Assembly (NCBI GenBank): GCA_902825945.1 | Contig: CADECY010000005.1 | Coordinates: 90,557 to 154,556 of the forward strand | Direction of reading: 5' to 3' | DNA length: 64,000 nt | Source of the DNA: an uncultured Acidobacteriota bacterium | GTDB lineage: Bacteria > Acidobacteriota > Terriglobia > Bryobacterales > Bryobacteraceae | Shown: one piece after another, positions 1-64,000 of the stretch | Layout: each line of letters starts with the position of its first letter | Numbering within the stretch: position 1 is the stretch's first letter | Notes under the pieces: model-generated | The model's input: only the letters and a program-made list of their open reading frames with translations | Databases searched by the model: none | What the model was told of the DNA's origin: nothing | Program-made: the position numbers and the translations under genes

Positions 1-1874
1 AGAGTCTGCAAAACAATCGCGAGCAGATCGAGCTCTCGAAGCGCCTCGCCACCATCGCCACCGATGTGCCGATCGAGTGGTCGCTCGAACAGGTCGCATC
101 GCAAACACCCGACGTGGAGTTGCTGCGCCGCGTCTACACCGATCTCGAATTCTTCAGCCAACTGCGCGAGATGAAGATCGATCGGCCCGCCGTCGCTATC
201 TCGGCGCTGAGTCTCGACGATCCGCCCGCGATCGCGAAGTGGATCTCGGAAGCTGGATTGGGCCCCATCGCCGTTGTCGCCGGTTCGGATGGCGAGGGGC
301 TACTCGCCCGAGCCCGCGTCGGGCTCGCCAATCGCGAGGACCAGGGAGTTGGCATCGACGACACACATTTCGACTCGCTACGCACCCTGCTCGGTGACGC
401 GGCACTCCCCAAGATCGCGCACGACGCGAAGTCGCTCACCGTCGAACTCGACCGCATGGGCCTTCCCTTCGCGGGAACGCGAGATGACGTGATGCTCTAC
501 GCGTTTCTACTCACCGCCGATCCGGGCGCCTGCACGATGGACGTGTTGTGCAATCGCCATCTCGACCGGCCGGTTCCAGGCTCGATCGAAGAACGCGCAG
601 CGGCGACGTGGCAACTCGCGAACCGCCTCGCTCCCGAAGTCGACCGGCGGGGATTCCGCAAGCTCTACGACGAGATCGACCTGCCGGTGACAGACGTGCT
701 AGTGCGCATGGAATTGACCGGGGTCCGAATCGACCCGGTCGCTTTGCGCGCGATGTCCGTTCACATGGAGACCGAAATCGAGCGGCTGAACTCGGAGATC
801 CACAAGCTTGCCGGACATCCGTTCAACGTCAACTCGCCGCAACAGTTGGGCAAGGTGCTGTTCGAGGAGATGGGGCTGCCCGCGCCGGTGGTTCGCGGAA
901 AGGGCAAACAGATTTCGACCGCGGCGGACGTGCTCGAAACGCTCGGCGAAGAGCACGAAATCGCGCGCAAGGTACTCGAGTTCCGTCAGGTAACCAAACT
1001 GAAGGGAACCTATGTCGACGCGCTTCCGCAACTGGTGAATCCCTCCACCGGCCGCCTGCACACCTCGTTCAATCCGGTGGGCGCGGCGACCGGGCGGCTC
1101 TCCTCCTCGAACCCCAACCTGCAGAACATCCCGATCCGCACCGAACTCGGCCGCGCCATCCGCGCCGCATTCGTTCCGCGCGACGGATGGAAGCTGGTTG
1201 TCGCGGACTACTCACAGATCGAGCTCAGGTTGCTCGCGCACATGTCGGCAGATCCGGTGCTCGTCGATGCGTTCACGCGCGGCGAGGACATTCACACGCG
1301 CACCGCGGCCGAAGTATTCGGGGTAACGCCCGATCAGATTACGCCCGATCTGCGCCGCGCCGCCAAGGCGGTCAACTTCGGCATCATTTATGGACTCAGT
1401 GCGTTCGGGCTCGCGGGGCAGCTCGGCATCACGCGCGCACAGGCCGAGAAGTACATTCGCGGATACTTCGAGCTCTACACCGGAGTCCGCGCGTTCATCG
1501 ACGCGACGATCGCCGAGGTAAAGAAGACCGGCGCCACGCGCACGATGTTCGGGCGCGAGCGCCCCATCCCCGACATCGCGAGCCGCAATCCGAACGCGCG
1601 CGGATTCGCCGAACGGACCGCCGTCAATACACCACTGCAGGGCACCGCGGCCGACCTCATCAAGATCGCGATGATCCGGATTCAGGCCAAGCTCGCGGGC
1701 TGGCAGGCAAAGATGCTGTTGCAGGTCCACGACGAATTGGTGTTCGAGGCTCCGCCGGAGGAAGTGGACGAGCTGCGCGAACTGGTGAGGACCGAGATGG
1801 GGGGCGTGGCCCAACTGAAAGTGCCGTTGGTGGTGGACACCGGAGCGGGAGATAATTGGCGAGATGCGAAGTAG
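1..1874 (+). CDS. polA: DNA polymerase I, C-terminal ~620 aa (5' end outside window)
   Basis: Frame stays open from the window start into track ORF 66..1874 (upstream codons read ...SKRLATIATD then VPIEW). Family-A polymerase motifs DYSQIELRLLAH, RRAAKAVNFGIIYG, LQVHDELVFE. Confidence 0.95.
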   Translation, partial: SLQNNREQIELSKRLATIATDVPIEWSLEQVASQTPDVELLRRVYTDLEFFSQLREMKIDRPAVAISALSLDDPPAIAKWISEAGLGPIAVVAGSDGEGLLARARVGLANREDQGVGIDDTHFDSLRTLLGDAALPKIAHDAKSLTVELDRMGLPFAGTRDDVMLYAFLLTADPGACTMDVLCNRHLDRPVPGSIEERAAATWQLANRLAPEVDRRGFRKLYDEIDLPVTDVLVRMELTGVRIDPVALRAMSVHMETEIERLNSEIHKLAGHPFNVNSPQQLGKVLFEEMGLPAPVVRGKGKQISTAADVLETLGEEHEIARKVLEFRQVTKLKGTYVDALPQLVNPSTGRLHTSFNPVGAATGRLSSSNPNLQNIPIRTELGRAIRAAFVPRDGWKLVVADYSQIELRLLAHMSADPVLVDAFTRGEDIHTRTAAEVFGVTPDQITPDLRRAAKAVNFGIIYGLSAFGLAGQLGITRAQAEKYIRGYFELYTGVRAFIDATIAEVKKTGATRTMFGRERPIPDIASRNPNARGFAERTAVNTPLQGTAADLIKIAMIRIQAKLAGWQAKMLLQVHDELVFEAPPEEVDELRELVRTEMGGVAQLKVPLVVDTGAGDNWRDAK

Positions 1875-2508
1875 AATTCTGGCTGCGTTGATCGGATTGT
1901 TCGTGCTCTCCTGCGGTGGTCCGGAACCGACCAAGAAGGCCGAATCAGCGAAGCCGAAGCTTCCAGACAAGCCACCGGAGAAGTTCCGCGTCAAGCTCGA
2001 GACTACGAAGGGCGATATCGTCATCCAACTCGCGCGGGCCAATGCACCACGCGGAGTCGATCATTTCTACCGCCTTCTCGCCACGGGCTTCTACGACAAC
2101 ATGCGCTTCCATCGCGTGATGCGCGGATTCGTCGCGCAGTTCGGAATCAGCGGGATTCCGCTCGAAAACCAGGTGTGGGCCAAGGCCGCGATTCCCGACG
2201 ATCCGGTGAAGCTGAAGAACAAGCGCGGGACGGTGACGTTCGCCAAGTTGGGCCCCAACTCGCGCACCACGCAAATCTTCATCAACCTGCGCGACAATCT
2301 CGACCTCGACGCGACTGGCTTCGCGCCGCTCGGTGAAGTGGTCGAGGGCATGGATGTCGCGGACAAACTCGCGGCGCTCTACGGCGAGAACAAGCCGCGT
2401 GGCAGCGGGCCCGATCCGAACCGCATCCAGACTGAAGGCAACGCCTACCTCGACAAGGAATTCCCGCGCCTCGATTCGATCAAGAAAGCTAGCGTCATTC
2501 TCGAATGA
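1864..2508 (+). CDS. cyclophilin-type peptidyl-prolyl cis-trans isomerase, probable lipoprotein
   Basis: Cyclophilin core FHRVMRGFVAQFG ... GTVTFAK. N-terminal MRSRILAALIGLFVLSCGG looks like a lipoprotein signal. 11-nt overlap with the polA end. Confidence 0.9.
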   Translation: MRSRILAALIGLFVLSCGGPEPTKKAESAKPKLPDKPPEKFRVKLETTKGDIVIQLARANAPRGVDHFYRLLATGFYDNMRFHRVMRGFVAQFGISGIPLENQVWAKAAIPDDPVKLKNKRGTVTFAKLGPNSRTTQIFINLRDNLDLDATGFAPLGEVVEGMDVADKLAALYGENKPRGSGPDPNRIQTEGNAYLDKEFPRLDSIKKASVILE

Positions 2509-3224
2509 GTACATTGACCGTCGTCCGCCACGGGCAGGCTTCGTTCCTGGCGGAGAACTACGATCGGCTCTCCGAATTGGGAGAGCGTCAGGCACGGCTG
2601 CTCGGCGAGTATTGGCTGACGAAGGGCGTGCGATTCGAGCACGTGGTCTACGGCCCGTGCGAGCGGCAGATCCGAACGGGCGAGATCATCGGCGATCTCT
2701 ATCGATCCGCGGGGGCTGGCTGGCCGGAACCTTCGAACGATCCCGATCTCGATGAGTTTCCCGCCGAACTCGTGGTGCGGACCTTCCTTCCCGAACTCCA
2801 ACGCCGCCACGATCATCTCAATCGCGCGGTGAGCGAGTTCGTTTCAACAGCCGACGCGAACACCAAGCGGCGCATCTTCGACCGCGTACTGCGCGAGGTG
2901 TCCCAACGTTGGCTTTCGGGCGAAGTAAGCCGCGAAGACATTCCGACGTGGCAGCAATTCTGCCACCGGATCGAAGCCGCGATGGAACGGGTGAAGCAGG
3001 CGACACCGAAGTCTGGTCACGCGGTGGTGTTCACCTCGGGCGGACCCACGGCCGCCACTGCCCGCGCGGCGCTAGGCCTCAGCTACGAGAGCACGCTCGA
3101 ACTCACATGGAGCCCGAAGAACGCGTCGTTCTCCGAGTTCCTGTTCACCTCGGACCGCTTCTCGCTGCACACGTTCAACAGCACGCCGCACCTCGAAGCG
3201 CCGGACTTGATCACCTATCGCTAG
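2505..3224 (+). CDS. histidine phosphatase (phosphoglycerate mutase-like) family protein
   Basis: N-terminal TVVRHGQASF (RHG catalytic motif). ATGA start/stop overlap with the upstream PPIase gene. Confidence 0.8.
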   Translation: MSTLTVVRHGQASFLAENYDRLSELGERQARLLGEYWLTKGVRFEHVVYGPCERQIRTGEIIGDLYRSAGAGWPEPSNDPDLDEFPAELVVRTFLPELQRRHDHLNRAVSEFVSTADANTKRRIFDRVLREVSQRWLSGEVSREDIPTWQQFCHRIEAAMERVKQATPKSGHAVVFTSGGPTAATARAALGLSYESTLELTWSPKNASFSEFLFTSDRFSLHTFNSTPHLEAPDLITYR

Positions 3225-4219
3225 AACCGGCGCGAAATTCCCATGATCAAGGAATAGTCGGCGAACGCGGCGTCACCGCGGATGCCCACCATCCGGTCGG
3301 TCCAGCTCTGCTTGCGATTGCGGAGTACAGCCACCGGCACGTTCATCGAAACCGTATAGGCTCCGCGTGAGAACATCACGCCGGGATCAACCGAAAGCGC
3401 GTAGCCGGGGCGGCGGAATCCGTCGCTGCGGCCGATGAGATCGCGGATCGGCACGCCCTCGAGGCGCATACCGAGACTGCCCGCGACCTTGCGGAGGCCC
3501 GGAATCAGACGCGTGACACCGCCACGCACCAAGTACTGGTCAGACACAGAGAAGGTGCTCTCGAGCGGACGAGCGCGGAACGTGGCCACGCCGTTGGTGT
3601 TGCGCGGATTGACGAGATAGGTTCCCTGCGCAAAGAGCCAGGATCCGAAGACCGTGGGCGTGTAGGCGTTCATGTCGAGCGTGATGCCCGTGCCGCCGTC
3701 ACCCGGCTGGATGGACTGATCGGCATTGGCGATGATCCGCTGATTCTGCGCGTTCAGCGCAGGCGCAGAGACGCGGTAACGGCCGGTGGGCAGTTTCATT
3801 CCGAACCCGACTCCGATGTTGCGGAGCGCCTCCGAGGGCGGCCGCAAGATCCAGGTCCGGAAGCCGAAGGTCATGTCGCCCTGGCTGAATACCTCGTACT
3901 CGGCGCGTGGATTGTAGAGCTGGTTGCGGTGCGACTTGATGATCGGCAGCGAACTCGTCACGCTCCAGCGGGGCGAGAGCTGGTAGGAAGCGCTCAGGTC
4001 CCAGATATGCGTCTTGTTGACGATCTCGGTGCCCAGAATCGCTCGCTGTTTCTGTTCCGTGGTTCCCACGAAATGCCGGTGAGACGGAAGCCAGCGATAG
4101 CCGAGAGAAACATCCCACCGCTCCTTCTTCGGTTTTGACGGAGCGGCGCCGCCGGTCCTCCTAGGTTCCGGACGGCTGCATAGCACGCCAAGCACGGGCG
4201 CGCCTTGACGGGCAGCCAC
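3221..4219 (-). CDS. outer-membrane beta-barrel protein, apparently cut off from its signal peptide by an in-frame TGA (see finding)
   Basis: Alternating beta-strand-like sequence ending ...LIMGISRRF (C-terminal Phe typical of OMPs). No signal peptide after the GTG at 4219; a signal-peptide-like segment lies in the same frame just upstream of the TGA at 4220-4222. Confidence 0.5.
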   Translation of the reverse strand: MAARQGAPVLGVLCSRPEPRRTGGAAPSKPKKERWDVSLGYRWLPSHRHFVGTTEQKQRAILGTEIVNKTHIWDLSASYQLSPRWSVTSSLPIIKSHRNQLYNPRAEYEVFSQGDMTFGFRTWILRPPSEALRNIGVGFGMKLPTGRYRVSAPALNAQNQRIIANADQSIQPGDGGTGITLDMNAYTPTVFGSWLFAQGTYLVNPRNTNGVATFRARPLESTFSVSDQYLVRGGVTRLIPGLRKVAGSLGMRLEGVPIRDLIGRSDGFRRPGYALSVDPGVMFSRGAYTVSMNVPVAVLRNRKQSWTDRMVGIRGDAAFADYSLIMGISRRF

Positions 4220-4416
4220 TCAACCCTGGCCCGAAGCGGGCCGGGCCTGGACCAATAGCATCAATGCGATAGCGGCTGGCGGGAAATAGCGTTTCAAGTC
4301 GTCTCCGATCATCGAGGGCATCCACCCCTTCTTATCTAGTAGACACTGGTCGGATCAACAGTTTGCCGCGCGGCTGGCAAAATACTGCAAAGATACTACC
4401 CGGCGGGGACTGCCGG

Positions 4417-4986
4417 TCAGGCAACGGGAAAGACAGCACCACCCATCGAGGGGTGTCGCACGGTGATCGAGGATTGGCACGCCGTACAGGAAAGCGCGCC
4501 GTCCCGGTCGCGGTCATCCATCCACTCGCTGTAGCCCACGCAGGCATCGAGCGAGACGATGGAACGGAGCGCACCTTCATCGAGTTGGCAGTCCGCTCGC
4601 AGGGCGCTGCCATGAATCGGATAGATCAGGATGTTCCGCTGCCGGATGAGGCCCTCGACCACTTGCAGATGCCGGCATGACGCGCGTGCAGAGAGATTTT
4701 CCAGGTAGGCCTGCTGAGCCGGCGTGAATCGCGGTGCCTGGGGAACCGGGGCGGGCGGCACTGCGCTACCGCGTCCGGCATGCCGGATGTGATACCAACG
4801 GAGTAACGCGAAAGCCAACGCCAGGTTGAAAACGGTGATCGCGATTCCGGCAAGCGGTCCTTGCAGTTCGAGCACCTCGAACGCCAGGTTGCCCAGCGTG
4901 ACGATGCTGATCATCAGGATCGCCGTGATCGCCAGCACTTCGGCCAAGCGCTTGGCCGGCGTGGAACTACCGAGGCGCTTGGGCAT
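4417..4986 (-). CDS. hypothetical membrane protein (two predicted TM helices, Cys-containing C-terminal domain)
   Basis: Track ORF. Hydrophobic stretches LAEVLAITAILMISIVTLGNLAF and LAGIAITVFNLALAFALL. No family recognised. Confidence 0.4.
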   Translation of the reverse strand: MPKRLGSSTPAKRLAEVLAITAILMISIVTLGNLAFEVLELQGPLAGIAITVFNLALAFALLRWYHIRHAGRGSAVPPAPVPQAPRFTPAQQAYLENLSARASCRHLQVVEGLIRQRNILIYPIHGSALRADCQLDEGALRSIVSLDACVGYSEWMDDRDRDGALSCTACQSSITVRHPSMGGAVFPVA

Positions 4987-6007
4987 CCACCCGAGCCTCC
5001 CGGGTTTGCAGGCTCTTCGCGGTGAAGTCGAGCAGCGTCGCGGTCACCGACAGAATCACCGGACCGAGGAAGATTCCCAGCACGCCGAACGCCTTCATTC
5101 CGCCCAACAACCCGAACAACACCAGGAGCGGATTCATTCCCGCGCGTCCGCTCACCACCCACGGCCGCACGAAGTTGTCGGAGTTGGCCACCACGATCGC
5201 GCCCCAGATCCCGAGAAAGATCGCCTTGCCCCACGATCCTTGTACCGCCAGTGCGATCGCGGCCGGACCCCACACGAGTCCGGTGCCGAAGATCGGAATC
5301 AGGGACAATACCGCCGCGATCACGCTCCAGAGGATCGGCGCATGGACACCCGCCGCCCACATACCGGCCCCCGTCAACGCGCCCTGCGCCGCGCCCACGG
5401 CCACCACGCCATACATGTTGGCGAGGATCGAATCGGACACCTGATTCAGCAACATTTCGACACGATCGCGCTCGATCGGAATCAGGCGGGGTAGCGCGAC
5501 GCGAATCCGGTCCGCGTCGCGAAAGAAGAAGAACAACGCCACGAGCGCGGTGACGATTTGAATGATCGACTCTCCAATTCCCGCGATGACGGAGCGGCCC
5601 ACCCCGAGCAGCGCGCGGCCACTGTGCGAGAGTTCTTCGAGAAGGCGGGGCCGCATCTCGTCCACTTCGAGTCCGGTGCGGTGGGAGATCCAGGCCAGCG
5701 GGCGCTCGGCCCACGCCGCGATCGCGTCCTTGCTCACCGAGCGGTACAAGTCGCGCAGTTCGTCGGCGGCGGCCACCACAGCCAGCGACAGCGGTAACAC
5801 CACGCACACGATGACGAAGAAAGTGGAGAGCATGGCCGCCAATCCGCGCGATCGCACGATGCGCGCCAAGCGGCGATGCACGGGCAGAAACACCACCGCG
5901 AGAACCGTAGCGGTGACGATCGCGAACAGAAACGGCCGCAACAACAGGAACGAGAGATACGCGGCGAGCGCCGTCAAAACCACGAGGATGAACGGCTGTC
6001 CGGTCAC
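4967..6007 (-). CDS. AI-2E family transporter (PerM/UPF0118-like permease)
   Basis: 346-aa polytopic membrane protein. N-terminus ILVVLTALAAYLSFLLLRPFLFAIVTATVLAVVFLPVHRRL is typical of the family. GTG start at 6007. Confidence 0.85.
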   Translation of the reverse strand: MTGQPFILVVLTALAAYLSFLLLRPFLFAIVTATVLAVVFLPVHRRLARIVRSRGLAAMLSTFFVIVCVVLPLSLAVVAAADELRDLYRSVSKDAIAAWAERPLAWISHRTGLEVDEMRPRLLEELSHSGRALLGVGRSVIAGIGESIIQIVTALVALFFFFRDADRIRVALPRLIPIERDRVEMLLNQVSDSILANMYGVVAVGAAQGALTGAGMWAAGVHAPILWSVIAAVLSLIPIFGTGLVWGPAAIALAVQGSWGKAIFLGIWGAIVVANSDNFVRPWVVSGRAGMNPLLVLFGLLGGMKAFGVLGIFLGPVILSVTATLLDFTAKSLQTREARVDAQAPR

Positions 6008-6008
6008 G

Positions 6009-6356
6009 TCAGTCCATCCATTCGTCCGCGGGGTCGAACTTCGGAAACACCACGATCAGCACCCTCATGCGGCCGATCGCGCGATGGCGCACGCCCGGCG
6101 GGATGAGGATGCAGCGCCCGGGCTTCAGATCGATCAGCTCATCGTCGAGTTGGAAGCGTGCGGCGGGCCCACACTCGAGGATGTAGTAGGTTTCGGTGAG
6201 CCGCCGATGATAATGCAGCGCGGCATCCTCGGAGATTTCGGTGAGATGGATGGTTCCCGGAAAGCTCTCGACATCGGCGAAGGCGCGGCGGGCGATGCCG
6301 CATGGACAAGGGACTCCCGGCAGATCGGCGAGGTCGACGACCGCGGGAGTGCTCAT
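6009..6356 (-). CDS. cupin domain protein (115 aa)
   Basis: Cupin-like HYHRRLTETYYILEG-type and PPGVRHRAIG motifs. Start set at ATG 6356, which overlaps (ATGA) the stop of the upstream gene. The longer 196-aa track ORF is rejected. Confidence 0.7.
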   Translation of the reverse strand: MSTPAVVDLADLPGVPCPCGIARRAFADVESFPGTIHLTEISEDAALHYHRRLTETYYILECGPAARFQLDDELIDLKPGRCILIPPGVRHRAIGRMRVLIVVFPKFDPADEWMD

Positions 6357-8404
6357 CCCGCCGGTTCCGCCGCCAGCTTGGCGAGCAGGCTCGCGGGCTG
6401 CCACAGCGAACCATGCACTCGCTCGAGTTCGCGTACGCGATCGTGGACACGGCGCCAGCCGGCCAGTTCCGCGTACTTCATCGGGCCGCCCCGATGCGGC
6501 GGAAAGCCGTAGCCAGTGACGTAGATCATGTCGATATCGACGGGCCGCGCCGCGATGCCCTCCTCGAGAATCCGGCAGCCTTCGTTGACGAGCGCGCACA
6601 AACAGCGATCGCGGATCTCGTCCGCCCGGATCTCGCGCCGCGTGATTCCGGCCCGTCTGGCGGCTTCGGCGGCGATCGACTCCACTTCAGGATCGTCAAT
6701 CCGGTTCCGCTCGTCGTCATATCGATACCAGCCGGCGCGCGTCTTCTGCCCGAAGCGGCCGGCCTCGCAAAGCATGTCCTCGATGAGCGGCTTGCGAACG
6801 GAAGGATCGTCGAGGTGGCGATGCTCCTTGCGGATGCGCCAACCGACGTCGAGTCCCGCGAGATCTCCCACCCCGAGCGGACCCATGGCCATTCCGAAGT
6901 CCACGAGCGCGGCATCCACATCGGCCGGACGCGCTCCCTCTTCAACGAGAAACTGCGCTTCCCGGCGATAGCAGTGGAACATGCGATTGCCTACGAATCC
7001 CCTGCAATTGCCCACCACCACGCCGACCTTGCCGAGAATCCTGGCGATACCGAGCGATGCGCCCGTCACTTCCGGGCTCGTCGCCTTGCCGCGCACGATC
7101 TCGAGCAGCCGCATCACTTGGGCGGGCGAGAAGAAGTGGTGTCCGATCACGCGCTCGGGCCGCCGGGTGGCCGCGGCGATCTGGTCGATGTCGAGCGACG
7201 AAGTGTTGGTCGCAAGGATCGCGTCGTGGCTTGCGAATGAATCGATATCGGCGAACACGCGCTTCTTGAGCACCATGTCCTCGAAAACGGCCTCGACGAT
7301 GACATTGGCGTTCTCCATGCCCGCGTATCCTTCGGCCTTCTGGATCCGTTCGATGCGGGAGTTTGCGTCGGCGGGACTCATCCGGCCCTTCGACGCGCTC
7401 GACTTGTACTGCGCCCGGATCGCGAGCATCGCCCGTTCGAGCGCATCTGGAGATTCGTCAGTCAGCAGCACGGAAACCCCGGCGTTCGCGTACGCCATCG
7501 CGATGCCGCGCCCCATGGTTCCGGCGCCGATCACCGCCGCGAGTTTGATCTCGGGAGTCACCTTCGGAACTCCGGGCACCTTCGCCACTTCGCGCTCTCC
7601 GAGGAAGACGTGAACCAGCGCCTTCGATTCGTTCGAGTAGAGGCATTCGCGAAACAACCGCTGCTCCTCGATGAGGCCTTGCGCGAAAGGCAGGCGGTTG
7701 GCGAGTTCCACGGCGGCGAGCGCCTGATTCGGCGCAAACAGTGGCTTCAGCTTGGGCGGGAGCTTCGGAAGAATGAAGGTGCTGAGCGACTGATCCTTGC
7801 CCCTGGTCGGCCGGGGACTCGTGAGCGCGGCCGCGAACCGCAGCGCGCCTTCGAGCAGATCGCCCTCAACGATCTCATCGATCAATCCGTTGTCGAGGGC
7901 CTCGGCTGCGGTAACGGGTGCTCCAGTCGCGCACATCACCGCCGCGCGATAGGAGCCGATCAGACGGGGAAGCCGCTGTGTTCCGCCGGCGCCGGGAATC
8001 AGACCGAGCTTCACCTCGGGTTGACCGAGCTGAGTGGCCGGACCCGCGATGCGGTAGTGGCAGGCGAGCGCGAGTTCGAGTCCACCGCCGAGCGCGGCGC
8101 CTTGCATCGCGGCGACCACAGGCTTCGGCGCCAGTTCGATGTCGTCGAGCACGTTGCCAAGGTGGACGTCGATCTCCTTTTCGCCCGAAACGATTCGGAC
8201 GAACTCGTTGATGTCATAGCCCGCGACGAAGTTCCGTCCGGCGCCGATGATCACGACGGCTCGCACGCCAGCATCGGCGATTGCTTCGTCCACGCGCGCT
8301 CCGAGCGATTGTGTCACGTCGGGGTTGATCGCGTTGACGGGCGGATTGTCGATCGTGATGATCGCGATCGCGTCTTTTTGGGAGATCCGGACCGGGGATG
8401 ACAT
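6353..8404 (-). CDS. bifunctional enoyl-CoA hydratase / 3-hydroxyacyl-CoA dehydrogenase (FadB/FadJ-like)
   Basis: N-terminal crotonase fold (AIITIDNPPVNA, GGGLELALACHYR), Rossmann AVIGAGTMGRGIA, and 3HCDH C-terminal domains. Start at ATG 8404 (MSSPVRISQ). The Arg/Gly-rich 226-aa upstream extension of the track ORF is rejected. Confidence 0.9.
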   Translation of the reverse strand: MSSPVRISQKDAIAIITIDNPPVNAINPDVTQSLGARVDEAIADAGVRAVVIIGAGRNFVAGYDINEFVRIVSGEKEIDVHLGNVLDDIELAPKPVVAAMQGAALGGGLELALACHYRIAGPATQLGQPEVKLGLIPGAGGTQRLPRLIGSYRAAVMCATGAPVTAAEALDNGLIDEIVEGDLLEGALRFAAALTSPRPTRGKDQSLSTFILPKLPPKLKPLFAPNQALAAVELANRLPFAQGLIEEQRLFRECLYSNESKALVHVFLGEREVAKVPGVPKVTPEIKLAAVIGAGTMGRGIAMAYANAGVSVLLTDESPDALERAMLAIRAQYKSSASKGRMSPADANSRIERIQKAEGYAGMENANVIVEAVFEDMVLKKRVFADIDSFASHDAILATNTSSLDIDQIAAATRRPERVIGHHFFSPAQVMRLLEIVRGKATSPEVTGASLGIARILGKVGVVVGNCRGFVGNRMFHCYRREAQFLVEEGARPADVDAALVDFGMAMGPLGVGDLAGLDVGWRIRKEHRHLDDPSVRKPLIEDMLCEAGRFGQKTRAGWYRYDDERNRIDDPEVESIAAEAARRAGITRREIRADEIRDRCLCALVNEGCRILEEGIAARPVDIDMIYVTGYGFPPHRGGPMKYAELAGWRRVHDRVRELERVHGSLWQPASLLAKLAAEPAG

Positions 8405-8439
8405 GGCCAACTGCCAGTATAAGGCGTCCGGCGGGCCAG

Positions 8440-9738
8440 TTACAGTTTGTAGGGCGCCCGCATCTCCCGGCCCAGCAGTTCCGAAGCGGCCGGATCGTAG
8501 AGGATCTCTTGCTTGTCCGGGTCCCAATTGACGCGGCGGCCGGTGAGCATCGCGATCTGGCCGAGCCAGCCGGGCGTCGCCGAACGCAGCGCCACCCGAG
8601 CGGGTGTCAGCGTTTCCTTGCGCGACTTGACGCACTCGATGAACTGCGCGTAGTGATCGGGTGATTTCGTCAGGCGGATCTCGCCGTCTTTCACCGTCTC
8701 CTCGAGCAGGCTCGCGGGTCCGGCCTCGATGCCGCGCCGGTCCACCCAGATCCAGCCGCGCTCGCCGATCCAACGCGTACCGGCGCGAATATCGTCGTGG
8801 CCGCCCGCGATCACCATCGTTACGCCGCCGGAATACTTGGCGGTAAGCCGGTAGCGCGTGGCAGAGTTCCAAAGCTTGGTCCGCTCTGGATACTCGCCGG
8901 TGCCCTCCACGTGATACGGGCCAGTTTCGTCCCAACCCATTCCCCAATGCGCGATGTCGACGTGATGGCCCACCCAGTCCATGAGTTGCCCGCCGCCGTA
9001 GTCGAGCGACCAGCGCCAGTTGAAATGCGAGCGTGCCGGCGAGTACTTCGCTTCCGGTCCGGGGCCGAGCCAGCGATCCCAATTCAGCGTGGGCGGCGGT
9101 TCGATGAACGCGGTCCGATCAACGAACTTGCCATAGTCGAATGGACCGGAAGGCAGCCCGACCTCCACTCGGTGGATCTTGCCGAGACGCCCGTTCCGCA
9201 CCAGTTCGCAGGCCTGATGGAATTGAGCCCTCGACCGCTGCCAGCTTCCCGTCTGCCAGATCACCTTGTGTTTCGCGACCTCCTTCACGATGGCCAGCCC
9301 TTCGCGGAACGTTTGCGCGAGAGGCTTTTCGCCATAGATATCTTTCTTGGCGCGCGCCGCGAGCACGCCCACGACTCCGTGCCAGTTGTCGGGAACGGCG
9401 ATCGTCACCGCGTCGAGATCGCGCCGCGCGATCACCTCCTCGAACGCGTGATAGGTGGCGCAATCCGTGTTGGCGTACTGCTTGTCGACCCGCTTCTTCG
9501 CGTCCGAGAGATGCTCGTCGTCCACGTCGCAAACCGCGAGCACGCGCGCCGCCGGAACCTTGAAAAAGTTGTTCAGGTGTCCGGTTCCCATGCCGCCCAC
9601 GCCGATCACCCCCATTGTGACGCGGTCGCTCGGGGCGATACCTCCGGCGCGGCCGAGGGTTTGGGCCTTGACGATCATCGGAAGTCCGGCGGATAGGCCG
9701 ACTTTGAGAAGGGATCTGCGCGAGGTCATCCCGGACAT
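8440..9738 (-). CDS. Gfo/Idh/MocA family oxidoreductase with twin-arginine signal
   Basis: MSGMTSRRSLLKVGLSAGLPMIVKAQ (Tat-like), then Rossmann MGVIGVGGMGTGH. Start moved to ATG 9738. Confidence 0.85.
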   Translation of the reverse strand: MSGMTSRRSLLKVGLSAGLPMIVKAQTLGRAGGIAPSDRVTMGVIGVGGMGTGHLNNFFKVPAARVLAVCDVDDEHLSDAKKRVDKQYANTDCATYHAFEEVIARRDLDAVTIAVPDNWHGVVGVLAARAKKDIYGEKPLAQTFREGLAIVKEVAKHKVIWQTGSWQRSRAQFHQACELVRNGRLGKIHRVEVGLPSGPFDYGKFVDRTAFIEPPPTLNWDRWLGPGPEAKYSPARSHFNWRWSLDYGGGQLMDWVGHHVDIAHWGMGWDETGPYHVEGTGEYPERTKLWNSATRYRLTAKYSGGVTMVIAGGHDDIRAGTRWIGERGWIWVDRRGIEAGPASLLEETVKDGEIRLTKSPDHYAQFIECVKSRKETLTPARVALRSATPGWLGQIAMLTGRRVNWDPDKQEILYDPAASELLGREMRAPYKL

Positions 9739-9799
9739 CGTATCGTAATCGGAAAATCGCCGTAACGAAAACCCGCGTGGACGGATATAGTGATCGAGG

Positions 9800-10462
9800 A
9801 TGTCCGAAGGACGCGGGAACAACCCGGCCGATGCCGCCGAGCGTGAGCTCGTCGAGGCGGCGCGCCGCGATCCAGCTTCTTTCGCCGGACTCTATCGCCA
9901 CTTCTTCCCGCGCGTGTACAGCTTCATTTCGCGGCGTGTGGCGCGAAGCAGCGACGCCGAGGATCTGACATCGGAGGTCTTCCACGCCGTCCTCAAAGGG
10001 CTGCCGGGGTTCGAATGGCAAGGAGTGCCCTTCTCGGCCTGGATCTTCCGGATCGCGGCCTACACGATCGCCGATCACAGCGCGAGGCTGGCGCGCGAGG
10101 GGTCGATTCCGAATGTCGAGGACATCTCGGCCGAAGAAGTGCGGACCGTCGATGAGGACTGCCGTCTCGGACGCCTGATCTCGATGCTGCCCGCTGATCA
10201 ACAGCCGGTGTTGGAGTCGCGGTTCATCGAAGCGCACAGGCCGCGAAGGCGCGGCTCCAAATGTCCGGGAACACCGCCGTGGGTTCGGCGCCGTAGCGTG
10301 TCCGTTGTGCGCGGTTCCCAAAAAGAGAAGCCGGTGGCCCAAGTGGCCCGCGAATTGGGAAAGAGCGAGGGTGCGGTGCGGCAGTTGCAGTGCCGCGCGC
10401 TCGAATCGTTGCGGACCTGGCTGAACCAACCGGAACCGGAAAGGGGGCGTGACAATGGCTGA
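9800..10462 (+). CDS. ECF-type RNA polymerase sigma factor carrying an in-frame ~31-aa insertion in region 4
   Basis: Region 2 (DAEDLTSEVFHAVLKGL...FSAWIFRIAAYTIADH) and region 4 (LPADQQPVLESRFIE ... KPVAQVARELGKSEGAVRQLQCRALESL). A repeat-derived segment AHRPRRRGSKCPGTPPWVRRRSVSVVRGSQK splits region 4. Confidence 0.85.
   Translation: MSEGRGNNPADAAERELVEAARRDPASFAGLYRHFFPRVYSFISRRVARSSDAEDLTSEVFHAVLKGLPGFEWQGVPFSAWIFRIAAYTIADHSARLAREGSIPNVEDISAEEVRTVDEDCRLGRLISMLPADQQPVLESRFIEAHRPRRRGSKCPGTPPWVRRRSVSVVRGSQKEKPVAQVARELGKSEGAVRQLQCRALESLRTWLNQPEPERGRDNG
10232..10313 (+). repeat. MITE/REP-like small repeat, copy A (inside the sigma factor gene)
   Basis: 10232-10252 is the exact reverse complement of 41381-41401. 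10300-10313 is the exact reverse complement of 41321-41334. 7-bp terminal inverted repeat GCGCACA...TGTGCGC. Weaker similarity continues to about 10330. Confidence 0.6.
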
Positions 10463-11327
10463 TCTCATCGCGGAGTTGCGCCATCAACCGGCTTCCGCCT
10501 TCCGGGCCCGCCTCGAGGAAGAACTGATGAGGAGAGCGATGTCGATGACGGAGACACAACCATACCAGCGGCCAGGCTTGCGATCGCTGACGCCGTACCT
10601 GATTTCCAAGGGCGCGGCCCGGTTGATCGAGTTCCTGAAGGAAGCGTTCGGCGCGGAAGAGATCCTGCGTGTGCCTGCACCTGATGGCACCATCATGCAC
10701 TCCGAACTTCGGATCGGCAATTCGAAGATCGAACTGTCGGATGGCAATGAGGAGCACTTCCCTACCCCGTCCTGCTTGCACCTCTACGTGCCCGACGCGC
10801 ACGCCACCTACGAACGCGTAGCGGCCGCCGGACCGATGTCGACAAAGCCTCCGGTCGAGCAGCCGTACGGCGATCTCGAAGCGGGAATCCAGGATCCGTC
10901 TGGCAACTGGTGGTTCGTCGCGACGCATCGCCTGGAGCCCGGCCGATATCTGCCCAGCGGACTTCGCGATGTGACACCATACCTCATGCCGGCCGACGCC
11001 GAGGCGTTCCTTGCCTTCGTCAAGAGCGCACTCGGTGCAGAGGAAGTCGAGGTCCATCGCGGCGAGGAACGGATCGTGCATGCCAAGGTCCGGCTGGGAG
11101 ATTCGATCCTCGAATTCAGCCAAGCCCACGGCGAATGGCAGCCCACGCCATGCGCACTCCATTACTACGTTCCCGGCGCGGACGCCGTCTATGAGAAGGC
11201 GATCGCGGCCGGCGCCACTTCGATCTTTCCCGTAAGCGATCAGCCGTACGGAGATCGCTCCGGCGGAATCAACGATCCACAGGGCCATCGCTGGTACATC
11301 TCGACTTGGCTCGGCGAGAAGACGTAG
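10455..11327 (+). CDS. VOC (glyoxalase/bleomycin-resistance, PhnB-like) family protein, tandem two-domain
   Basis: Two similar halves (LTPYLISKGAARLIEFLKEAFGAEE...IMHSELRIGNSKIELSD and VTPYLMPADAEAFLAFVKSALGAEE...IVHAKVRLGDSILEFSQ). ATG 10455 with GAAAGGGGG upstream. Overlaps the sigma gene end by 8 nt. Confidence 0.75.
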   Translation: MADLIAELRHQPASAFRARLEEELMRRAMSMTETQPYQRPGLRSLTPYLISKGAARLIEFLKEAFGAEEILRVPAPDGTIMHSELRIGNSKIELSDGNEEHFPTPSCLHLYVPDAHATYERVAAAGPMSTKPPVEQPYGDLEAGIQDPSGNWWFVATHRLEPGRYLPSGLRDVTPYLMPADAEAFLAFVKSALGAEEVEVHRGEERIVHAKVRLGDSILEFSQAHGEWQPTPCALHYYVPGADAVYEKAIAAGATSIFPVSDQPYGDRSGGINDPQGHRWYISTWLGEKT

Positions 11328-11348
11328 CCGCTGGGACGTAAGGGAAGC

Positions 11349-12956
11349 TCAGCGGAACTGGAAGGCGTACAAGTGCGCAGCCCGCATCTTGATCCGCAAC
11401 CGTACCGGCTTACCGCTCAGCGCCGACACGTCGCTCTTGCCGGACCAAGTGACGGTCTTCCGCACAGAGTCGCCGTTCAGCTCATCGGCGTCGAACAGTG
11501 TGAAACCCGGAATCGGTTTGCCGGACTCTTCGATGATCTCGACGCGCGCCGATCCGCCAGCTCCCGCGTCGAGGTTCAGTTCGAGCTTCGATCCGCGGAA
11601 CCGCAGCGGCGGCGTCATGATCCAGCCGCCTTCGTAATCGGCGCGAGCGGACACGAATCCGTCGAGCCGCAGGATCGCGCGACTGATGGCAGTCTGTTTT
11701 TGCGCGCCCGCTTCGACGCGATCGGCATGGTCGCGATTGGAGCCGAGGTAGTAGATCCACAACTCATCGCCGCGCCGCACCGGCTGCGGGAACATCCACA
11801 GCCACTTCGAATCGAACGATCCGTCGGGCCCAGTCCGCAGAAACGCCTCGCGTGCGCCGGGCCGGGTGAAGTGGCGGCCGTCGCGGCTCACCGCCAAGTG
11901 CACGTCGGACGTGCTCGGCCACGCCTCGTGCCGCACGCCGGACCAGTGGTAGAACATCGAGATCCCGGCAATGTAGGCGCCCTCGTAAGGAAACACGCCG
12001 GGGCCGTAGAAGTCGACTGGCGCGGTGGGCGTGAGCACCTGATCCTCGCCTTCCGCAACGGCATCAGCGCCTGCGCGCGCCCGCCGTTGCGGCATCACGT
12101 TTTCGCCTTGCACGCGGATCCGCGTCATGTCGACCATCGGCGCGGGCGCGGAGGCGAGGTCACGCTCGTCGGGGAACAGCGCCATGTAGGCCGAGTCCCA
12201 GTTCAGCATGTTGTCCGACTCGTTGTAGCTCGCCATGCGCGCGCCGAATCCGTCCTTTTCACGAACCCACTCGCGGCTGTATCCGACGTAGCGCTTCACG
12301 CGCGGATCCCAGAACCAGGAAGGTTGTGTATCCGCGGCACGAAGTCCGGTGACGGGCCGTTCCTCGAGCTTCCAGCGCAAGCCGTCGGCCGAGTACCAGA
12401 CACGATGCGGACCCTTGATCGGCGCGCCGGGTTTCGAGTAGTACTTGGTCCACGACTTGTAGCGGCGATCGGGCGGGCAGTCCGGATTCCCGTCGCGCTG
12501 CACCGTGCCGCCGCCGATCACGGCGAGGTTCGGATCGACGGGCAACACGAGATTGTTCTCGCGCGATCCGTTGAACTCCACCAGGCCAAGCACGGGCTTG
12601 CGGAAGCGGATGCCGTCCTCGCTCTCGGCGTAGGCGACCCCGAGGAATGGCGGATTCGTGCCCGGCTTGTAGGCTCCTGCCATGACGTGATACCACATGC
12701 GGACCTTGCCGCCCTCGTCGATCACGGTCGAGTAGCTGCCGAGCGAAGTCTCCGATTCCCACGGCGCATCGGGCACGAGAATTCGCTCGCGAGTCGAGCG
12801 GGCCTGGTGGGCGGTGAGATGAATTCCTTCCGCGGACTCGATGAACTTGTAGTCGATGAGGAGTTGCTTACGATCGGCGACATCGATCGCTTGCGAGAAG
12901 GCACACAGCGCACCCGCGAAGAACGGGAGTGCGCTACGCATGCGGCATGGCCGCAT
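11349..12956 (-). CDS. secreted hypothetical protein, possibly glycoside-hydrolase-like beta-propeller
   Basis: Signal-like MRSALPFFAGALCAFSQA. No motif firmly recognised. The start at 12956 gives an ATGA overlap with the upstream gene (alternative ATG at 12941). Confidence 0.55.
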   Translation of the reverse strand: MRPCRMRSALPFFAGALCAFSQAIDVADRKQLLIDYKFIESAEGIHLTAHQARSTRERILVPDAPWESETSLGSYSTVIDEGGKVRMWYHVMAGAYKPGTNPPFLGVAYAESEDGIRFRKPVLGLVEFNGSRENNLVLPVDPNLAVIGGGTVQRDGNPDCPPDRRYKSWTKYYSKPGAPIKGPHRVWYSADGLRWKLEERPVTGLRAADTQPSWFWDPRVKRYVGYSREWVREKDGFGARMASYNESDNMLNWDSAYMALFPDERDLASAPAPMVDMTRIRVQGENVMPQRRARAGADAVAEGEDQVLTPTAPVDFYGPGVFPYEGAYIAGISMFYHWSGVRHEAWPSTSDVHLAVSRDGRHFTRPGAREAFLRTGPDGSFDSKWLWMFPQPVRRGDELWIYYLGSNRDHADRVEAGAQKQTAISRAILRLDGFVSARADYEGGWIMTPPLRFRGSKLELNLDAGAGGSARVEIIEESGKPIPGFTLFDADELNGDSVRKTVTWSGKSDVSALSGKPVRLRIKMRAAHLYAFQFR

Positions 12957-14269
12957 CAGGCCCTGTAGATCAGCTCGGACATCTTGCGCGAGCCAGTCGG
13001 GAATCCGCCCTGGAGCCGCGCGCCCATGATGTCCTCGGCAACGGTCCAGTAGAGATCGCCGATCGTGCCCGTCGTGCGCGTGTGTTGGCCCATCTGCATG
13101 GGGCCGACGTGGCCGGCGACGATCATCGAGAGCCCGTTGTTCTTGTGGTCGTTGGCTTCGGCATGCTCGTGAACATAGAGCAGACAAGTGTTGTCGAGCA
13201 GCGTACGCTCGCCCTCACGGATGGAGCGGAGCTTGCCGAGCAAGTAGGCGAACTCCTCGACGTGCCAGCGGCAGATGTCGCGCATGATGCGCTGGCCGTC
13301 GGGTCCGTCGGCGCCGGGAGCCTTGCCGTCGCGATGAGTGTAGTCGTGATGGCGAGCGGCGGTGTAGCCGAGCCACGGGAACCGCGACAGGCCCTGACAC
13401 TTGGTCAGCATGTAGGACGCAACTCGCGTCTGGCGAGTGGCGAAGGCATGCGCGATCAGATCCGACTGGAGCTTGGCGATCCGCGGCCAGTCCTTCATGT
13501 CGCCGTCGTACCGAGGTTCATCGACCTTGTAGTATTGCGGCGGCAGGCTCGCGATCGCGCGTTCGAGGTCGCGCACCGAGTCGAGGTGTTCGGTGAGGCG
13601 CTGTTGATCGGTGGTTCCCAGATTCACGCGCATGCTAGCCGCGTCTTGACGAACGGCGTCGAGCACGCTCTTCTTGCGGTCAATCCAACCGATCTCGCGT
13701 TGTCCGAACAGGCGATCGAAGAGCTTGTGCGGAAGCATCTCGGGCGGCAGTGGACGGTCGTATCCGGCCCAGCTCATGTTGCGCTGCACGCTCTCGCCGA
13801 ACGATTCCTGAGACACGCCGATCTGCAGAGAGCGGAACCGCGAATCGGTCCCGATCTTGGCCGCGACCACTTGATCGAGCGATGCGCCACCGGCGCCGCG
13901 GCCAGTGAACTGCGTTCCGCTGATCAGCGCGCTCATCGAGCGGTGATGGTCATTGCCCGGTCCGGGCATGCGCGCGGCGGGCGAGTCGATGCCCGTGATC
14001 ACGTGAATGTCCTTGCGGAACGGCGCGAGCGGCGACAGGCACGGCGTGAGAACGAAGTCTTTGCCCGTTTCCGCCGGAATCCAGTACTTCTCCGGAATGC
14101 CGTTGCCGTTGAACCAGAAGACGAAGCGGCTCTCGACCGGCTTCGAATCGGCGGCCCATGCCGTGCCCTGAGCGTTGAACATCGCTTCGAGCGGCGGCAG
14201 CGCCATCAGCGCTGGCTTCGCGAACGCGAGACCACGGAGGACGGATCGTCGTGTGACCGGTTGGGACAT
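12956..14269 (-). CDS. DUF1552 domain protein with Tat signal
   Basis: [32 protein letters not shown]-terminus and overall sequence typical of the DUF1552 family, which pairs with DUF1592 proteins. Confidence 0.85.
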
Positions 14270-14273
14270 CAGG

Positions 14274-16118
14274 CTACTCCTTGGGCGGAAACTCGGACCA
14301 TTTTACTAAAGAGACCACCATCTCTTGGAAGCGGTATCCGGAAGCGCGGAAATCGTCACTCGCACGCCGGATCACAGCCTTGTCGCCGGGCTCTTCATGA
14401 CGTCCGGAGGCGTAGCGGAAGAACTGCTTCACCACGCATTCCTGGCACTGCGGCGACCCAGCCAGGATCTTGCCGAGTTCGCGCGGCGTACTGAACTCGG
14501 ACTGCTGAATGCCCGTCACCCATCCCGAACTGTTGATCGGCACCATGACGGATTTGGCATTCTGGCGGCGGTTGAAGGTTGGGATCTCGACCCGCATCTG
14601 TTCGCGGAACCCGCCGATACCATCGTACTTCTCGAGACCGTACCCGATCGGATCGATCAACTGGTGGCAGGAAGCACAAGCGGGATTCGCAAGATGCAAC
14701 GCCAGCTGCTCGCGGTTGGTGCGGGGCTTGGCTTCCTCCTGCGCGGGAAGGGTGGTGTTGACTCCGGGAGGAGGTTGCGGGACCTGTTGGCACAGGAAAC
14801 TCTCGCGGATAAAGAGGCCTCGCGCGGTCAGCGATGTTTCCGCGGGCTTCGCCGTCAACGAAAGGAAGGTGCCGTGGCTGAGGACTCCGCCGCGTCCGCT
14901 CGATTCCGGATAGTTCACCTTGGTAAACTCTTCGGCCGGAGTCTGCATGTTGTATAGACCCGCCAGATCCGCGTTGAGGAACGTGTAGTTGGCCGTGTAC
15001 AGTTCCATGAAGTTTCGGTTGTCCCAGATCAGCCCGCTCGCCAGGCGGCGCGTCTCCTCAGTCATCGCGAGCGCAAGCTCACGGGTGAAGTTCGGGAAGG
15101 CACGGCGCTCTTTCACCATCGACACGACCCGGTCGAAGCGCATCCATTGACCGATGAACTCGTCGGCCGCTTGCCGCGCGCGCGGATCGGCGAGAAGACG
15201 GCGCGCGGTCTTTTCGAACCCTTCAGGTGTGTTCAGATCGCCCTTGGCGGCGGCCTGGAACAACGCCTCATCGGGCATCGTATCCCACAGCAGATACGAG
15301 AGGCGCGAGGCCCGCGCGTACGCCTTCAGTTCAGCCTTCGGAGTCGATTCGAGCCAAAACAAGAACGCGGGCGATTGTAACATCCCCTCCATGGCCAGAC
15401 GCATGCCGCCCTTGGCGTAGAGCGCGCCATAGCGCTTCAGTTCTTCGACGGAGAGCGGGCGCCGGAAGGCGCGCCTGCCGAAGCTCGCGACGAAGGACGG
15501 TCCGGGATCCTTCATGCGGACATTGGCCGCGATCTTCTCCGCCGCCTCCGCGTAGGATTCAGCGAGGAGAGGAGAGATGCTCTGCCCCTGGTATTGGTTC
15601 TTGAATCCGTCGATGAAGTCTTCCGGCGGAAATTGCTTGGAGTGGAAGGTGCCATCGCCGGTGAGGTCGCGAATGGTGTTGTCGTATTGAGAATGCGTCA
15701 GCCGGCGCAGGATCGGATGCTGTTCGGCGTGCCGTGCCCGCGCGGTCCGGGCGCCCGCCGCGGGCTCCGTCGTGGCAAGGTGATTGACCCAGGCACGCCA
15801 CGCGGTCTCTTGCGCGGAACCTTTCTTGATGCGCTCCCCGCCCGCGTGTGCTACCCGCAGCGTCGGCTTGGCTAAGGCCAGCGATTGATCGGGATTCGCT
15901 TTGTCAATGAGCTTTCGCAGCGACTCGCCGAACTGATCGATTTCCTCCGCGCTTGCTTGCGGATCGGGCAGGATCAGACGTGTCGTGGAAGCGACGCCGT
16001 TCGATTGGTGACACTCCTGACAGCCCGCTTTCGTCAGGATCGGATAGACGTCTTGCGCGAAACGCGGAGTCTGTGCGGCCAGGAAGGACGCGGCGAGAAA
16101 CCAGGAGACTTTGGTCAT
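14274..16118 (-). CDS. DUF1592/DUF1585/DUF1587/DUF1588/DUF1595-type protein (PSD1-like, cytochrome-c-like Cys motifs)
   Basis: N-terminal signal, then [16 protein letters not shown]-terminal [17 protein letters not shown]. Sits 4 nt upstream of the DUF1552 partner gene. Confidence 0.85.
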
Positions 16119-16169
16119 GCCTCGACTGTCATTTTAGTTCACCGGGGCATCGCGCGGGTCTCGCTGTGC

Positions 16170-17450
16170 CTACCAGGCCTGCATCGCATCTGCGAAGAGC
16201 CCGGCCAGATCCTCGGCGCCCGCCGCGCGCGGCGACAGCTTGGTGACACGGTGCTGGGGCAGCGTACCTTCGACGAGCTTCGGGATGTCGGCCGTGGAAT
16301 AGCCGGCCGCCTTCAGTCCGTTCGGAACGCCGACACGCCGCATGAACCAGGTGATCCGATCGGCGAGCACCTTGCCGGCATCGGACGCGCTCACTCCTTC
16401 GACCTTGGCTCCCAACGCAGCGGCGGCCTGGAGGTGGCGTTCCGGATTCGCGACAGCCGTGAAGCGGAACACCGCGGGGGCGTTCAGGATCACCGACACT
16501 CCGTGCGGCACCATCGGGTGATCGACCACGTAGCCCGGCATCCGGAAAGTCTTCACCATTCCGCTCACCGGATACGACATGCCGTGTGGTAAGTGGCAGC
16601 CCGCGTTGCCAAAGCCGACACCGGCGAACGAAGACGCGAGGATCATGTTTTGGCGTGCTTCCCGATCCGTGGGATCGTCATAGACGCGCGGCAGGTATTC
16701 GGCCACCATGCGCAGCGCCTGCAGAGACCAGACGTCGCTGATGGGATTCGAGCCTTGATAGGCCGGCCGCAGCATCGGGCGATCGGGCAGCGGACGCGTG
16801 TCGTACGGAATCGCGGTGAAGGATTCGATCGCGTGGCTCAACACATCGAGTCCGGCCGAGGCGGCTACCTGCGGCGGCAGAGTCTCGGTGTTTTCCGGAT
16901 CCAGATAACCGAGCGTGGGCCGCAGACGCCGATTCGCGATTCCGGTCTTGGCGTGCATCGCGCTCATGTCGAAGATCGCGACGCCGGTGGTTTCGCTGCC
17001 CGTACCCGCAGTGGTCGGCACCGCGAACAGCGGCTTCAGCGGACCCGGCACGGGCTTGCCCTTGCCGATCGGCGGATTGACGTAGTCGAGGAAGTCCTCC
17101 GGCGGATAGGCGACATAGAGGTTCACGGCCTTCGCGGTGTCGAGCGCCGAACCTCCGCCCACGGCAATGATCGCGTCGAACTCCTGGTTCGAGGCGAAGG
17201 CGATCGCATGCTTCCAGGATTCGTCCGTCGGCTCCACACGCACCTGATCGTAGAGCGCATACTCGATTCCGTTATCACGGAGCGATTCGAGGACCGTGGC
17301 CGCCGGCCGCATGCGGGCGACCCAGGGATCGGTGATGACGAGCGCGCGGCGCAGCCCGTGATCGGCGAGGTCGAGCCCGATCTCGCGCGTCACGCCCCAA
17401 CCGAAGCGCACGCTGGAGGTGGCCATCTCGAAAGCAAAATCAGTCGGCAT
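16170..17450 (-). CDS. iron-containing alcohol dehydrogenase (hydroxyacid-oxoacid transhydrogenase-like)
   Basis: AVGGGSALDTAKA nucleotide-binding motif. His-rich metal site GCHLPHGMSYPVSG...HPMVPHG. Confidence 0.9.
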   Translation of the reverse strand: MPTDFAFEMATSSVRFGWGVTREIGLDLADHGLRRALVITDPWVARMRPAATVLESLRDNGIEYALYDQVRVEPTDESWKHAIAFASNQEFDAIIAVGGGSALDTAKAVNLYVAYPPEDFLDYVNPPIGKGKPVPGPLKPLFAVPTTAGTGSETTGVAIFDMSAMHAKTGIANRRLRPTLGYLDPENTETLPPQVAASAGLDVLSHAIESFTAIPYDTRPLPDRPMLRPAYQGSNPISDVWSLQALRMVAEYLPRVYDDPTDREARQNMILASSFAGVGFGNAGCHLPHGMSYPVSGMVKTFRMPGYVVDHPMVPHGVSVILNAPAVFRFTAVANPERHLQAAAALGAKVEGVSASDAGKVLADRITWFMRRVGVPNGLKAAGYSTADIPKLVEGTLPQHRVTKLSPRAAGAEDLAGLFADAMQAW

Positions 17451-17540
17451 AAAGGGCTATTATAGAGATGGAAGCCATGGAGATCCTAGCGTTCATCGCG
17501 GTTTTCGCCGTCATGTTCCTCATCACTCGCTTCAGCGGCG

Positions 17541-18461
17541 GTGGTTGAGGGCCCTCCTGGCCGGGCCGTGGGTCCGGCGGTTGCAAGTAGACGGCTAGCC
17601 GTGTTCCGGATTTTCGCCGAGCCTGCGTCGAGCATCCTCAGCAAGACGAGCGGATTCATCGCCGAGGCGGGCTTTTCGCACTCGCTCACTCCGGCGCGCA
17701 ACTGCACGTTCGGCTGCACGTATTGCTACGTGCCCACGATGCGGATCTACGCGGGTCTGAAACCGGCCGACTGGGCGAGCTGGGGACAGTTCACTACCTT
17801 CAAACAAAACGCGGCCGATTTGTTGCGGCGGGCGATTCGCGGCGGCGAGTCGGTCTATTGCTCTCCTCTCGTCGATCCGTATCAACCGGTCGAAGAGCAG
17901 CAGCGGCTGATGCCCGCGATTCTCGAGGTGATCGCCGCACGTCCGCCGCGCGTGTTCACGATTCAGACGCGTGGTCCGCTGATCCTGCGCGATCTCGACC
18001 TGCTCCGGCGCGCCGCTGAGCGGACCGATCTGCGGGTGAGCTTTTCGCTGACGACGAATCGCGAACAGGTCCGGCGCTGGTATGAACCGCACTGCGCCCC
18101 GTTCGAGGAGAGACTCGAGGTGATCCGGGCTTTGCGCGCGGCCGGTATCCGGACCTTCGCGACGCTCGCACCGATTCTGCCGTGCGATCCGGAGGAGTTC
18201 GCCGCAGCGGCGCTCGAAGCAACGGCGGAGAACCTGATCGGCGACCCGTTCCACAACAGGAGGTCGAAGCCGCATGGAGCGACCACGCGCGAGCAGGCCG
18301 AGCGGGTGAGCGGCGTGCGTGGTTTCGAGCAATGGCATGATCCCGCGTTCCAGGCGGAAGTGGTGGCGCGGATCGCCGGGGTGGCGCGCTCGCGGGGCCG
18401 CCAGTTCGGAATCGGACCCGCGGGTTTCCGTTGGCTGGCCTGTTCAGCGGAAAATAGATAG
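17541..18461 (+). CDS. radical SAM protein (SplB/COG1533 DNA-photolyase-like family)
   Basis: CTFGCTYCY (CX3CX2C) about 55 aa from the start, with a family-like layout afterwards. The exact start is uncertain. Confidence 0.8.
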   Translation: MVEGPPGRAVGPAVASRRLAVFRIFAEPASSILSKTSGFIAEAGFSHSLTPARNCTFGCTYCYVPTMRIYAGLKPADWASWGQFTTFKQNAADLLRRAIRGGESVYCSPLVDPYQPVEEQQRLMPAILEVIAARPPRVFTIQTRGPLILRDLDLLRRAAERTDLRVSFSLTTNREQVRRWYEPHCAPFEERLEVIRALRAAGIRTFATLAPILPCDPEEFAAAALEATAENLIGDPFHNRRSKPHGATTREQAERVSGVRGFEQWHDPAFQAEVVARIAGVARSRGRQFGIGPAGFRWLACSAENR

Positions 18462-18486
18462 CTTGAGCGTCTACACCTGTTTCGAC

Positions 18487-19233
18487 ATGATTCCGGACTG
18501 CCGGGCCAACCAGGCCCGCGGTTGGCAGTACTTCGTGGAGATCTTCGTTCCACCGCTGCGCTGGCTGGTGAACCGGTACGGAGGAGACGAGACGGCCCTG
18601 CGGCAACTCCTGCAAGGCCTGAAACCGTTTCCCGATTTCGAGCCGATGGTCGAACGCGAGTTCGTAACCGCACTGCGTCCGCGCGTGGTGGCGGTGACCG
18701 GATGGAAAGGCGGACTCGCGGAAACGCTCGATCTCGAAGCCTTCAACGCGGGCACGGCTGAACTCACGCTGCTCGAACGGCAACTGACTTGGTTCGAAAC
18801 TCTTGGCTATGATGACGCGGACGCAGGCCGGCTGTGCCGCGTCTCGACCGAGACGGCACGCAAGTCCCGCGACCGCGCGGCGGAGATGCTGCGGACGAGT
18901 CTCGACTCGTGGACCGCGGACATCGTCGCGGCGAACGGGCAGATCCTCGCCGATCAAGCCCGCGCGCATGTTCCCGCGGAACCGCAGCCGTTCCGCCATT
19001 ACGTCGACGTGATCGACGGGCGGATGACGTGGCAGAATCGGGTGGGCGTGGACCGGTCGCTCGGCGAGAGTTGGTACGAAGTGGACCATTTCTGCCGAGT
19101 CCGGGAGGCTGACGCGGCGATGCGGGAGACGAAACCGTTCGAGATGGAGAGCGAGGAGGCCGCGCCGTTCCTGGATCTGTTCGGAGTGAAGGCGCCGAAG
19201 CCGCCCTTATGGAAGCGGCTTCTGGTGAAGTAG
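18487..19233 (+). CDS. hypothetical protein with sigma-70 region-4-like helix-turn-helix
   Basis: LTLLERQLTWFETLGYDDADAGRLCRVSTETARKSRDRAAEMLRTSL resembles sigma region 4. Alternative TTG start at 18463, directly after the radical SAM stop. Confidence 0.5.
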   Translation: MIPDCRANQARGWQYFVEIFVPPLRWLVNRYGGDETALRQLLQGLKPFPDFEPMVEREFVTALRPRVVAVTGWKGGLAETLDLEAFNAGTAELTLLERQLTWFETLGYDDADAGRLCRVSTETARKSRDRAAEMLRTSLDSWTADIVAANGQILADQARAHVPAEPQPFRHYVDVIDGRMTWQNRVGVDRSLGESWYEVDHFCRVREADAAMRETKPFEMESEEAAPFLDLFGVKAPKPPLWKRLLVK

Positions 19234-19576
19234 CTCGCTCCCGAGCCGACTTGGGTTCGCTTCCTAACCTGCCACTCGAGTGAGGGACTGCCGCCTCACA
19301 TGATCGTCACTGGGTGCCCATCCGCCGGATGACCGCCGGCGAACATGCGGTGCGCCACGCAGCGGAAGCGCACCTTCTCACCGGCTCGGAGCAGGCCCTT
19401 CAATTCAAGTGCTCTGTAATCGTGAATTGGATCTACCCAGAACGATCCGGGGATTTGGACCACACCGTGGAGGCGACGACGCCAGCGCGAACAGTTCATC
19501 GCGCCGTCCTAATCAAGAGCGTAAGGTATGTCCCGGCCCATGGCGCGAGCGTGCTGGGAGACGCAGGCGTCGTTGG

Positions 19577-21274
19577 TCAGGCGAATTTTCCGGCCGGCCG
19601 CATGACGAGCCGGCTTGGCGCGTGCCGGAGCCTTCCTAACACTTGCCCCGGAGTCAGCCCTTCGGTCATCAGCAGACAATACAAGGCCGGAGTCGCGTGT
19701 GAGGCGCCCATGCGGGGGATATCCCAAGGGCCGCAGCCCGCCCCGATGGAGCCACCGTACGCGGAAAAAATGGCTTTGTAGCCCGTCTCACGGACGACGC
19801 CGCGATTCTCCCCGGTCATGTGCTCACGGCCACCGAACGGATAGGAGAACAGTTCGACCGGCCTGCCAGTAAGGGAGCGTAGCTCCTCGGCGGACCGGAT
19901 CAATTCGGCGCGAACCTCTTCGACCGGCTGCCGGCCCATGTCGATGTGATTGACGGTGTGCGCCCCGATCTCGAAGCCCAATTCGACCCAACGCCGGATT
20001 CCGGCCGCATCGAGGTTGGGAAAGTGGAACGGCGACTTTTCGATGTCGTGGGGAAAGCGGCGCTCCGTGCCGAGGAAGCCGGTAGAGACGAACGCGCACG
20101 CGGGAAGGCCAGCGGACTTCAGCAGAGGCGCGCCGTTGGTGAGAATGTCCGCGTAACAGTCGTCGAAGTGGATCGCCACCGAACCCGGCTCCAGCGGCCG
20201 GCCATCTCGGACACGGGAGACGACCTCGCTGGTGGTCACCACCCTGCAGCAGGAGGCGAGCACCGTCAAATGCGAGGCAAACGTTTCGGGGTCAACGGTC
20301 AGAACGTCACGGGAGTAGCCGTTGACTCGGTGATAGAGCAGAATGGAGCCGCGCTGCTGGCGCATCCGGTTCACCCTGCTGGCCAGCCAATAGATGCCTG
20401 AGTAGTAGATGAAAAGCAGATAAAGATTCCGGACGGCGGCCACCGCGCCGTCGCGGACCGCCCAGTGAGGGAGACGTGCCATGAGGCTCTGGACTTCGGC
20501 CCTCGTGGGGCTCGTTCGGGCCTTTATCCCCAGGGCTGTCTGCTGGCGCCGTTCCGCGCGTCCATCGCGAATCGCCGCCACAGCGGACGCGAGCACGCGG
20601 GCTCCTTCGGCGTGGAGTTTCTCGAGCAGTGAATCCGGCGTGTCGAGCCGGTCGATGGGAATCGTGGATTCGGCCACGACATCTCCGGTGTCGAGTCCCT
20701 TGTCGATGAAGTGGACGGTCACACCGGCTGTATCCGCGCCATCGGACAACTCCCAGAAGCCGGGCGGCATGCCGCGGTATTCGGGGACCCGGCCCTTGTG
20801 GAGGTTGATGCTTCCGAGGCGGGGAACGCCGAAGGTCCGCGGCTTCAGGATGCGGGTGCCCACCACGACGCCAAGGTCGGCGTTTCGTTCGCGCAGGACG
20901 CTCGCCGCCAATTCGCTGTTGAGGCTACCCACCTCGTGGGCGGCCATGCCGTACTTTCGGGCCACATCATCGAGCGTCCAGCAGCGGCCAGGGAACGCTC
21001 GCCGCAGAAGGGCGTCGACATCTCCTGGCTTGGCAACGGCGTCGCGCACCAGCCGGTCCGTCACCGCGACCACCGCCTCGAGAAAGCGAAACCAAACGTA
21101 GGACCAGCCGTGCTTGCGCGTGCTGCGCCACAGGTTGCGGAGCCGCCGCGCCAGCGGCGTTGGTGCCGTGTCCAGCAGGATGCCGGCCGGCTCCACTCCG
21201 CCTTGCTCGCACACTCGCTCGATTGCGTCACGAAGCGAACGGTCGCTCGAGCCTGTGAGAAATGCGATTCTCAT
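19577..21274 (-). CDS. fusion protein: formyltransferase domain + TM linker + NodB-type polysaccharide deacetylase domain
   Basis: N-terminus: INLHKGRVPEYRGMPPGFWEL...GVTVHFIDKGLDTGDVV (Fmt/ArnA-type formyltransferase). Middle: hydrophobic NLYLLFIYYSGIYWLASRV. C-terminus: IHFDDCYADI and GAHTVNH (NodB motifs). Confidence 0.8.
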   Translation of the reverse strand: MRIAFLTGSSDRSLRDAIERVCEQGGVEPAGILLDTAPTPLARRLRNLWRSTRKHGWSYVWFRFLEAVVAVTDRLVRDAVAKPGDVDALLRRAFPGRCWTLDDVARKYGMAAHEVGSLNSELAASVLRERNADLGVVVGTRILKPRTFGVPRLGSINLHKGRVPEYRGMPPGFWELSDGADTAGVTVHFIDKGLDTGDVVAESTIPIDRLDTPDSLLEKLHAEGARVLASAVAAIRDGRAERRQQTALGIKARTSPTRAEVQSLMARLPHWAVRDGAVAAVRNLYLLFIYYSGIYWLASRVNRMRQQRGSILLYHRVNGYSRDVLTVDPETFASHLTVLASCCRVVTTSEVVSRVRDGRPLEPGSVAIHFDDCYADILTNGAPLLKSAGLPACAFVSTGFLGTERRFPHDIEKSPFHFPNLDAAGIRRWVELGFEIGAHTVNHIDMGRQPVEEVRAELIRSAEELRSLTGRPVELFSYPFGGREHMTGENRGVVRETGYKAIFSAYGGSIGAGCGPWDIPRMGASHATPALYCLLMTEGLTPGQVLGRLRHAPSRLVMRPAGKFA

Positions 21275-21418
21275 TCAACTCCAGGTTTCATTGTAGCTGG
21301 GCTGACTCGTGGCCTGCCGCCCAAGCCACTCAATCGCGGGTGAGCCTCGACCCCAATGAGGGGAGCCATCCAGCGATGCCTCGGCATGCTCCTGTGTGCG
21401 AGACTCAATAAGGTAGAC

Positions 21419-21871
21419 ATGGCTAAAGCACCCACACCGACAGGTACCTACGACGACGTGAATCTGATCCTCCGCCTCTATGAGATGAGGCGCGAGAGCC
21501 GGCTGCGCGAAGCGCGGGCGTGGTTCACGGCGAAGTTCCACGTCAAGACGATGGAAGAGATGCGCGCGCTGTGCCCGCCGGGGTCGGCCGAGGAAGCCTC
21601 GATGCGGATGGTGGTTTCCTACTGGGACATGGCCGCCTCGTTCATCGCGGGCGGTGTCCTCGGACCGGAATTGTTCTTCGAGAGCGGACGCGAATTGCTG
21701 ATCGCCTGGATCCGCGTTTCGCCGATCGTCGAGGAAATCCGTCAGACGTTCGGCGACCCTTTCGTTTGGCACAACCTCGAGAAGGTCAGCAAGCAGTACG
21801 CCGATTGGCTCAACGCGCGGGCGCCGGGATCGTACGAGAAGTTCGCCGAGCGGATTTCAGGTATCCGCTAG
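21419..21871 (+). CDS. hypothetical protein
   Basis: Clean 150-aa ORF from ATG 21419 (MAKAPTPTG...) with non-shadow composition. No family recognised. Confidence 0.5.
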   Translation: MAKAPTPTGTYDDVNLILRLYEMRRESRLREARAWFTAKFHVKTMEEMRALCPPGSAEEASMRMVVSYWDMAASFIAGGVLGPELFFESGRELLIAWIRVSPIVEEIRQTFGDPFVWHNLEKVSKQYADWLNARAPGSYEKFAERISGIR

Positions 21872-22023
21872 CCGCCTCCGCAGCTAGTAGAGCCCGCGCG
21901 CGCGTGTTTGTCCAGTCACGCCGATTCGATCAAAATCTTCCGTTTCGATTCAGCCATTTACAGGCCTCCTCTGGCGGCTCCTCGACGGAGTCCGTTCAAA
22001 CTCGCTGCCGGAGGTAGATTCTC

Positions 22024-22494
22024 ATGTCTCAGAAAAAACCGGACTCGCTCCGGCTGGACCCGGTTCCGCGCAAGGCGCTGACCCAGTTCGGAACCCAGCC
22101 CGAGGAGAACAGCCGCATCCTGCTCGAGATGCTCGAAGGGTGGAAACGGGACTTCCAGCCGCAAACTCACTTCGAACACTTCCTGTGCCGCGAACTGGCC
22201 GCGATCGAGTGGCGCCTCGAGCGCACCCGGCGCATCGAGAACGGGGTCCTCTGGTGGGCGGTCGATGACATCCGCGACCGCAATCACGAGGCGGCCAAGT
22301 TCGGGCAGCCGACCGGCGAGGGCGAGATGTCGGAGGAGGACTTCTTCACGCTCACCCTCGGCCGGGCGTTCAAGCTCGCCGCCGCGCAGAGCGACTCACT
22401 GACACGGCTCTCGCGGATCGAGACTGGATTGATCCGGCGAATGTACAAAGCGATCGAACTGCTCAAAAAGGAACGGACGCCGGCTAAACGCTGA
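22024..22494 (+). CDS. hypothetical protein
   Basis: 156-aa ORF with balanced, charged composition (MSQKKPDSLRLDP...LLKKERTPAKR). No family recognised. Confidence 0.5.
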   Translation: MSQKKPDSLRLDPVPRKALTQFGTQPEENSRILLEMLEGWKRDFQPQTHFEHFLCRELAAIEWRLERTRRIENGVLWWAVDDIRDRNHEAAKFGQPTGEGEMSEEDFFTLTLGRAFKLAAAQSDSLTRLSRIETGLIRRMYKAIELLKKERTPAKR

Positions 22495-23356
22495 CCACGG
22501 GAACCGGCGACTCGCGGATGATCGAATAGGCGTTGGCGCGGAGGCGTCCGAAGATTCCGGACGCCGAACCGCGGCCCACCACCACGACGTCCGCACCCAC
22601 CTTCTTGGCGGCTTCGGCCACCACGTAGGGCGCGTCACCTGCTTCGACCACGGTTTCGGCCTTGACGTTGCTCCGCGTGAGCAGTTCGTTCACTTCCTTC
22701 TTGGCCTGATCGGTTAAGTAGTGCCGCCAGTCAGGGTCGAAATATTCCCCGGTGCGGCCTTCCAGGCTCGGCGTGGCGTGAACCAGCACGAGCTTCGCCT
22801 TGTTGTTGCAGGCAAACTGCGCTGCCCACTGGAGAGTCTTTTCGGTCTGCGGACCGAAATCCACCGCCACGAGAACGGTGTTGAAGTGGATCTTGGCGAC
22901 GTCTGGCGCTTCTTCGAGGTGGACGCCCGTCATCACCGGGCAATCGGCGTCGTGCAGCACTTTGGCGGTGACCGATCCGAGGATGAAGCGCCGGAACGGA
23001 CCATAGCCGTGGGTCGGCAGCACGATGAGGTTCATGCCCTCGTCGTGCGCCAGCTTGACGATTTCATGCGCGGGGTCTCCTTCGATCAAGACTCGTTTTG
23101 CCTTCAGGCCCGGAATCTCGGATTTGAGGAAGTCCTGGCATTCCTTCTCGGCCATCGCCTTGCGGTTGAGATAGAGTTCGGCGAGCGCCGCGCTGCCCGC
23201 CTCCATCGCCGTGAACTCGTAGTGCGGAGGAGGCACTACGTGAAGCATCGTGACTTCCGACCCGTACTGTTCGGCAATCGCTTCGGCGTAACGCGCCGCT
23301 CCGAAAGCCCGGTCGCTGAAGTCCACGGGGAGCAGAATCTTTGCCATCGAGAACAT
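22484..23356 (-). CDS. tandem universal stress protein (UspA family)
   Basis: Two Usp domains (KILLPVDFSDRAF...LIVLPTHGYG and VLVAVDFGPQ...DVVVVGRGSASG). Start moved to ATG 23356. Confidence 0.85.
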   Translation of the reverse strand: MFSMAKILLPVDFSDRAFGAARYAEAIAEQYGSEVTMLHVVPPPHYEFTAMEAGSAALAELYLNRKAMAEKECQDFLKSEIPGLKAKRVLIEGDPAHEIVKLAHDEGMNLIVLPTHGYGPFRRFILGSVTAKVLHDADCPVMTGVHLEEAPDVAKIHFNTVLVAVDFGPQTEKTLQWAAQFACNNKAKLVLVHATPSLEGRTGEYFDPDWRHYLTDQAKKEVNELLTRSNVKAETVVEAGDAPYVVAEAAKKVGADVVVVGRGSASGIFGRLRANAYSIIRESPVPVVSV

Positions 23357-23402
23357 GGTCTGTCTCCTTCTAGTGGAACTCAGTGCAGGTGGATTGCCAA
23401 TC

Positions 23403-24833
23403 CTACTTTTTCTGCAATGCGTCAAGCCGTTCGTTGACGCCCAGCGTTTTCAACACCTCGGGATTCTTCTCGTCCATGGCCGCCAGTTGATGGCATGCCG
23501 AACAGTCCTGCGTGATCGTCTTGCCTGCCGCGCTCTTGTGCTTGTCGTCGTGGCAGCGAAAGCATCCTGGAAAGTCGGTGTGGCCGATGTGATTGGGGTA
23601 TGTGCCCCAGTTGACCTTCAGATCCGGGAAGACGTTGCGGCTGAAAATCCGCGACAGTCCCTGGGCCGCGCGATCCACATCGGCGCGCCGCCCGTCGGCG
23701 ATCTTCGGATAATCCTTTTGGTAGAACTCGAGCAGGCTCGCCTGGATCTTCTTCGACGCTTCCTCCTGGCTCGAATAGCTGGCCTTCAGCAGTTCCACGC
23801 CCTTCTTGCGTACGAAGGGTAGCGTCACCGGAATATCGCCGTTCGCCATCGCGTTGTTCACCGCCCGTTCCGGCAGGTCGAACGCGTGAGTCGGCCGGTT
23901 GTGGCAATCGACGCACTGCATGCGATGGCGTTCGAGCTTTGCGACATCGGGCGCAGTGGCGCCTTCGGCGGTGAAGGACTTCGTTTCGCCGGTCAACGTG
24001 TTCTTATACTCGACCCACGGGATCTCCTGCCGGCCGGCGTCCTTCGACGCGTACGTGATCTCGATCCCAGGACCGAAATGCGAACCATGGACACCGGGCA
24101 TGCCCTTGCCGCCGATCATCACCACCAGCACCGTTTGCGACAGAGTGTTCGCTTCATCCTCGGCGAAGCTCGGGAAAACGCGCAACTGCATGGCCTGGAA
24201 CTTTTCGGGCCAGTGGCAGTTTTCGCAGGTTTCGTTGGCCGGAACCAGACGTCCGGTTGAAACCGCGGGCGGCACAGGCCGGGGATAGGTGTCGAATGCG
24301 ACCTCGACTAACTGCCGCATGCCGGCCATCTTGCTCTCGAACCATCCGCGCGCTCCCGGACCCACGTGGCATTGCGTGCAGGTGACCTTCGAGTGCGGCG
24401 AGCCCTGGTAGGCCGAGTATTCGGGCTTCATCACGTGGCAACTGGTGCCGCAGAATCCGACCGATTCCATGTGGTGCACCGCGCTGTAGGTCAACTGGCT
24501 GCCTATCAGAACGTTCAGCACCGTCGTAGCGCCGAGAAAGAAGCCGAGCCGGCGGATCGACGACGCCCGGTCGATCATTTGGGCGAGGCCCGACCGTACT
24601 CTCCGGCGCGCCAGCCACAGCCCCGCGGGAATCATCACCAAGCCTGTGGCGAAAACCACCGGCAAGATGCCGAACATGATGATGCCGACATAGGGATTGT
24701 CGCCGTGCCCGCGAAGCTGCGACGGAAGGATGAAGAGCCAGAGGATTCCAGCTGTCGTCATCAACCCGGCTCCCAGCAGGCTCAACCAATGACTTGTAAA
24801 CAAAGCGAGGACAGGGCGATCGTTCTGCACCAT
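23403..24833 (-). CDS. membrane-anchored multiheme c-type cytochrome, NapC/NirT-related (ImcH-like)
   Basis: Three N-terminal hydrophobic helices. NapC/NirT-like FCGTSCHVMKPEY. Five CXXCH motifs (CTQCH, CENCH, CVDCH, CFRCH, CSACH) plus one CX3CH. Confidence 0.85.
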   Translation of the reverse strand: MVQNDRPVLALFTSHWLSLLGAGLMTTAGILWLFILPSQLRGHGDNPYVGIIMFGILPVVFATGLVMIPAGLWLARRRVRSGLAQMIDRASSIRRLGFFLGATTVLNVLIGSQLTYSAVHHMESVGFCGTSCHVMKPEYSAYQGSPHSKVTCTQCHVGPGARGWFESKMAGMRQLVEVAFDTYPRPVPPAVSTGRLVPANETCENCHWPEKFQAMQLRVFPSFAEDEANTLSQTVLVVMIGGKGMPGVHGSHFGPGIEITYASKDAGRQEIPWVEYKNTLTGETKSFTAEGATAPDVAKLERHRMQCVDCHNRPTHAFDLPERAVNNAMANGDIPVTLPFVRKKGVELLKASYSSQEEASKKIQASLLEFYQKDYPKIADGRRADVDRAAQGLSRIFSRNVFPDLKVNWGTYPNHIGHTDFPGCFRCHDDKHKSAAGKTITQDCSACHQLAAMDEKNPEVLKTLGVNERLDALQKK

Positions 24834-24880
24834 TGCCTTACATCGTGCAATTTGCCTACCAACCGGTTAAGGCAGCCCGC

Positions 24881-26515
24881 ATGCAGGCAAGATCTCCGAT
24901 GAGCCACCGGACCTACCTTCCCGCACTGCTTCTCGCCGTGCTTTCGGGCGCGGCACCGGCCCATGCGCAGGACTGCGCGCAATGCCACGATCAGACCCAA
25001 CGGCTGAGCAAATCCACCCACTCGGCCTTCGACTGCCAAACCTGCCACGAGGGCGTCAAGGAGTATCCGCACAAAGCGCCGGTCGCGAAAACCGGGTGCG
25101 ACTCCTGCCATTCCGATGCCTCCAGTCAGTACGAACTGGGGGCGCACGCCAAGCTCCACAAGGGGGGAAACGAGAAGGCGGCCACCTGCGCGAGTTGCCA
25201 TGGCGATGTCCATGACGCCGGAAAGGCTCGTGATGCGGCCTTCCGGCGCAAGGTCCCGGAGACCTGCGGGACCTGCCATGCGGCGATCAGCAAGCAGTTC
25301 CAGGAAAGCGTCCACGGCACCGCTCTCGCCAACGGAATCGAGGCCTCGGCCTCCTGTACGAGTTGCCACGGGGCCCATACCAACCTGCCGCCGCGCGATC
25401 CGGAGGCATTGGTCAATGCACGCAATATTCGGGACACCTGCGCCAGTTGCCACAACAACGTGATCCTCTCGCGCCGGTTCCAGCTCCCGCTCGATCGCGT
25501 GGCGAGCTTCGATCAGTCATTCCACGGACTCGCCGCCAAGGCCGGCTCGCAGACCGTCGCCAACTGCGCAAGCTGCCATGGCATCCACAACATCCTGCCG
25601 TCGTCGGATCCCAAATCGACGATCCACCCGTCGCACCTCAAGGAGACCTGCGGCCATTGCCACGAAGGCGCGAGCGACCGGTTCTCCAACGCTCGCATGC
25701 ATTGGACCGACACGCGTGGGGCACCGCCGGCGGTCGGCCTCATTCGGGCCGTCTACCTGATGATCATCCCGCTCGTGGTCGGTCTGATGTTCCTCCACCA
25801 TGCGGGCGATTACGTCCGAAAGCTCGCGCCCGTATTTCGCGGAGCGGCGCCGACACCGGGCCAGCCATCCGGCGAGGTGCGCATGTTGCCCGCCGAACGG
25901 ATGCAGCACGCGCTACTGGCGATCTCCTTCATTCTGCTCGCGTTGAGCGGATTCGCGCTCCGCTATCCCGACACATGGTGGGCACGGCCGGTGGTGCAGT
26001 TCGAGACCTATTGGCCCGTGCGCGGTACCATCCACCGGATCGCGGCGCTGATCATCGTCGGCGTGAGTATCGCGCACGTGCTCGCGCTTTCCTTCAGCCG
26101 CCCACTGCGCGAACACTGGAAGGGCCTGTTGCCCAAATGGGGCGACATCGGCGACGCATGGCGGACCTTCCTCTACAACCTCGGGCTTCGCAAGACCAAA
26201 CCCGAGCTTCCGTCGCATAGCTATGTCGCCAAGGCCGAATACTGGGCCGTGGTCTGGGGGACCGCGGTCATGGCGATCACCGGATTCCTGCTCTGGGCCA
26301 ATCGCTATACATTCCAGTGGATTCCCCGCGAATGGATGGACGCCGCGGCCGCGTTGCACCTCTACGAGGCGATCCTGGCGACGTTCGCGGTCCTGGTCTG
26401 GCACGCCTATACGGTGATCCTCGACCCGGACGTCTACCCGGTCGATCCGGCCTTCCTCACGGGCAAGAGCGGGCGGCGCGTGCGTCCGCCCGAGGAGCCT
26501 ACGGCGCCGGAGTGA
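24881..26515 (+). CDS. nine-heme c-type cytochrome fused to a b-type (HydC/FdnI-like) membrane domain (CbcL-like)
   Basis: Signal peptide, nine CXXCH motifs (CAQCH, CQTCH, CDSCH, CASCH, CGTCH, CTSCH, CASCH, CASCH, CGHCH), then 4-5 TM helices with conserved His. Start at ATG 24881. Confidence 0.85.
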   Translation: MQARSPMSHRTYLPALLLAVLSGAAPAHAQDCAQCHDQTQRLSKSTHSAFDCQTCHEGVKEYPHKAPVAKTGCDSCHSDASSQYELGAHAKLHKGGNEKAATCASCHGDVHDAGKARDAAFRRKVPETCGTCHAAISKQFQESVHGTALANGIEASASCTSCHGAHTNLPPRDPEALVNARNIRDTCASCHNNVILSRRFQLPLDRVASFDQSFHGLAAKAGSQTVANCASCHGIHNILPSSDPKSTIHPSHLKETCGHCHEGASDRFSNARMHWTDTRGAPPAVGLIRAVYLMIIPLVVGLMFLHHAGDYVRKLAPVFRGAAPTPGQPSGEVRMLPAERMQHALLAISFILLALSGFALRYPDTWWARPVVQFETYWPVRGTIHRIAALIIVGVSIAHVLALSFSRPLREHWKGLLPKWGDIGDAWRTFLYNLGLRKTKPELPSHSYVAKAEYWAVVWGTAVMAITGFLLWANRYTFQWIPREWMDAAAALHLYEAILATFAVLVWHAYTVILDPDVYPVDPAFLTGKSGRRVRPPEEPTAPE

Positions 26516-26651
26516 GCGCCTACTGGGGCAACAGCCGCAGTCCGGTTGGGTGTTGTTCCCCAGTCTTCCAGCGGCGGCGCCAGAAGTCTTTTGTTTTCAA
26601 TACGTGAGATCCTGGCGTGCCAATTGCACTTCAGGAGAGTGGGAGGCGAGA

Positions 26652-26879
26652 TTGAAAATCTTCAAGTTTCTGGGACCTGCCGCCATTCTGGTCTGCGGCC
26701 TAGCTCTGAACACCACGGTGAGCTTCGGTAAGCCTGAGTACACCAAGAAAGAAAAGAAGCCATGCGCGGCATGCCACGTCAACAAGATGCCGGCAAAGGA
26801 CAAGAAGGATACCCAAGCCCTGAACGACACCGGCAAGTGCTACGAGAAGAGCCATTCGATGGAAGGGTGCGCCAAGTAA
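26652..26879 (+). CDS. small secreted monoheme c-type cytochrome (75 aa)
   Basis: TTG start preceded by GGGAGG. Signal-like KIFKFLGPAAILVCGLAL. Single CAACH motif. Confidence 0.55.
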   Translation: MKIFKFLGPAAILVCGLALNTTVSFGKPEYTKKEKKPCAACHVNKMPAKDKKDTQALNDTGKCYEKSHSMEGCAK

Positions 26880-26927
26880 GGAAGCTGGAGCGAATCCCGC
26901 CTCCGTCGCTATCGAAGGAGGCACATC

Positions 26928-27215
26928 ATGTTCGAGAATCTGTTCCCGTTCTTCGTGGCATGGGCCGCGTTGGCGGTGGTTGTAGTCGGGTTGGCGGTTT
27001 ATCGCTGGGTGGTCGGCCTGCATGAGGACGACACCATTCACATCTCAGATCCCAAATTCCAAGTCGAACAGGGGGCGTATGCCCGCAAGCTCGACGGGAT
27101 CGAGAAGTGGGGCAAGTCGCTGACCGCGATTGTCGGAGCCGGTGGACTCGCATTGGCGATCGCGTTTCTCTACAGGGCGTGGGTTGCCAACAGCTCGATC
27201 GGAATGGTCCGCTAA
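26928..27215 (+). CDS. small membrane protein (two TM helices)
   Basis: GAAGGAGG 7 nt upstream of the ATG. Hydrophobic FFVAWAALAVVVVGLAVY and IVGAGGLALAIAFLY. Confidence 0.6.
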   Translation: MFENLFPFFVAWAALAVVVVGLAVYRWVVGLHEDDTIHISDPKFQVEQGAYARKLDGIEKWGKSLTAIVGAGGLALAIAFLYRAWVANSSIGMVR

Positions 27216-27240
27216 CCAGTCTCCGGTTCTGAACGAAAGG

Positions 27241-27271
27241 ATGCCTCGCTGGCGAAAAGCCGGCGAGGCAT
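27241..27271. terminator. hairpin between convergent genes (possible bidirectional terminator)
   Basis: ATGCCTCGCTGGC-GAAAA-GCCGGCGAGGCAT: 13-bp stem with one mismatch. No U-run. Confidence 0.4.
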
Positions 27272-27287
27272 TCCGGCGTTCGGAGTG

Positions 27288-28532
27288 CTATCCCGCGATC
27301 ACCATCAGATCGCTATGCGCGTCAGGCTCCGGACGCACGCGCGAGATCGCGTACACCTGCTCATCGGCGCCGATCGCGATCGAGTTGACGTAGCTCGGGC
27401 GGGTCCCGTCCTCGAACAGCACCGGTCCGCGATCCTCGTAGGAGCCCCGCCGGATGTCGTAGAGTACCAAGTGCAGGTTCTCGTGTCCCTTGGCTTCGCC
27501 GCGCGCCGTCGATGCCTTTCCGCGCACCCGCCGACCACCCTCGAAGATCGGCCCGCCGTTGAGATAGTAGATCGTGTCTTCGGGCCCGAGCCCAAATCCG
27601 AGATAGCCGTAGCTGAACTGATCGAACATCCCGCTACGCTTGGACGGCAGCGATGTGATCCGGTCGAGCACTTCCACCCGCTCGTTCCGCGGATCGAACC
27701 GGAACAGATACCCCGAGTTCCCGTGGACCCCGTAGATCATCCCTTCGGGTTCATACCAGAACGTCTGGCGCCAGTTGTAGGCCATGTGCCCGGGGGACGA
27801 AACCTCGTACAAGCCGAAGTAATCCTTGCTGAGATCGTCGCCCTCCACCACTGACCAATGCGATTGCCCCGCGCGCAGCCGGCAGATCGATCCTTCCGAG
27901 ACACTGAAGTAGACGCTCCCATCACCGGGATCCACCTGCAGCGAACGGCACAGAGTGCGGTAGGATTCGCCCGTGCCCGCCTCGCCGGCGTGCGAGATCG
28001 GACCGAGGTCGCGCACCCGCCGCGATCCGAGGTCGAGTGTCAGCAGCCGGCCCGACGGCCACGTGATCGCATAAGCCTGCCCGCGTGGACCGTCGAAGGC
28101 CATCGTGAGGATTCCCTCGCCACCTGGCGCGAGCCCGAGATCCTCCACCGCGCCAGATGCGAGATCGTAGCTCAGGAAGTGGCCGCCCGGATAAGGCGCG
28201 AGTCCCGCGGGCGGCACCGGCATGCCCTCCTTGCCGTCGAGGTTCGAGTAAATGCCGACATGGGTGGCGAAGTAGAGCTTGCCCGCGTGCTCGTGAAAGT
28301 TCACGTGCGACTTGCCTTGCGGCACAGCGCCGCTCTCGCCGCACGCGGCCGTGAGATCGGCCACTTCGCGCACGCCGCGCGTCACCGGATCGTAGCGGAA
28401 CATCTTGGCTCCGGCGTTGAACGACTCGACGCACAGGACGTAGTAGACGCAACCGTCACTGGCAACGCTGACGCCGTTGTAGGTGTCGTGGGAGATGGGG
28501 AGTCCGGAATCGATTCGTCTGGCGGTGGGCAT
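27288..28532 (-). CDS. hypothetical protein, probable beta-propeller fold
   Basis: 414-aa ORF with repeated strand-rich segments (DGCVYYV, GKLYFAT, GSVYFSV, GMIYGVHG, DTIYYL, EQVYAIS). No family name assigned. Confidence 0.55.
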   Translation of the reverse strand: MPTARRIDSGLPISHDTYNGVSVASDGCVYYVLCVESFNAGAKMFRYDPVTRGVREVADLTAACGESGAVPQGKSHVNFHEHAGKLYFATHVGIYSNLDGKEGMPVPPAGLAPYPGGHFLSYDLASGAVEDLGLAPGGEGILTMAFDGPRGQAYAITWPSGRLLTLDLGSRRVRDLGPISHAGEAGTGESYRTLCRSLQVDPGDGSVYFSVSEGSICRLRAGQSHWSVVEGDDLSKDYFGLYEVSSPGHMAYNWRQTFWYEPEGMIYGVHGNSGYLFRFDPRNERVEVLDRITSLPSKRSGMFDQFSYGYLGFGLGPEDTIYYLNGGPIFEGGRRVRGKASTARGEAKGHENLHLVLYDIRRGSYEDRGPVLFEDGTRPSYVNSIAIGADEQVYAISRVRPEPDAHSDLMVIAG

Positions 28533-28568
28533 CAGACTTCGATCTTACAGGACTCGGGGTCCCGTTAA

Positions 28569-29096
28569 TCAGGCGAACACGCCGATCGCCCAGTATCCTA
28601 GCGCCGATCCGAGCACCGCCCCCGCCACCACATCACTCAGGAAGTGCATGCCCAGGAGGATTCGCGACGCCGCGATGCTCACCGCGATGAACAGGAGCAC
28701 TCCGGTCATCTGCGGGTAGAACCACATCAACGGGATCGAACAGGCAAACGCAGTGATCGTGTGTCCGGAGGGGAACGAGAAGCGGTCCGGCGGCAGCAGC
28801 GTGGACCAGCAGTGCGGCTCGATGTGGCAGGGGCGTTTCCGTCCGGTCATCCGCTTCAATGCCAGAAACACGGCGATGCCCACCGCCGTGGCGAGCGTCG
28901 CCGCGCCCACGGCCTGGAACCTCGGCTCGCCGCCGAAGGCCAACAGCATCAGGCCGAGCGATTGCCACAGCCAGCCGTTGCCGCCACGCGTAGCGCAGAT
29001 CATCCATAGGCGGATCCATTTGGGCGCGCTCCAACCGTGGACCCGCCGCATCAAACGGTGGTCGCGGGCCTGGATGAAATCGATGAGTCCGTGCAT
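28569..29096 (-). CDS. PAP2 superfamily phosphatase (membrane)
   Basis: Acid-phosphatase motifs KRMTGRKRP, PSGHT, SRILLGMHFLSDV. Confidence 0.85.
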   Translation of the reverse strand: MHGLIDFIQARDHRLMRRVHGWSAPKWIRLWMICATRGGNGWLWQSLGLMLLAFGGEPRFQAVGAATLATAVGIAVFLALKRMTGRKRPCHIEPHCWSTLLPPDRFSFPSGHTITAFACSIPLMWFYPQMTGVLLFIAVSIAASRILLGMHFLSDVVAGAVLGSALGYWAIGVFA

Positions 29097-29150
29097 CAGT
29101 TCTTGTTTACGTCACTTCTCTTGCGAATACGTGAACGGGCCGAGAAAGGT

Positions 29151-29603
29151 TCATGAATCGTGGCGGCTGGCGAGCATCTTCTCGATCGTCGCGTCGAGCA
29201 CGGCGACGTAGCCCGCCACATCCGTGTTCCCCTCGTCGGGGGTACCCTTGGCCCGATAGAGCCAGCCGCGGCCGTACGGATCCGAGTCGGCCAGCGTGAT
29301 ATCGGTGTCGAGAGCCGGATTCACATTCAGTAACTCGCCCGAAACCACGCTGTAAAGATCGGCCACCGCCTTGAACCCCTCGAGCCAGCCGATCTTGGCG
29401 CCCAACGTGATCGCCGAACCCGCCCGAGCGTCGAATCCGTACTCCACCAGATCGCCGAGCATCCGGGTCGCGAACTTCGTCATGCCGACGCGCCATACCC
29501 CAGCCTCCTCTTCGACCAGCCAATAGTGGGACGCGGTGTAGCGCCTGCCTTCCGGCAATCGTGTCGAGAAGCGGGATCGCTTGTAGTAGTAAACCGATTC
29601 CAT
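29151..29603 (-). CDS. glycine cleavage system H-like (lipoyl-domain) protein
   Basis: YTASHYWL...VGMTKFA...GDLVEY...IGWLEGFKAVADLYSVVSGEL...DPYGRGWL matches the GcvH layout. Confidence 0.75.
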   Translation of the reverse strand: MESVYYYKRSRFSTRLPEGRRYTASHYWLVEEEAGVWRVGMTKFATRMLGDLVEYGFDARAGSAITLGAKIGWLEGFKAVADLYSVVSGELLNVNPALDTDITLADSDPYGRGWLYRAKGTPDEGNTDVAGYVAVLDATIEKMLASRHDS

Positions 29604-29633
29604 CGCGGCCCCTCACGGGCCTCGAATACTATT

Positions 29634-30746
29634 TTAGCCGAGCAGAGCCCGGACCATTGCCCCGAAATCGGGGAGCGGAGTGGTATGGCACCAGGAGAAT
29701 CGGAGCGCACCTTCCTCGCGCCGTTCGCCCACTTTCATCGCGGCGAGCACGTGGCTGCACTGGAAATGCTGGGAGGCGCAGGCCGCGCCGTTCGAGATCG
29801 ATACCAGATCGTGCCAGCGCTCCATGACTTCGCCCGATTCGTGACCGGGGATCGCGAGGTTGACGATGTTCGGAACCGCGAGGTGCGGATCGCCGTTGAT
29901 CTCGGGGGCGAGCGGCGCGAGCCCGGCGAGTAGCGCGGCCCGGAACGCACCGTTGGCGCGGTTTCGCGACTCCTCTTCCGCCACGGCAAGCTCCGCCGCC
30001 AGTCCGAAGCCCGCGATGAGGGGAACGGCGAGGGTGCCGGGACGGAGTCCGCGCTCCTGGCCTCCACCGAACAGGATCGGGGCGAGCGGGGGCGGTTCAT
30101 TTTCGCGGCGGCGGGCGATCAGCGCTCCCACTCCCTTGGGCGCGAAGATCTTGTGGCCGCTCAGACTGATCAGGTCGATGCGGGGATTCCGGAGCGCGGC
30201 GGTAGCCTTGCCAAATCCCTGCGCCGAATCGACGTGGAAGTACGCGGGATGTCCAGAGAGCAGGCCCGCGACCTCCTCCACCGGCTGGATCACGCCCGTT
30301 TCGTTGTTGACGTGCATCATGGTCACGAGCCGCGTTTCCGGCCGCAGCGCCCCCGCGACGGCACCGGCTGAAACCGCCCCCGAAGCGTCCGGCGCGATTC
30401 GTGTGACCGCGAATCCGCGGCGTTCGAGTTCGGCGACGGGCTCGAGTACGGCATGATGCTCGATCGCCGTGGTGACGATGTGTCCGCCGCCGTCGCGCGC
30501 CAAGCCGAGGATCGCGAGGTTGTTCGATTCAGTGGCGCCGCTGGTGAAGATCACTTCCGGGCGGCGAGCGTCGACGGCGGCCGCGACCTGTCCGCGGGCC
30601 CTCTCGACCGCGCTCCGAGCCCGTTCGCCGTGACCATGAGTCCTCGATCCAGCATTTCCGAAGTCCTCATCGAGATAGCGCAGCACGACGTCGCGGACGC
30701 GCGGGTCAAGCGGCGTCGTCGCGGCGCAATCGAGGTAGACGGGCAT
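29634..30746 (-). CDS. cysteine desulfurase (class V aminotransferase, NifS/IscS-like)
   Basis: MPVYLDCAATTPLDPRV, the PLP-lysine motif SGHKIFAPKGVGAL, and a C-terminal SNGAACAS active-site Cys region. Confidence 0.9.
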   Translation of the reverse strand: MPVYLDCAATTPLDPRVRDVVLRYLDEDFGNAGSRTHGHGERARSAVERARGQVAAAVDARRPEVIFTSGATESNNLAILGLARDGGGHIVTTAIEHHAVLEPVAELERRGFAVTRIAPDASGAVSAGAVAGALRPETRLVTMMHVNNETGVIQPVEEVAGLLSGHPAYFHVDSAQGFGKATAALRNPRIDLISLSGHKIFAPKGVGALIARRRENEPPPLAPILFGGGQERGLRPGTLAVPLIAGFGLAAELAVAEEESRNRANGAFRAALLAGLAPLAPEINGDPHLAVPNIVNLAIPGHESGEVMERWHDLVSISNGAACASQHFQCSHVLAAMKVGERREEGALRFSWCHTTPLPDFGAMVRALLG

Positions 30747-30776
30747 AGGGCCATTCTATCGGCCCTGGCCCGAATC

Positions 30777-31808
30777 CTATCGTGTGGGGCGTTCGGCGCC
30801 GGAGCGGCGCATGTACGGCCCCCGGCTGCCGTTGGGCAAAGTGGTGGTCTGGTCAGTGCGGGCGAGCCCCAGTTGATCCCCCGTCAGTCCACGCGCACCC
30901 TTGAGGTTGGCTCCCCGCAGGTCGGCGCCAGCCAGGTACGCTCCGTCGAACTTGGCTTGCTGAAGATCGGCTCCGCTGAAGTCGGCTCCGCCCATCCGCG
31001 CCTCTCGGAAATCAGCGAGAGAGGCCTTGGCCTTGATGAAACAGCAGCGGCTGAGGTCGGTCGAGGTAAATCGGGCGCCGCCGCATTCGCTCTGCGTCAG
31101 ATTGCAGTCTTGCAATTGGATATTGGTGAGGTTGGCGCCGGCGAAAACGGCACCGTAGAACCGCGACATCTGGATGCGGGCCCGGTGCAGGTTAGCCCCT
31201 TCGAAGGTGACACTCGAGAAATCGCACCCGTGGATCTTGGCCTGCAGCAGTTGCGCGCGGTTCAGATGCGCTCCATTGAACTGGCACTGGTGCAGTGATG
31301 CCTCGAGCCAGCGCGACTCCTCCATATGCGCGTTGTGCAGCGATGCTTCATTCATCCGTGCTTCCGAAAAATTGGCGGCCAGCAGCCAGCAAGCCTGCAT
31401 CCGCGCGTGGTCGAGTTTGGCACCCGACAGGTCCGCTCGATTCAACGTCGCTCCGCGCAAGTCGGCGAACTGCAGTTCCGCTCCGCTCAAGTTGCTGTCG
31501 GAGAGTTCGGCATCGATCCACGACGTATGGTCGAGCAGCGCTCCCGATAAGTTGACGCGCTGCCAACGGACGTCGCTCATGGTGGCGCGGGTCAGAATCG
31601 CGCGCTCACCCTTGGGTGCCTTGATGAGCCAACTCTCGTGAAGCTCGATGATCCGCTTCAGGTTCCGATCTGTCAGACCGGCACCGCTCGCCGGGGGCGG
31701 CGCCTCGACGACGGAACTTCCCGCTCTGCGTAGTTCCATTCGTAGTAGCTCATCGTCGGCGGCGGGCCAGGCTTTAGGAAATTTTTCGCCCTTCCGCTGG
31801 GCTATCAT
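30777..31808 (-). CDS. pentapeptide repeat protein
   Basis: Long run of A(D/N)LXX repeats (ADLRGATLNRADLSGAKLDHARMQ...ADLQQAKFDGAYLAGADLRGANLKGA). The start may be further downstream. Confidence 0.85.
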   Translation of the reverse strand: MIAQRKGEKFPKAWPAADDELLRMELRRAGSSVVEAPPPASGAGLTDRNLKRIIELHESWLIKAPKGERAILTRATMSDVRWQRVNLSGALLDHTSWIDAELSDSNLSGAELQFADLRGATLNRADLSGAKLDHARMQACWLLAANFSEARMNEASLHNAHMEESRWLEASLHQCQFNGAHLNRAQLLQAKIHGCDFSSVTFEGANLHRARIQMSRFYGAVFAGANLTNIQLQDCNLTQSECGGARFTSTDLSRCCFIKAKASLADFREARMGGADFSGADLQQAKFDGAYLAGADLRGANLKGARGLTGDQLGLARTDQTTTLPNGSRGPYMRRSGAERPTR

Positions 31809-31816
31809 GGCGAGGA

Positions 31817-32770
31817 ATGGCGGTGATCACGGTTTCGGGACCGCCGGGATGCCGCGCCGAGGAAGCGGCGCGCGCCATCGCCCAGCGGCTCGCCTATCGA
31901 TTCCTTTCCGAGTCGAGCCTTCGTATGCTCATCGCCGAATCCTACGGCAGTGAAACCTCGGTGCCGCCGCCGCTCTACGCGCCCGCGCTCGAGGATCTGC
32001 TCGCGCATCTGGCTGCGCACGATCATCTGGTGATCCACTGGAATGGCGCCGAAACGCTCATGCCGTCGTTCCCCTCCTCGCTGCGGGTCGCGATCACCGC
32101 GAGCGAACGCTATCGGGCCGGTTCGCTGATGCTCGACCACCGTCTCGATCGCGCCGCGGCGCGCCGTCTCCTTTCCCAACTCGACACCGAAGCCCGGAAT
32201 CTCCGCCGCGCCCAGTTCCGCCGCGGGTCTGCCAAGCCAAGCGATTTCGATGTCGTTTGCAACGCCGAAACCATGGACCCGGGCGAGGAAGCCGCGCTCG
32301 TCTGTGCGATCGTCTCCCATCGCGGACTGACCGAAGCCGGGCTCCTCCCACCGGGGCGCCAGGCGGAGATCGAGTTCCACGCACGGCTCGCGCTTTCCCG
32401 GCTCGGCATCGCGCCAGCCGGGCGCCCAGCGCTACGCGCCAAGACCTTTGCCAACCGCAGCGAGCAGATCTTCGCCAACTTACTCGACTTCTATCGCATC
32501 GCCTGGGAGTATGAGCCGCGCACCTTCGCGCTGGCCTGGGACGGCAAGGGCACCGCGGCGGAGTCATTTACTCCGGACTTCTATCTTCCCGAATTCGACC
32601 TGTTCATCGAGCTGACCACCATGAAGCAGTCTTTGGTAACCAAAAAGAACCGGAAATTGAAACTCCTGCGCTCACTGTACCCGAACGTCAATATCCGGAT
32701 CTTCTATCAAAAAGACTTCCAGGATCTCGTCTTCAAATACGGCCTCGTGCCCACTCCGGCCAGCGCATGA
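31817..32770 (+). CDS. cytidylate-kinase-like (degenerate P-loop) protein with unassigned C-terminal domain
   Basis: MAVITVSGPPGCRAEEAARAIAQRL resembles cytidylate-kinase-like families but lacks the GK(S/T). The C-terminus TPDFYLPEFDLFIELTTMK is weakly nuclease-fold-like. Confidence 0.55.
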   Translation: MAVITVSGPPGCRAEEAARAIAQRLAYRFLSESSLRMLIAESYGSETSVPPPLYAPALEDLLAHLAAHDHLVIHWNGAETLMPSFPSSLRVAITASERYRAGSLMLDHRLDRAAARRLLSQLDTEARNLRRAQFRRGSAKPSDFDVVCNAETMDPGEEAALVCAIVSHRGLTEAGLLPPGRQAEIEFHARLALSRLGIAPAGRPALRAKTFANRSEQIFANLLDFYRIAWEYEPRTFALAWDGKGTAAESFTPDFYLPEFDLFIELTTMKQSLVTKKNRKLKLLRSLYPNVNIRIFYQKDFQDLVFKYGLVPTPASA

Positions 32771-33324
32771 GAGTGCTGCCGGAAAACGCCCGCGTGCTGT
32801 TCACCGAAGAGCAGGTGGACGCCCAGGTCCGCCGGGTCGCCGCCGGAATCAACGAGCGGTACCGCTCGGGCGGCGTGAAGCTGATCGGCGTACTGAAGGG
32901 CTCAGTCTTCTTCCTGACCGCGCTTTCTCGATATCTCGAGGTTCCAGTGCGAGTCGATTTCCTTGCCATTTCCAGCTTTTCGACGCGGCGCGGAGCACCG
33001 GGAGTGGTGCGGATCGAGAAGGACCTCGACGAGCCGATCGAGGGCGAAGACGTCTTGGTGGTGGAAGACATCGTGGATACCGGACTGACCCTTCGCTATC
33101 TTCTGCGGACCCTCGCCGGACGCGGCCCGAATTCGCTCGGAATCTGCACGCTGCTCGACCGCGCCGCGCGCCGGCTGGTAGAGGTGCCGGTGGAGTACCG
33201 TTGCTTCGAGATCGGTGATCATTTCGTGGTCGGCTGCGGCCTCGACTACAAGCAGCTTTACCGGAATCTGCGGTGTGTCGCGGTGATCGATAGTCCAGGG
33301 CAGGAGTCCAGCGATTCGGATTAG
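32767..33324 (+). CDS. hpt: hypoxanthine phosphoribosyltransferase
   Basis: PRPP-binding motif VLVVEDIVDTGLTL, LKGSVFFL and GCGLDY motifs. ATGA overlap with the upstream gene. Confidence 0.9.
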   Translation: MRVLPENARVLFTEEQVDAQVRRVAAGINERYRSGGVKLIGVLKGSVFFLTALSRYLEVPVRVDFLAISSFSTRRGAPGVVRIEKDLDEPIEGEDVLVVEDIVDTGLTLRYLLRTLAGRGPNSLGICTLLDRAARRLVEVPVEYRCFEIGDHFVVGCGLDYKQLYRNLRCVAVIDSPGQESSDSD

Positions 33325-33327
33325 CCG

Positions 33328-34710
33328 GTGATACAATTGCCGCATGACTGCCAACAAGCTACCCATTGTTTTGCTGCATTAGCCATGTCCCTGCAGGCGC
33401 AGACACTGAACAGTCCAGCGAACGGGTCCACGGTCACCACCTCGATCGTGACTTTCAGTTGGAGTGCCGCGCCGGCCGCCGGCGAACGCTATGAAGTGCG
33501 CGTCTTTCACACGGTGACCGGCGCGCTCGAACTCAACATTTCATTCGGCCCCGGAATCAACAACGAACACTACACATTCCGTTCGGGAACTTACCGGGCG
33601 GACATTCGTCTCTGCAAGCCGCAGTGCGTCGCGGGAGCTTCGACGAACTTTACCGTGACTAACCGGACCGCCTCTCCGGGAACCGCCGCCAACGTGAACT
33701 GTACCACGGTCAATGACAATAATCAGAATCGCGTGGACTGCACCTGGAACGCCGTCGCGCTGGCTGACTTCTATCTGGCCCGCCTGGTGCAGGCTGGCAC
33801 CGGACCGGGGGGAGGAGCACTCACCGTTGCCGGGAACCAGATCGGATCCACTTCGGTCAGCCTCGTGGCGCCCAATGGTCCCCTCTCTTTCGTGGTCCAG
33901 GCATGTACTGGCGACGGCTGCGGGGGGCAAAGCAGCCCGGTCGTGGTGAATTCGAACTTTGGCTCGCCCCTCTTGCCGAGGATCTCCGAACCGATGGCCG
34001 GATCCGTCGTCGAGGCGGGCTCGAACGCTCCGGTTGCGCTCTTTGCGTGGAACCGCATTGCGGGGGACACGGGCGCTGGGGAGGTGGTCTACCGGCTCTA
34101 TATCAGCGATTTCTCCCGGAACGCGCCCGCCCTCGACGTCCTCACCACATCCAACTTTCAATCCGCCTTCCTGAATCCATCCAACCGCTATGATGCGCTG
34201 GTGATCGCCTACCCGAACTTTCTTCCGTTCGGGCCCACCTCGCCCATCACCGCTCCGGTTCAAGGACCGCCTGTTCCGCTCATCGCCCGCGGCCGGGTCC
34301 CGTCGAATCCGACCGTGAGCCAGCCTTGGTTTTCCGTCGGATTCGTCAACTTTCCGACACCCACGGGTCAGACCATGCGCGCCTCCTGGACGCCCCTTCC
34401 CGACGCTCAAGGACAGACGGGCAACCGGCTCTATCAATATCGCGTGATTGGCGTCTCGTTCGACTCTGGCATCAGGGCGACCGGTGTCACCCTCGAGAAC
34501 TCGGTCGATGTGCCGGCTTATGTGCCCGGCGGGTTCCCTGCCGGCAACGTACTGATCGGATATGTATTCGAGGTGCGCGCCTGCCAGCAGTTCGCGACCT
34601 GTACGGCAGGCTCGGAAACAGGCTGGGGGCCGTGGTCCGGTTCGCCGGGATCGGAAGGCTTCCGTTCCGAGTTCGGGATCAACAAGACATCGCGGCTGGG
34701 TGTCCCATAA
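33328..34710 (+). CDS. hypothetical secreted protein; the N-terminus is probably frameshifted (see finding)
   Basis: 460-aa Thr/Ser/Gly/Asn-rich ORF. The signal peptide appears split between two frames at a T-run (33369-33372). Confidence 0.5.
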   Translation: MIQLPHDCQQATHCFAALAMSLQAQTLNSPANGSTVTTSIVTFSWSAAPAAGERYEVRVFHTVTGALELNISFGPGINNEHYTFRSGTYRADIRLCKPQCVAGASTNFTVTNRTASPGTAANVNCTTVNDNNQNRVDCTWNAVALADFYLARLVQAGTGPGGGALTVAGNQIGSTSVSLVAPNGPLSFVVQACTGDGCGGQSSPVVVNSNFGSPLLPRISEPMAGSVVEAGSNAPVALFAWNRIAGDTGAGEVVYRLYISDFSRNAPALDVLTTSNFQSAFLNPSNRYDALVIAYPNFLPFGPTSPITAPVQGPPVPLIARGRVPSNPTVSQPWFSVGFVNFPTPTGQTMRASWTPLPDAQGQTGNRLYQYRVIGVSFDSGIRATGVTLENSVDVPAYVPGGFPAGNVLIGYVFEVRACQQFATCTAGSETGWGPWSGSPGSEGFRSEFGINKTSRLGVP

Positions 34711-34734
34711 CCCTCACTGCCCGGATGGAGAATA

Positions 34735-34759
34735 GGCCGGGCTCGATCCAAGCCCGGCC
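34735..34759. terminator. hairpin downstream of the displaced receptor 3' end and of the convergent gene
   Basis: GGCCGGGCT-CGATCCA-AGCCCGGCC: perfect 9-bp GC-rich stem. Lies between the stop at 34710 (+) and the stop at 34773 (-). Confidence 0.45.
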
Positions 34760-34772
34760 CGTCCCGAACCCG

Positions 34773-34957
34773 TCAAAAATGCAACCGTAGCGTGTACTGA
34801 ACCTCTCGGCCGTAGTTGACCTGCGAGGTGATCCCGCCGAACTGCGTGCTCGTCACCGTCAGATTCGGATTGCCCGGCATCACGCTGTTCGTCAGGTTGT
34901 AGCCCTCGAACCTCAGCTCGAGCTTGAACCGCTCGGTGAGTGAGAGTTCTTGGAAAG
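34773..34957 (-). pseudogene. displaced 3' fragment of the TonB-dependent receptor gene (last 56 codons + stop); left direct repeat of the islet
   Basis: 34807-34940 is identical to 37897-38030. The fragment encodes SLTERFKLELRFEGYNLTN...GREVQYTLRLHF*, identical to the receptor C-terminus. A 1-nt indel at about 34946 breaks the frame upstream. Confidence 0.85.
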
Positions 34958-35113
34958 TGCCTGAATCCGATCTTCGGGACAAAACATCAGCCGGACGCCG
35001 CGACTTTTGTGGGAAATGCGCGGCGGCGCGGTTGTTCACCCCACCGCCTTCCATCCTACGCCGGGACATTGTGTTGCGCCGGAGATTACCTTATCCTGAA
35101 TCCAGGCAGCTAT

Positions 35114-36697
35114 ATGCACAACATCGAAATTCCAGATGGTCAAGCGGAGGCACTCAAGGCCAAGGCTGCGGCAAAGGGCCTCACTTTGGAGTCGTGGCTG
35201 GCTCAGCTTGCGGAGCCGGTGGCGCCGGTCAAGTTTTTACGATTCTTTTGCGTATATTCGCACCAGGACGAGGCACTCAGGCAGGAACTCCATGCATACC
35301 TGGAGTCAAGGGGGCTGTTCGATGAAATGGAGTATTGGTACGACTATGAGCTGAAAGCCGGACAAGACTTCTCAAAAGAAATCGAACGGCGCCTCGAGCG
35401 CGCAGATGTGTTCTTGTTCCTGCTGAGTGACGCATTTCTCTCCTCGGACTTTATCAACAATAAGGAAGCAAAACGCGCGGTCGAGAGGTTCCACGCAGGA
35501 GAGGCGCTGATCATTCCTGTCGACCTGGGGTTGACCAAAGGTCTTCCCGGGCACCTAGCCTTTTTGTGCAACTTGCAGTGGCTGCCTGACTACCCCAAGA
35601 TGGCTCTCACCGGCAACCCGGTGCCTGCTGAATCCGGCTTGAATGAGGCTGCTGACGCGAAGCGTCAGCAGATCTATGAAAAGGTCGCCGAGGGTGTTCG
35701 CCGGGCGCTAGGGAATCGCAATCACTTGTTGATTTCTGACGAATCGCCATTCTCCAGCGAACTCCGATCCCGCCTCCTCGAGCGGCGATTCGACTTGGGC
35801 ATTGGGAGGGTGCACTCCTTTCGCGACCCGTCGAGCGGCGGCTTGCCCTACATCCGCCGTTACGAGAATTTGCTGAGCGAATTCCTGGGCGATAGGGTCA
35901 GGGACAACTGCGTCTTCACAATATATCCGGATGAGTCAGTCACTAATGGGGGCGAAGAGGCCGAACTCGTCAAGGAGCTGAGCGAAAAGGGCAAGGGGAT
36001 TATTTGCTTCGAGTCTGGAACCTCCCTCCTCGATGCGGCCGTGAAGGAGGAAAGCGGCGGACGAGCTCTTGCGGACAGAAATCCGGCCTGCGTGATTCGT
36101 ACGAAACACAGCAAGGCGGCCTCGGAATTGACTGTCGAGGTCGAGCGATTTCTTTCGGACGCACGAGGAATCAAGCATGTCGTGATGTTGCCTGGCCCCC
36201 CTACTCCGAACTCTCTAGAGCGCTGGGGAGAATACCATCAGTTCCTGTCCAGACTCCTGGGGCAATACTGCGGTTCCGCGCCTGATCCGAGCCGCGGCGG
36301 CGCCGTCGCGATTACCGTCAACTCCACTCCCCCCAACTGGTCCAAGGACCCCAATCTCGCCCGTGAGGTTTTCGACTGCCTTCGGCTCGACCCTGCTTCC
36401 GACTCCTTGTGCATCATCTGCGCTAACGATGAAGCTGCTCTTTGCGTCTCGGAAGCATTCGAACAACATGTCAACCTCGGCGAGGACTGTGCGATGTTCG
36501 ACCGGCGCCGAGCGCTGCTTGTCGGCTTTGATGGCATAAGTGCGATGCGCGAGGCCATTCAGGCCGGGAAGCCCATGCTTACGATGGCCGTCGATCAGGA
36601 GAGCATGTGCAGACGAGCGTGCGACGTATTCGCGAAACGGCCGTACGATGCAAAACCACACGAATTAGATGCCCGGATCGAACGGCCCATGCGATAA
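35114..36697 (+). CDS. TIR-domain protein: RHH-like N-terminus + TIR_2-type domain + PBP1 (LacI/RbsB-type) ligand-binding-like C-terminal domain
   Basis: TIR: FFCVYSHQDEALRQELHAYLES...YWYDYELKAGQDFSKEIERRLERADVFLFLLSDAFLSSDFINNKEAKRAVERFHAGEALIIPVDL. C-terminus: CIICANDEAALCVSEAF...LVGFDGISAMREAIQAGKPMLTMAVDQESMCRRACDVF. Start at ATG 35114; the track start at 34940 lies inside the repeat. Confidence 0.8.
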   Translation: MHNIEIPDGQAEALKAKAAAKGLTLESWLAQLAEPVAPVKFLRFFCVYSHQDEALRQELHAYLESRGLFDEMEYWYDYELKAGQDFSKEIERRLERADVFLFLLSDAFLSSDFINNKEAKRAVERFHAGEALIIPVDLGLTKGLPGHLAFLCNLQWLPDYPKMALTGNPVPAESGLNEAADAKRQQIYEKVAEGVRRALGNRNHLLISDESPFSSELRSRLLERRFDLGIGRVHSFRDPSSGGLPYIRRYENLLSEFLGDRVRDNCVFTIYPDESVTNGGEEAELVKELSEKGKGIICFESGTSLLDAAVKEESGGRALADRNPACVIRTKHSKAASELTVEVERFLSDARGIKHVVMLPGPPTPNSLERWGEYHQFLSRLLGQYCGSAPDPSRGGAVAITVNSTPPNWSKDPNLAREVFDCLRLDPASDSLCIICANDEAALCVSEAFEQHVNLGEDCAMFDRRRALLVGFDGISAMREAIQAGKPMLTMAVDQESMCRRACDVFAKRPYDAKPHELDARIERPMR

Positions 36698-36716
36698 GCG
36701 ATCACCGGAGAAATCC

Positions 36717-37880
36717 ATGGCGAACCCAGCCCTAAGGAGTTCCGTTCGGAGGATCACTGACCTGAATGCGGGCGAGTTTCCTTTGGGCGCCCTCGTGGAG
36801 CACCCGATTTCGGCCATTGAGAGCATGGCTTGTGACACTGGGATGGCCAGTCGACCGGAGTGCGATGTCGGCTGTTTGGCTTGTTGCACCAACAGCGTCC
36901 ATTCTGCCCATGCCGTCGGACCGGTGACATTGTTGTCCCCTCTCTTGCTCACCGCTATCTCGCGTATGGCTGCGGAGCTTGCCCGGGGTGGAACTCACAT
37001 CATGTCAATAGATCGCTTTAACTTGTTCAGCGGATCGAATGAGATGGACCATCCACATTGCGTCGAACTTAGGGAGATTCTGTCAGCGTTCTTCGATGAG
37101 GTGCACAACAGGCCTCTGGGGGCGGTCTCCTCGGACGTGGTATTTCATCTATCTAGATCTCCGCACTTCAGGGCAAACCTGCAGTCGGTGGTACAGAAGC
37201 CGCTGCTGTGGGACAACGTCTGTATGGCGATTGACGAACAGATCGAGTTCCACAGCGCCCGTGAGTACTCTCGACACATGGAGGACCTGGAATGGGTGTG
37301 GAGAGTCCTTCGCCCGGTGCTCGGCCGCGAGGTGAGCCACGCGCGGAGAGAGAGGCAGGGCGAGCCCAGGGTTATCCTCAACATGCTCGTCCCCGATTCA
37401 GGGTCGGTATTCCAGGACAAATATCGTGCGCTCTATCCGGGTGGCCCCCTACGGGCAACCACGTTCGAGGAGTTGGCTCATCGCTACGTAACTCCCTTTG
37501 TCGGCGATATATTGGATGATGGCTCTGCTGTTCCTCGAGAGCACCGATTCACCACCCGAATCGCCAGACTTGCCGCGGTACCCGACTCGAGGGTCTTCGT
37601 CGGGCAAAACTACTACGCTCCAGCGGGCAGGGCTCGACTTCTCGTCCGGTTCAACGACCCAGGCTCCCGTCCGCCCAATGCCATCCGGACCAAGATCTAC
37701 CCGACAGGCGAGACCACGTTTCGGATCGCGGCCTCATTTACAACCTCCCCAGCATCCGAGGAGGAAGTTGCTGTTCATCCGAGCCGGACTCCCGCTTGGT
37801 TTCAGGCCTTGCGGGAGTTCGTCATTGACGTGGGAGATCGCGCCGGTAAAGCGTGGCTTGAATCAAAAATGCAGCCGTAG
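36717..37880 (+). CDS. hypothetical protein (387 aa), partner of the TIR gene
   Basis: ATG with GGAG 6 nt upstream, 19 nt after the TIR gene stop. No family recognised. One CX3CX2C cluster (ECDVGCLACC). The last 6 codons lie antisense within the receptor 3' end. Confidence 0.65.
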   Translation: MANPALRSSVRRITDLNAGEFPLGALVEHPISAIESMACDTGMASRPECDVGCLACCTNSVHSAHAVGPVTLLSPLLLTAISRMAAELARGGTHIMSIDRFNLFSGSNEMDHPHCVELREILSAFFDEVHNRPLGAVSSDVVFHLSRSPHFRANLQSVVQKPLLWDNVCMAIDEQIEFHSAREYSRHMEDLEWVWRVLRPVLGREVSHARRERQGEPRVILNMLVPDSGSVFQDKYRALYPGGPLRATTFEELAHRYVTPFVGDILDDGSAVPREHRFTTRIARLAAVPDSRVFVGQNYYAPAGRARLLVRFNDPGSRPPNAIRTKIYPTGETTFRIAASFTTSPASEEEVAVHPSRTPAWFQALREFVIDVGDRAGKAWLESKMQP

Positions 37881-38048
37881 GGTGTACTGCACTTCGCGGC
37901 CGTAGTTGACCTGCGAGGTGATCCCGCCGAACTGCGTGCTCGTCACCGTCAGATTCGGATTGCCCGGCATCACGCTGTTCGTCAGGTTGTAGCCCTCGAA
38001 CCTCAGCTCGAGCTTGAACCGCTCGGTGAGCGAGAAGTTCTTGGAAAG
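37863..38048 (-). repeat. right direct repeat = functional 3' end of the TonB-dependent receptor gene
   Basis: Matches 34773-34957, beginning exactly at the stop codon. 5 mismatches in the first 36 nt (all synonymous), then 134 identical nt. Confidence 0.85.
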
Positions 38049-41000
38049 GGTCGAGTCGAGCTGCCAGAAGTTCGGACCCGTGATTCCGGAGTATTGCAGC
38101 GGATTGGTGCGCGGCGTGAACGGAGTCGCCTGCTTGAACACGCTCGTATTGAACCAGCGCGACCATTCGCGCGTGGCGTTGCCCGGATCCCCCGTGACAT
38201 CGAGTTGCCCGAACCGCAGGAAGTTGCCCGAGTTCCACATGAAGATGTGGCTCGTCGACCAGCCGCCGAGGATCGCGTTGAGAACCGGATGCATGGTGGA
38301 GCCGAATCTCTGGCCCTTGCCGAACGGCAGGTCGATGGTGCTGCCGAGCGTCATGCGATGGCGCGGAAGGGTCGAGGGCAGCATCGTCAGGTTGTTCGCG
38401 AACTCGTCGGGAGCGTTGAAGTAGCCGCCCGTCGATTCCTGATTGTAATTGTAGCCCCACACCACGCTGTAGCCGTTGGCGAAACGGCGCTGGACGCGAA
38501 GCTGAACCGCCTTGTACCGGTTCTCGACTCCGGGCAGGAAGCCTTCTGTCAGATCGCCGTACTGCGGATACGGCCGGAGCAGCGTGGAGAGCGGGACGGT
38601 GCGCTGGCCGCGAAGTTGTCCCGGCATCACGCTGGCGGGCGTGCCGAAGAAGGGGTTCGGGACCGCCGCCGAGAGAGCGGTCTTGTAGTCGTAGCCGAAC
38701 TGCGGATTGACCATGTTCAACTGGCGTCCGAAGCCTGCGTTCCCGCCTTGTCCTTCCGGCACCATATTGTGTCCGAAGTTCATGAAGAAGGTGCCGTCGA
38801 CCTTGAGTCCGGCGACGAGATCGCGCTCAATCGTGAAATTGAAGCGATCGTTCATCGGGGTCTTCAGATTCTGCCGTGACCATGTCGCGGCGCCACCGAT
38901 ATTGGTGTAGCGTCCGGTGGTGCGGCCGAGCGGCGCCACGAGCGGATTCGACGCCGGGAACGGGTTCGAGAGCACGCCCTGCGGAACGCCCTGCAATTGC
39001 ACGGGTCCATTGGAAGTGACCGAGAAGCCGTCCGTCGCGGGCAGGCGCCACGAGTATCCGAGGATGCTCATGACCGGAACAGCGTAGCGCGCATAGCCGA
39101 CCCGAACCGCGGTCCGGTCGTTCACGCGGTAGGCGATGCCGACGCGCGGCAGCAAGTTCCGGCGCGGCGCGTGATAGAGTCCCTTGGCGTCATCGGTCGC
39201 ATAAACCCAAGCGCCGTTGAATGTAGGCTTCGGAGCGCCGCTGATCGTTGCCACCTGCGGCGGCATGACCGGAGTGTTCGCGCCCTGGAATTCGGGAATC
39301 GGATTACCGAGGTCGAGATAGCGCGACAGGCGCAGTAGGCGTTCCGACGGCGCGGTTTCGTACTCCCAGCGCATGCCGAGATTCAACGTGATCCGGCGGT
39401 TCAACTTGAAATCGTCCTGGAAGAAGAGGCCGTATTGATCCTGCTCGGTGTAGCGCGGCGCCACGTAGTTCGCGTTGAGCGAGTTGTCGATCGCGCCGAG
39501 TTGGAACGTGGCCCACGAACTTCCCGTGTTGAGCAGATCGGGCGCGAGGAACGTGTTCGCGGTGGGTGTCGCGTTGAACGGGAAGCTGCCGAGATTCGGC
39601 AATTGCGAGTACTCGAAGGCGTGGCGGTACGCCATTCCGAACTTCATGTAGTGGCGGCCGCGATCGTGTCCGAGGCTTCCTTGATAGGAATACTTGCGCG
39701 GACGATAGCTCCACCAGCTCGACTTGCCGAAGGTCGCGCCGCCGACGTTGAGCGCTGGGTAGTAGACTGCTGGCATGTCGGCGAGGTACGGCTTGTACCA
39801 GGCGTTGCCGGGCCAGAACTTCTCGAGTCCCTTCTCGCCGATCTGGGCCCAGGCGGAATCGTATTCGTCTTCCGAGTAGACGACGCCGAGGCGGAAGTTG
39901 AACACTGTCCGCGCGCTGAGCGTGTAGACGGAGTCGAACGCGCCATTGAGCGCGTCCATCAGTCCGCCGTTGTCGGACGAGGTGGCTTGCGTGCCGCCGT
40001 AGTTGTTATTGTCGAGCCGCGTGCGGATGACGCTGTAACGGGCGAAGGTGCGCCACTTCGGCGTGATCATCCAGTCGGTGCGATTCGAGAAGTTCCAGTA
40101 GTTGAGGAACCACGCATAGCCGGTCCGATAGTTGTTCACGCCCGTCGCGTCGTCCCCCGCGCCGTTCGGCTTCCAGATGTCGGCCAGGAACAGGCGCGAG
40201 GTGGGGTCGAAGCGCGATTGCGGAACGATGTTTCCCGCGAATGGCGTACGCGTGACCGCGTTCGTCTGCGTGTTGGTTTGTGTCGTCAGCGGATCGAAGA
40301 TCGGACGCATCACGCCCTGCCGGTTGAGCGAGCGTGTGTAGTCGCCCGCGCGCTCGAGGTCGGTCGGCAGCGTCATCACCTTCGTGTAGGGCTGCCGGTT
40401 GTTCCACTTTTCGAACGTGACGAAGTTGAAGAGCTTGTTCTTGACGATCGCGCCGCCGAAGGTACCACCGTAGACGTGATTCCGGACCACGTTCGGCGCC
40501 CGCGTGAACGCGTTCGACACGGCGTTGAACTTGGGGTTGCGGCCGAAGTAGTACGCACTGCCGTGATACTCGTTCGTGCCCGCCTTCATGCCGACGTTCA
40601 TGACACCACCCGCCGAGAATCCGGACTCGGCGTCGATCGAGTTTTGCTGCACGGTGAACTCCTGCACCGCGTCCATCGGTGGCGCGTACGATCCGCGGGA
40701 GCCGACGCCGATCGGCGATCCGTCGATCTGCACTTCGTTGCGGCCGCTGGTTTGTCCGCCGACATCCACTCCGGTGGTCGAGAGCTGATAGAAGGGATTG
40801 CGCTTGGAAACATCCGAGTATCGATTCACCACCGCGGGATCGAGCAATGCCAGCGTGAACGGATTCCGCGCGAGCACCGGAAGCTCCTTGAGCATTTTGC
40901 CGTCGATCGTCTGCGAAAGGGTCGTGGTGTTGAACTGGATCTCGACGGCGGAATCGGAGACGGTGACCGTCTGGTTCACGTCGCCTACTTTCAGGGCCAT

Positions 41001-41297
41001 GTTGACCGAGAGGTCAGACCGGACCAAGACCTGCACGTTCTCGTTCGTGGATTTCCCGAAGCCTTGGAATTCGGCGGTCACCGAGTAGGTGCCGGGCTCA
41101 ACGAAATCGAACAGGTAGTGTCCGGTTTCGTCGGTGGTGCGCGTGGTGGCGGTCTTCGTTTTGGCGTTGACCAAGGTGACCGTGGCGCCAGCGATGGCGG
41201 AGTTGGTGGGGTCGGTGATGATCCCCTGGACCCTTCCGCGATAATCCTGCGCGAAGGCAATGCCGCACGCAAGCAGCGTGATCAGCAGTCTGTTCAT
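37863..41297 (-). CDS. TonB-dependent receptor with CarboxypepD_reg-like N-terminal domain
   Basis: Signal MNRLLITLLACGIAFAQ, then RGRVQGIITDPTNSAIAGATVTLVN...GHYLFDFVEPGTYSV, a barrel region of over 1000 aa, and C-terminal ...YTLRLHF. Start set at ATG 41297. Confidence 0.9.
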   Translation of the reverse strand: MNRLLITLLACGIAFAQDYRGRVQGIITDPTNSAIAGATVTLVNAKTKTATTRTTDETGHYLFDFVEPGTYSVTAEFQGFGKSTNENVQVLVRSDLSVNMALKVGDVNQTVTVSDSAVEIQFNTTTLSQTIDGKMLKELPVLARNPFTLALLDPAVVNRYSDVSKRNPFYQLSTTGVDVGGQTSGRNEVQIDGSPIGVGSRGSYAPPMDAVQEFTVQQNSIDAESGFSAGGVMNVGMKAGTNEYHGSAYYFGRNPKFNAVSNAFTRAPNVVRNHVYGGTFGGAIVKNKLFNFVTFEKWNNRQPYTKVMTLPTDLERAGDYTRSLNRQGVMRPIFDPLTTQTNTQTNAVTRTPFAGNIVPQSRFDPTSRLFLADIWKPNGAGDDATGVNNYRTGYAWFLNYWNFSNRTDWMITPKWRTFARYSVIRTRLDNNNYGGTQATSSDNGGLMDALNGAFDSVYTLSARTVFNFRLGVVYSEDEYDSAWAQIGEKGLEKFWPGNAWYKPYLADMPAVYYPALNVGGATFGKSSWWSYRPRKYSYQGSLGHDRGRHYMKFGMAYRHAFEYSQLPNLGSFPFNATPTANTFLAPDLLNTGSSWATFQLGAIDNSLNANYVAPRYTEQDQYGLFFQDDFKLNRRITLNLGMRWEYETAPSERLLRLSRYLDLGNPIPEFQGANTPVMPPQVATISGAPKPTFNGAWVYATDDAKGLYHAPRRNLLPRVGIAYRVNDRTAVRVGYARYAVPVMSILGYSWRLPATDGFSVTSNGPVQLQGVPQGVLSNPFPASNPLVAPLGRTTGRYTNIGGAATWSRQNLKTPMNDRFNFTIERDLVAGLKVDGTFFMNFGHNMVPEGQGGNAGFGRQLNMVNPQFGYDYKTALSAAVPNPFFGTPASVMPGQLRGQRTVPLSTLLRPYPQYGDLTEGFLPGVENRYKAVQLRVQRRFANGYSVVWGYNYNQESTGGYFNAPDEFANNLTMLPSTLPRHRMTLGSTIDLPFGKGQRFGSTMHPVLNAILGGWSTSHIFMWNSGNFLRFGQLDVTGDPGNATREWSRWFNTSVFKQATPFTPRTNPLQYSGITGPNFWQLDSTLSKNFSLTERFKLELRFEGYNLTNSVMPGNPNLTVTSTQFGGITSQVNYGREVQYTLRLHF

Positions 41298-41320
41298 TGC
41301 GAGACCTCTCTTTCGTGGAA

Positions 41321-41401
41321 CGCGCACAACGGACTCGCTCCGGCGCCCGGACATTGGCGTGTTGCTCCACTGTTGGCGCCGCGCCTTCGCGGCCTGTGCG
41401 C
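41321..41401 (-). repeat. MITE/REP-like small repeat, copy B (leader region of the receptor gene)
   Basis: Both termini are exact reverse complements of the copy A termini (21 nt and 14 nt, extending to about 27-30 nt with 1-2 mismatches). The central ~25 nt is rearranged. Confidence 0.6.
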
Positions 41402-41527
41402 TCAAGGCCGGGCCTCGCCAGCGTCGGAACCAGGACGCGGAAAGCGCCGGCGAACTCTTGAATCGTGTGGTTATTCTATGTCCGCCGGCGCTCCGGAGTC
41501 AATTCGAAACCGAGTGATCGGCTGTTA

Positions 41528-42835
<1,308 letters not shown>

Positions 42836-43855
42836 TTAGGTGAGCCATTCGTCGATGTGCTGGCGGACGAAACTGTCGTCGGTCAAGTGAGGATACGCCG
42901 CGCACACCCGGTCGATCTCTTCCATTTGACCGGGCGACAAATCTTCGTTCGGATCGAGACACCAGCGTCCAGCCATCAGTCCCTGGCGGCGCAGGATCTC
43001 GTGGATGCCGGCGATGCACCCGTGAAAGCCGTTGGCCGCGTCGAACAGGGCGGCATTGGAGTCGGTGACCTCGATGGCCATCTGGAGCCAAAGCGAGTCG
43101 ATCTCCCAGGACGACTCGTGAATCCGTCCGAGCATTTCGACGGCGCGCTTGGTCCACGCGGCCCAATGCCCGAGCAATCCGCCAACGATGCGTTTGACGC
43201 TACCGCTGAACCGGAACTCGGTGAGCAGGTCCACGATGATCGTGTCGTCGTTTCCCGTGTAGAGCGCGATCTCGCGGCCCGATTCGGCCACCGCGCGGAT
43301 GACATCGATGGTTTGATAACGGTTGAAAGGCGCGATCTTGACCGCCACCACGTTTTCGATTTCAGCGAAGCGCCGCCAGAACTGATACGGCAGTAGCCTG
43401 CCGCCGACCGCGGGCTGGAGGTAAAAGCCGAATACCGGAATCACCTCCGCCACCGCGCGCACGTGATCGATGAGCTGGTCCACGGTTTGGCTTTTCAGCG
43501 CGGCGAGGCTGAGGAGTCCTGTCTGGTAACCGAGGTCGCGCGCGATCCGCGCTTCGGCGACGGCTTGATTGGTGGGTCCCACCACACCCGCTACTTTGAT
43601 CACATCGGACGATTTGCCGAGTGTCTCCGCGGCAAGTTCGAGCACGGGCCGGTAGAGTCCGATCTTCGGATCGCGGATCGCGAACTGGGTGGTGTGCACG
43701 CCGACGGCGACTCCGCCCGCGCCCGCCCCCGCGTAGTAGCGCGTGAGGGCGCGCTGCCGGCGCTCGTCGAGCTTCCGCTCCGCGGTGAGCGCGAGCGGAT
43801 GGGCCGGAATCACAGTGCCCGCGCGGAGACGCGCGAGCCAATCAGAATTTGCCAT
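42836..43855 (-). CDS. dihydrodipicolinate synthase (DapA/NAL) family protein, function unknown
   Basis: The general layout and ALTRYYAGAGAGGVAVGVHTTQF resemble the uncharacterised DapA-like subfamily. Low-resolution call. Confidence 0.65.
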   Translation of the reverse strand: MANSDWLARLRAGTVIPAHPLALTAERKLDERRQRALTRYYAGAGAGGVAVGVHTTQFAIRDPKIGLYRPVLELAAETLGKSSDVIKVAGVVGPTNQAVAEARIARDLGYQTGLLSLAALKSQTVDQLIDHVRAVAEVIPVFGFYLQPAVGGRLLPYQFWRRFAEIENVVAVKIAPFNRYQTIDVIRAVAESGREIALYTGNDDTIIVDLLTEFRFSGSVKRIVGGLLGHWAAWTKRAVEMLGRIHESSWEIDSLWLQMAIEVTDSNAALFDAANGFHGCIAGIHEILRRQGLMAGRWCLDPNEDLSPGQMEEIDRVCAAYPHLTDDSFVRQHIDEWLT

Positions 43856-44864
43856 CGCGCGCCTCGAAATGCGTGGGTTTGTTCAGGGTTTTTCCTCCGG
43901 CACCGATCCAGCGGGCGGTGGCCTCGATGATCTCGTCGAGCGAGACAGTGGGATATCCGAAGAGCCGGTGACACTTCGCCGCGTTGTTGAGCAGCGCCGT
44001 GGGCGCTTCGGCACCCTCGAAGGAGGGCCTCACTCCGAAAAGCTCGCCGAACCGCAGCGCGACGCTCCTCACCGAGATCGTCTCGGGCCCGGTGAGATTG
44101 AGCACGAACGGCGGCGCTGATGCGTGCGCGAAACTTCGCAGGCAGATCGAATTCGCATCACCCTGCCAGATGACATTCGCGTTCCCCATCGCGAGGCTGA
44201 TCGTCTTGCGCTCGAAAACCTGCGTGCCGATGTCGAGCAGGACGCCGTATCGCATCTCGACGGCGTAGTTCAGCCGCAGAATCGCCACGGGCGTTCCGTT
44301 CTTCTTCGACATGTGGGTGAGCAACCGTTCCCGCGCCACCGCCGACATCGCGTATTCGCCCACCGGCTCGAGCGGGCTCTCCTCGGTGGCTCCGCCAGAT
44401 GCGACTGACGTCAACGGATAGACGTTCCCACTCGAAAACGTAACGATCCGCGAATGTTTGAAACGTTCGGCGACTCGCGCGGGCATGTAGGCGTTCATCG
44501 CCCACGTGTACGATTCATCGCCCGTCGATCCGAATTTGCGCGCCGCGAGGCTGATGACGTTTGGAGCATCGGGTAGCGCGGCGAGCTGCGCCTCATCGAG
44601 AACATCGGCTGAGATGGTGTCGATACCCGCGTCTTCGAGCAGTTTCCGGTTCGCGTCCGATGAGAAGCGGCTGACGCCGATGACGCGATGCTTCGAACCC
44701 GCCTCCGTGGCGGCGCGCCGGGCACGCAGCGCCAAGCTCGGGCCCATCTTGCCGTTGACGCCGAGAATCAGCAGGTCTCCGCCGAGATCGCGCATCGCGG
44801 CCACGTCGGCGGCGAGCGGGTGCGAAAGGACCTCTTCGAGCTCCTGGTCGTTGGTGATGTTCAT
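43842..44864 (-). CDS. NAD-dependent epimerase/dehydratase family protein
   Basis: Rossmann LLILGVNGKMGPSLA. SDR-extended-like length. ATGA overlap with the upstream gene at 44861-44864. Confidence 0.7.
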   Translation of the reverse strand: MNITNDQELEEVLSHPLAADVAAMRDLGGDLLILGVNGKMGPSLALRARRAATEAGSKHRVIGVSRFSSDANRKLLEDAGIDTISADVLDEAQLAALPDAPNVISLAARKFGSTGDESYTWAMNAYMPARVAERFKHSRIVTFSSGNVYPLTSVASGGATEESPLEPVGEYAMSAVARERLLTHMSKKNGTPVAILRLNYAVEMRYGVLLDIGTQVFERKTISLAMGNANVIWQGDANSICLRSFAHASAPPFVLNLTGPETISVRSVALRFGELFGVRPSFEGAEAPTALLNNAAKCHRLFGYPTVSLDEIIEATARWIGAGGKTLNKPTHFEARDGKF

Positions 44865-45343
44865 CGCTTGTAACCGATCTTGCGCAGGAAGCCGTGGCGC
44901 CATTCGGCATCGGCCTCCGACTCGACGCCTTTCGGCGAGGATCCGTCGATCACGCCGAGAATCCCGCGTCCTTGCTCCGTCTCGGCTACGATCACTTCCA
45001 CCGGATTCGCCGTGGCGCAGTAGATGCCGCAGACCTCGGGAACATCCTTGATCCGGCCGAGCACATTGATCGGGAACCCGCCGGTCATCACCACGTAGAA
45101 GGTGTGGCCAGCGGCCACGGCCGACGCCATTTCGATCGCTTTGGCCGTGAGCGCTTCGTCATTGCCGTCGGCGCGGATGAGGCAGGGTCCGGATGCTTCG
45201 TTGAAGGCCACGCCGAACTTCATCTGCGGCACCGTGTTCACGATGGCTTCGTAGATGTCCTCCACGGTCTTGATGAAGTGCGACTGGCCGACGATGATAT
45301 TGGCCCCGTCCGGGATCGACAGGCGTACGGATTTCAATTCCAT
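44861..45343 (-). CDS. adenosine-specific kinase-like (PF04008-type) protein
   Basis: MELKSVRLSIPDGANIIVGQSHFIKTVEDIYEA...FGVAFNEASGPCLIR...HTFYVVM...PINVL matches my memory of this small family. Start at ATG 45343. Confidence 0.65.
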   Translation of the reverse strand: MELKSVRLSIPDGANIIVGQSHFIKTVEDIYEAIVNTVPQMKFGVAFNEASGPCLIRADGNDEALTAKAIEMASAVAAGHTFYVVMTGGFPINVLGRIKDVPEVCGIYCATANPVEVIVAETEQGRGILGVIDGSSPKGVESEADAEWRHGFLRKIGYKR

Positions 45344-45426
45344 AACGGAAATGATTAGAATACCAATCGTGCCGGGCTCGAAGGGTTTCCGGCGCCGGCT
45401 TCGTTTATTGTTCAACAGGAGTCCCC

Positions 45427-46623
45427 GTGAACGAACCATCCACCAAGCCACGATTCACGCGCCGCGCCGCCGAGAGCGCGATGCGTCACATGCCCGAGGT
45501 CAAGGAGAAGTCCGCGACCGCTGTCGCCAGCGCGAGAAAGGCGCTCCAGGAGGTGCAGCGCGACGCGGCAGCCGCCGATCTCGACGAATTCCACATGCCC
45601 CGCAGCAAGATGGGCGCGCTGCTGCAATCGGAGATGAGTCGGCGTCTGGCGCAAGCCTCGGCCGAGGATGCCGGACTCGGCCCGGATTTCCTGTTCAGTT
45701 ACGCCGACCCCGGCTGGATCAGCGTCGTCGCGGCACTTCTCGAGAAGTGGTTGACGCCGGACGCGAAGTTCCGCTCGCATGAGGATGTCGAGACCGGCTT
45801 CACGATGGCCAATCAGACATCGGTCGCGCTGTTCTCCGATTGGGGCACGGGTCGGCCGGCCGCGGACACCGTCATGAGTCAGATCACTTCCCGCGGTCCG
45901 GACCTGATGGTTCACCTCGGCGACATCTACTACTCCGGCCAGCCCGAGGAGGCGCGCGAGCGATTCCTCGAGCATTGGCCGGACACGGGCGCGGCACGCT
46001 TCGCGCTCAATGCCAATCACGAAATGTACAGCGGCGGACACGGCTACTTCGAGACCGTTCTCCCGGAGATGGAGAACCAGGGCAGCTATTTCAGCATCCA
46101 AAACGATCACTGGCGGCTGATCGGCCTCGACTCGGCGTACAAAGACAAGAGACTCCACGGTCCGCAACTCCAATGGCTCGAGAAGCTGGTTGAGCCGAAC
46201 GATGGACGCCGGAATATTCTGATGAGCCATCACCAGGCATTCTCCATGTTCGAGGAAGTGGATCCGGACGATCTCTACCGCCCCGTGAAGCCCCTGATCG
46301 ACCGGGGTAAGATCCACGCCTGGTTCTGGGGACACGAGCACAAGAATGTGGGCTTCCTCAAATACAAGGGGCTCGTTGCGCGATGCCTCGGACACGGTGC
46401 CATTCCCTACCTGCCTCCGGGCTCGGACTTCAACGAGAAGACTTTTCCCGACCTGAAGGTGAAGTTCGTCAATCGGAGGCGGCGGCCCTCGACGCTGCAG
46501 GCTGTCAATGGATTCGCGATGCTGCGTTTCAACGGACCCGACCTCGAAGTCGATCACATCGATGAGGACGGAGTCACCGTCACCGAAAGCATCTCCAATG
46601 TTCTCGCCGGCATCTCCGATTGA
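45427..46623 (+). CDS. metallophosphoesterase (calcineurin-like)
   Basis: Motifs SDWGTG, HLGDIYYSG, NANHEMY, LMSHHQ, WGHEH. Confidence 0.8.
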   Translation: MNEPSTKPRFTRRAAESAMRHMPEVKEKSATAVASARKALQEVQRDAAAADLDEFHMPRSKMGALLQSEMSRRLAQASAEDAGLGPDFLFSYADPGWISVVAALLEKWLTPDAKFRSHEDVETGFTMANQTSVALFSDWGTGRPAADTVMSQITSRGPDLMVHLGDIYYSGQPEEARERFLEHWPDTGAARFALNANHEMYSGGHGYFETVLPEMENQGSYFSIQNDHWRLIGLDSAYKDKRLHGPQLQWLEKLVEPNDGRRNILMSHHQAFSMFEEVDPDDLYRPVKPLIDRGKIHAWFWGHEHKNVGFLKYKGLVARCLGHGAIPYLPPGSDFNEKTFPDLKVKFVNRRRRPSTLQAVNGFAMLRFNGPDLEVDHIDEDGVTVTESISNVLAGISD

Positions 46624-46643
46624 CCGGTGTACGATAGCAGGAA

Positions 46644-48026
46644 ATGCTATCCCGCCGGTCATTGCTGAGTGCTCCCCTTCTCGCCGCCGCGCCGCGTCCG
46701 AACATCGTCTTCGTGTTGGTGGACGATCTCCGCTGGGACGAACTCGGCTGCACTGGGCATCCTTTCGCGCAAACTCCGCACGCCGACCGGATCGCACGCG
46801 AGGGCGCTAATTTCCGTAACGCATTCGCGACAACTCCTCTGTGCTCGCCGAGCCGCGCGAGTTTTCTCACCGGCCAATACCCGCATCGCCACGGCATCGT
46901 TGACAACACGGATCGGCGCGCGCGGAGCCACCAACTGATCACATGGCCCCGTCTGCTTCACGACAACGGCTACGAGACGTCATTCATCGGCAAGTGGCAC
47001 ATGGGCAACGACGACTCCCGGCGTCCCGGGTTCGATCACTGGATCAGCTTTCCCGGCCAAGGCGAGTCCACCGATCCGGTGATCAACGACAACGGCAAGT
47101 CGTCGCGCGTCCAAGGTTACATCACCGATATCCTCAGCCAGCATGCGGTGGATTTCGTCTCGCGCCAAAGAACGAAGCCCTTCTGCCTGTACTTGGCGCA
47201 CAAGGCAATTCACCCCAACATCCAGCAGGCCGCCGATGGTTCGGTCAATTCGACCGGAACGGCCGAGGAGTTCATCGTCGCGGACCGTCACAAGCAACTC
47301 TACGCAGGTGCGCGGATCCCACATCGCGGAAACTACGCGAAAGCGCCCCAACGCAAGCCGGCGCTCGAACAGAAGATTCCGGGCGTTGCGCCGCTGAGCG
47401 CAAAGACCGGCACCGATGACGCGACCATTCTCAATCGCGCGCGAATGACCAAGGCAATCGATGAAGGACTCGGCGAGATTCTCGAAGCCGTGCGCAAGAC
47501 GGGCCGCGAAGAAGACACGATGGTCGTCTACACATCTGACCACGGCTACTTCTACGGCGAACACGGCCTCAACGCCGAGCGGCGTCTGGCGTACGAAGAG
47601 ACCATCCGGATCCCGCTGCTCATGCGATATCCGCGGATGGCGAAGTCTGGCTTGCGCCTGAGTCAACTCGCGTTGAGCATCGATATCGCGCCCACGATGC
47701 TCGAACTGGCGGGCGTTGCCTCGCCCTCCAATCTTCAAGGAGCGTCTCTCGCTCCGATCCTGCGAGGCGGAAGTCCGAGGTGGCGCGAGGAGGTGCTGAT
47801 CGAGTACTACTCCGATACGGTGTTCCCGCGTGTGCGAAAGATGGGCTATCAGGCAGTGCGGACCGATCGATGGAAGTATGTCCACTACCGGGAACTCGAA
47901 GGTGCGGATGAGTTGTACGACTTGAAGTCTGACCCATTCGAACTCGACAACCGGATCGCGCGGGAGCCGGCGCGAGTGAAGGAAATGCAGTCGCGGCTGA
48001 CGCGGCTGAGCGCTTCGGGGAGTTGA
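46644..48026 (+). CDS. sulfatase (formylglycine-dependent) with Tat/Sec-type signal
   Basis: MLSRRSLLSAPLLAAAP signal, NIVFVLVDDLR, CSPSRASFLTGQYPHRHG (CXPXR motif). Confidence 0.9.
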   Translation: MLSRRSLLSAPLLAAAPRPNIVFVLVDDLRWDELGCTGHPFAQTPHADRIAREGANFRNAFATTPLCSPSRASFLTGQYPHRHGIVDNTDRRARSHQLITWPRLLHDNGYETSFIGKWHMGNDDSRRPGFDHWISFPGQGESTDPVINDNGKSSRVQGYITDILSQHAVDFVSRQRTKPFCLYLAHKAIHPNIQQAADGSVNSTGTAEEFIVADRHKQLYAGARIPHRGNYAKAPQRKPALEQKIPGVAPLSAKTGTDDATILNRARMTKAIDEGLGEILEAVRKTGREEDTMVVYTSDHGYFYGEHGLNAERRLAYEETIRIPLLMRYPRMAKSGLRLSQLALSIDIAPTMLELAGVASPSNLQGASLAPILRGGSPRWREEVLIEYYSDTVFPRVRKMGYQAVRTDRWKYVHYRELEGADELYDLKSDPFELDNRIAREPARVKEMQSRLTRLSASGS

Positions 48027-48073
48027 TCATCTGTTGAGCCGCGAGGGCTGGCGAGACGCGGTGAGGACGAGGC

Positions 48074-49207
48074 TTACCAGATCGGGGCGACGGCCACCTC
48101 GCCTCGGAGCGCGCGCTCATTGAGGCGATAGCCGAAGCCCGGTTCCGGCCCGAGTTCGACGTAGCCGCCCCGAGGGATGGGCTCACCTTCGAGCAACAGT
48201 TCACCGCCCTGGGCGAAGATATCGACGAACTCGACCATGGGCGAGCCGGGGTTGCTCCAGACGAAGTGGTAGGTGGGCGCGCCAACGCCGTGAGGGATGA
48301 CGGGGAGTCCGGCGGCGGAGGCCATGGCGGCGATCTTGCGAAGTTCCGAGATCCCGCCGGCTCGATAGATGTCGGGTTGGAGGATATCGACGGCCTGCTT
48401 CTCGATGATCTCGCGGAAGCCGTAGCGTGTGTATTCGTGTTCACCGCCGGTGATCATGGTGCCGGCTTGCCCGCGGAGGCGGCGATAGCCGTCGAGGTCG
48501 TCTGGCATGAGCGGCTCTTCCAACCAGTAGATGCGGTAGTCGCGAATGCGGCGGAGGAGTTCGAGCGCGTAGGGAACGGTGAGCGACATGTAGCAGTCGA
48601 GCATGATGCGGCCATCAGGTCCGATCTGTTCGCGCGTGGCCCGGACGAGGGCTTCGTTCGCGCGGAGCCCGTCTTCACCGCCGGCGGGGCTGTAGGGCAG
48701 GGCGATCTTGACGTCGCGGAATCCTTCCTCGAGGTGACGGCCCGTCATGTTGCCGGTCACGTAAGCGGGCAGGCGATCCTTGGTGGCTCCGCCGAGCAGC
48801 GCGTGGACGGGCAGGCCGACAGCTTTTCCGGCGATGTCCCAGAGCGCGATGTCGATGGCGCTGATGGCTTCGATGGCGAGCCCACGGCGTCCGTACATCA
48901 CCGAGGCGCGATACAGAGTTTCCCAGAGGCGTTCGATCTCTTGCGGATTCCGCCCGAGCAGGAGCCCGGCGAAGTGCTCGTCGACGATGGTACGGATGAC
49001 CGCGCCCTTCGCTCCGCCGGCGAATCCGAGTCCGGTGTGGCCAGCATCGGTTTCGATCTCGACGACGGCGGCGGTCATCTTGCCGAACCAGGAGGAGCGG
49101 CGTTCGCGGTATTCGGCGAAGCCGGAGAGCGGGTTGGCGATGAGGGACTGATTGAGCCAGGACCCCGCCATGGGCGCGACGTGGGTCCGGACCGCGGTGA
49201 TCTTCAT
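48074..49207 (-). CDS. enolase-superfamily dehydratase (L-rhamnonate dehydratase-like)
   Basis: The N-terminal segment PLSGFAEYRERRSSWFGKMTAAVVEIETDAGHTGLGFA resembles RhmD. Metal-ligand region YWLEEPL. Start at ATG 49207. Confidence 0.8.
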   Translation of the reverse strand: MKITAVRTHVAPMAGSWLNQSLIANPLSGFAEYRERRSSWFGKMTAAVVEIETDAGHTGLGFAGGAKGAVIRTIVDEHFAGLLLGRNPQEIERLWETLYRASVMYGRRGLAIEAISAIDIALWDIAGKAVGLPVHALLGGATKDRLPAYVTGNMTGRHLEEGFRDVKIALPYSPAGGEDGLRANEALVRATREQIGPDGRIMLDCYMSLTVPYALELLRRIRDYRIYWLEEPLMPDDLDGYRRLRGQAGTMITGGEHEYTRYGFREIIEKQAVDILQPDIYRAGGISELRKIAAMASAAGLPVIPHGVGAPTYHFVWSNPGSPMVEFVDIFAQGGELLLEGEPIPRGGYVELGPEPGFGYRLNERALRGEVAVAPIW

Positions 49208-49270
49208 TCCGACATTGTCGCCTGGACGAGAGCTACGCCGTTCGTCCAATGCGCAATCGCGCGGCTGAAA

Positions 49271-50782
49271 TCACAACCTCAATTCCCAACCCGGTTTCAC
49301 CACTGGACGCACCAAGCGCGTCGCCTCCATACTGTTGGTGAAACGCATCGCGCGGCTGTCCCAATTCAACTTGCCGGGCACGCGGAATGCGATCGCGGCG
49401 AGCGCCAGCCATTCGGCGAACGGACCCGAGATCGAGAAATTCGAACACGCCGGATCGCCGCCCTTGCAGGCGCGAATCCAATCGGCCATGTGACCGGGTG
49501 AGCGCGTGAGCAGTTGCGGTGGCAGCTTGTACTCGGCCCATCGCGCGGCGGGCAGCAGCCAGACGCCTTCGCCACGGCTCGTGGTGCACATGATTCCCTT
49601 CGAGCCCACGAAGACCGCCCCGTTGCCGGTGAGGAGTCCGGACTTCGAGCCGCCGCGATCGGCACCGAAGACTTCGACTCCCGTACCACCAGCACCGCGC
49701 CGCGGCGCTCCGGGCGGATCGACGCGCGGGGGCCGCGCTCGCCCGGCCGGATCGCCCATGGGCCTGCCCTTCGGAGTCAGATTATCGGCGGGTGGCAGGA
49801 TCGCTTCGTTCTCCATGCCCGGCACGCGATAGACTTCCGGATCGGTCACGCGCGCCGAGTCATGATAGTAGACCTGCACGGGCGGCATTTCGCCGCGCGC
49901 CGGAAAATCGAGCCGAATGGTCGCGCGATCGGGAAACGTAATTTTGCTCGCGTTGTGTTGGAAGACGGCTTCGACGCTCGTGGGCGCGCCGAGTTGGAGC
50001 GCGTGATGCACGGGTCCGGCGGAGTGGGTGGCCCAGTTGCCGATCTGTCCGGTTCCGAAATCGAAGAAGCCGCGCCAATTGTAGGGCACGTAGTGCTTGC
50101 TGAAAGCGCGCATGGGCGCGTTGCCGAGCCAGGCCTCACAATTGAGTCCGGGCGGAACCGATGACTCGGGCGGCGGTGCCTGCAGCCCGGTCGGATGCGT
50201 GCCGGGCGTGACCGAGATGTGGACCTCGCGCACATCGCCGATCTCACCCGACCAAAGGATCTCGGCCGCGACGCGGTGCGATTCGTGTGAGTAGCCCTGA
50301 TTGCCCATCTGCGTGGCGACCTTGTATTTCACCGCCGCGTCCGCGAGCAGCCGCGCTTCCCCCGGCGTACGCGTGAGCGGCTTCTCGACGTAAACATGTT
50401 TACCGAGTTGCATGCAAGCCAGCGCGACGGTAGCGTGCATGAAGTCGGGAATCGCGATCGTGCACGCGTCAATCTCCTTGCCCGCCTTGTCGAGCATCGA
50501 GCGGAAGTCGCGATGGACGGGCACCTTTTCGAACTTCTTCAAGCTCGGCGCGGCACGATCGACATCCACATCGCAAAGCGCGACGATGTTTTCGGTGGCC
50601 GCTGCCTGGTTCAGGATCTCGGCTCCCCGGCCGCCGCAGCCGATCGCGGCGACGTTGAGCTTCGAGTAGAAGGGCTTGTATCCGAGCGCGCGCAACGAAG
50701 GCACGCTTCCATATCCGGCGGAGGGGACGGCGCTCGCGAACAAGGGTCCGAGGAAGAAGTATCGGCGTGAGACGGGAGACAT
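49271..50782 (-). CDS. Gfo/Idh/MocA family oxidoreductase with Tat-like signal
   Basis: MSPVSRRYFFLGPLFASAVP, then Rossmann NVAAIGCGGRGAEIL and HVYVEKPL. Confidence 0.85.
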   Translation of the reverse strand: MSPVSRRYFFLGPLFASAVPSAGYGSVPSLRALGYKPFYSKLNVAAIGCGGRGAEILNQAAATENIVALCDVDVDRAAPSLKKFEKVPVHRDFRSMLDKAGKEIDACTIAIPDFMHATVALACMQLGKHVYVEKPLTRTPGEARLLADAAVKYKVATQMGNQGYSHESHRVAAEILWSGEIGDVREVHISVTPGTHPTGLQAPPPESSVPPGLNCEAWLGNAPMRAFSKHYVPYNWRGFFDFGTGQIGNWATHSAGPVHHALQLGAPTSVEAVFQHNASKITFPDRATIRLDFPARGEMPPVQVYYHDSARVTDPEVYRVPGMENEAILPPADNLTPKGRPMGDPAGRARPPRVDPPGAPRRGAGGTGVEVFGADRGGSKSGLLTGNGAVFVGSKGIMCTTSRGEGVWLLPAARWAEYKLPPQLLTRSPGHMADWIRACKGGDPACSNFSISGPFAEWLALAAIAFRVPGKLNWDSRAMRFTNSMEATRLVRPVVKPGWELRL

Positions 50783-51074
50783 TTCGTTCCAGTATAGGCC
50801 TCGGCGGCGGGGACCCGTGGCGGCGCGGATTCCTGCGCTGGGTCGCGCGAATGGTCAATCGCCGGTGCCCGGCAGCTTGAGTCCGGCTCGTTCGCGGACT
50901 CGACACAAAGCACTGCGAATTCGGCCCAGTCTCGCGCGGATGGGGGCGGGGGCGTTGGCTCGGCGGAGAGGGTGCGATCGAGATCTGAGCAGCGGGAACT
51001 CGAAGCCGTCCAGTTGGGCTGGAGGCTTGGACACCCGCCCTCGCGATGGTCAAGAGTGCAATCGGGTACCGGCG

Positions 51075-52160
51075 TCAGCGCCGGAACAGCATGGGCGCGA
51101 ACTCCGCCAGTTCGCGGCGAAAGACGGGATAGAAGTGGCCTCCCGGACCTTCCGATTCCGTGAAACGAATGCCGTGTTGGCGCAGCGCGGCTCGCATGGC
51201 GCGATTGCGATCGAGCCCTTCGTCATCGGTACCGATCGCGATCCAAAACGTTTTCAATTTGGCGTTGGTGGCTTTCGAATCGGCAAGCACGGCCTTGTGG
51301 GTCTCTTCCATGCCGGTGGACTGGCCGCCGCTGAACAGGCCGATGTTGGCGAACAGATCGAGGTGACGGAGTCCGGCGTGGAGCGAGTGTCCGGCGCCCA
51401 TCGAGAGTCCGGCAATCGCCCGCGACTGGCGATCCTTGACGGTGCGGTAGCGCGAATCCGCGAGAGGAACGACCTCTTCGACGAGGTATCGTTCGAACAT
51501 TTCAGTGTTCTTTTTTCCTGGCGCACCGAACGGGGCCGCGTGCGCCCACGGCATGACGAGAATCATCGGTTGGGCTTTGCCCGCGGCGATCAGGTTGTCG
51601 AGGATGATGTGGGCACGGCCGGTCCAGGTCCAGCCCGCCGCGACATCGTTGTTGCCGTGCATCAGGTACATCACGGGGTAGCGCGCATTGCGATTTCGTT
51701 CGTAGCCGGGCGGCGTGTAGACGAAAACCTCGCGCACATCTCCGAGCACCTTCGAATGGTGCGTGCCCATCTCCACGGTACCGTGCGGCACGTCTTTCGC
51801 GATCCAAGGCGCGTCTCCCGGTATTTCGAAGAGGCTCGCCGATGTGCGGGCGCGAAGCTTGATTCGCGGATTCACCGGATCGGCGATGTTCATGCCGTCG
51901 ACGTTGAACGAGTACAAGTGCACCTGCGGCTCGAACGGACCCTGCGTGATCGACCATACGCCATCGGCGTCCTTCGTCATGGGCACGCGCGTACCGAGCT
52001 TCATCCAATCACCGTTGAGCGTGACAGACTCGGCTTTCGGCGCGAAGATCCGGAAGGTGACGCGATTCCCGTTCACCTCGGGAGAGACGGCACGATCCGC
52101 CACGGTGGGCTGTGGTTGCGCCGCGCACACCACGGCAACGAGAAAGAAGGCCCGCTTCAT
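51075..52160 (-). CDS. secreted esterase (alpha/beta hydrolase, esterase-D/enterochelin-esterase-like with N-terminal E-set domain)
   Basis: Signal MKRAFFLVAVVCAAQ. VTFRIFAPKAESVTLNGDW (E-set/CBM48-like). Serine nucleophile motif GLSMGAG. Start at ATG 52160. Confidence 0.75.
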   Translation of the reverse strand: MKRAFFLVAVVCAAQPQPTVADRAVSPEVNGNRVTFRIFAPKAESVTLNGDWMKLGTRVPMTKDADGVWSITQGPFEPQVHLYSFNVDGMNIADPVNPRIKLRARTSASLFEIPGDAPWIAKDVPHGTVEMGTHHSKVLGDVREVFVYTPPGYERNRNARYPVMYLMHGNNDVAAGWTWTGRAHIILDNLIAAGKAQPMILVMPWAHAAPFGAPGKKNTEMFERYLVEEVVPLADSRYRTVKDRQSRAIAGLSMGAGHSLHAGLRHLDLFANIGLFSGGQSTGMEETHKAVLADSKATNAKLKTFWIAIGTDDEGLDRNRAMRAALRQHGIRFTESEGPGGHFYPVFRRELAEFAPMLFRR

Positions 52161-52197
52161 CCTCACCATGCTAGCCGAGCTATGATGGATCGCAAAG

Positions 52198-52848
52198 ATG
52201 AAACGGCTATCGATTCCCCTCGCTTTTTCGGCGCTCGCCTTCGCACAGGATCCACGAGTTCCCATCGAAAACGAGCACGTCAAGGTGCTCAAGGTCACGC
52301 AGGACCCGAACGTGCGCACCCGTCCGCATCAACATGACGTGAACCGCGTGATGGTCTATCTCCAGCCCGGCAAGCAGACGATCGCTTATCAAGAAGGTAA
52401 AGTCGTCAACCTGAACTGGAAGGCCGGCGAGGCGCTGTGGAGCCCAAAGAGTGGCATCCACGTCGCGGAATTGGTCTCGGCGAAGCCGGTGACGATCGTC
52501 GAGGTGGAACTGAAGAAGCCCGGCGCGAAAGGGCCGGTGAAGTATCCGGCGCTCGATCCGGTGACGATCGATCCGAAGCGATACAAGGTCGAACTCGACA
52601 ACGATCAGGTGCGCGTCGTACGTGTAAAGCTACCCGGCAAGGGGAAGATCGCGATGCACGAGCATGGACTGAATCGCGTGGTGGTCTATCTGACCGATAT
52701 GGACTTCAAGATCACCACGCCTGACGGCAAAGAATCGAACGTGCAGCACAAGGCCGGAGATGTGAGTTTCGGCACTCCGAACAAACATGCCGAGGAGAAT
52801 CTGACTTCGAAGCCGTTCGAGATCGTGGTGATCGAGATCAAGGGCTGA
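52198..52848 (+). CDS. secreted bicupin-like hypothetical protein
   Basis: Signal MKRLSIPLAFSALAFAQ. Two similar halves (HVKVLKVTQDPN...HQHDVNRVMVYL and QVRVVRVKLPGK...HEHGLNRVVVYL). Confidence 0.6.
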   Translation: MKRLSIPLAFSALAFAQDPRVPIENEHVKVLKVTQDPNVRTRPHQHDVNRVMVYLQPGKQTIAYQEGKVVNLNWKAGEALWSPKSGIHVAELVSAKPVTIVEVELKKPGAKGPVKYPALDPVTIDPKRYKVELDNDQVRVVRVKLPGKGKIAMHEHGLNRVVVYLTDMDFKITTPDGKESNVQHKAGDVSFGTPNKHAEENLTSKPFEIVVIEIKG

Positions 52849-52854
52849 CCAGCC

Positions 52855-53718
52855 TCAGGCCAGCGCTTTGCCGTACAACTCGAGCAGCCGGCTCCAGGCG
52901 CGTTCGGCCTTGGGCTCGTTGTAGACACGCGAATCCGGCGGACACCATCCGTGCGCCGCGTCCGCGTAGACCTCGATCTCCGCTTCGAGTTTCGCGGCAG
53001 CGAATGTCTCTTTCAGGACCGTCTTATCGTTGGGCGCGCGTGAATCGTCGTTGGCCGCGATCGCGACCAGGAACCGTGCCTTCGTCTTCGCCGCCTGCAG
53101 GTGCGGACTGTTCGCCGCGTCGCGCACCAGGCCGCCGCCATGGAACGAGGCCACCGCGCCCACCCGGTCCGGCATCGCCGCCGCGGTGCGAAACGCGATC
53201 GGCCCGCCCATGCAGTAGCCCTGCGTGCCCACCTTCCGGTTCTTGGCGACCGATGCCTGCTTGTCGAGCCAGCCGATGAAGGCCTTCGCATCGGTGAAGT
53301 GCGTCGTCTCGCTCAACGTCTGCGCAAGCGGCATCACCTGCTGGATCGGAGTCGAACTGGCGGATTCCGCCGTAGGCGCCTTCTTGGTCCTGTAGAACGG
53401 ATTGACGACGAGCACCGAATAGCCGGACTCGGCGAGCCGCTTGCCCATTTGCCGGAAGGCCGGGCGCAGCCCGAAGATGTCGGGCCAGACCAGCACTCCG
53501 GGCGCGGTGCCCGAAGCCGGATGGACGAAGTAGCAGTCAGCGGTCCCATCGGGTGTCGTCACCGTCACGTCCGATTCGGTCACGGCGGCGGCGTTCGCCA
53601 CCGGCGGCAGCATCATCGACATTCCGGCACCCAGCAGGACGCCGAACTGCTTGCGGGTCACCAGACCGCGAGATTCGTATTCCCGGCGGTCATCATCGAA
53701 ATGGTCAATATCGCACAT
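52855..53718 (-). CDS. dienelactone hydrolase family protein with Tat-like signal
   Basis: GYCMGG nucleophile motif and a C-terminal YADAAHGW. LVTRKQFGVLLGAGMSMMLPPVANA leader. Start at ATG 53718. Confidence 0.85.
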   Translation of the reverse strand: MCDIDHFDDDRREYESRGLVTRKQFGVLLGAGMSMMLPPVANAAAVTESDVTVTTPDGTADCYFVHPASGTAPGVLVWPDIFGLRPAFRQMGKRLAESGYSVLVVNPFYRTKKAPTAESASSTPIQQVMPLAQTLSETTHFTDAKAFIGWLDKQASVAKNRKVGTQGYCMGGPIAFRTAAAMPDRVGAVASFHGGGLVRDAANSPHLQAAKTKARFLVAIAANDDSRAPNDKTVLKETFAAAKLEAEIEVYADAAHGWCPPDSRVYNEPKAERAWSRLLELYGKALA

Positions 53719-54628
53719 GGTCGCTCCCCTCCACGATTTCCTCGCGGAAACGATCCAACGTAGCACAGCTCACGCGGTTCGCTGCCGAACGCTGATGGGC
53801 GAGTTCAAACAGGAGCAGGCCCGAAGCAACCGCCGCGTTGATCGAATCGCCCCGGCCCGCCATCGGAATCCGAACCATGAAATCGCAGCTCTCGCTTACG
53901 TGGGGCGACAGACCGCGCTTCTCGCTGCCTACCAGTAGCGCGGCGGGCCAGCGATAGCGGACCGAACGGTAGTCGAGCAGACCTGACGGCGACGAACCCA
54001 CGATCGCAACTCCGCTGGAATGCGCCCAGCGAGCGAACTCGCCGAGCGAGGCACGCGCGAGCTTCAGCGCGAACAATGCGCCCATGGTCGCGCGAATCGC
54101 CGCCGGATCGTACGGGTCCGCGCCGGTCCCGATTACGATGACCCCGCTCGCGCCCGCCGCCTCCGCGGTCCGGAGCATCGTTCCGAGATTCCCCGGAGAG
54201 TCGATCGACTCGACCGCGAGCCACAAACCATCACTACGGTGCAGCGAGTCGAGCGGTGTCCACTGCTGCCGGACCACGGCGCCCAGTCCTTGCGGCTCGG
54301 CGGCGAGAGTCAGATGTCGATAAAGCGATGAAGCGACCTCGACTGCCGGAACACCCCGGCGGCGCAGTTCGCGCGCGAGCTTCTGTCCGAAGGTGTTGGA
54401 CAAAGCAGACGGCGCACAGAAGATCGACTCCAGCGGCGCGTTCTCTTCAACGGCTCTCGCCACGTGGCGAATGCCTTCGATCAGGTAGAGTCCGGTGCGC
54501 GACCGGCCCTGCGGGGTGCGCAAGGAGCGGAGATGTTGGAACCTCGGGTCCTTGGCGTGGGCAACTATCGATTGAGCTTGTTTATTAGCATTCACGGCCT
54601 CCACGCGGCAACAAAGGGCCGCGGCCAT
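53705..54628 (-). CDS. TrmH/SpoU family RNA 2'-O-methyltransferase
   Basis: SpoU motifs GNLGTMLRTAEAAG, LLVGSEKRGLS, IPMAGRGDSINAAVASGLLLFE. 14-nt overlap with the downstream gene. Confidence 0.85.
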   Translation of the reverse strand: MAAALCCRVEAVNANKQAQSIVAHAKDPRFQHLRSLRTPQGRSRTGLYLIEGIRHVARAVEENAPLESIFCAPSALSNTFGQKLARELRRRGVPAVEVASSLYRHLTLAAEPQGLGAVVRQQWTPLDSLHRSDGLWLAVESIDSPGNLGTMLRTAEAAGASGVIVIGTGADPYDPAAIRATMGALFALKLARASLGEFARWAHSSGVAIVGSSPSGLLDYRSVRYRWPAALLVGSEKRGLSPHVSESCDFMVRIPMAGRGDSINAAVASGLLLFELAHQRSAANRVSCATLDRFREEIVEGSDHVRY

Positions 54629-55083
54629 TTGAATTGACGAACCCTTTCATCATGGCACGTTCGTTGCCGCGCGGTTCAATCAATCAGGCAAGCGAACGTT
54701 GCTGACTCGAGTCGCCCCGCTTCTCCGGGCCGGTACGCGCCGAGCAGATCCGCTGGCCTCAATTCACCGGTCCCCTGGCGATCCGGAACAGCCTCCGAAT
54801 CATCCGCCGCTCAGCGTAATGGTGGCCCGACAGACAACCCACAGCACGCATTCGCGGCCGCCAGCGCGAATTCGATTCCGCGATCGTGGTCCTGATGGCC
54901 GTATTCACGGTCCCATTCCATGGCAGTCGAAGTTCCGCCCTCACGTTCGAGGCCAACATGCAGAGCAGCGATCCGCCGGCCGTTTTCCCGTCTGCTCTTC
55001 AGTCTACGCCCGGCAAGGGGAATCGGTCGATCGTTTCCCATCCATGCTGTATACTGACGTGGAACCGATACGGGAGACACTCG

Positions 55084-56376
55084 ATGAATCGTAGGAATTT
55101 CCTCTTCAAAGGCGCTGCCGCGGCCGCCGCGCCGCTTGCCATGGCACAACAACCGCAAGGACGGCGGAGAATGGGCGGCGACAACGGGCGCGGACTTCAA
55201 CCGCTCAACGGTGGCAAGATCGGCAACACGCCGGCCATGAAGATCACCGACATCAAGACCTTCCTCGTCGGCGCGGGCGGACGCAACTGGGTCTACGTCA
55301 AGATCCTCACCGATCAGGGAATCCACGGCATCGGCGAAGCCTACTCCGCCGGACCCGACGAGGCCACGGTGAAGGTGATCGAGGACTTCAAGCGCTGGCT
55401 CGTCGGGCAGGATCCGCGCAACGTCCAGTACCTGTTCGATCTCATGTACAACACCACGCGCTTCCCGGGTGGACTCGTGATCAACTCGGCGATCAGCGGC
55501 ATCGAGCACGCGCTATGGGACATCGCGGGCAAGTCCGCCGGTGTTCCCGTGTGGGCACTGCTCGGGGGACGCACGCGCAACAAGATTCGCGTCTATCAGA
55601 GCATCGGTGGAGCGAGTCCGCAAGAAGCCGCCGAATCGGCGAAGAAGATGATCGAGACCTACGGATACACGGCTCTCAAAATGGGAATCGCGGCCAACGG
55701 CGACATGCCGTACAACCGCGCGCTGCGGGAAAGCACCGAGCGGGTGCGAGCCGTGCGCGAAGCCGTGGGCCCGGACATCGATATCGGCGTGGATGTTCAC
55801 ACGAAGTTCGTCGAAGTGGAGCGCGCCGTGCGGCTCGCCAAGGCGATCGAGCCGTTTCAGCCGATGTGGCTCGAGGAGCCGATCCGCCCGGAGAACTACA
55901 CGGCGATGAAGAAGCTCTCCGATCACGTCGACATCCCACTCGCGAGCGGCGAGTCGAACTACATGAAGTACGAGTTCAAGCAGTTGATCGACATGCAGGC
56001 GCTCGATTTCGTCCAGCCCGACATCTGCTGTTGCGGTGGCGTGCTCGAGATGAAGAAGATCGCCGCGATGGCCGAGGCGCAGTACATCAAGGTGGCGCCG
56101 CACAATCCGATGAGCCCACTGGCCACTGTGGTCAATGTCCACTTCGCCGCGTCCACTCCAAACTTCTACATCCTCGAGTATCACGCTCCCGATTCCGGCG
56201 CCAGCAAGATCGTATTGAACGAGCCGCTGATGGTGAAGAAGGACGGCTACGTCGATATCCCGAACAAACCCGGCTGGGGAGTCGAGCTCAACGAGGAAGC
56301 CTTCAAGTCGATGCCGCCTCAACCCTGGAAGCGCGGCACGAATTTCCGCGCGGACGGTTCGCCTTACTTCCAATAG
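55084..56376 (+). CDS. enolase-superfamily dehydratase (galactonate-dehydratase-like) with twin-arginine signal
   Basis: MNRRNFLFKGAAAAAAPLAMAQ, then MKITDIKTFLV...WVYVKILTDQGIHGIGEAY and PMWLEEPI. GGGAGA 7 nt upstream of ATG 55084. Confidence 0.85.
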   Translation: MNRRNFLFKGAAAAAAPLAMAQQPQGRRRMGGDNGRGLQPLNGGKIGNTPAMKITDIKTFLVGAGGRNWVYVKILTDQGIHGIGEAYSAGPDEATVKVIEDFKRWLVGQDPRNVQYLFDLMYNTTRFPGGLVINSAISGIEHALWDIAGKSAGVPVWALLGGRTRNKIRVYQSIGGASPQEAAESAKKMIETYGYTALKMGIAANGDMPYNRALRESTERVRAVREAVGPDIDIGVDVHTKFVEVERAVRLAKAIEPFQPMWLEEPIRPENYTAMKKLSDHVDIPLASGESNYMKYEFKQLIDMQALDFVQPDICCCGGVLEMKKIAAMAEAQYIKVAPHNPMSPLATVVNVHFAASTPNFYILEYHAPDSGASKIVLNEPLMVKKDGYVDIPNKPGWGVELNEEAFKSMPPQPWKRGTNFRADGSPYFQ

Positions 56377-56414
56377 GCAACGCCGCCGCGCGCGATGCGC
56401 CTCGGCACCGGTAG

Positions 56415-58625
56415 TCAGAACTCCACGACCAACCCCGCCGACGGCAGGATTGGAAACATTTTGTCGAACGAAAAGCGGACCGCGCCCGTGCGTCCGTCAA
56501 ATCCGAAGCCGTCGTAACGGAAGTTGTCGTGATTGGTCAGATTGATCACTTCGGCGAACAACGTCAACTGCCAGCGATCTCGTATGAAAGCCTTGTTCAC
56601 GCGAAAGTCGGCGCGTTGGTAGGCGGGCATGCGGAGCCGATTCCGCTCGGAGGAGAGAAACGCCGAGCGAAGCTCGCCGGTGAAGAATCCGTGCAATGGG
56701 AATCCACTGCCGTAGAGCCACTTGGCGCTCAGATTGACCGACGGACGAAGGCGATAGCTACCGAAGACGTTCACGGTATGACGCTGATCGAAGTCCGATG
56801 GATACGAGATGCCGAGTGCGCCATCGCGGACGCGGGCGGTGCTCCACGAGTAGCCGATCCAGCCCGTGAGTCCGTTGGCGGTGCGCCGCTGTACGAAGGC
56901 GCTCCAACCTCGTGCGTATCCGCGCTGGGTGTTGGCGATCGGACCAGTCAAATTGCCGCCAACGATGCGCCCGTTCAGGATGCGGGCGTCGAACAGGGGC
57001 CGGAACATGAGATCGCGATCCTGGCGGTCATAGGCTTGGACGCGCAGGCGGGTCCGTTCGCCGATCCGTTGTTCCACCGTCGCTTCGTAGTGCGTGGCGC
57101 GTTCGGGCAGCAGGCGGCGTGATCCGGTTGGCGAGAACAGTTGCGCGATTTCGGGGAACTGCACGTACTGTCCCCATGCGAGCGACAATCGCGTGGCCGC
57201 GACCGGCTGGAACGAAATCGAAGCGTACGGGGTCGCGAGAGAGCCCGTGGCGCTCGCCGCGCTGTGTTGATCCACACGGCCGCCCGCCGCGAGTTGGACC
57301 TTGCCGCTCGCCAGGTTCAGCGACTGACGAGCGTAGAGGCCAGAGCGCACGCCGCTGCCGCGATACTGATCGATCCGCGTGAAGCCAACGTTCGCAAGCC
57401 GGCTTACATAGCCGTCGTCTCGAACGCGACGCGCGCTGGCCCCGAACTCCATCGCGGACCATCGGGATTGCTGCCATGTGGCATCCCCATTCCAGATCCA
57501 CTCGCCGTATCCGCTCGCGCCGAGTGCACGCGCTTCGCGGTTGACATTGAAATATCGTTCGCGCAGCAGAGCCACGCGATTGGTGGCGAGGAATGAGCGG
57601 CCCGGCGCGTAGCGCGCGCTCAGGGTCGAGAGCGTGAAGTCATAGTCGCTCTTGAAGACGCCATTGAGCCCGAGTTGCGCGCCGGTTCGATCGAGTCCGG
57701 ACGAGCCGTGCATCACCGCGAGGCTGACGTTCCACGCTTTGGCGACATCGTACTGAACGCGGCCCTGGGCGTCGGAGAAGCCGAAGGCGAGGCCCTGGTC
57801 GTCCGAGGTCCGGCTGATCAGGTACTGCAGATAGCTCTTGCGCGCGGTGACGAGCCACGATCCCTTGCCGCCGGCGAGCGGGCCTTCGAGCATCGCGCCC
57901 GCGTTGGATGCGCTGATGGTTCCGCGGACAGAGAATCGCTTGCGGTCCCCTTCCCGCGTCTGGACATCCAGCGCACCGGCCGTGCGATCGGCAAAGCGCG
58001 ACGGCGGCGCACCCGCGTGCAGGTTCACCGCGTCGAGCATGTCGCCATTGAAGATCGTGAGCGAGGCGTTGTTCGGATCGCCCTGTACAGTGTGATAGGG
58101 CGAATGCAACAGCACGCCATCGAGATAGATACCGATCCGGTTGAATCCGGCGCCACGCAGCGAAATCTGCGCCTGGAAATCGTCGTTGGAGGTGACTCCG
58201 GGCAGTCCTTGCACGGCACGCAACGGATCATCCGCCAGCACGCTCGCGAGGTTCTTCAACTCGTTGCCCGTCATGCTCGTTGCCGAAGGGGTCTCTTCGA
58301 CATAGGCACCAGCCGAAACCGCGACGGACTCCGAGCGGCGCAGCGTATCGGGAGCGAGCGCGATCTCGAATTCCGCGGAGGAAGGCACGGTCACGCGAAT
58401 CTGGAACGGCCGGTATCCCACGGCCGTGACGCGCAACAACTGCTCGCCTTCGCCGATTCCGGTCAGCGCGAACGATCCCGTGGGGTCGCTGATCACTTCG
58501 ACGCCCGCGGCGGAAACCTTCACCTTCGCGAGACGTTCGCCGGTGGACGAATCCACGATCCGGCCCCGAATCTCCGCGGCCTGCAGCACGGCAAGCGCGA
58601 GCACGAAGGTGAAGGCGATTCGCAC
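56415..58625 (-). CDS. TonB-dependent receptor with CarboxypepD_reg-like N-terminal domain
   Basis: Signal MRIAFTFVLALAVLQA, IRGRIVDSSTGERLAKVKVSA, plug-like NLASVLADDPLRAVQGLPGV, C-terminal ...SAGLVVEF. Confidence 0.9.
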   Translation of the reverse strand: MRIAFTFVLALAVLQAAEIRGRIVDSSTGERLAKVKVSAAGVEVISDPTGSFALTGIGEGEQLLRVTAVGYRPFQIRVTVPSSAEFEIALAPDTLRRSESVAVSAGAYVEETPSATSMTGNELKNLASVLADDPLRAVQGLPGVTSNDDFQAQISLRGAGFNRIGIYLDGVLLHSPYHTVQGDPNNASLTIFNGDMLDAVNLHAGAPPSRFADRTAGALDVQTREGDRKRFSVRGTISASNAGAMLEGPLAGGKGSWLVTARKSYLQYLISRTSDDQGLAFGFSDAQGRVQYDVAKAWNVSLAVMHGSSGLDRTGAQLGLNGVFKSDYDFTLSTLSARYAPGRSFLATNRVALLRERYFNVNREARALGASGYGEWIWNGDATWQQSRWSAMEFGASARRVRDDGYVSRLANVGFTRIDQYRGSGVRSGLYARQSLNLASGKVQLAAGGRVDQHSAASATGSLATPYASISFQPVAATRLSLAWGQYVQFPEIAQLFSPTGSRRLLPERATHYEATVEQRIGERTRLRVQAYDRQDRDLMFRPLFDARILNGRIVGGNLTGPIANTQRGYARGWSAFVQRRTANGLTGWIGYSWSTARVRDGALGISYPSDFDQRHTVNVFGSYRLRPSVNLSAKWLYGSGFPLHGFFTGELRSAFLSSERNRLRMPAYQRADFRVNKAFIRDRWQLTLFAEVINLTNHDNFRYDGFGFDGRTGAVRFSFDKMFPILPSAGLVVEF

Positions 58626-58629
58626 GAAG

Positions 58630-59661
58630 CTACGGTTGCAGGATGACTTTCATCAGTCCAGGTTCGTGGCTGTAGAGCCGCTCGAACCAAGCACGGCCTT
58701 CGGCGAGTGGCGCGGTGGCGCTGATGATCGGATCGACCTTGATGGCGCCACGCGCGAGCAGATCGATGCACTCCGGATATTCGCCGTTGGAGGCGCACGA
58801 TCCATAGAGCGTGATCTCGCGCGAAACCGCTGCTTGGAGCGGCAGTTCGATGCGCGGCGTGATGTTGCCGACGAGCGTGAGCGCTCCGCCCTTGCGGATG
58901 CTCGCCATCGCGGTTCCGATCGGAGCCGTGGCGCCGACCACGTCGAATGCGATGTCCGCGCCGCGTCCACCGGTCAGTTTCTGGATGCGAGCGGGAACAT
59001 CATCGGTCTTCGGGTTGAGCCCGATATCGGCGCCGAGTTGCTTGGCGAGCGCGAGCTTGTTGTCTTCGAGATCGACCGCGACAATGAGTCCGCAACCGGC
59101 GAGCCGCGCGGCCTGCACGACGAGCAACCCGATCATGCCGGAACCGACGACGATGGCCGAATCACCCAGCGAAATCGGCGTGCGATTCACGGCGTGAACG
59201 GCGACCGAAACGGCTTCGATCAGAGCGGCGTGTTCGAACGAGAGCTGATCCGGCAGTTTGTACGATACGCGCCGTGGCACGTTGACGTATTCGGCGAAAG
59301 CGCCGTGACGGCGATACTCGCCAGGCGACACACCGAGCACTTGCCGGTTGTCACAGAGATTGATGCGGCCTTTGGAGCAGAAGTAGCAATTGCCGCACGA
59401 GATCGTGGAGTCGAACGTGACGCGGTCCCCCGCCTTCATGTCCTTCACGTTCGCGCCGGCCGCTTCGACAACACCCGCGGCTTCGTGTCCCATGACCAGT
59501 GGCGGAATCCGGCGGCCGGTACTGCCGTCCCAGCCATGCACGTCGCTGCCGCAAATGCCGCAGGCCTTCACGCGCACCAGCAAGTCATCGGGTCCGATCT
59601 CGGGCACTGGCATGTCGACCAGTTCGAGCTTCTTGTACTCCTGAAGTAGCAATGCTTTCAT
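58630..59661 (-). CDS. zinc-dependent alcohol/polyol dehydrogenase (MDR family)
   Basis: CGICGSDVH, GHEAAGVV, structural-zinc Cys cluster CGNCYFCSKGRINLC, Rossmann VVGSGMIGLL. Confidence 0.9.
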   Translation of the reverse strand: MKALLLQEYKKLELVDMPVPEIGPDDLLVRVKACGICGSDVHGWDGSTGRRIPPLVMGHEAAGVVEAAGANVKDMKAGDRVTFDSTISCGNCYFCSKGRINLCDNRQVLGVSPGEYRRHGAFAEYVNVPRRVSYKLPDQLSFEHAALIEAVSVAVHAVNRTPISLGDSAIVVGSGMIGLLVVQAARLAGCGLIVAVDLEDNKLALAKQLGADIGLNPKTDDVPARIQKLTGGRGADIAFDVVGATAPIGTAMASIRKGGALTLVGNITPRIELPLQAAVSREITLYGSCASNGEYPECIDLLARGAIKVDPIISATAPLAEGRAWFERLYSHEPGLMKVILQP

Positions 59662-59702
59662 AAACGTCCAGGATAGCGCGCCGGGCCGCTATCCTAAAGG
59701 AA

Positions 59703-61160
59703 ATGTCTTCGTATCCACGCGTCGCGTCGTTCAAAACGCCCAGCGCATTTCGGGCCCGCCTCACGGCCTTGGGCCTCGACCTTCCCTGTGACGATTCGAT
59801 TCTTCCCGCGCCTGAATCGCCGCTAGCGGCGCCTATCGATGTCGATGGCTTTCGCGTTGGCAATCGCTGGGTGATCCATCCGATGGAGGGCTGGGACGCC
59901 GAAACCGATGGCACGCCGTCGGACCTGGTGCATTCGCGCTGGCTGAACTTCGCGCGCAGCGGAGCCAAGTGGCTGTGGGGGGGCGAAGCCATGGCCGTAG
60001 TCCCCGAAGGCCGTGCCAACCCGAATCAGTTGATTATTCAGGACTCGACCCGCGACGCTCTCGCGCGTCTGCTCGCCGATACCGTCGAGGAGCATCGCGT
60101 CGCCAACGGTTCGGCGGACGATCTATTGATCGGATTCCAGCTCACGCACTCGGGCCGCTTCTGCAAGCCATTCAGCAAGACGAAGATGGAGCCCCGAATT
60201 CTCTATCGCCATCCGGTGCTCAATGCCAAGTTCCGCTTGGGTGACGATTATCCGGTGTTCTCCGATGATGAGATCGAGCGGCTGATCGAGAAGTTCATCG
60301 CGGCGGCGAAGATCGCCGAGAGCTGCGGAGCGATGTTCGCCGACGTGAAACATTGCCACGGATATCTGGGACACGAATTCCTCAGCTCGCACACGAGGCC
60401 GGGGAAGTTCGGCGGATCGTTCGAAAACCGAACGCGATTCCTGCGCGAGATCGTGGCGGGGATTCGCGCAGCCACGAAGATCAAGATCGGCGTCCGGCTC
60501 AGTTCGTTCGACTTCGTCCCGTTCAAGGCCGATCCGGCGAAGGGCGATGGAAAAAAGCTCGGGCCTGGAATTCCGGAGGATGCACCGCGCCCCTATGAAT
60601 ACGGCTTCGGAGCGAACGCCGCCGACCCTGTTTCCTACGACTTGAGCGAGACCTATCGATTTCTCGGACTGTGCCGCGAACTCGGAATCGTGATGATCAA
60701 CGTGAGCGGCGGCAGCCCCTACTACAATCCGCACATCCAGCGGCCGGCGCTGTTTCCTCCGTCCGATGGCTACCAGCCGCCCGAGGATCCGCTGGTGGGA
60801 TGCGCGCGACAGATCGCGGTGACGGCGGCTTTGAAGTCGCGCTTTCCGGACCTGGTGATGGTGGGCTCCGCGTACACTTACCTGCAAGAATACTTGCCTC
60901 ATGTAGCACAGGCCGTGGTCCGCGCGAGGATGGTGGATACGGTGGGGCTCGGACGGATGGTGCTCTCGTATCCCACGCTGCCGAAAGACACGCTCGGCTC
61001 GGGCCAGATGACGCACAACCGCATCTGCCGGACCTTCAGCGATTGCACGACCGCGCCGCGGAACGGATTGGTGTCGGGCTGCTATCCGCTCGACCCGGCG
61101 TACAAAGGGATGGCGGAAGCTTCGGAGTTGAAGAAGATCAAGGCGGCGATGCGGGTGTAG
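59703..61160 (+). CDS. NADH:flavin oxidoreductase (Old Yellow Enzyme family)
   Basis: VKHCHGYLGHEFLSSHTR...FGGSFENRTRFLREI and GVRLS motifs typical of OYE-type TIM barrels. Confidence 0.85.
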   Translation: MSSYPRVASFKTPSAFRARLTALGLDLPCDDSILPAPESPLAAPIDVDGFRVGNRWVIHPMEGWDAETDGTPSDLVHSRWLNFARSGAKWLWGGEAMAVVPEGRANPNQLIIQDSTRDALARLLADTVEEHRVANGSADDLLIGFQLTHSGRFCKPFSKTKMEPRILYRHPVLNAKFRLGDDYPVFSDDEIERLIEKFIAAAKIAESCGAMFADVKHCHGYLGHEFLSSHTRPGKFGGSFENRTRFLREIVAGIRAATKIKIGVRLSSFDFVPFKADPAKGDGKKLGPGIPEDAPRPYEYGFGANAADPVSYDLSETYRFLGLCRELGIVMINVSGGSPYYNPHIQRPALFPPSDGYQPPEDPLVGCARQIAVTAALKSRFPDLVMVGSAYTYLQEYLPHVAQAVVRARMVDTVGLGRMVLSYPTLPKDTLGSGQMTHNRICRTFSDCTTAPRNGLVSGCYPLDPAYKGMAEASELKKIKAAMRV

Positions 61161-61873
61161 GCAGAAATGACCTTCGATCTCGGACTCTGGTGCAGCAAAC
61201 AGGCTTTCTACGCAGAGTTGTGCGCGGCGTATCCCGAGGTCGATGCGGTTCAGGATGACAGGGTCGTTGATTGTCCATGGTGGCGCGAGTGCTCACGCTC
61301 CGGCATGCGTGGCGGCGCGTCAGGAAGTGTCGCCGAGTTGGTGAGAAGCAGGGATTGGTCCTCGATGATCCGAAGGGACCTGATGTCTACTTGCCTTCTG
61401 GATTGCGCGCGACTGGGCCGTTTCGTTTTGGGTCAATCGCGATGACCTTCGACGAGGCCGAGGACGCGTTCTGCCGGTTCGCGATGGACCAGGGTTACCC
61501 GGGCGAGCTGCTGTGGACGTCAGCGGACGAGCTAACAGTGTGGGGGAGGGGCAATGTGGCCTTGGAGGGCGATGCCAGAGCCCGGCGCGAACGAGCGCGA
61601 GCCGATACGAGCAGGCGGCTTGGAGCGGGTTCGGCATTGGCATGGCCGGGATCGGCATCAGTGCCGCAAAGACGGTTTGCCACGTAGTGGTGGCGAAGAG
61701 CGCCGAGGATGCGCAGTACCGGATGATGCCCTCCGATTGCGTGAAGTTTGGGTTGCGGTTGGAAAGCCCCGGTGCCTGTTGATCAGGAGCCCGCGCTTCT
61801 TCCAAGCCCTACAGTGGTGGCATCGGCGTCGCCATCGGCCTCTGCGGTGGGAGTGACCGCCAGAACCGGCACG

Positions 61874-62821
61874 TTACACCGCGACGGGTTCCACCACCTG
61901 CGGGCGGAAATACTCGATCGTGGCGCGCAGACCCGTTTCGAGCGTGGTTCTCGGTTCCCAGCCCAGCATGTTGCGCGCCTTGGTAATGTCCGGGCGGCGA
62001 CGCTTGGGGTCGTCCTGAGGAAGAGGATGGAACTCGATCGGTGAGGTGGCTCCGGCAAGGTCGCGAATTCGCTCGGCGAATTCGAGGATCGTCATTTCGA
62101 TCGGGTTGCCGAGATTGACCGGATAGCGCTCGTCGCTCATCGAGAGACGGACCAGCCCATCCACGAGATCACCGACGTAGCAGAAGCTCCGGGTCTGTTT
62201 GCCATCACCGTAGATGCTGAGAGGCTGGTTGCGCAGCGCCTGATCCACGAACTGAGGCACCACGCGCCCGTCGTCCAGCTTCATTCGCGGACCGAAGGTA
62301 TTGAAGATTCGCGCGATGTTGGTCCGGACGGCATACGTGCGGTGATAGGCCATCGTGATCGCCTCGGCGAAGCGCTTGGATTCGTCATAGCAGGAGCGCG
62401 GACCGACCGGATTCACGTTACCCCAATAGGTTTCCGCCTGAGGATGTTCGAGCGGGTCTCCGTAACACTCCGACGTGCTCGTCAGCAGGAATCGGGCGTT
62501 GCAGCGCCTCGCCAGCTCCAGCAGGTTTTGAGTCCCGATGGAGCCGACTTCCAGGGTTTCGATCGGATGCGCCAAGTAGTCCCGAGGACTGGCGGGTGAG
62601 GCAAGATTCATCACCATATCGAAGTGACCCTTCGGCCTGTATTGTTTGGTGACGTCCGCCTGCTCGAAAAGAAAATGCGGATGGTGGGCCAGGTGTTCGA
62701 GGTTCCGCTCCCGTCCGGTGATGAAATTGTCCACCGCGTGGACAGTGTGTCCGTCGGCCAACAGCCGCTCGCACAGGTGCGAGCCAATGAAGCCTGCCGC
62801 TCCGGCTACCAGAATACGCAA
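61874..62821 (-). CDS. UDP-glucuronate decarboxylase (UDP-xylose synthase)
   Basis: [28 protein letters not shown], the catalytic YDESKR (YXXXK), and high overall similarity to the UXS family as remembered. Confidence 0.9.
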
Positions 62822-62917
62822 GATTACATTCCCCCGCTGAGGGTATCCATGTCAGATTTCATTATACCTATCGGCACCGCGATCCCGATTCTGTACTCGA
62901 GGTACAATTCTCCGATA

Positions 62918-64000
62918 ATGTCCACGCCCTCCTGGATCGAGTCCACCCTCCTGGTGGCGATCTTCGCCGCCTCCCTGGCGCTGTTTTGGAAGCGATTCCG
63001 CCGTGTTGTCGACAACATCCGGAATGCACGCAAGGACCCGGGGTTTTCGATCGATCCGATCGCGCCGCGGGTGAAGGAGTTCATCTGGGACGTCGCGCTG
63101 CAGGCCAAAGTGATCCGCGAGCGTCCGATTCCGGGCTTGGCGCATGCCTTTGTTTTCTGGGGGTTCTGCTCGTTCGCGCTGGTGACGCTCGACCATCTTG
63201 CCGCCGGATTCGGGCTCCGCCTGCTCGACCGCGATGGCTGGTTCGGGCGATTCTACTTCGGCTACGCGGCGCTGTTCGGAATCGTGGTCGCGGTTTCGAT
63301 CACCGGGCTCGCGATCCGGCGGTTCCTGGTTCGGCCCAAATGGCTCGGAGAGAAGGTCTCGAAGGAGTCCGGCATCATCGCCTGCCTGATCCTGGCGCTG
63401 ATGGTCACCTACCTCGCCGACTACTGGTTCCATACCGGCCGAATGGTGTGGTGGATCCATACACTCGCGCTGGCCACCTTCCTGCCACTGGTTCCGCACA
63501 CCAAGCACTTGCACCTGATCCTGAGCCCAGCCGCCGTCTTCCTTTCGCGCGGCGGATTCTCGAAGATCCCGCCGCTTGAAGGCGACGAGGATTTCGGGCT
63601 CGACACCGGCAAGGATGTCACCCAACTCGCCGCGCTCCATGCCTACTCGTGCGTCGAGTGCGGACGTTGCACCGAGCACTGTCCGGCGAACAATACCGGC
63701 AAGCTGCTCAACCCGAAAGAGATCATCCTCGGAGTCCGCGGTTACCTGAACGAGTTCGGCCCCAAGGGCGAGGATGCGCTTCTCGGAAAGCACCTGCATC
63801 AAGAGGCGGTGTTTCAATGCACCACATGTGGAGCCTGCGAAAACCAGTGTCCTCTTGGAATCGAGCATCTGCCGATTATCGTGGGCCTTCGGCGTGGCGC
63901 GGTGAACACGGGCAAGTGGGAAGACGAGTACGGCAACAAGCTTTTCCTGAATCTGGAAAAGTACGGCAATCCGCTCGGCATGGCTTCGAGCGAACGGGAC
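62918..64000 (+). CDS. membrane-anchored (Fe-S)-binding oxidoreductase, 3' end outside window
   Basis: Open frame to the window end, not in the ORF track because it has no stop. N-terminal TM helices, then ferredoxin-type clusters CVECGRCTEHCP and CTTCGACENQCP. Alternative ATG at 62849. The 338-aa antisense ORF 62852..63868 is a shadow. Confidence 0.8.
   Translation, partial: MSTPSWIESTLLVAIFAASLALFWKRFRRVVDNIRNARKDPGFSIDPIAPRVKEFIWDVALQAKVIRERPIPGLAHAFVFWGFCSFALVTLDHLAAGFGLRLLDRDGWFGRFYFGYAALFGIVVAVSITGLAIRRFLVRPKWLGEKVSKESGIIACLILALMVTYLADYWFHTGRMVWWIHTLALATFLPLVPHTKHLHLILSPAAVFLSRGGFSKIPPLEGDEDFGLDTGKDVTQLAALHAYSCVECGRCTEHCPANNTGKLLNPKEIILGVRGYLNEFGPKGEDALLGKHLHQEAVFQCTTCGACENQCPLGIEHLPIIVGLRRGAVNTGKWEDEYGNKLFLNLEKYGNPLGMASSERD

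Follow-up and report, generated by a model that had tools for sequence, protein, structure and literature searches.

A repeat-flanked gene pair joining a TIR–flytrap protein to a putative radical-SAM enzyme, a possible conflict-system variant, in an uncultured Acidobacteriota bacterium

Introduction

Thoeris systems pair a TIR protein (ThsB) with a ThsA effector of the SIR2/SLOG or TM/Macro type. In CBASS with Cap (SAVED) proteins, in Pycsar and in type III CRISPR systems with CARF proteins, such as the TIR protein Cat1, a conserved enzyme gene (CD-NTase, cyclase or Cas10) stands beside a ligand-sensing domain (SAVED, CARF, STING or SLOG) and a variable toxic effector (TIR, protease or phosphoesterase). 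Radical-SAM enzymes can be antiviral effectors as well, as exemplified by the prokaryotic viperins (pVips), which act as stand-alone effectors without a TIR–flytrap partner. The variable effectors of bacterial conflict systems include TIR and calcineurin-type phosphoesterase domains, and systems with effector swapping are reportedly preponderant in multicellular prokaryotes (Kaur, Burroughs, Iyer and Aravind 2020, PMC7159879). The same survey mentions the periplasmic-binding-protein (PBP) domain solely among the variable domains outside the cell, and radical-SAM solely for the modification of peptides.

The locus described here occupies positions 34958–37880 of a 64,000-nt stretch of DNA (the window) from an uncultured Acidobacteriota bacterium (GCA_902825945.1, CADECY010000005.1:90557-154556). 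It resembles Thoeris in being a small operon around a TIR domain with a catalytic-type Glu, and the TIR matched the PADLOC ThsB1 model with an E-value of 1e-20. However, the match was confined to the TIR core (profile positions 5–98 of 319), the TIR is fused to a PBP-fold sensor and no ThsA-type partner was found, as neither gene 2 (Pfam and PADLOC) nor the flanking genes contained SIR2, SLOG or Macro domains. The likeness to CBASS, Pycsar and CRISPR CARF systems lies in the conserved enzyme gene accompanied by a ligand-sensing domain and a variable effector, but the putative signal enzyme is radical-SAM-like and the receptor has a type-I PBP fold. No Pfam or PADLOC match to a CD-NTase, a pyrimidine cyclase or a SAVED/STING receptor was obtained for either gene beyond a SAVED_TIR match (PADLOC, E = 1.3e-5) restricted to the TIR part of gene 1. 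Gene 2 and pVips have in common a partial barrel and a CX3CX2C motif of the radical-SAM type, but gene 2 has no HMMER homology to Pfam Radical_SAM (PF04055) or to radical-SAM enzymes from the PDB. The core components of the systems surveyed in PMC7159879 (vWA-MoxR, GTPase, iSTAND and others) are all missing here. The architecture thus occurs in no described TIR system, as the first-pass annotation of this DNA had supposed; ThsA, SIR2, SLOG, Macro, SAVED, STING and CD-NTase were all absent and no PADLOC model exists for gene 2.

Results

The gene pair and its repeat-flanked islet

Gene 1 (35114–36697, plus strand; ATG at 35114, stop codon at 36695–36697) encodes a protein of 527 aa and gene 2 (36717–37880, plus strand; ATG at 36717, stop codon at 37878–37880) a protein of 387 aa. 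Proteins of the same length were present in public collections (P0009, 527 aa, identical to the gene 1 product, and P0001, 387 aa, for gene 2). The genes are co-directional and separated by a 19-nt spacer containing a GGAG ribosome-binding site (36707–36710, plus strand) 6 nt before the gene 2 ATG; the ORF calls agreed with the first-pass annotation in all these coordinates. Gene 1 is preceded by an islet-specific leader (34946–35113, plus strand), in which no match to a sigma-70-type promoter or an Rfam family was detected and which showed no DNA similarity to the matching region of the syntenic contig L004. The pair is flanked by genes for a phosphoribosyltransferase and for an outer-membrane receptor, and by an fn3-like ORF.

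The GC content of the islet (34946–37862) was 57.9% relative to 63.0% for the whole window, and all of 1105 same-size stretches taken elsewhere in the window had a higher value (mean 63.4%, sd 1.1%, minimum 61.1%). GC3 was 67%, in comparison with 73–84% in the neighbouring genes. The low GC reported earlier was therefore real, but the dip is milder than the hand counts made at that time (48–57% in the islet versus 60–73% elsewhere) had implied.

The islet is enclosed by two direct-repeat copies, 173 nt long, 97% identical and spaced by 3090 nt, which extend to about 186 nt if a 1-nt indel is allowed and were also aligned with L004. The right copy (37863–38035, with homology reaching to ~38049) is the authentic 3' end of an intact receptor gene located convergently to the pair (37863–41405, minus strand). 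This gene encodes an outer-membrane beta-barrel receptor of 1180 aa with CarboxypepD_reg (E = 4e-19) and OMP_b-brl_4 (E = 3.6e-137) domains, and the islet lies between two copies of its 3' end. The left copy (34773–34945; homology reaches ~34958 if a 1-nt deletion is allowed) is an orphan piece of the receptor-gene 3' end, and its minus-strand translation matches the last 57 aa of the receptor ORF. The last 18 nt of gene 2 overlap the receptor 3' end inside the right repeat. The flanking att-like repeats had been noticed before, but not that they correspond to the receptor-gene 3' end.

The islet has one hallmark of integrase-mobilised genomic islands, flanking direct repeats that coincide with a target gene's 3' end. 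The 2917-bp unique segment contained only the two genes, with no integrase or recombinase detected by ORF calling and Pfam, and no tRNA gene was found in the window. The islet is compositionally foreign and repeat-flanked.

Gene 1 combines a TIR domain with a predicted flytrap domain

The TIR_2 domain recognized at first sight in gene 1 (35243–35530, plus strand; aa 44–139) was corroborated by the profile search, with the Pfam TIR_2 match (E = 2.3e-13, 51.2 bits) well above the cutoff of 28. In the alignment, Glu118 (codon 35465–35467) fell on the W..YEL glutamate found in the NADase AbTir (7uwg, 8g83) and in 7uxr, which we take to be the catalytic residue, and it is conserved in the TIR-bearing homologues from L004, L009, L002, L005 and L012. 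Cat1 was found among the weak PDB matches to the TIR. No transmembrane or signal segment was detected in gene 1 (maximum 19-aa hydropathy of 1.19), and the product is predicted to be a soluble cytoplasmic protein whose N-terminal TIR keeps the NADase-type Glu.

The TIR is preceded by a 38-aa N-terminal extension (35114–35227, plus strand) present only in this copy and missing from the L004 and L009 homologues. It weakly resembles ribbon-helix-helix antitoxins, with sub-threshold matches to FitA-like proteins (E = 0.012) and ParD (E = 0.023) and two helices in the AF2 model (pLDDT ~72–75). An alternative GTG start codon of gene 1 is located at 35219.

The C-terminal part of gene 1 (35720–36661, plus strand; aa ~203–516) constitutes the conserved family core and was assigned to the type-I PBP fold of ribose/allose-binding and LacI-like proteins, its N-terminal limit (aa 203–245) being set from family conservation and by eye. 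The family profile matched allose- and ribose-binding proteins from the PDB with E-values between 2.4e-11 and 4e-09, and the hhalign comparison with E. coli ribose-binding protein (RBP) gave a probability of 94.6% and an E-value of 7e-8 over 208 columns (RBP residues 36–268). Among the residues invariant in the family are R370, N438, D439 and D473, and three of them (R370, N438 and D473) correspond to the ribose-contact residues R141, N190 and D215 of RBP. The Pfam Peripla_BP_4 match remained below the gathering cutoff (E = 1e-4) and the PBP part of the AF2 model was of low confidence.

These ~310 aa span nearly the whole of E. coli RBP and keep the equivalents of its ribose contacts, but in contrast to ribose/allose-binding proteins and LacI/GalR regulators the domain is cytoplasmic and fused to a TIR, which takes the N-terminal place of a LacI-type HTH, and neither a signal peptide nor adjacent ABC-transporter genes were found. 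Judged from the alignments, the C-terminal part of gene 1 is a LacI/RBP-type flytrap domain with predicted ligand binding. This half of the protein had been overlooked, so the earlier description of gene 1 as a TIR protein only was corrected to a TIR plus LacI/RBP-type domain protein.

Gene 2 represents a divergent, putatively radical-SAM family

Gene 2 had been described as matching no recognized family, which holds for the databases, since no Pfam, NCBIfam or PADLOC model matched it and Pfam gave nothing even at E ≤ 10 for all eight homologues. It does not hold for the cysteine motif, unnoticed before, and for the fold. The AF2 model (pLDDT 79.8, pTM 0.82) showed a beta1-loop-alpha1 start and a (beta/alpha)6 core of six beta-alpha units (aa 31–267), followed by a beta-rich C-terminal domain (aa 281–371). 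The CX3CX2C motif formed by Cys49, Cys53 and Cys56 (36861–36884, plus strand), a predicted radical-SAM-type [4Fe-4S] motif, is situated in the loop after beta-1, between the model strand 31–34 and helix 75–90. It was invariant in 15 of the 15 full-length family members, which share 35–70% identity, whereas the adjacent fourth cysteine (Cys57) was not conserved.

In the hhalign comparisons, the cysteines of the motif lined up with those of the MoaA and PflA CX3CX2C, and the segment S105-G-S-N-E109 (37029–37043, plus strand), which comprises the family invariants N108 and E109 and is followed by the invariant D111, was placed against the 'GGE' of MoaA, making it a candidate counterpart of this SAM-binding motif. 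When the family profile was compared with 60 E. coli proteins, five radical-SAM enzymes ranked 1, 2, 4, 5 and 20 (p = 0.0007), a weak enrichment with an E-value of 0.002 for PflA. The top four Foldseek matches in BFVD were of the radical-SAM type (best E = 3.1e-5, probability 1.00), and the top matches in the PDB, DesII and TsrM, were weak (E ~0.01–0.02).

Against the radical-SAM assignment stand the lack of sequence-HMM support (no radical-SAM match at E ≤ 10 in the hmmsearch of the family profile against the PDB), the low TM-scores of the Foldseek matches (0.2–0.4) and the Ala/Gly preceding the third Cys in place of the usual aromatic residue. About 75 residues of gene 2 are invariant and many of these are polar, which gives it the look of an enzyme. 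On balance, it resembles a divergent member of the radical-SAM enzymes.

The pair is a co-inherited module with an exchangeable N-terminal domain

The gene 2 family is tiny and sharply delimited; only about 25 relatives were found among 1.84 billion protein clusters. In 13 of the 13 other loci with a readable upstream side (14 of 14 counting the window) gene 2 was preceded by a co-directional flytrap-domain gene, with spacers of -4 to 20 nt, and the pairwise identities of the partners were correlated (r = 0.93; Mantel test, 0/5000). In one of these loci, P0019, a natural fusion of 1155 aa, a TIR, a trypsin-like protease, the flytrap domain and gene 2 form a single protein. The pair is thus a genuine co-inherited two-gene module, and the adjacency proposed from this single locus was borne out elsewhere. 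The flytrap domain and gene 2 always occur together, co-diverge and have been fused once, whereas the N-terminal module is exchangeable: besides TIR, a Metallophos (calcineurin-like phosphoesterase) domain was found in L008, TIR with a trypsin-like protease in P0019 and an unassigned domain in L001, which lacks a TIR and has an N-terminus that is winged-helix-like by eye only. Since other effector domains can take the place of the TIR, it behaves like an effector, unlike the TIR of Thoeris, where it is the conserved generator of the signal.

A GC dip was observed here and in six of seven other loci. The distribution is patchy, with copies in a Deltaproteobacteria MAG (L010) and in several metagenomic backgrounds that are unrelated, and the L001 copy adjoins a gene for a TraG-like coupling protein. 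In comparison with the syntenic L004, gene 1 was 40% and gene 2 70% identical, while the flanking proteins were 88–98% identical. Housekeeping genes surround the module here and in L002, L010, L011, L012 and L018. Searches of phage, plasmid and IMG/VR collections returned no homologues. The first-pass view of the islet as defence cargo is therefore weakly founded in its context, which contains mostly housekeeping genes, no integrase and no recognizable defence island.

Discussion

The pair is most likely a variant of the TIR-effector conflict systems, built on a core of radical-SAM enzyme and sensor. The fuller form of this reading, a self-contained, horizontally mobile conflict module, probably anti-phage or abortive-infection, in which the radical-SAM/flytrap core controls the TIR, is preferred tentatively and given somewhat less than an even chance. 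It is supported by the domain assignments, the invariant CX3CX2C, the strict linkage, the effector-like swapping of N-terminal modules, the GC dip and the patchy distribution; the housekeeping neighbours, the lack of phage, plasmid and IMG/VR homologues and the retention beside malQ discussed below count against it. We infer the defence or NAD-signalling role from domain logic, not from context.

In such a module, the radical-SAM-like enzyme and the flytrap domain would form the conserved sensing/signalling core. Upon a trigger, e.g., infection, gene 2 might produce, or stop removing, a sugar- or ribose-containing small molecule, or alternatively alter its contact with the flytrap domain. Closure of the flytrap would then license the TIR to assemble and destroy NAD+, leading to cell arrest. 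A more specific version, in which a divergent radical-SAM enzyme makes a ribose/sugar messenger, possibly SAM-derived (5'-deoxyadenosine-type), for a cytoplasmic PBP-fold receptor with interchangeable effectors (TIR NADase, calcineurin-like phosphoesterase, trypsin-like protease), would amount to an unknown immune-signalling chemistry and is considered possible but rather unlikely. The covalent joining of the 'synthase' to its 'receptor' in P0019 is explained no less well by direct protein contact than by a messenger that diffuses.

The rival that survives best, although it too is unlikely and slightly more so than the messenger scheme, is a regulatory or metabolic module unrelated to defence. 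Gene 2 would then be a radical-SAM enzyme with a sugar or nucleotide-sugar as its substrate, in the manner of DesII, and gene 1 its ligand-responsive regulator or partner, with the N-terminal output (TIR, phosphoesterase, possibly DNA-binding) tuning metabolism and not killing infected cells. The housekeeping contexts and the absence of the family from phage and plasmid collections suit this explanation, as do the sugar-binding type of the sensor domain, the nucleotide-sugar radical-SAM enzyme DesII as the best PDB structural match and the possible winged helix of the TIR-less L001 variant. In six contigs (L002, L003, L005, L006, L012 and L018) malQ is the immediate neighbour of the module, with glgC adjoining malQ in the three of them that extend that far. 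This adjacency persists across deep divergence, as the malQ products in this clade are only 46% identical, which has the look of long vertical retention, atypical for defence genes. However, malQ is convergent and not co-transcribed with the pair, and no metabolic partner gene is common to all loci. The foreign composition in most loci and the extremely sparse, patchy occurrence also speak against a metabolic function, as does the comparison of close relatives, in which alleles occupying one locus have diverged far more than their flanks. The N-terminal modules (a TIR that keeps the catalytic Glu, a calcineurin-like phosphoesterase and a trypsin-like protease) make up a typical toxic-effector repertoire.

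A toxin–immunity (addiction-type) pair working without a small-molecule signal is improbable. In this case gene 2 would bind the flytrap domain and silence the TIR toxin, its loss or sequestration would release the toxin, and the Cys motif would be structural or redox-sensing. Strict adjacency and co-divergence are compatible with such a function, the natural fusion implies physical proximity, sequence HMMs do not recognize gene 2 as radical SAM, and this copy carries the weakly antitoxin-like extension. Yet gene 2, at 387 aa and with so many invariant polar residues, resembles an enzyme more than a simple antitoxin, the toxin-first order and the sizes are atypical for type II toxin–antitoxin systems, the invariant sugar-contact residues of the flytrap pocket argue for a small ligand, and the permanent fusion in P0019 is hard to square with release on antitoxin loss.

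Marginally less probable still is a Thoeris-like polarity, in which the TIR would be the signal generator, the flytrap would sense an infection cue and gene 2 would be the effector, e.g., a viperin-like radical-SAM enzyme making an antiviral nucleotide analogue or destroying an essential metabolite: the ThsB1 match, the viperin precedent and the greater conservation of the enzyme-like gene 2 favour it, but the TIR is dispensable (L008, L001), a constant effector should not go with a cognate signal generator that is swapped, and no domain that could serve as receptor of a TIR product (SLOG, Macro or STING) was found in gene 2.

The conflict-module reading can be addressed by mutation of E118 in the TIR, of C49, C53 and C56 in gene 2 and of R370, N438 and D473 in the flytrap domain. 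The gene 2 family, unnamed in any database, has a clear cofactor motif that can be tested. The repeat structure shows a route by which a two-gene cassette lacking its own recombinase can be inserted at a housekeeping gene's 3' end. If the module works as proposed, the LacI/RBP-type flytrap would be a new receptor fold and the radical-SAM enzyme a new enzyme class controlling TIR NADases, and the pair would be a pointer to unexplored signalling or sensing chemistry.

The Two Genes Lie in a GC-Poor Islet Bracketed by a Direct Repeat

Gene 1 (35114-36697, 527 aa), encoding the TIR protein with a C-terminal flytrap of the periplasmic-binding-protein (PBP) fold, and gene 2 (36717-37880, 387 aa), encoding its partner, are ORFs on the forward strand of the same lengths as the respective proteins in the public collection. 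A GGAG sequence (36707-36710, forward strand) was located 6 nt before the ATG of gene 2, within the 19-nt intergenic spacer, and the first-pass annotation had placed all these elements correctly. The unique segment containing the pair (the islet, 34946-37862, 2917 bp) had a GC content of 57.9% versus 63.0% for the whole window, and none of the 1105 windows of the same size elsewhere was as GC-poor (minimum 61.1%, mean 63.4%, sd 1.1%). The third-position GC was 67% for the pair versus 73-84% in the neighboring genes. The drop previously estimated from hand counts is real but milder than those counts implied.

The "att-like repeats" proposed earlier correspond to a 173-nt direct repeat with 97% identity between the copies (about 186 nt when a 1-nt indel is permitted), which brackets the islet. 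The left copy (34773-34945) is an orphan fragment of the 3' end of the receptor gene, and the right copy (37863-38035) belongs to the intact gene, as its 3' end, and covers the final 18 nt of gene 2. The receptor gene (37863-41405, reverse strand) is convergent to the pair and encodes an 1180-aa outer-membrane receptor with CarboxypepD_reg and OMP_b-brl_4 domains. Mismatches between the copies were concentrated in the 35 nt beside the receptor stop codon. No integrase gene was detected within the islet and no tRNA gene in the 64-kb window, so a tRNA- or integrase-type genomic island was rejected. Scanning the islet for Rfam families, promoters and terminators yielded no useful match.

The Pair Is Strongly Diverged between Close Relatives

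The contig L004 was syntenic with the window, with flanking proteins 88-93% identical and a receptor C-terminus 97.6% identical. It carried the pair at the same site, with gene 1 just 40.5% and gene 2 just 70.4% identical to those of the window. These are therefore strongly diverged alleles at one locus in close relatives. L004 lacked both the repeat and the fn3-like ORF located at 33328-34710 in the window. We infer that the cassette arrived by insertion or replacement, with recombination through the 3' end of the receptor gene, one possible route being a Campbell-type single crossover with a circularized donor fragment carrying the cassette and the receptor 3' end. No empty, cassette-free site was found. 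The GC content of the pair was below that of the flanks in six of seven other loci.

Some further features of this region were noticed. The window segment 33328-34945, which comprises the orphan receptor fragment and an ORF of 460 aa weakly matching fn3, has no counterpart in L004, where the interval between the phosphoribosyltransferase and TIR genes is only 306 nt. A 343-aa pentapeptide-repeat protein (30777-31808, reverse strand; Pfam E 1.6e-52) is encoded among the upstream housekeeping genes and is 91% identical in L004.

Gene 2 Accompanies a Flytrap Gene at Other Loci

Gene 2 was located directly downstream of a co-directional flytrap gene in all 13 further loci with a readable upstream side (L001-L009, L011, L012, L013 and L018, among which L002/L003 and L005/L006 are near-duplicates), with spacers of -4 to 20 nt. 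The pairwise identities of the flytrap and of gene 2 were strongly correlated across eleven loci (r = 0.93, Mantel 0/5000), conservation being higher in gene 2 than in the flytrap (mean identity 47% vs. 28%). On the 10.7-kb contig L018, one 1155-aa polypeptide (P0019, 5259-8726) contains, in this order, TIR_2, Trypsin_2, flytrap and gene 2. By eye, its trypsin-like part shows G-D-F-D-G in place of the catalytic G-D-S-G-G and the protease may therefore be inactive. In L013 (WNFO01138079.1, 1495-2495), a frameshift divides the gene 2 homologue into two ORFs, and this copy either is a pseudogene or contains a sequencing error.

The N-terminal module of gene 1 was TIR_2 in most loci, a calcineurin-like metallophosphatase in L008 and TIR with Trypsin_2 in P0019. 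Bacterial conflict systems count both TIR and calcineurin-type phosphoesterase domains among their variable effectors (PMC7159879). As the N-terminal module is exchangeable, the conserved core consists of the flytrap and gene 2, and TIR acts as a replaceable warhead. The analysis thus demonstrated the domain make-up, the operon-like coupling, an obligatory flytrap-gene 2 partnership and a swappable N-terminal module. The L001 variant of gene 1 (8523-10004) lacks TIR and has an N-terminus free of Pfam matches, which appears winged-helix-like by eye.

Gene 1 Combines a TIR Domain with a Cytoplasmic Flytrap

The TIR_2-type domain recognized in the first-pass annotation proved solid, as Pfam TIR_2 matched aa 44-139 of gene 1 above the cutoff (E 2.3e-13) and the PADLOC ThsB model matched the TIR core (E 1e-20). 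Glu118, the residue singled out at that stage, aligned with the glutamate in the W..YEL motif of AbTir, an NADase.

The gene 1 family profile compared with the PDB retrieved allose- and ribose-binding proteins over the C-terminal part of about 310 aa (E 2.4e-11 to 4e-9), and hhalign aligned this part with residues 36-268 of the E. coli ribose-binding protein at 94.6% probability. Residues R141, N190 and D215 of the latter, which we take to be ribose contacts (PDB 2DRI), corresponded to R370, N438 and D473 of gene 1, which are among only 18 positions invariant in eleven family members of about 20-45% identity. Gene 1 contains no signal peptide or membrane segment, and a true periplasmic binding protein was rejected because of the absent signal peptide. 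By its fold similarity, its invariant ribose-contact positions and the lack of signal and membrane segments, the C-terminal part is a cytoplasmic "Venus-flytrap" domain of the small-molecule-binding type, similar to the LacI core and fused to TIR. Only the TIR part of gene 1 was modelled well by AF2, and the model was left out of the fold search because its PBP part was poor (pLDDT 57). Most family members escaped word-indexed searches that used gene 1 or just its C-terminal domain as the query, and the gene 1 family was therefore collected from loci carrying gene 2 homologues.

The 38-aa N-terminal extension of gene 1 (35114-35227) is missing from the L004 and L009 homologues and gave sub-threshold matches to ribbon-helix-helix antitoxins (FitA-like, E 0.012; ParD, E 0.023). 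Translation could alternatively begin at a GTG codon (35219), and a GC hairpin with a T-run after it (35215-35229) separates the extension from the TIR domain.

Gene 2 Represents a Rare Family with Radical-SAM-like Features

Gene 2 had been described as matching no family and this held for Pfam, NCBIfam and PADLOC, with no Pfam match even at E<=10 for all 8 homologues; the protein is nevertheless not featureless, possessing an invariant CX3CX2C motif and a (beta/alpha)6 core. The family comprised 8 clusters in a collection of 5.8 billion proteins. When 1.84 billion representatives were searched exhaustively with the family profile, 25 proteins were recovered, none of them a distant annotated relative, but only family members and the spurious, repetitive P0034. 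The comparison of the gene 2 profile with PDB sequences gave two chance-level matches only.

The motif C49-x3-C53-x2-C56, corresponding to the radical-SAM cluster motif, was kept in 15 of 15 full-length members, the adjacent Cys57 being variable. In the AF2 model (pLDDT 79.8, pTM 0.82), the (beta/alpha)6 core is followed by a beta-rich C-terminal domain, and the Cys loop is positioned between beta-1 and alpha-1. Foldseek searches of the PDB with this model gave weak matches only, the foremost being the radical-SAM enzymes DesII and TsrM, and among predicted viral structures the top four were of the radical-SAM type (best E 3.1e-5, probability 1.00). When the family profile was compared by hhalign with 60 E. 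coli K-12 proteins from four annotated regions, five radical-SAM enzymes ranked 1, 2, 4, 5 and 20 (Mann-Whitney p = 0.0007), with the Cys motifs in register and the invariant S-G-S-N-E of gene 2 on the GGE motif of MoaA. Against this assignment count the missing HMM-level match, the low TM-scores and the Ala/Gly preceding the third Cys, where an aromatic residue is usual. These lines are weak singly, but in combination gene 2 is quite probably a divergent radical-SAM enzyme.

Genomic Context and Distribution of the Module

Housekeeping genes surrounded the pair in the window, L002, L011, L012, L018 and the Deltaproteobacteria MAG L010. A defence-island context was rejected, since PADLOC scans of the neighbors in L001, L007, L010 and L011 gave a single generic Ser/Thr-kinase match, in L011. 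This 858-aa kinase with TPR repeats (5108-7684) is encoded downstream, about 1.8 kb from the pair, and the match of its kinase domain to many PADLOC PD-T4-6 models (E 2e-80) is probably due to the generic kinase fold. No gene 2 homologues were found in the phage and plasmid (tblastn) or IMG/VR collections, and the genome scan yielded one locus only, which is cut at the gene.

In six contigs (L002, L003, L005, L006, L012 and L018), the module adjoined the 3' end of malQ (Glyco_hydro_77). In L002 (7919-10565), L005 (3345-5415), L012 (9962-12602) and L018 (5259-10235), 1-18 nt lay between the end of the module and the 3' end of the convergent malQ, and glgC was located beyond malQ in the three malQ contigs extending that far. 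The arrangement is common to L002 and L018 despite a GH77 protein identity of only 46%. This adjacency could mean that a gene 3' end serves as a hotspot for insertion, as in the window, or that the module has long been retained vertically. In L001, the neighbors of gene 1 encode a type IV coupling protein resembling TraG and a protein with a weak XOO_2897-like deaminase match, which suggests that this copy is carried on a conjugative element.

Possible Function of the Module

As noted in the first-pass annotation, the pair fits no known TIR system. It was rejected as Thoeris for the lack of ThsA and as CBASS or Pycsar for the lack of a nucleotide cyclase. No description of a TIR + PBP-fold/LacI, TIR + radical-SAM or Peripla_BP + TIR_2 architecture was found in full-text literature searches.

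We tentatively read the pair as a conflict system in which a flytrap controlled by gene 2 or a ligand may gate the destruction of NAD+ by TIR. By radical chemistry, gene 2 would generate or eliminate a ligand containing sugar or ribose, or it would contact the flytrap directly, and ligand-driven closure of the flytrap would license TIR assembly and NAD+ destruction. A regulatory module for a sugar or nucleotide, having no part in defence, is unlikely, and a toxin-immunity pair operating independently of a small ligand is improbable. Least probable is a Thoeris-like polarity, with TIR making the signal and gene 2 serving as a viperin-like effector.

The conflict module with the gated flytrap would share its receptor-effector logic with CBASS Cap proteins and CARF effectors, among them the TIR protein Cat1, but differs from them in the receptor fold and the candidate signal enzyme. 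Gene 2 constitutes a new, unannotated protein family within a putative TIR-effector conflict-type module. If a messenger made by a radical-SAM enzyme is involved, this would add a categorically new chemistry to immune signalling.

Follow-up and report, generated by a model that had tools for sequence, protein, structure and literature searches.

A candidate small-molecule-gated effector module pairing a TIR–PBP1-like protein with a radical-SAM-like partner in an uncultured Acidobacteriota bacterium

The gene at 35114..36697 of the window (the whole 64,000-nt stretch of DNA analysed here, from an uncultured, soil-type member of the Bryobacteraceae) is tentatively read as the first member of a gene pair forming an effector module under small-molecule control, in which the partner would make a ligand, the ligand would gate an NADase and the outcome would be abortive infection; we give this reading a probability of about 0.38. 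The frame is open on the forward strand and translates without a stop into 527 aa, and its product is identical to an entry in the protein records (P0001). The module is very rare and previously undescribed, and has the appearance of a new immune or suicide switch gated by a small molecule. A first-pass annotation of the same DNA had described the protein as an RHH-like segment followed by a TIR domain and a cytosolic PBP1-like domain; it missed the conserved partner gene, the swappable output domain and the rarity of the family, and gene 1 is not a standalone gene. The features discussed below are collected in Table 1.

Table 1. Positions, strand and basis of assignment of the features of the module and its borders in the window
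Feature	Position	Strand	Basis
Left 173-nt direct repeat copy, probable remnant of the TonB-dependent receptor gene 3' end	34773..34945		Repeat search, alignment
N-terminal extension of gene 1, aa 1-39, RHH-like	35114..35230	+	Sub-threshold Pfam RHH matches; predicted helices
TIR domain, predicted NAD+-cleaving output, aa ~41-165	35234..35608	+	Pfam TIR_2, PADLOC and AbTIR profile match
Codon of the candidate catalytic Glu E118	35465-35467	+	Alignment to AbTIR Glu
Linker helix between TIR and PBP-like module, aa 177-199	35642..35710	+	DSSP on AF2 model
Type-1 PBP / LacI-core-like two-lobe sensor module (predicted), aa ~201-527 plus stop codon	35714..36697	+	Foldseek, profile, hhalign
Conserved partner gene, 387 aa, divergent radical-SAM-like	36717..37880	+	Cys motif, fold matches, linkage
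Invariant C49-x3-C53-x2-C56 of the partner	36861-36884	+	Alignment of 12 sequences
Right 173-nt direct repeat copy, functional TonB-dependent receptor gene 3' end	37863..38035		Repeat search, alignment
TonB-dependent receptor gene	37863..41405	-	

The TIR domain of gene 1 is matched by Pfam TIR_2 over aa 44-139 (E=2.3e-13; 51.2 bits, cut-off 28) and, as its best PADLOC match, by the ThsB-type TIR model (E=1e-20), and the family profile matches AbTIR with E=1.1e-14. In pairwise alignments E118, the residue that the first-pass annotation had placed at the catalytic position, pairs with the Glu in the 'NYELDG' motif of AbTIR, as well as with the one in 'YEL' of 7UXR; a Glu occupies this position in 33 of 36 aligned family members. 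The BB-loop region (WYD..LK.G) can be traced as well, the stretch WYDYELKAGQDF being aligned to AbTIR WYDEFTLKVGDS. On these alignments the domain keeps both the catalytic Glu and the BB loop of TIR NADases of the AbTIR/SARM1 type.

The C-terminal ~330 residues, as judged from the predicted model, are a complete type-1 PBP fold with two Rossmann-like lobes, which bears out the PBP1/LacI-core assignment made at first pass. The AF2 model of the gene 1 product (pLDDT 88.3, pTM 0.87) superposes in a Foldseek search of the PDB on allose, ribose and inositol binders and on LacI and CcpA cores over ~330-345 columns; for the PBP-like part the E values extend down to 1.5e-10 with probability 1.0 and target-normalised TM of 0.7-0.79, and the cores of CcpA, MalR and FruR are among the matches. 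At the level of profiles, the family matches allose- and ribose-binding proteins in the PDB with E of about 1e-10, and hhalign of the PBP-like part to E. coli RBP gives 94-96% probability. As a single sequence the protein matches Peripla_BP_4 below threshold (E=1e-4; 22.5 bits, cut-off 35.1); 23 of the 44 relatives match this family with E below 0.01, the strongest of them at 2.4e-11, and most family members score under the Pfam threshold. The long helix that links the two domains has diverged more than any other stretch of gene 1, with 14-29% identity to the closest relatives as against 42-55% in the domains. Unlike true periplasmic binding proteins, the gene 1 product has no signal peptide, the N-terminus being the TIR, and no ABC-transporter or chemoreceptor partner, the loci compared showing no adjacent transporter genes. 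Since the gene 1 product has no transmembrane segment or hydrophobic N-terminus (maximum 19-residue Kyte-Doolittle mean 1.19), a cytosolic location, as first proposed, may fairly be inferred.

The conserved residues of the cleft are F213, E300-S301-G302, T330, R370, W409, C436/N438/D439, G471/D473/G474 and T490. Counted over the C-lobe and hinge contacts (the N-lobe alignment by global hhalign is unreliable) and with one false positive among the representative matches excluded (P0035, a cadherin-repeat protein), four residues equivalent to ribose contacts in RBP are each kept by over 85% of members: R370 for R141 (41 of 43), W409 for F164 (38 of 43), N438 for N190 (37 of 43) and D473 for D215 (39 of 40). 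The equivalent of Q235 is Val. Position 331, the equivalent of RBP D89, is D or N in 29 of 43 members, in favour of the sensor reading; the window protein has Lys there, which weighs against the best explanation. The cleft is a putative sugar- or ribose-type binding site and, because its residues equivalent to the RBP ribose contacts are conserved, the ligand-gated NADase envisaged in the first-pass annotation would be a good reading of the sequence. Motifs specific to the family (CFESG, C-G/A-N-D-D and GFDG) mark it as a separate, very small clade.

The domain in front of this module changes from one relative to another. A TIR is present in 23 of 44; other relatives carry a SEFIR-type TIR, SIR2, DUF4062/NIR, Metallophos (a calcineurin-like phosphoesterase, seen in P0026 and P0047), CHAT, TIR plus trypsin, or an HTH, the last in an HTH-PBP protein encoded together with the partner enzyme (L102). 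This variety indicates that the N-terminal domain is an interchangeable output. Six types of effector domain that deplete NAD+ in defence are listed in bioRxiv 10.64898/2026.09.04.749371, and five of them occur here: TIR, SIR2, SEFIR, calcineurin-like phosphoesterase and DUF4062/NIR. Because other domains can fill the TIR position, the PBP module would be the sensor and the TIR probably an NAD+-depleting output rather than a signal maker of the Thoeris type. Signal production by the TIR, the other activity suggested at first pass, is unlikely for a position that SIR2, DUF4062, Metallophos, CHAT, trypsin or HTH can take.

The family of the PBP-like module amounts to 44 cluster representatives among 1.84 billion, and a profile search for the partner family returned 10 proteins among 5.8 billion, all of them unannotated. 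Hosts include Acidobacteriota and Bacteroidota, and the phyletic spread is patchy; a scan of 185,579 GTDB species representatives produced 43 pattern matches and, at its sensitivity, no relative with this architecture. No PADLOC model covers the whole gene 1 protein or the partner. The first-pass annotation had called the combination undescribed and had named already-annotated homologues in number as the argument against it; no full-architecture homologue carries a functional annotation, and the TIR-PBP combination has no description in PADLOC, the Pfam architectures seen or the literature searched, a passing mention in Burroughs et al. 2015 (NAR) being possible. Its extreme rarity and its absence from model organisms would explain why screens of defence islands have overlooked the family.

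In 15 of 16 informative loci the partner directly follows the PBP-like gene. Of 11 family members looked up, about 10 have it, and it accompanies TIR, SIR2, Metallophos, CHAT and HTH versions of gene 1. Its homologues are ~380 aa long and 35-70% identical, and the stop and start codons of the gene pair often overlap. At one locus (L008) a TIR-PBP gene occurs with no partner, which is easier to reconcile with a partner that can be dispensed with than with one that must make the signal, and so weighs against the best explanation. C49, C53 and C56 are invariant in 12 sequences, together with ~50 other positions, and the Cys motif is present in all further loci too. In the predicted structure beta and alpha elements alternate, the Cys loop follows the first strand (predicted strand 31-34) and there is an extra beta-rich C-terminal region. 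The best fold matches in the PDB are the radical SAM enzymes DesII, TsrM and HydE (E about 1e-2) and the top match in BFVD is a phage Radical_SAM protein (E=3.1e-5, probability 1.0), with TM of only 0.2-0.4 and a model of pLDDT 79.8 in which the Cys loop is disordered or of low confidence.

Sequence searches with the partner gave no match in Pfam or NCBIfam (both at E<=10), the PDB or PADLOC, and specifically none to PF04055, other radical SAM families or the PADLOC pVip models; Pfam, PADLOC and NCBIfam likewise showed in it no domain known to receive signals or to kill, such as SLOG, Macro or TM. Filing the partner by sequence in the Radical_SAM family was rejected, as hhalign of its profile with the window's own genuine radical SAM enzyme (17490..18458) aligned the Cys motif alone, at 7.5% probability. 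The low TM of the fold matches and the missing Radical_SAM sequence match weigh against the best explanation. From the motif and the predicted fold, which may include the partial (beta/alpha)6 TIM-barrel core of the radical SAM superfamily, the partner is a putative divergent radical-SAM-like [4Fe-4S] enzyme. It shares CX3CX2C with pVips, DesII and BtrN, and its fold matches radical SAM enzymes that include one acting on a sugar nucleotide, DesII; pVips provide a case in which radical SAM chemistry on nucleotides serves antiviral immunity. The residue before the third Cys, usually aromatic, is instead Ala or Gly in the partner, which also differs from pVips and the sugar-acting enzymes in having a sensor-effector of its own to pair with.

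The surroundings of the module in the window are housekeeping genes and no recognised defence island, and at two further loci (L001 and L004) it is likewise among housekeeping genes and syntenic with the window. The module has been vertically inherited in at least three related Bryobacterales genomes. Its housekeeping surroundings and vertical inheritance within the Bryobacterales weigh against the best explanation. Between the syntenic genomes the sensor-effector has 41% protein identity, as against 84% DNA identity in the flanks, and within the window the GC and GC3 of the module are lower than those of the flanks. At some of the relatives' loci the neighbours are TraG, Mu-type or DDE transposases, DUF4145, a caspase or a TIR-WD40 gene. 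As far as sequence can indicate, the combination of rarity, patchy spread, mobile-element neighbours, low GC and fast divergence supports a conflict-system signature. The two repeat copies that flank the module are 97% identical and spaced by 3090 nt; the left one, which bounds the module upstream, is probably a remnant left by duplication of the final 173 nt of the TonB-dependent receptor gene. At the other end the partner gene runs convergently into this receptor gene, its last 18 nt lying within the receptor gene's 3' end. No sigma-70-like promoter was detected in 34600-38200, in a scan that is uninformative for Acidobacteria.

In the mechanism that we propose, the partner enzyme would make a sugar- or nucleoside-like small molecule, its synthesis being triggered probably by infection or by a phage-derived substrate. 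The small molecule would bind in the PBP-like 'Venus-flytrap' cleft, and closure of the lobes would be passed on through the linker helix and switch on the TIR, probably by oligomerising it. The activated TIR would then hydrolyse NAD+, leading to cell arrest or death (abortive infection). In the relatives, the same sensor and partner would drive other NAD+-depleting domains, proteases or a DNA-binding HTH. A broader proposition, that a divergent radical SAM family makes a sugar- or nucleoside-derived second messenger which is read by a cytosolic PBP fold that fires interchangeable effectors, is put forward only as a tentative possibility; the messenger would then arise by radical chemistry and not by nucleotidyl transfer or NAD cyclisation, and the outputs would comprise five kinds of NAD+-depleting domain, two proteases and a transcription factor.

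The arrangement resembles the fusions of CBASS, Pycsar and type III CRISPR systems (TIR-SAVED, TIR-STING, Pycsar TIR and the TIR-CARF Cat1) in having a ligand sensor fused to a TIR NADase (here a predicted one), a conserved enzyme gene in the operon and a killing domain that is swapped on a constant sensor. It differs from them in that the sensor is a PBP1/LacI-core module and not a SAVED, STING, CARF or cNMP-binding domain, the partner is CX3CX2C radical-SAM-like and not a CD-NTase, cyclase or Cas10, and the effector is N-terminal to the sensor. Assignment to CBASS or Pycsar was not adopted: the partner matches nothing in PADLOC, Pfam or NCBIfam, and no CD-NTase or pyrimidine cyclase gene was found in the operon. 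LacI/GalR and XRE-PBP regulators have the same order of an N-terminal output followed by a cytosolic PBP1 ligand-binding core, and one family member carries an HTH in place of the TIR with the partner retained; the difference is that the output here is a predicted TIR NADase and not a DNA-binding domain.

A similar operon layout is seen in Metis (MisA/MisB) and Vesta (VstA/VstB), two-gene operons with a sensor-effector first and a small-molecule-processing enzyme second, in which NAD+ depletion is the output and a constant enzyme is combined with alternative effectors; the calcineurin-like phosphoesterase output also recurs in the present family. MisA joins a PUA-like sensor to a metallophosphatase, and the enzyme MisB belongs to the HAD phosphatases (bioRxiv 10.1101/2025.11.05.686725). 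Membership of Metis was rejected: its sensor is N-terminal and PUA-like, whereas the one here is C-terminal and of PBP1 fold, and the partner has no Pfam match and carries CX3CX2C instead of being a HAD protein, with no kinship in sequence or fold. Membership of Thoeris was rejected as well. A two-gene operon and a TIR closest to the ThsB models are shared with Thoeris; the TIR here is replaceable and fused to a sensor, unlike in Thoeris, and none of the effector or sensor domains known from Thoeris (SLOG, Macro) was seen in the second gene.

Four rival explanations were weighed. The PBP module could, as in Metis, sense a metabolite that accumulates under phage attack or stress, with the partner acting as a safeguard: by destroying or converting the ligand present at basal level, it would keep the NADase off in healthy cells. 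MisB sets the precedent, as it degrades basal m6dAMP, is dispensable for defence and also pairs with another effector, MisC (bioRxiv 10.1101/2025.11.05.686725), and Vesta is similar. The effector-then-enzyme order is that of Metis, a TIR-PBP gene without partner occurs, and the HTH-PBP gene with its enzyme resembles a classical regulator that senses the substrate of an adjacent enzyme; effector-first order and the HTH-plus-enzyme version would also suit a LacI-like or Metis-like scheme with the ligand consumed by the enzyme. A radical SAM enzyme, slow, oxygen-sensitive and SAM-consuming, would however be an unusual scavenger, retention of the partner in about 10 of 11 members and its frequent translational coupling suggest more than an accessory, and neither the sensor nor the enzyme fold is related to those of Metis; we regard this alternative as somewhat less likely than the best explanation. 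A Thoeris-like scheme, with the TIR making an NAD-derived signal and the partner as the signal-responsive effector, would account for the ThsB model being the best PADLOC match, and a two-gene operon with a TIR gene is a selection criterion for Thoeris candidates; it is very improbable nonetheless, given that a signal generator should not be exchangeable for proteases, a phosphoesterase, SIR2 or an HTH while the partner stays constant, that the partner has none of the known signal-receiving or killing domains searched for, and that a sensor fold is fused to the TIR itself.

Two further explanations dispense with ligand gating or with defence. The PBP-like module might serve protein binding or scaffolding, with the partner or a phage protein docking on it, or the partner might be an antitoxin-like inhibitor, in line with the occasional use of PBP folds for protein-protein contacts, the tight translational coupling of the gene pair and the compact multi-domain AF2 model. 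We find this improbable: conservation centres on the inter-lobe cleft positions that contact the sugar in RBP, one inhibitor could hardly serve TIR, SIR2, protease, phosphoesterase and non-toxic HTH alike, and the invariant CX3CX2C and active-site-like invariant polar residues of the partner point to an enzyme. Little credence also goes to a metabolic or regulatory module outside defence that would, for example, sense a carbohydrate or cofactor intermediate linked to the pathway of the partner, while the TIR would serve a housekeeping purpose on a nucleotide substrate. The syntenic housekeeping setting in the window, L001 and L004, the HTH version, and the GH77 and glycogen genes that adjoin the module in L005/L006 and L008 all accord with it; against it stand an output repertoire typical of abortive-infection effectors, the extreme rarity with patchy spread and mobile-element neighbours, and the rapid divergence of the sensor-effector gene.

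If the reading of the pair as a ligand-gated effector module holds, a new sensor fold (the PBP1/LacI core) and a new enzyme class (radical-SAM-like) would be added to the means by which small molecules are coupled to suicide effectors. Use of the same pair with TIR, SIR2, SEFIR-type TIR, DUF4062/NIR and calcineurin-like phosphoesterase would also be an independent genomic argument that these are equivalent NAD+-depleting outputs. The identity of the ligand would reveal either a new second messenger made by radical chemistry or a new infection-associated danger metabolite, and either outcome would lend itself to a direct test on a pair of small cytosolic proteins. As a ligand-binding scaffold the PBP fold is well understood and engineerable, and a set of PBP-gated NADases, proteases and HTH proteins could serve as biosensors or kill switches.

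The N-terminal extension that precedes the TIR was described at first pass as resembling CopG/Arc-type antitoxins. A weak resemblance stands: the sole Pfam matches of aa 1-39 are three RHH families, all sub-threshold (FitA-like_RHH E=0.011, ParD 0.022, NikA-like 0.18). An RHH as part of the conserved architecture was rejected, the segment being absent from all 43 relatives compared. In the AF2 model two helices are predicted, at residues 11-20 and 25-32, and the codon-position GC of the segment is coding-like. An alternative start, GTG at 35216, would give an N-terminus resembling those of the relatives.

The TIR-PBP gene is an open reading frame whose 527-residue product is identical to a single database record, the nameless P0001. 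The first-pass annotation described a TIR domain with a catalytic Glu, an assignment upheld by a TIR_2 match above the Pfam threshold at residues 44–139 (E = 2.3e-13) and by alignment: E118 pairs with the 'YEL' Glu of the TIR chain 7UXR_A and of AbTIR, a known TIR NADase, the BB-loop stretch is also aligned, and 33 of 36 aligned family members carry Glu at this position. PADLOC matches are at the TIR level only, led by a ThsB model (E = 1e-20, 94 of 319 profile positions). The RHH-like N-terminus proposed at the same time stands as a resemblance, as the sole Pfam matches of residues 1–39 are three RHH families, each sub-threshold, and two helices are predicted, but not as a shared architecture, as the segment is absent from all relatives of the protein. 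GC by codon position is coding-like here, and an alternative GTG start at 35216 gives an N-terminus resembling that of the relatives; the segment is treated as a putative lineage-specific add-on.

Coordinates of the module and surrounding features in the window
Feature	Position	Strand	Remarks
Genuine radical SAM enzyme gene	17490..18458	+	PF04055 E = 8e-14; motif CTFGCTYC; 17 kb upstream
fn3-like gene	33328..34710	+	460 aa; weak fn3/Ig-like matches; between hpt and module
Direct repeat, left copy	34773-34945		173 nt; brackets module; copies 97% identical
TIR-PBP ORF	35114..36697	+	open; 527 aa
Partner gene	36717..37880	+	387 aa; P0048; directly after TIR-PBP gene
Direct repeat, right copy	37863-38035		173 nt; brackets module
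TonB-dependent receptor gene	37863..41405	-	
MetY housekeeping gene	41528..42826		

The remainder of the protein was predicted to be a cytosolic PBP1/LacI-core domain, and structural comparison corroborates this. Pfam gives a sub-threshold Peripla_BP_4 match at residues 327–505 (E = 1e-4; 22.5 bits versus a cut-off of 35.1), and an exhaustive phmmer search of 1.84 billion cluster representatives with residues 175–527 returned only 44 proteins at E < 1e-3. In the PDB, the profile of these 44 finds AbTIR at E = 1e-14, while allose/ribose-binding proteins are reached at E about 1e-10. An AlphaFold2 model built from their alignment (pLDDT 88.3, pTM 0.87) superposes in Foldseek, over ~330–345 columns, on allose-, ribose- and myo-inositol-binding proteins and on the CcpA/MalR/FruR cores, with E down to 1.5e-10, probability 1.0 and target-normalised TM 0.7–0.79. 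Because the TIR-PBP protein has no hydrophobic segment, the PBP-like module is assigned to the cytosol.

The family aligns with E. coli ribose-binding protein (RBP; sequence identical to 1URP/2DRI) at an hhalign probability of 94–96%, and the RBP residues that we take, from the 2DRI literature, to contact ribose (R141, F164, N190, D215 and D89) coincide with conserved family positions. R370 (RBP R141) is conserved in 41 of 43 members, W409 (F164) in 38 of 43, N438 (N190) in 37 of 43 and D473 (D215) in 39 of 40; position 331 (D89) is D or N in 29 of 43 and Lys in the window protein. The mapping of the N-lobe to RBP is unreliable. The K331 codon lies at 36104-36106; together with its two closest relatives, the window protein has a basic residue here, Lys or Arg, which may reflect a changed ligand specificity in this subclade.

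The core observation of the first-pass annotation was correct, but it missed a conserved partner: the unit proper is a modular system of two genes, the second of them encoding a probable radical-SAM-like protein. The partner has no sequence match in Pfam, NCBIfam, PADLOC or the PDB, and only 10 relatives, none annotated, among 5.8 billion proteins. The partner alignment contains an invariant C49-x3-C53-x2-C56. This is the canonical radical SAM cluster motif except that the position preceding the third Cys, usually aromatic, is Ala or Gly. Some 50 other positions are invariant too, including SNE (107–109), SSD (138–140), DN.C..DEQ (166–175) and R.V..N.L.P (218–226). The AlphaFold2 model (pLDDT 79.8) shows beta/alpha alternation with the Cys loop, at low confidence, after the first strand. 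The best structural matches in the PDB are DesII, TsrM and HydE (E about 1e-2); in BFVD the top match is a phage Radical_SAM protein (E = 3.1e-5, probability 1.0), and ranks 2, 4, 8, 9, 17, 20, 28 and 32 are SPASM, maturase and Fe–S proteins, TM scores of the fold matches being low (0.2–0.4). The partner is probably radical-SAM-like. When its profile is compared with the radical SAM enzyme 17 kb upstream, the Cys motif alone aligns; the two are otherwise unrelated.

The available loci of relatives were searched with two HMMs, one for the PBP-like module and one for the partner. A TIR-PBP gene followed by the partner occurs in the window and L002, L001, L004, L005/6, L007, L093, L094/96, L095, L099 and L101 (TIR_2 confirmed in L093, L095, L096, L099, L101 and L005). 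The partner likewise follows PBP modules carrying SIR2 (L009), Metallophos (L010), CHAT (L011/12), XRE-HTH (L102) or an N-domain of no assigned type (L003); a DUF4062-PBP gene (P0023 contig) appears to be followed by an overlapping downstream gene. The first stop and second start frequently overlap or lie 20 nt or less apart across loci. The remaining family members have a SEFIR-type TIR, TIR plus trypsin, EAD11 or a ThsB-type TIR at the output position. Such varied N-terminal domains on the same module and partner identify the N-terminal domain as an interchangeable output, with the PBP-like module as the presumed constant sensor and the partner as the presumed constant enzyme. Of six domain types listed as NAD+-depleting defence effectors (bioRxiv 10.64898/2026.09.04.749371), the family contains five: TIR, SIR2, SEFIR, calcineurin-like phosphoesterase and DUF4062/NIR.

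Two arrangements differ from this. In L097/98 (1463-3432 and 1247-3216, respectively) the partner comes first and overlaps, stop to start, a 266-residue TIR_2 protein without the PBP module; its C-terminal ~120 residues are not PBP-like and have no Pfam match, and they may replace the PBP module in sensing that system's ligand. In L008 (4704-8951) a partner-less TIR-PBP-like gene (P0012) is convergent with a gene for a 923-residue TIR-WD40 protein, with two Uma2-family genes nearby. Glycogen/alpha-glucan genes (GH77 4-alpha-glucanotransferase, GH57 and a GlgC-like NTP transferase) adjoin the module in two different arrangements in L005 (9069-12101), L006 (4808-7840) and L008 (8-4657), which could be a common hotspot of related genomes or a hint to the ligand. 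Neighbours of the module outside the window include TraG, Mu-type and DDE transposases, DUF4145 and caspase or TIR-WD40 genes.

The architecture is rare and undescribed: PADLOC 2.0 has no model for the module, and the TIR-PBP combination is absent from the literature searched, including the 2025 TIR survey, the NIR preprint and the Metis preprint (one relevant 2015 paper lay outside this scope). The Aravind-group conflict-systems paper has PBP domains only as extracellular parts of a different system. Judged by the features that define them, the module is not a member of Thoeris, of CBASS/Pycsar or of Metis. Its domain layout is that of a LacI-type protein in which a killing domain takes the place of the HTH; in function it would resemble the sensor-effector signalling of CBASS, Pycsar and type III CRISPR ancillaries or, alternatively, the metabolite sensing of Metis and Vesta. 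The module would be an effector system that is gated by a small molecule and assembled from new parts.

Most economically, a single small molecule, sugar- or nucleoside-like, would be common to sensor and enzyme, and its binding in the PBP cleft would gate the TIR NADase. Radical SAM enzymes are typically biosynthetic, and viperins apply radical SAM chemistry to nucleotides in immunity; for these reasons, and because the partner is nearly always kept, we slightly favor a CBASS-like version in which the partner would make the ligand (probability about 0.38). Ligand binding, NADase activity, Fe–S/SAM chemistry and a role in defence are all inferred, whichever version holds. Signal production by the TIR itself, as in Thoeris and as the first-pass annotation had entertained, is very improbable, as the output position swaps with other domains in relatives.

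A Metis-like arrangement, with an infection-associated metabolite as ligand and the partner removing its basal level, is a tentative alternative. It has real precedent in MisA/MisB and VstA/VstB, in which a constant enzyme clears basal ligand and is dispensable for defence (bioRxiv 10.1101/2025.11.05.686725; bioRxiv 10.64898/2026.09.04.749371), and is favored by the effector-to-enzyme gene order, the partner-less TIR-PBP gene of L008 and the HTH-plus-enzyme version. That the PBP-like module acts purely as a protein scaffold is improbable, as is a metabolic role outside defence.

The repeats bracketing the module represent a duplication of the final 173 nt of the TonB-dependent receptor gene, starting directly at the stop codon. 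The five mismatches between the copies are confined to the 33 nt nearest this codon, leaving 140 nt without a difference. L002, a 3016 bp short-read assembly of the same organism, breaks inside them. GC is 0.55–0.58 within the module versus 0.61–0.64 outside, and GC3 about 0.67 versus 0.77–0.84 in flanking genes. The related metagenomic contigs L004 and L001 are syntenic (hpt, module, TonB gene) with a single repeat copy, the left one being absent together with the fn3-like gene, which was either inserted in the window lineage or deleted in L001/L004. The final five codons and stop of the partner (…K M Q P; 37863-37880) lie inside the right repeat, in a convergent overlap with the end of the receptor gene; as the L004 partner also ends …E M Q P, the junction is ancestral to both genomes. 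Inheritance of the module in the window's clade is, at least in part, vertical. The housekeeping protein MetY, encoded next to the receptor gene, shares 87% identity with an Acidobacteria MAG and 84% with Bryobacteraceae MAGs, which places the window in an uncultured Bryobacterales acidobacterium.

Between the window and L004, DNA identity is 84% in the flanks and 74% in the partner gene (70% in protein), while the TIR-PBP proteins (L004 4849-6279) share 41% identity (TIR 45%, PBP 42%, linker 14%), and their genes give no blastn match. Divergence this uneven points to diversifying selection on the sensor-effector, or to its allelic replacement, with the rest of the locus spared; a sensor-effector that evolves so fast is typical of conflict genes. 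Upstream of hpt lie genes for a pentapeptide-repeat protein (30777-31808, -) and a 317-residue protein (31817-32770, +), both conserved in L004, where the orthologue of the latter has a weak cytidylate-kinase-like match.
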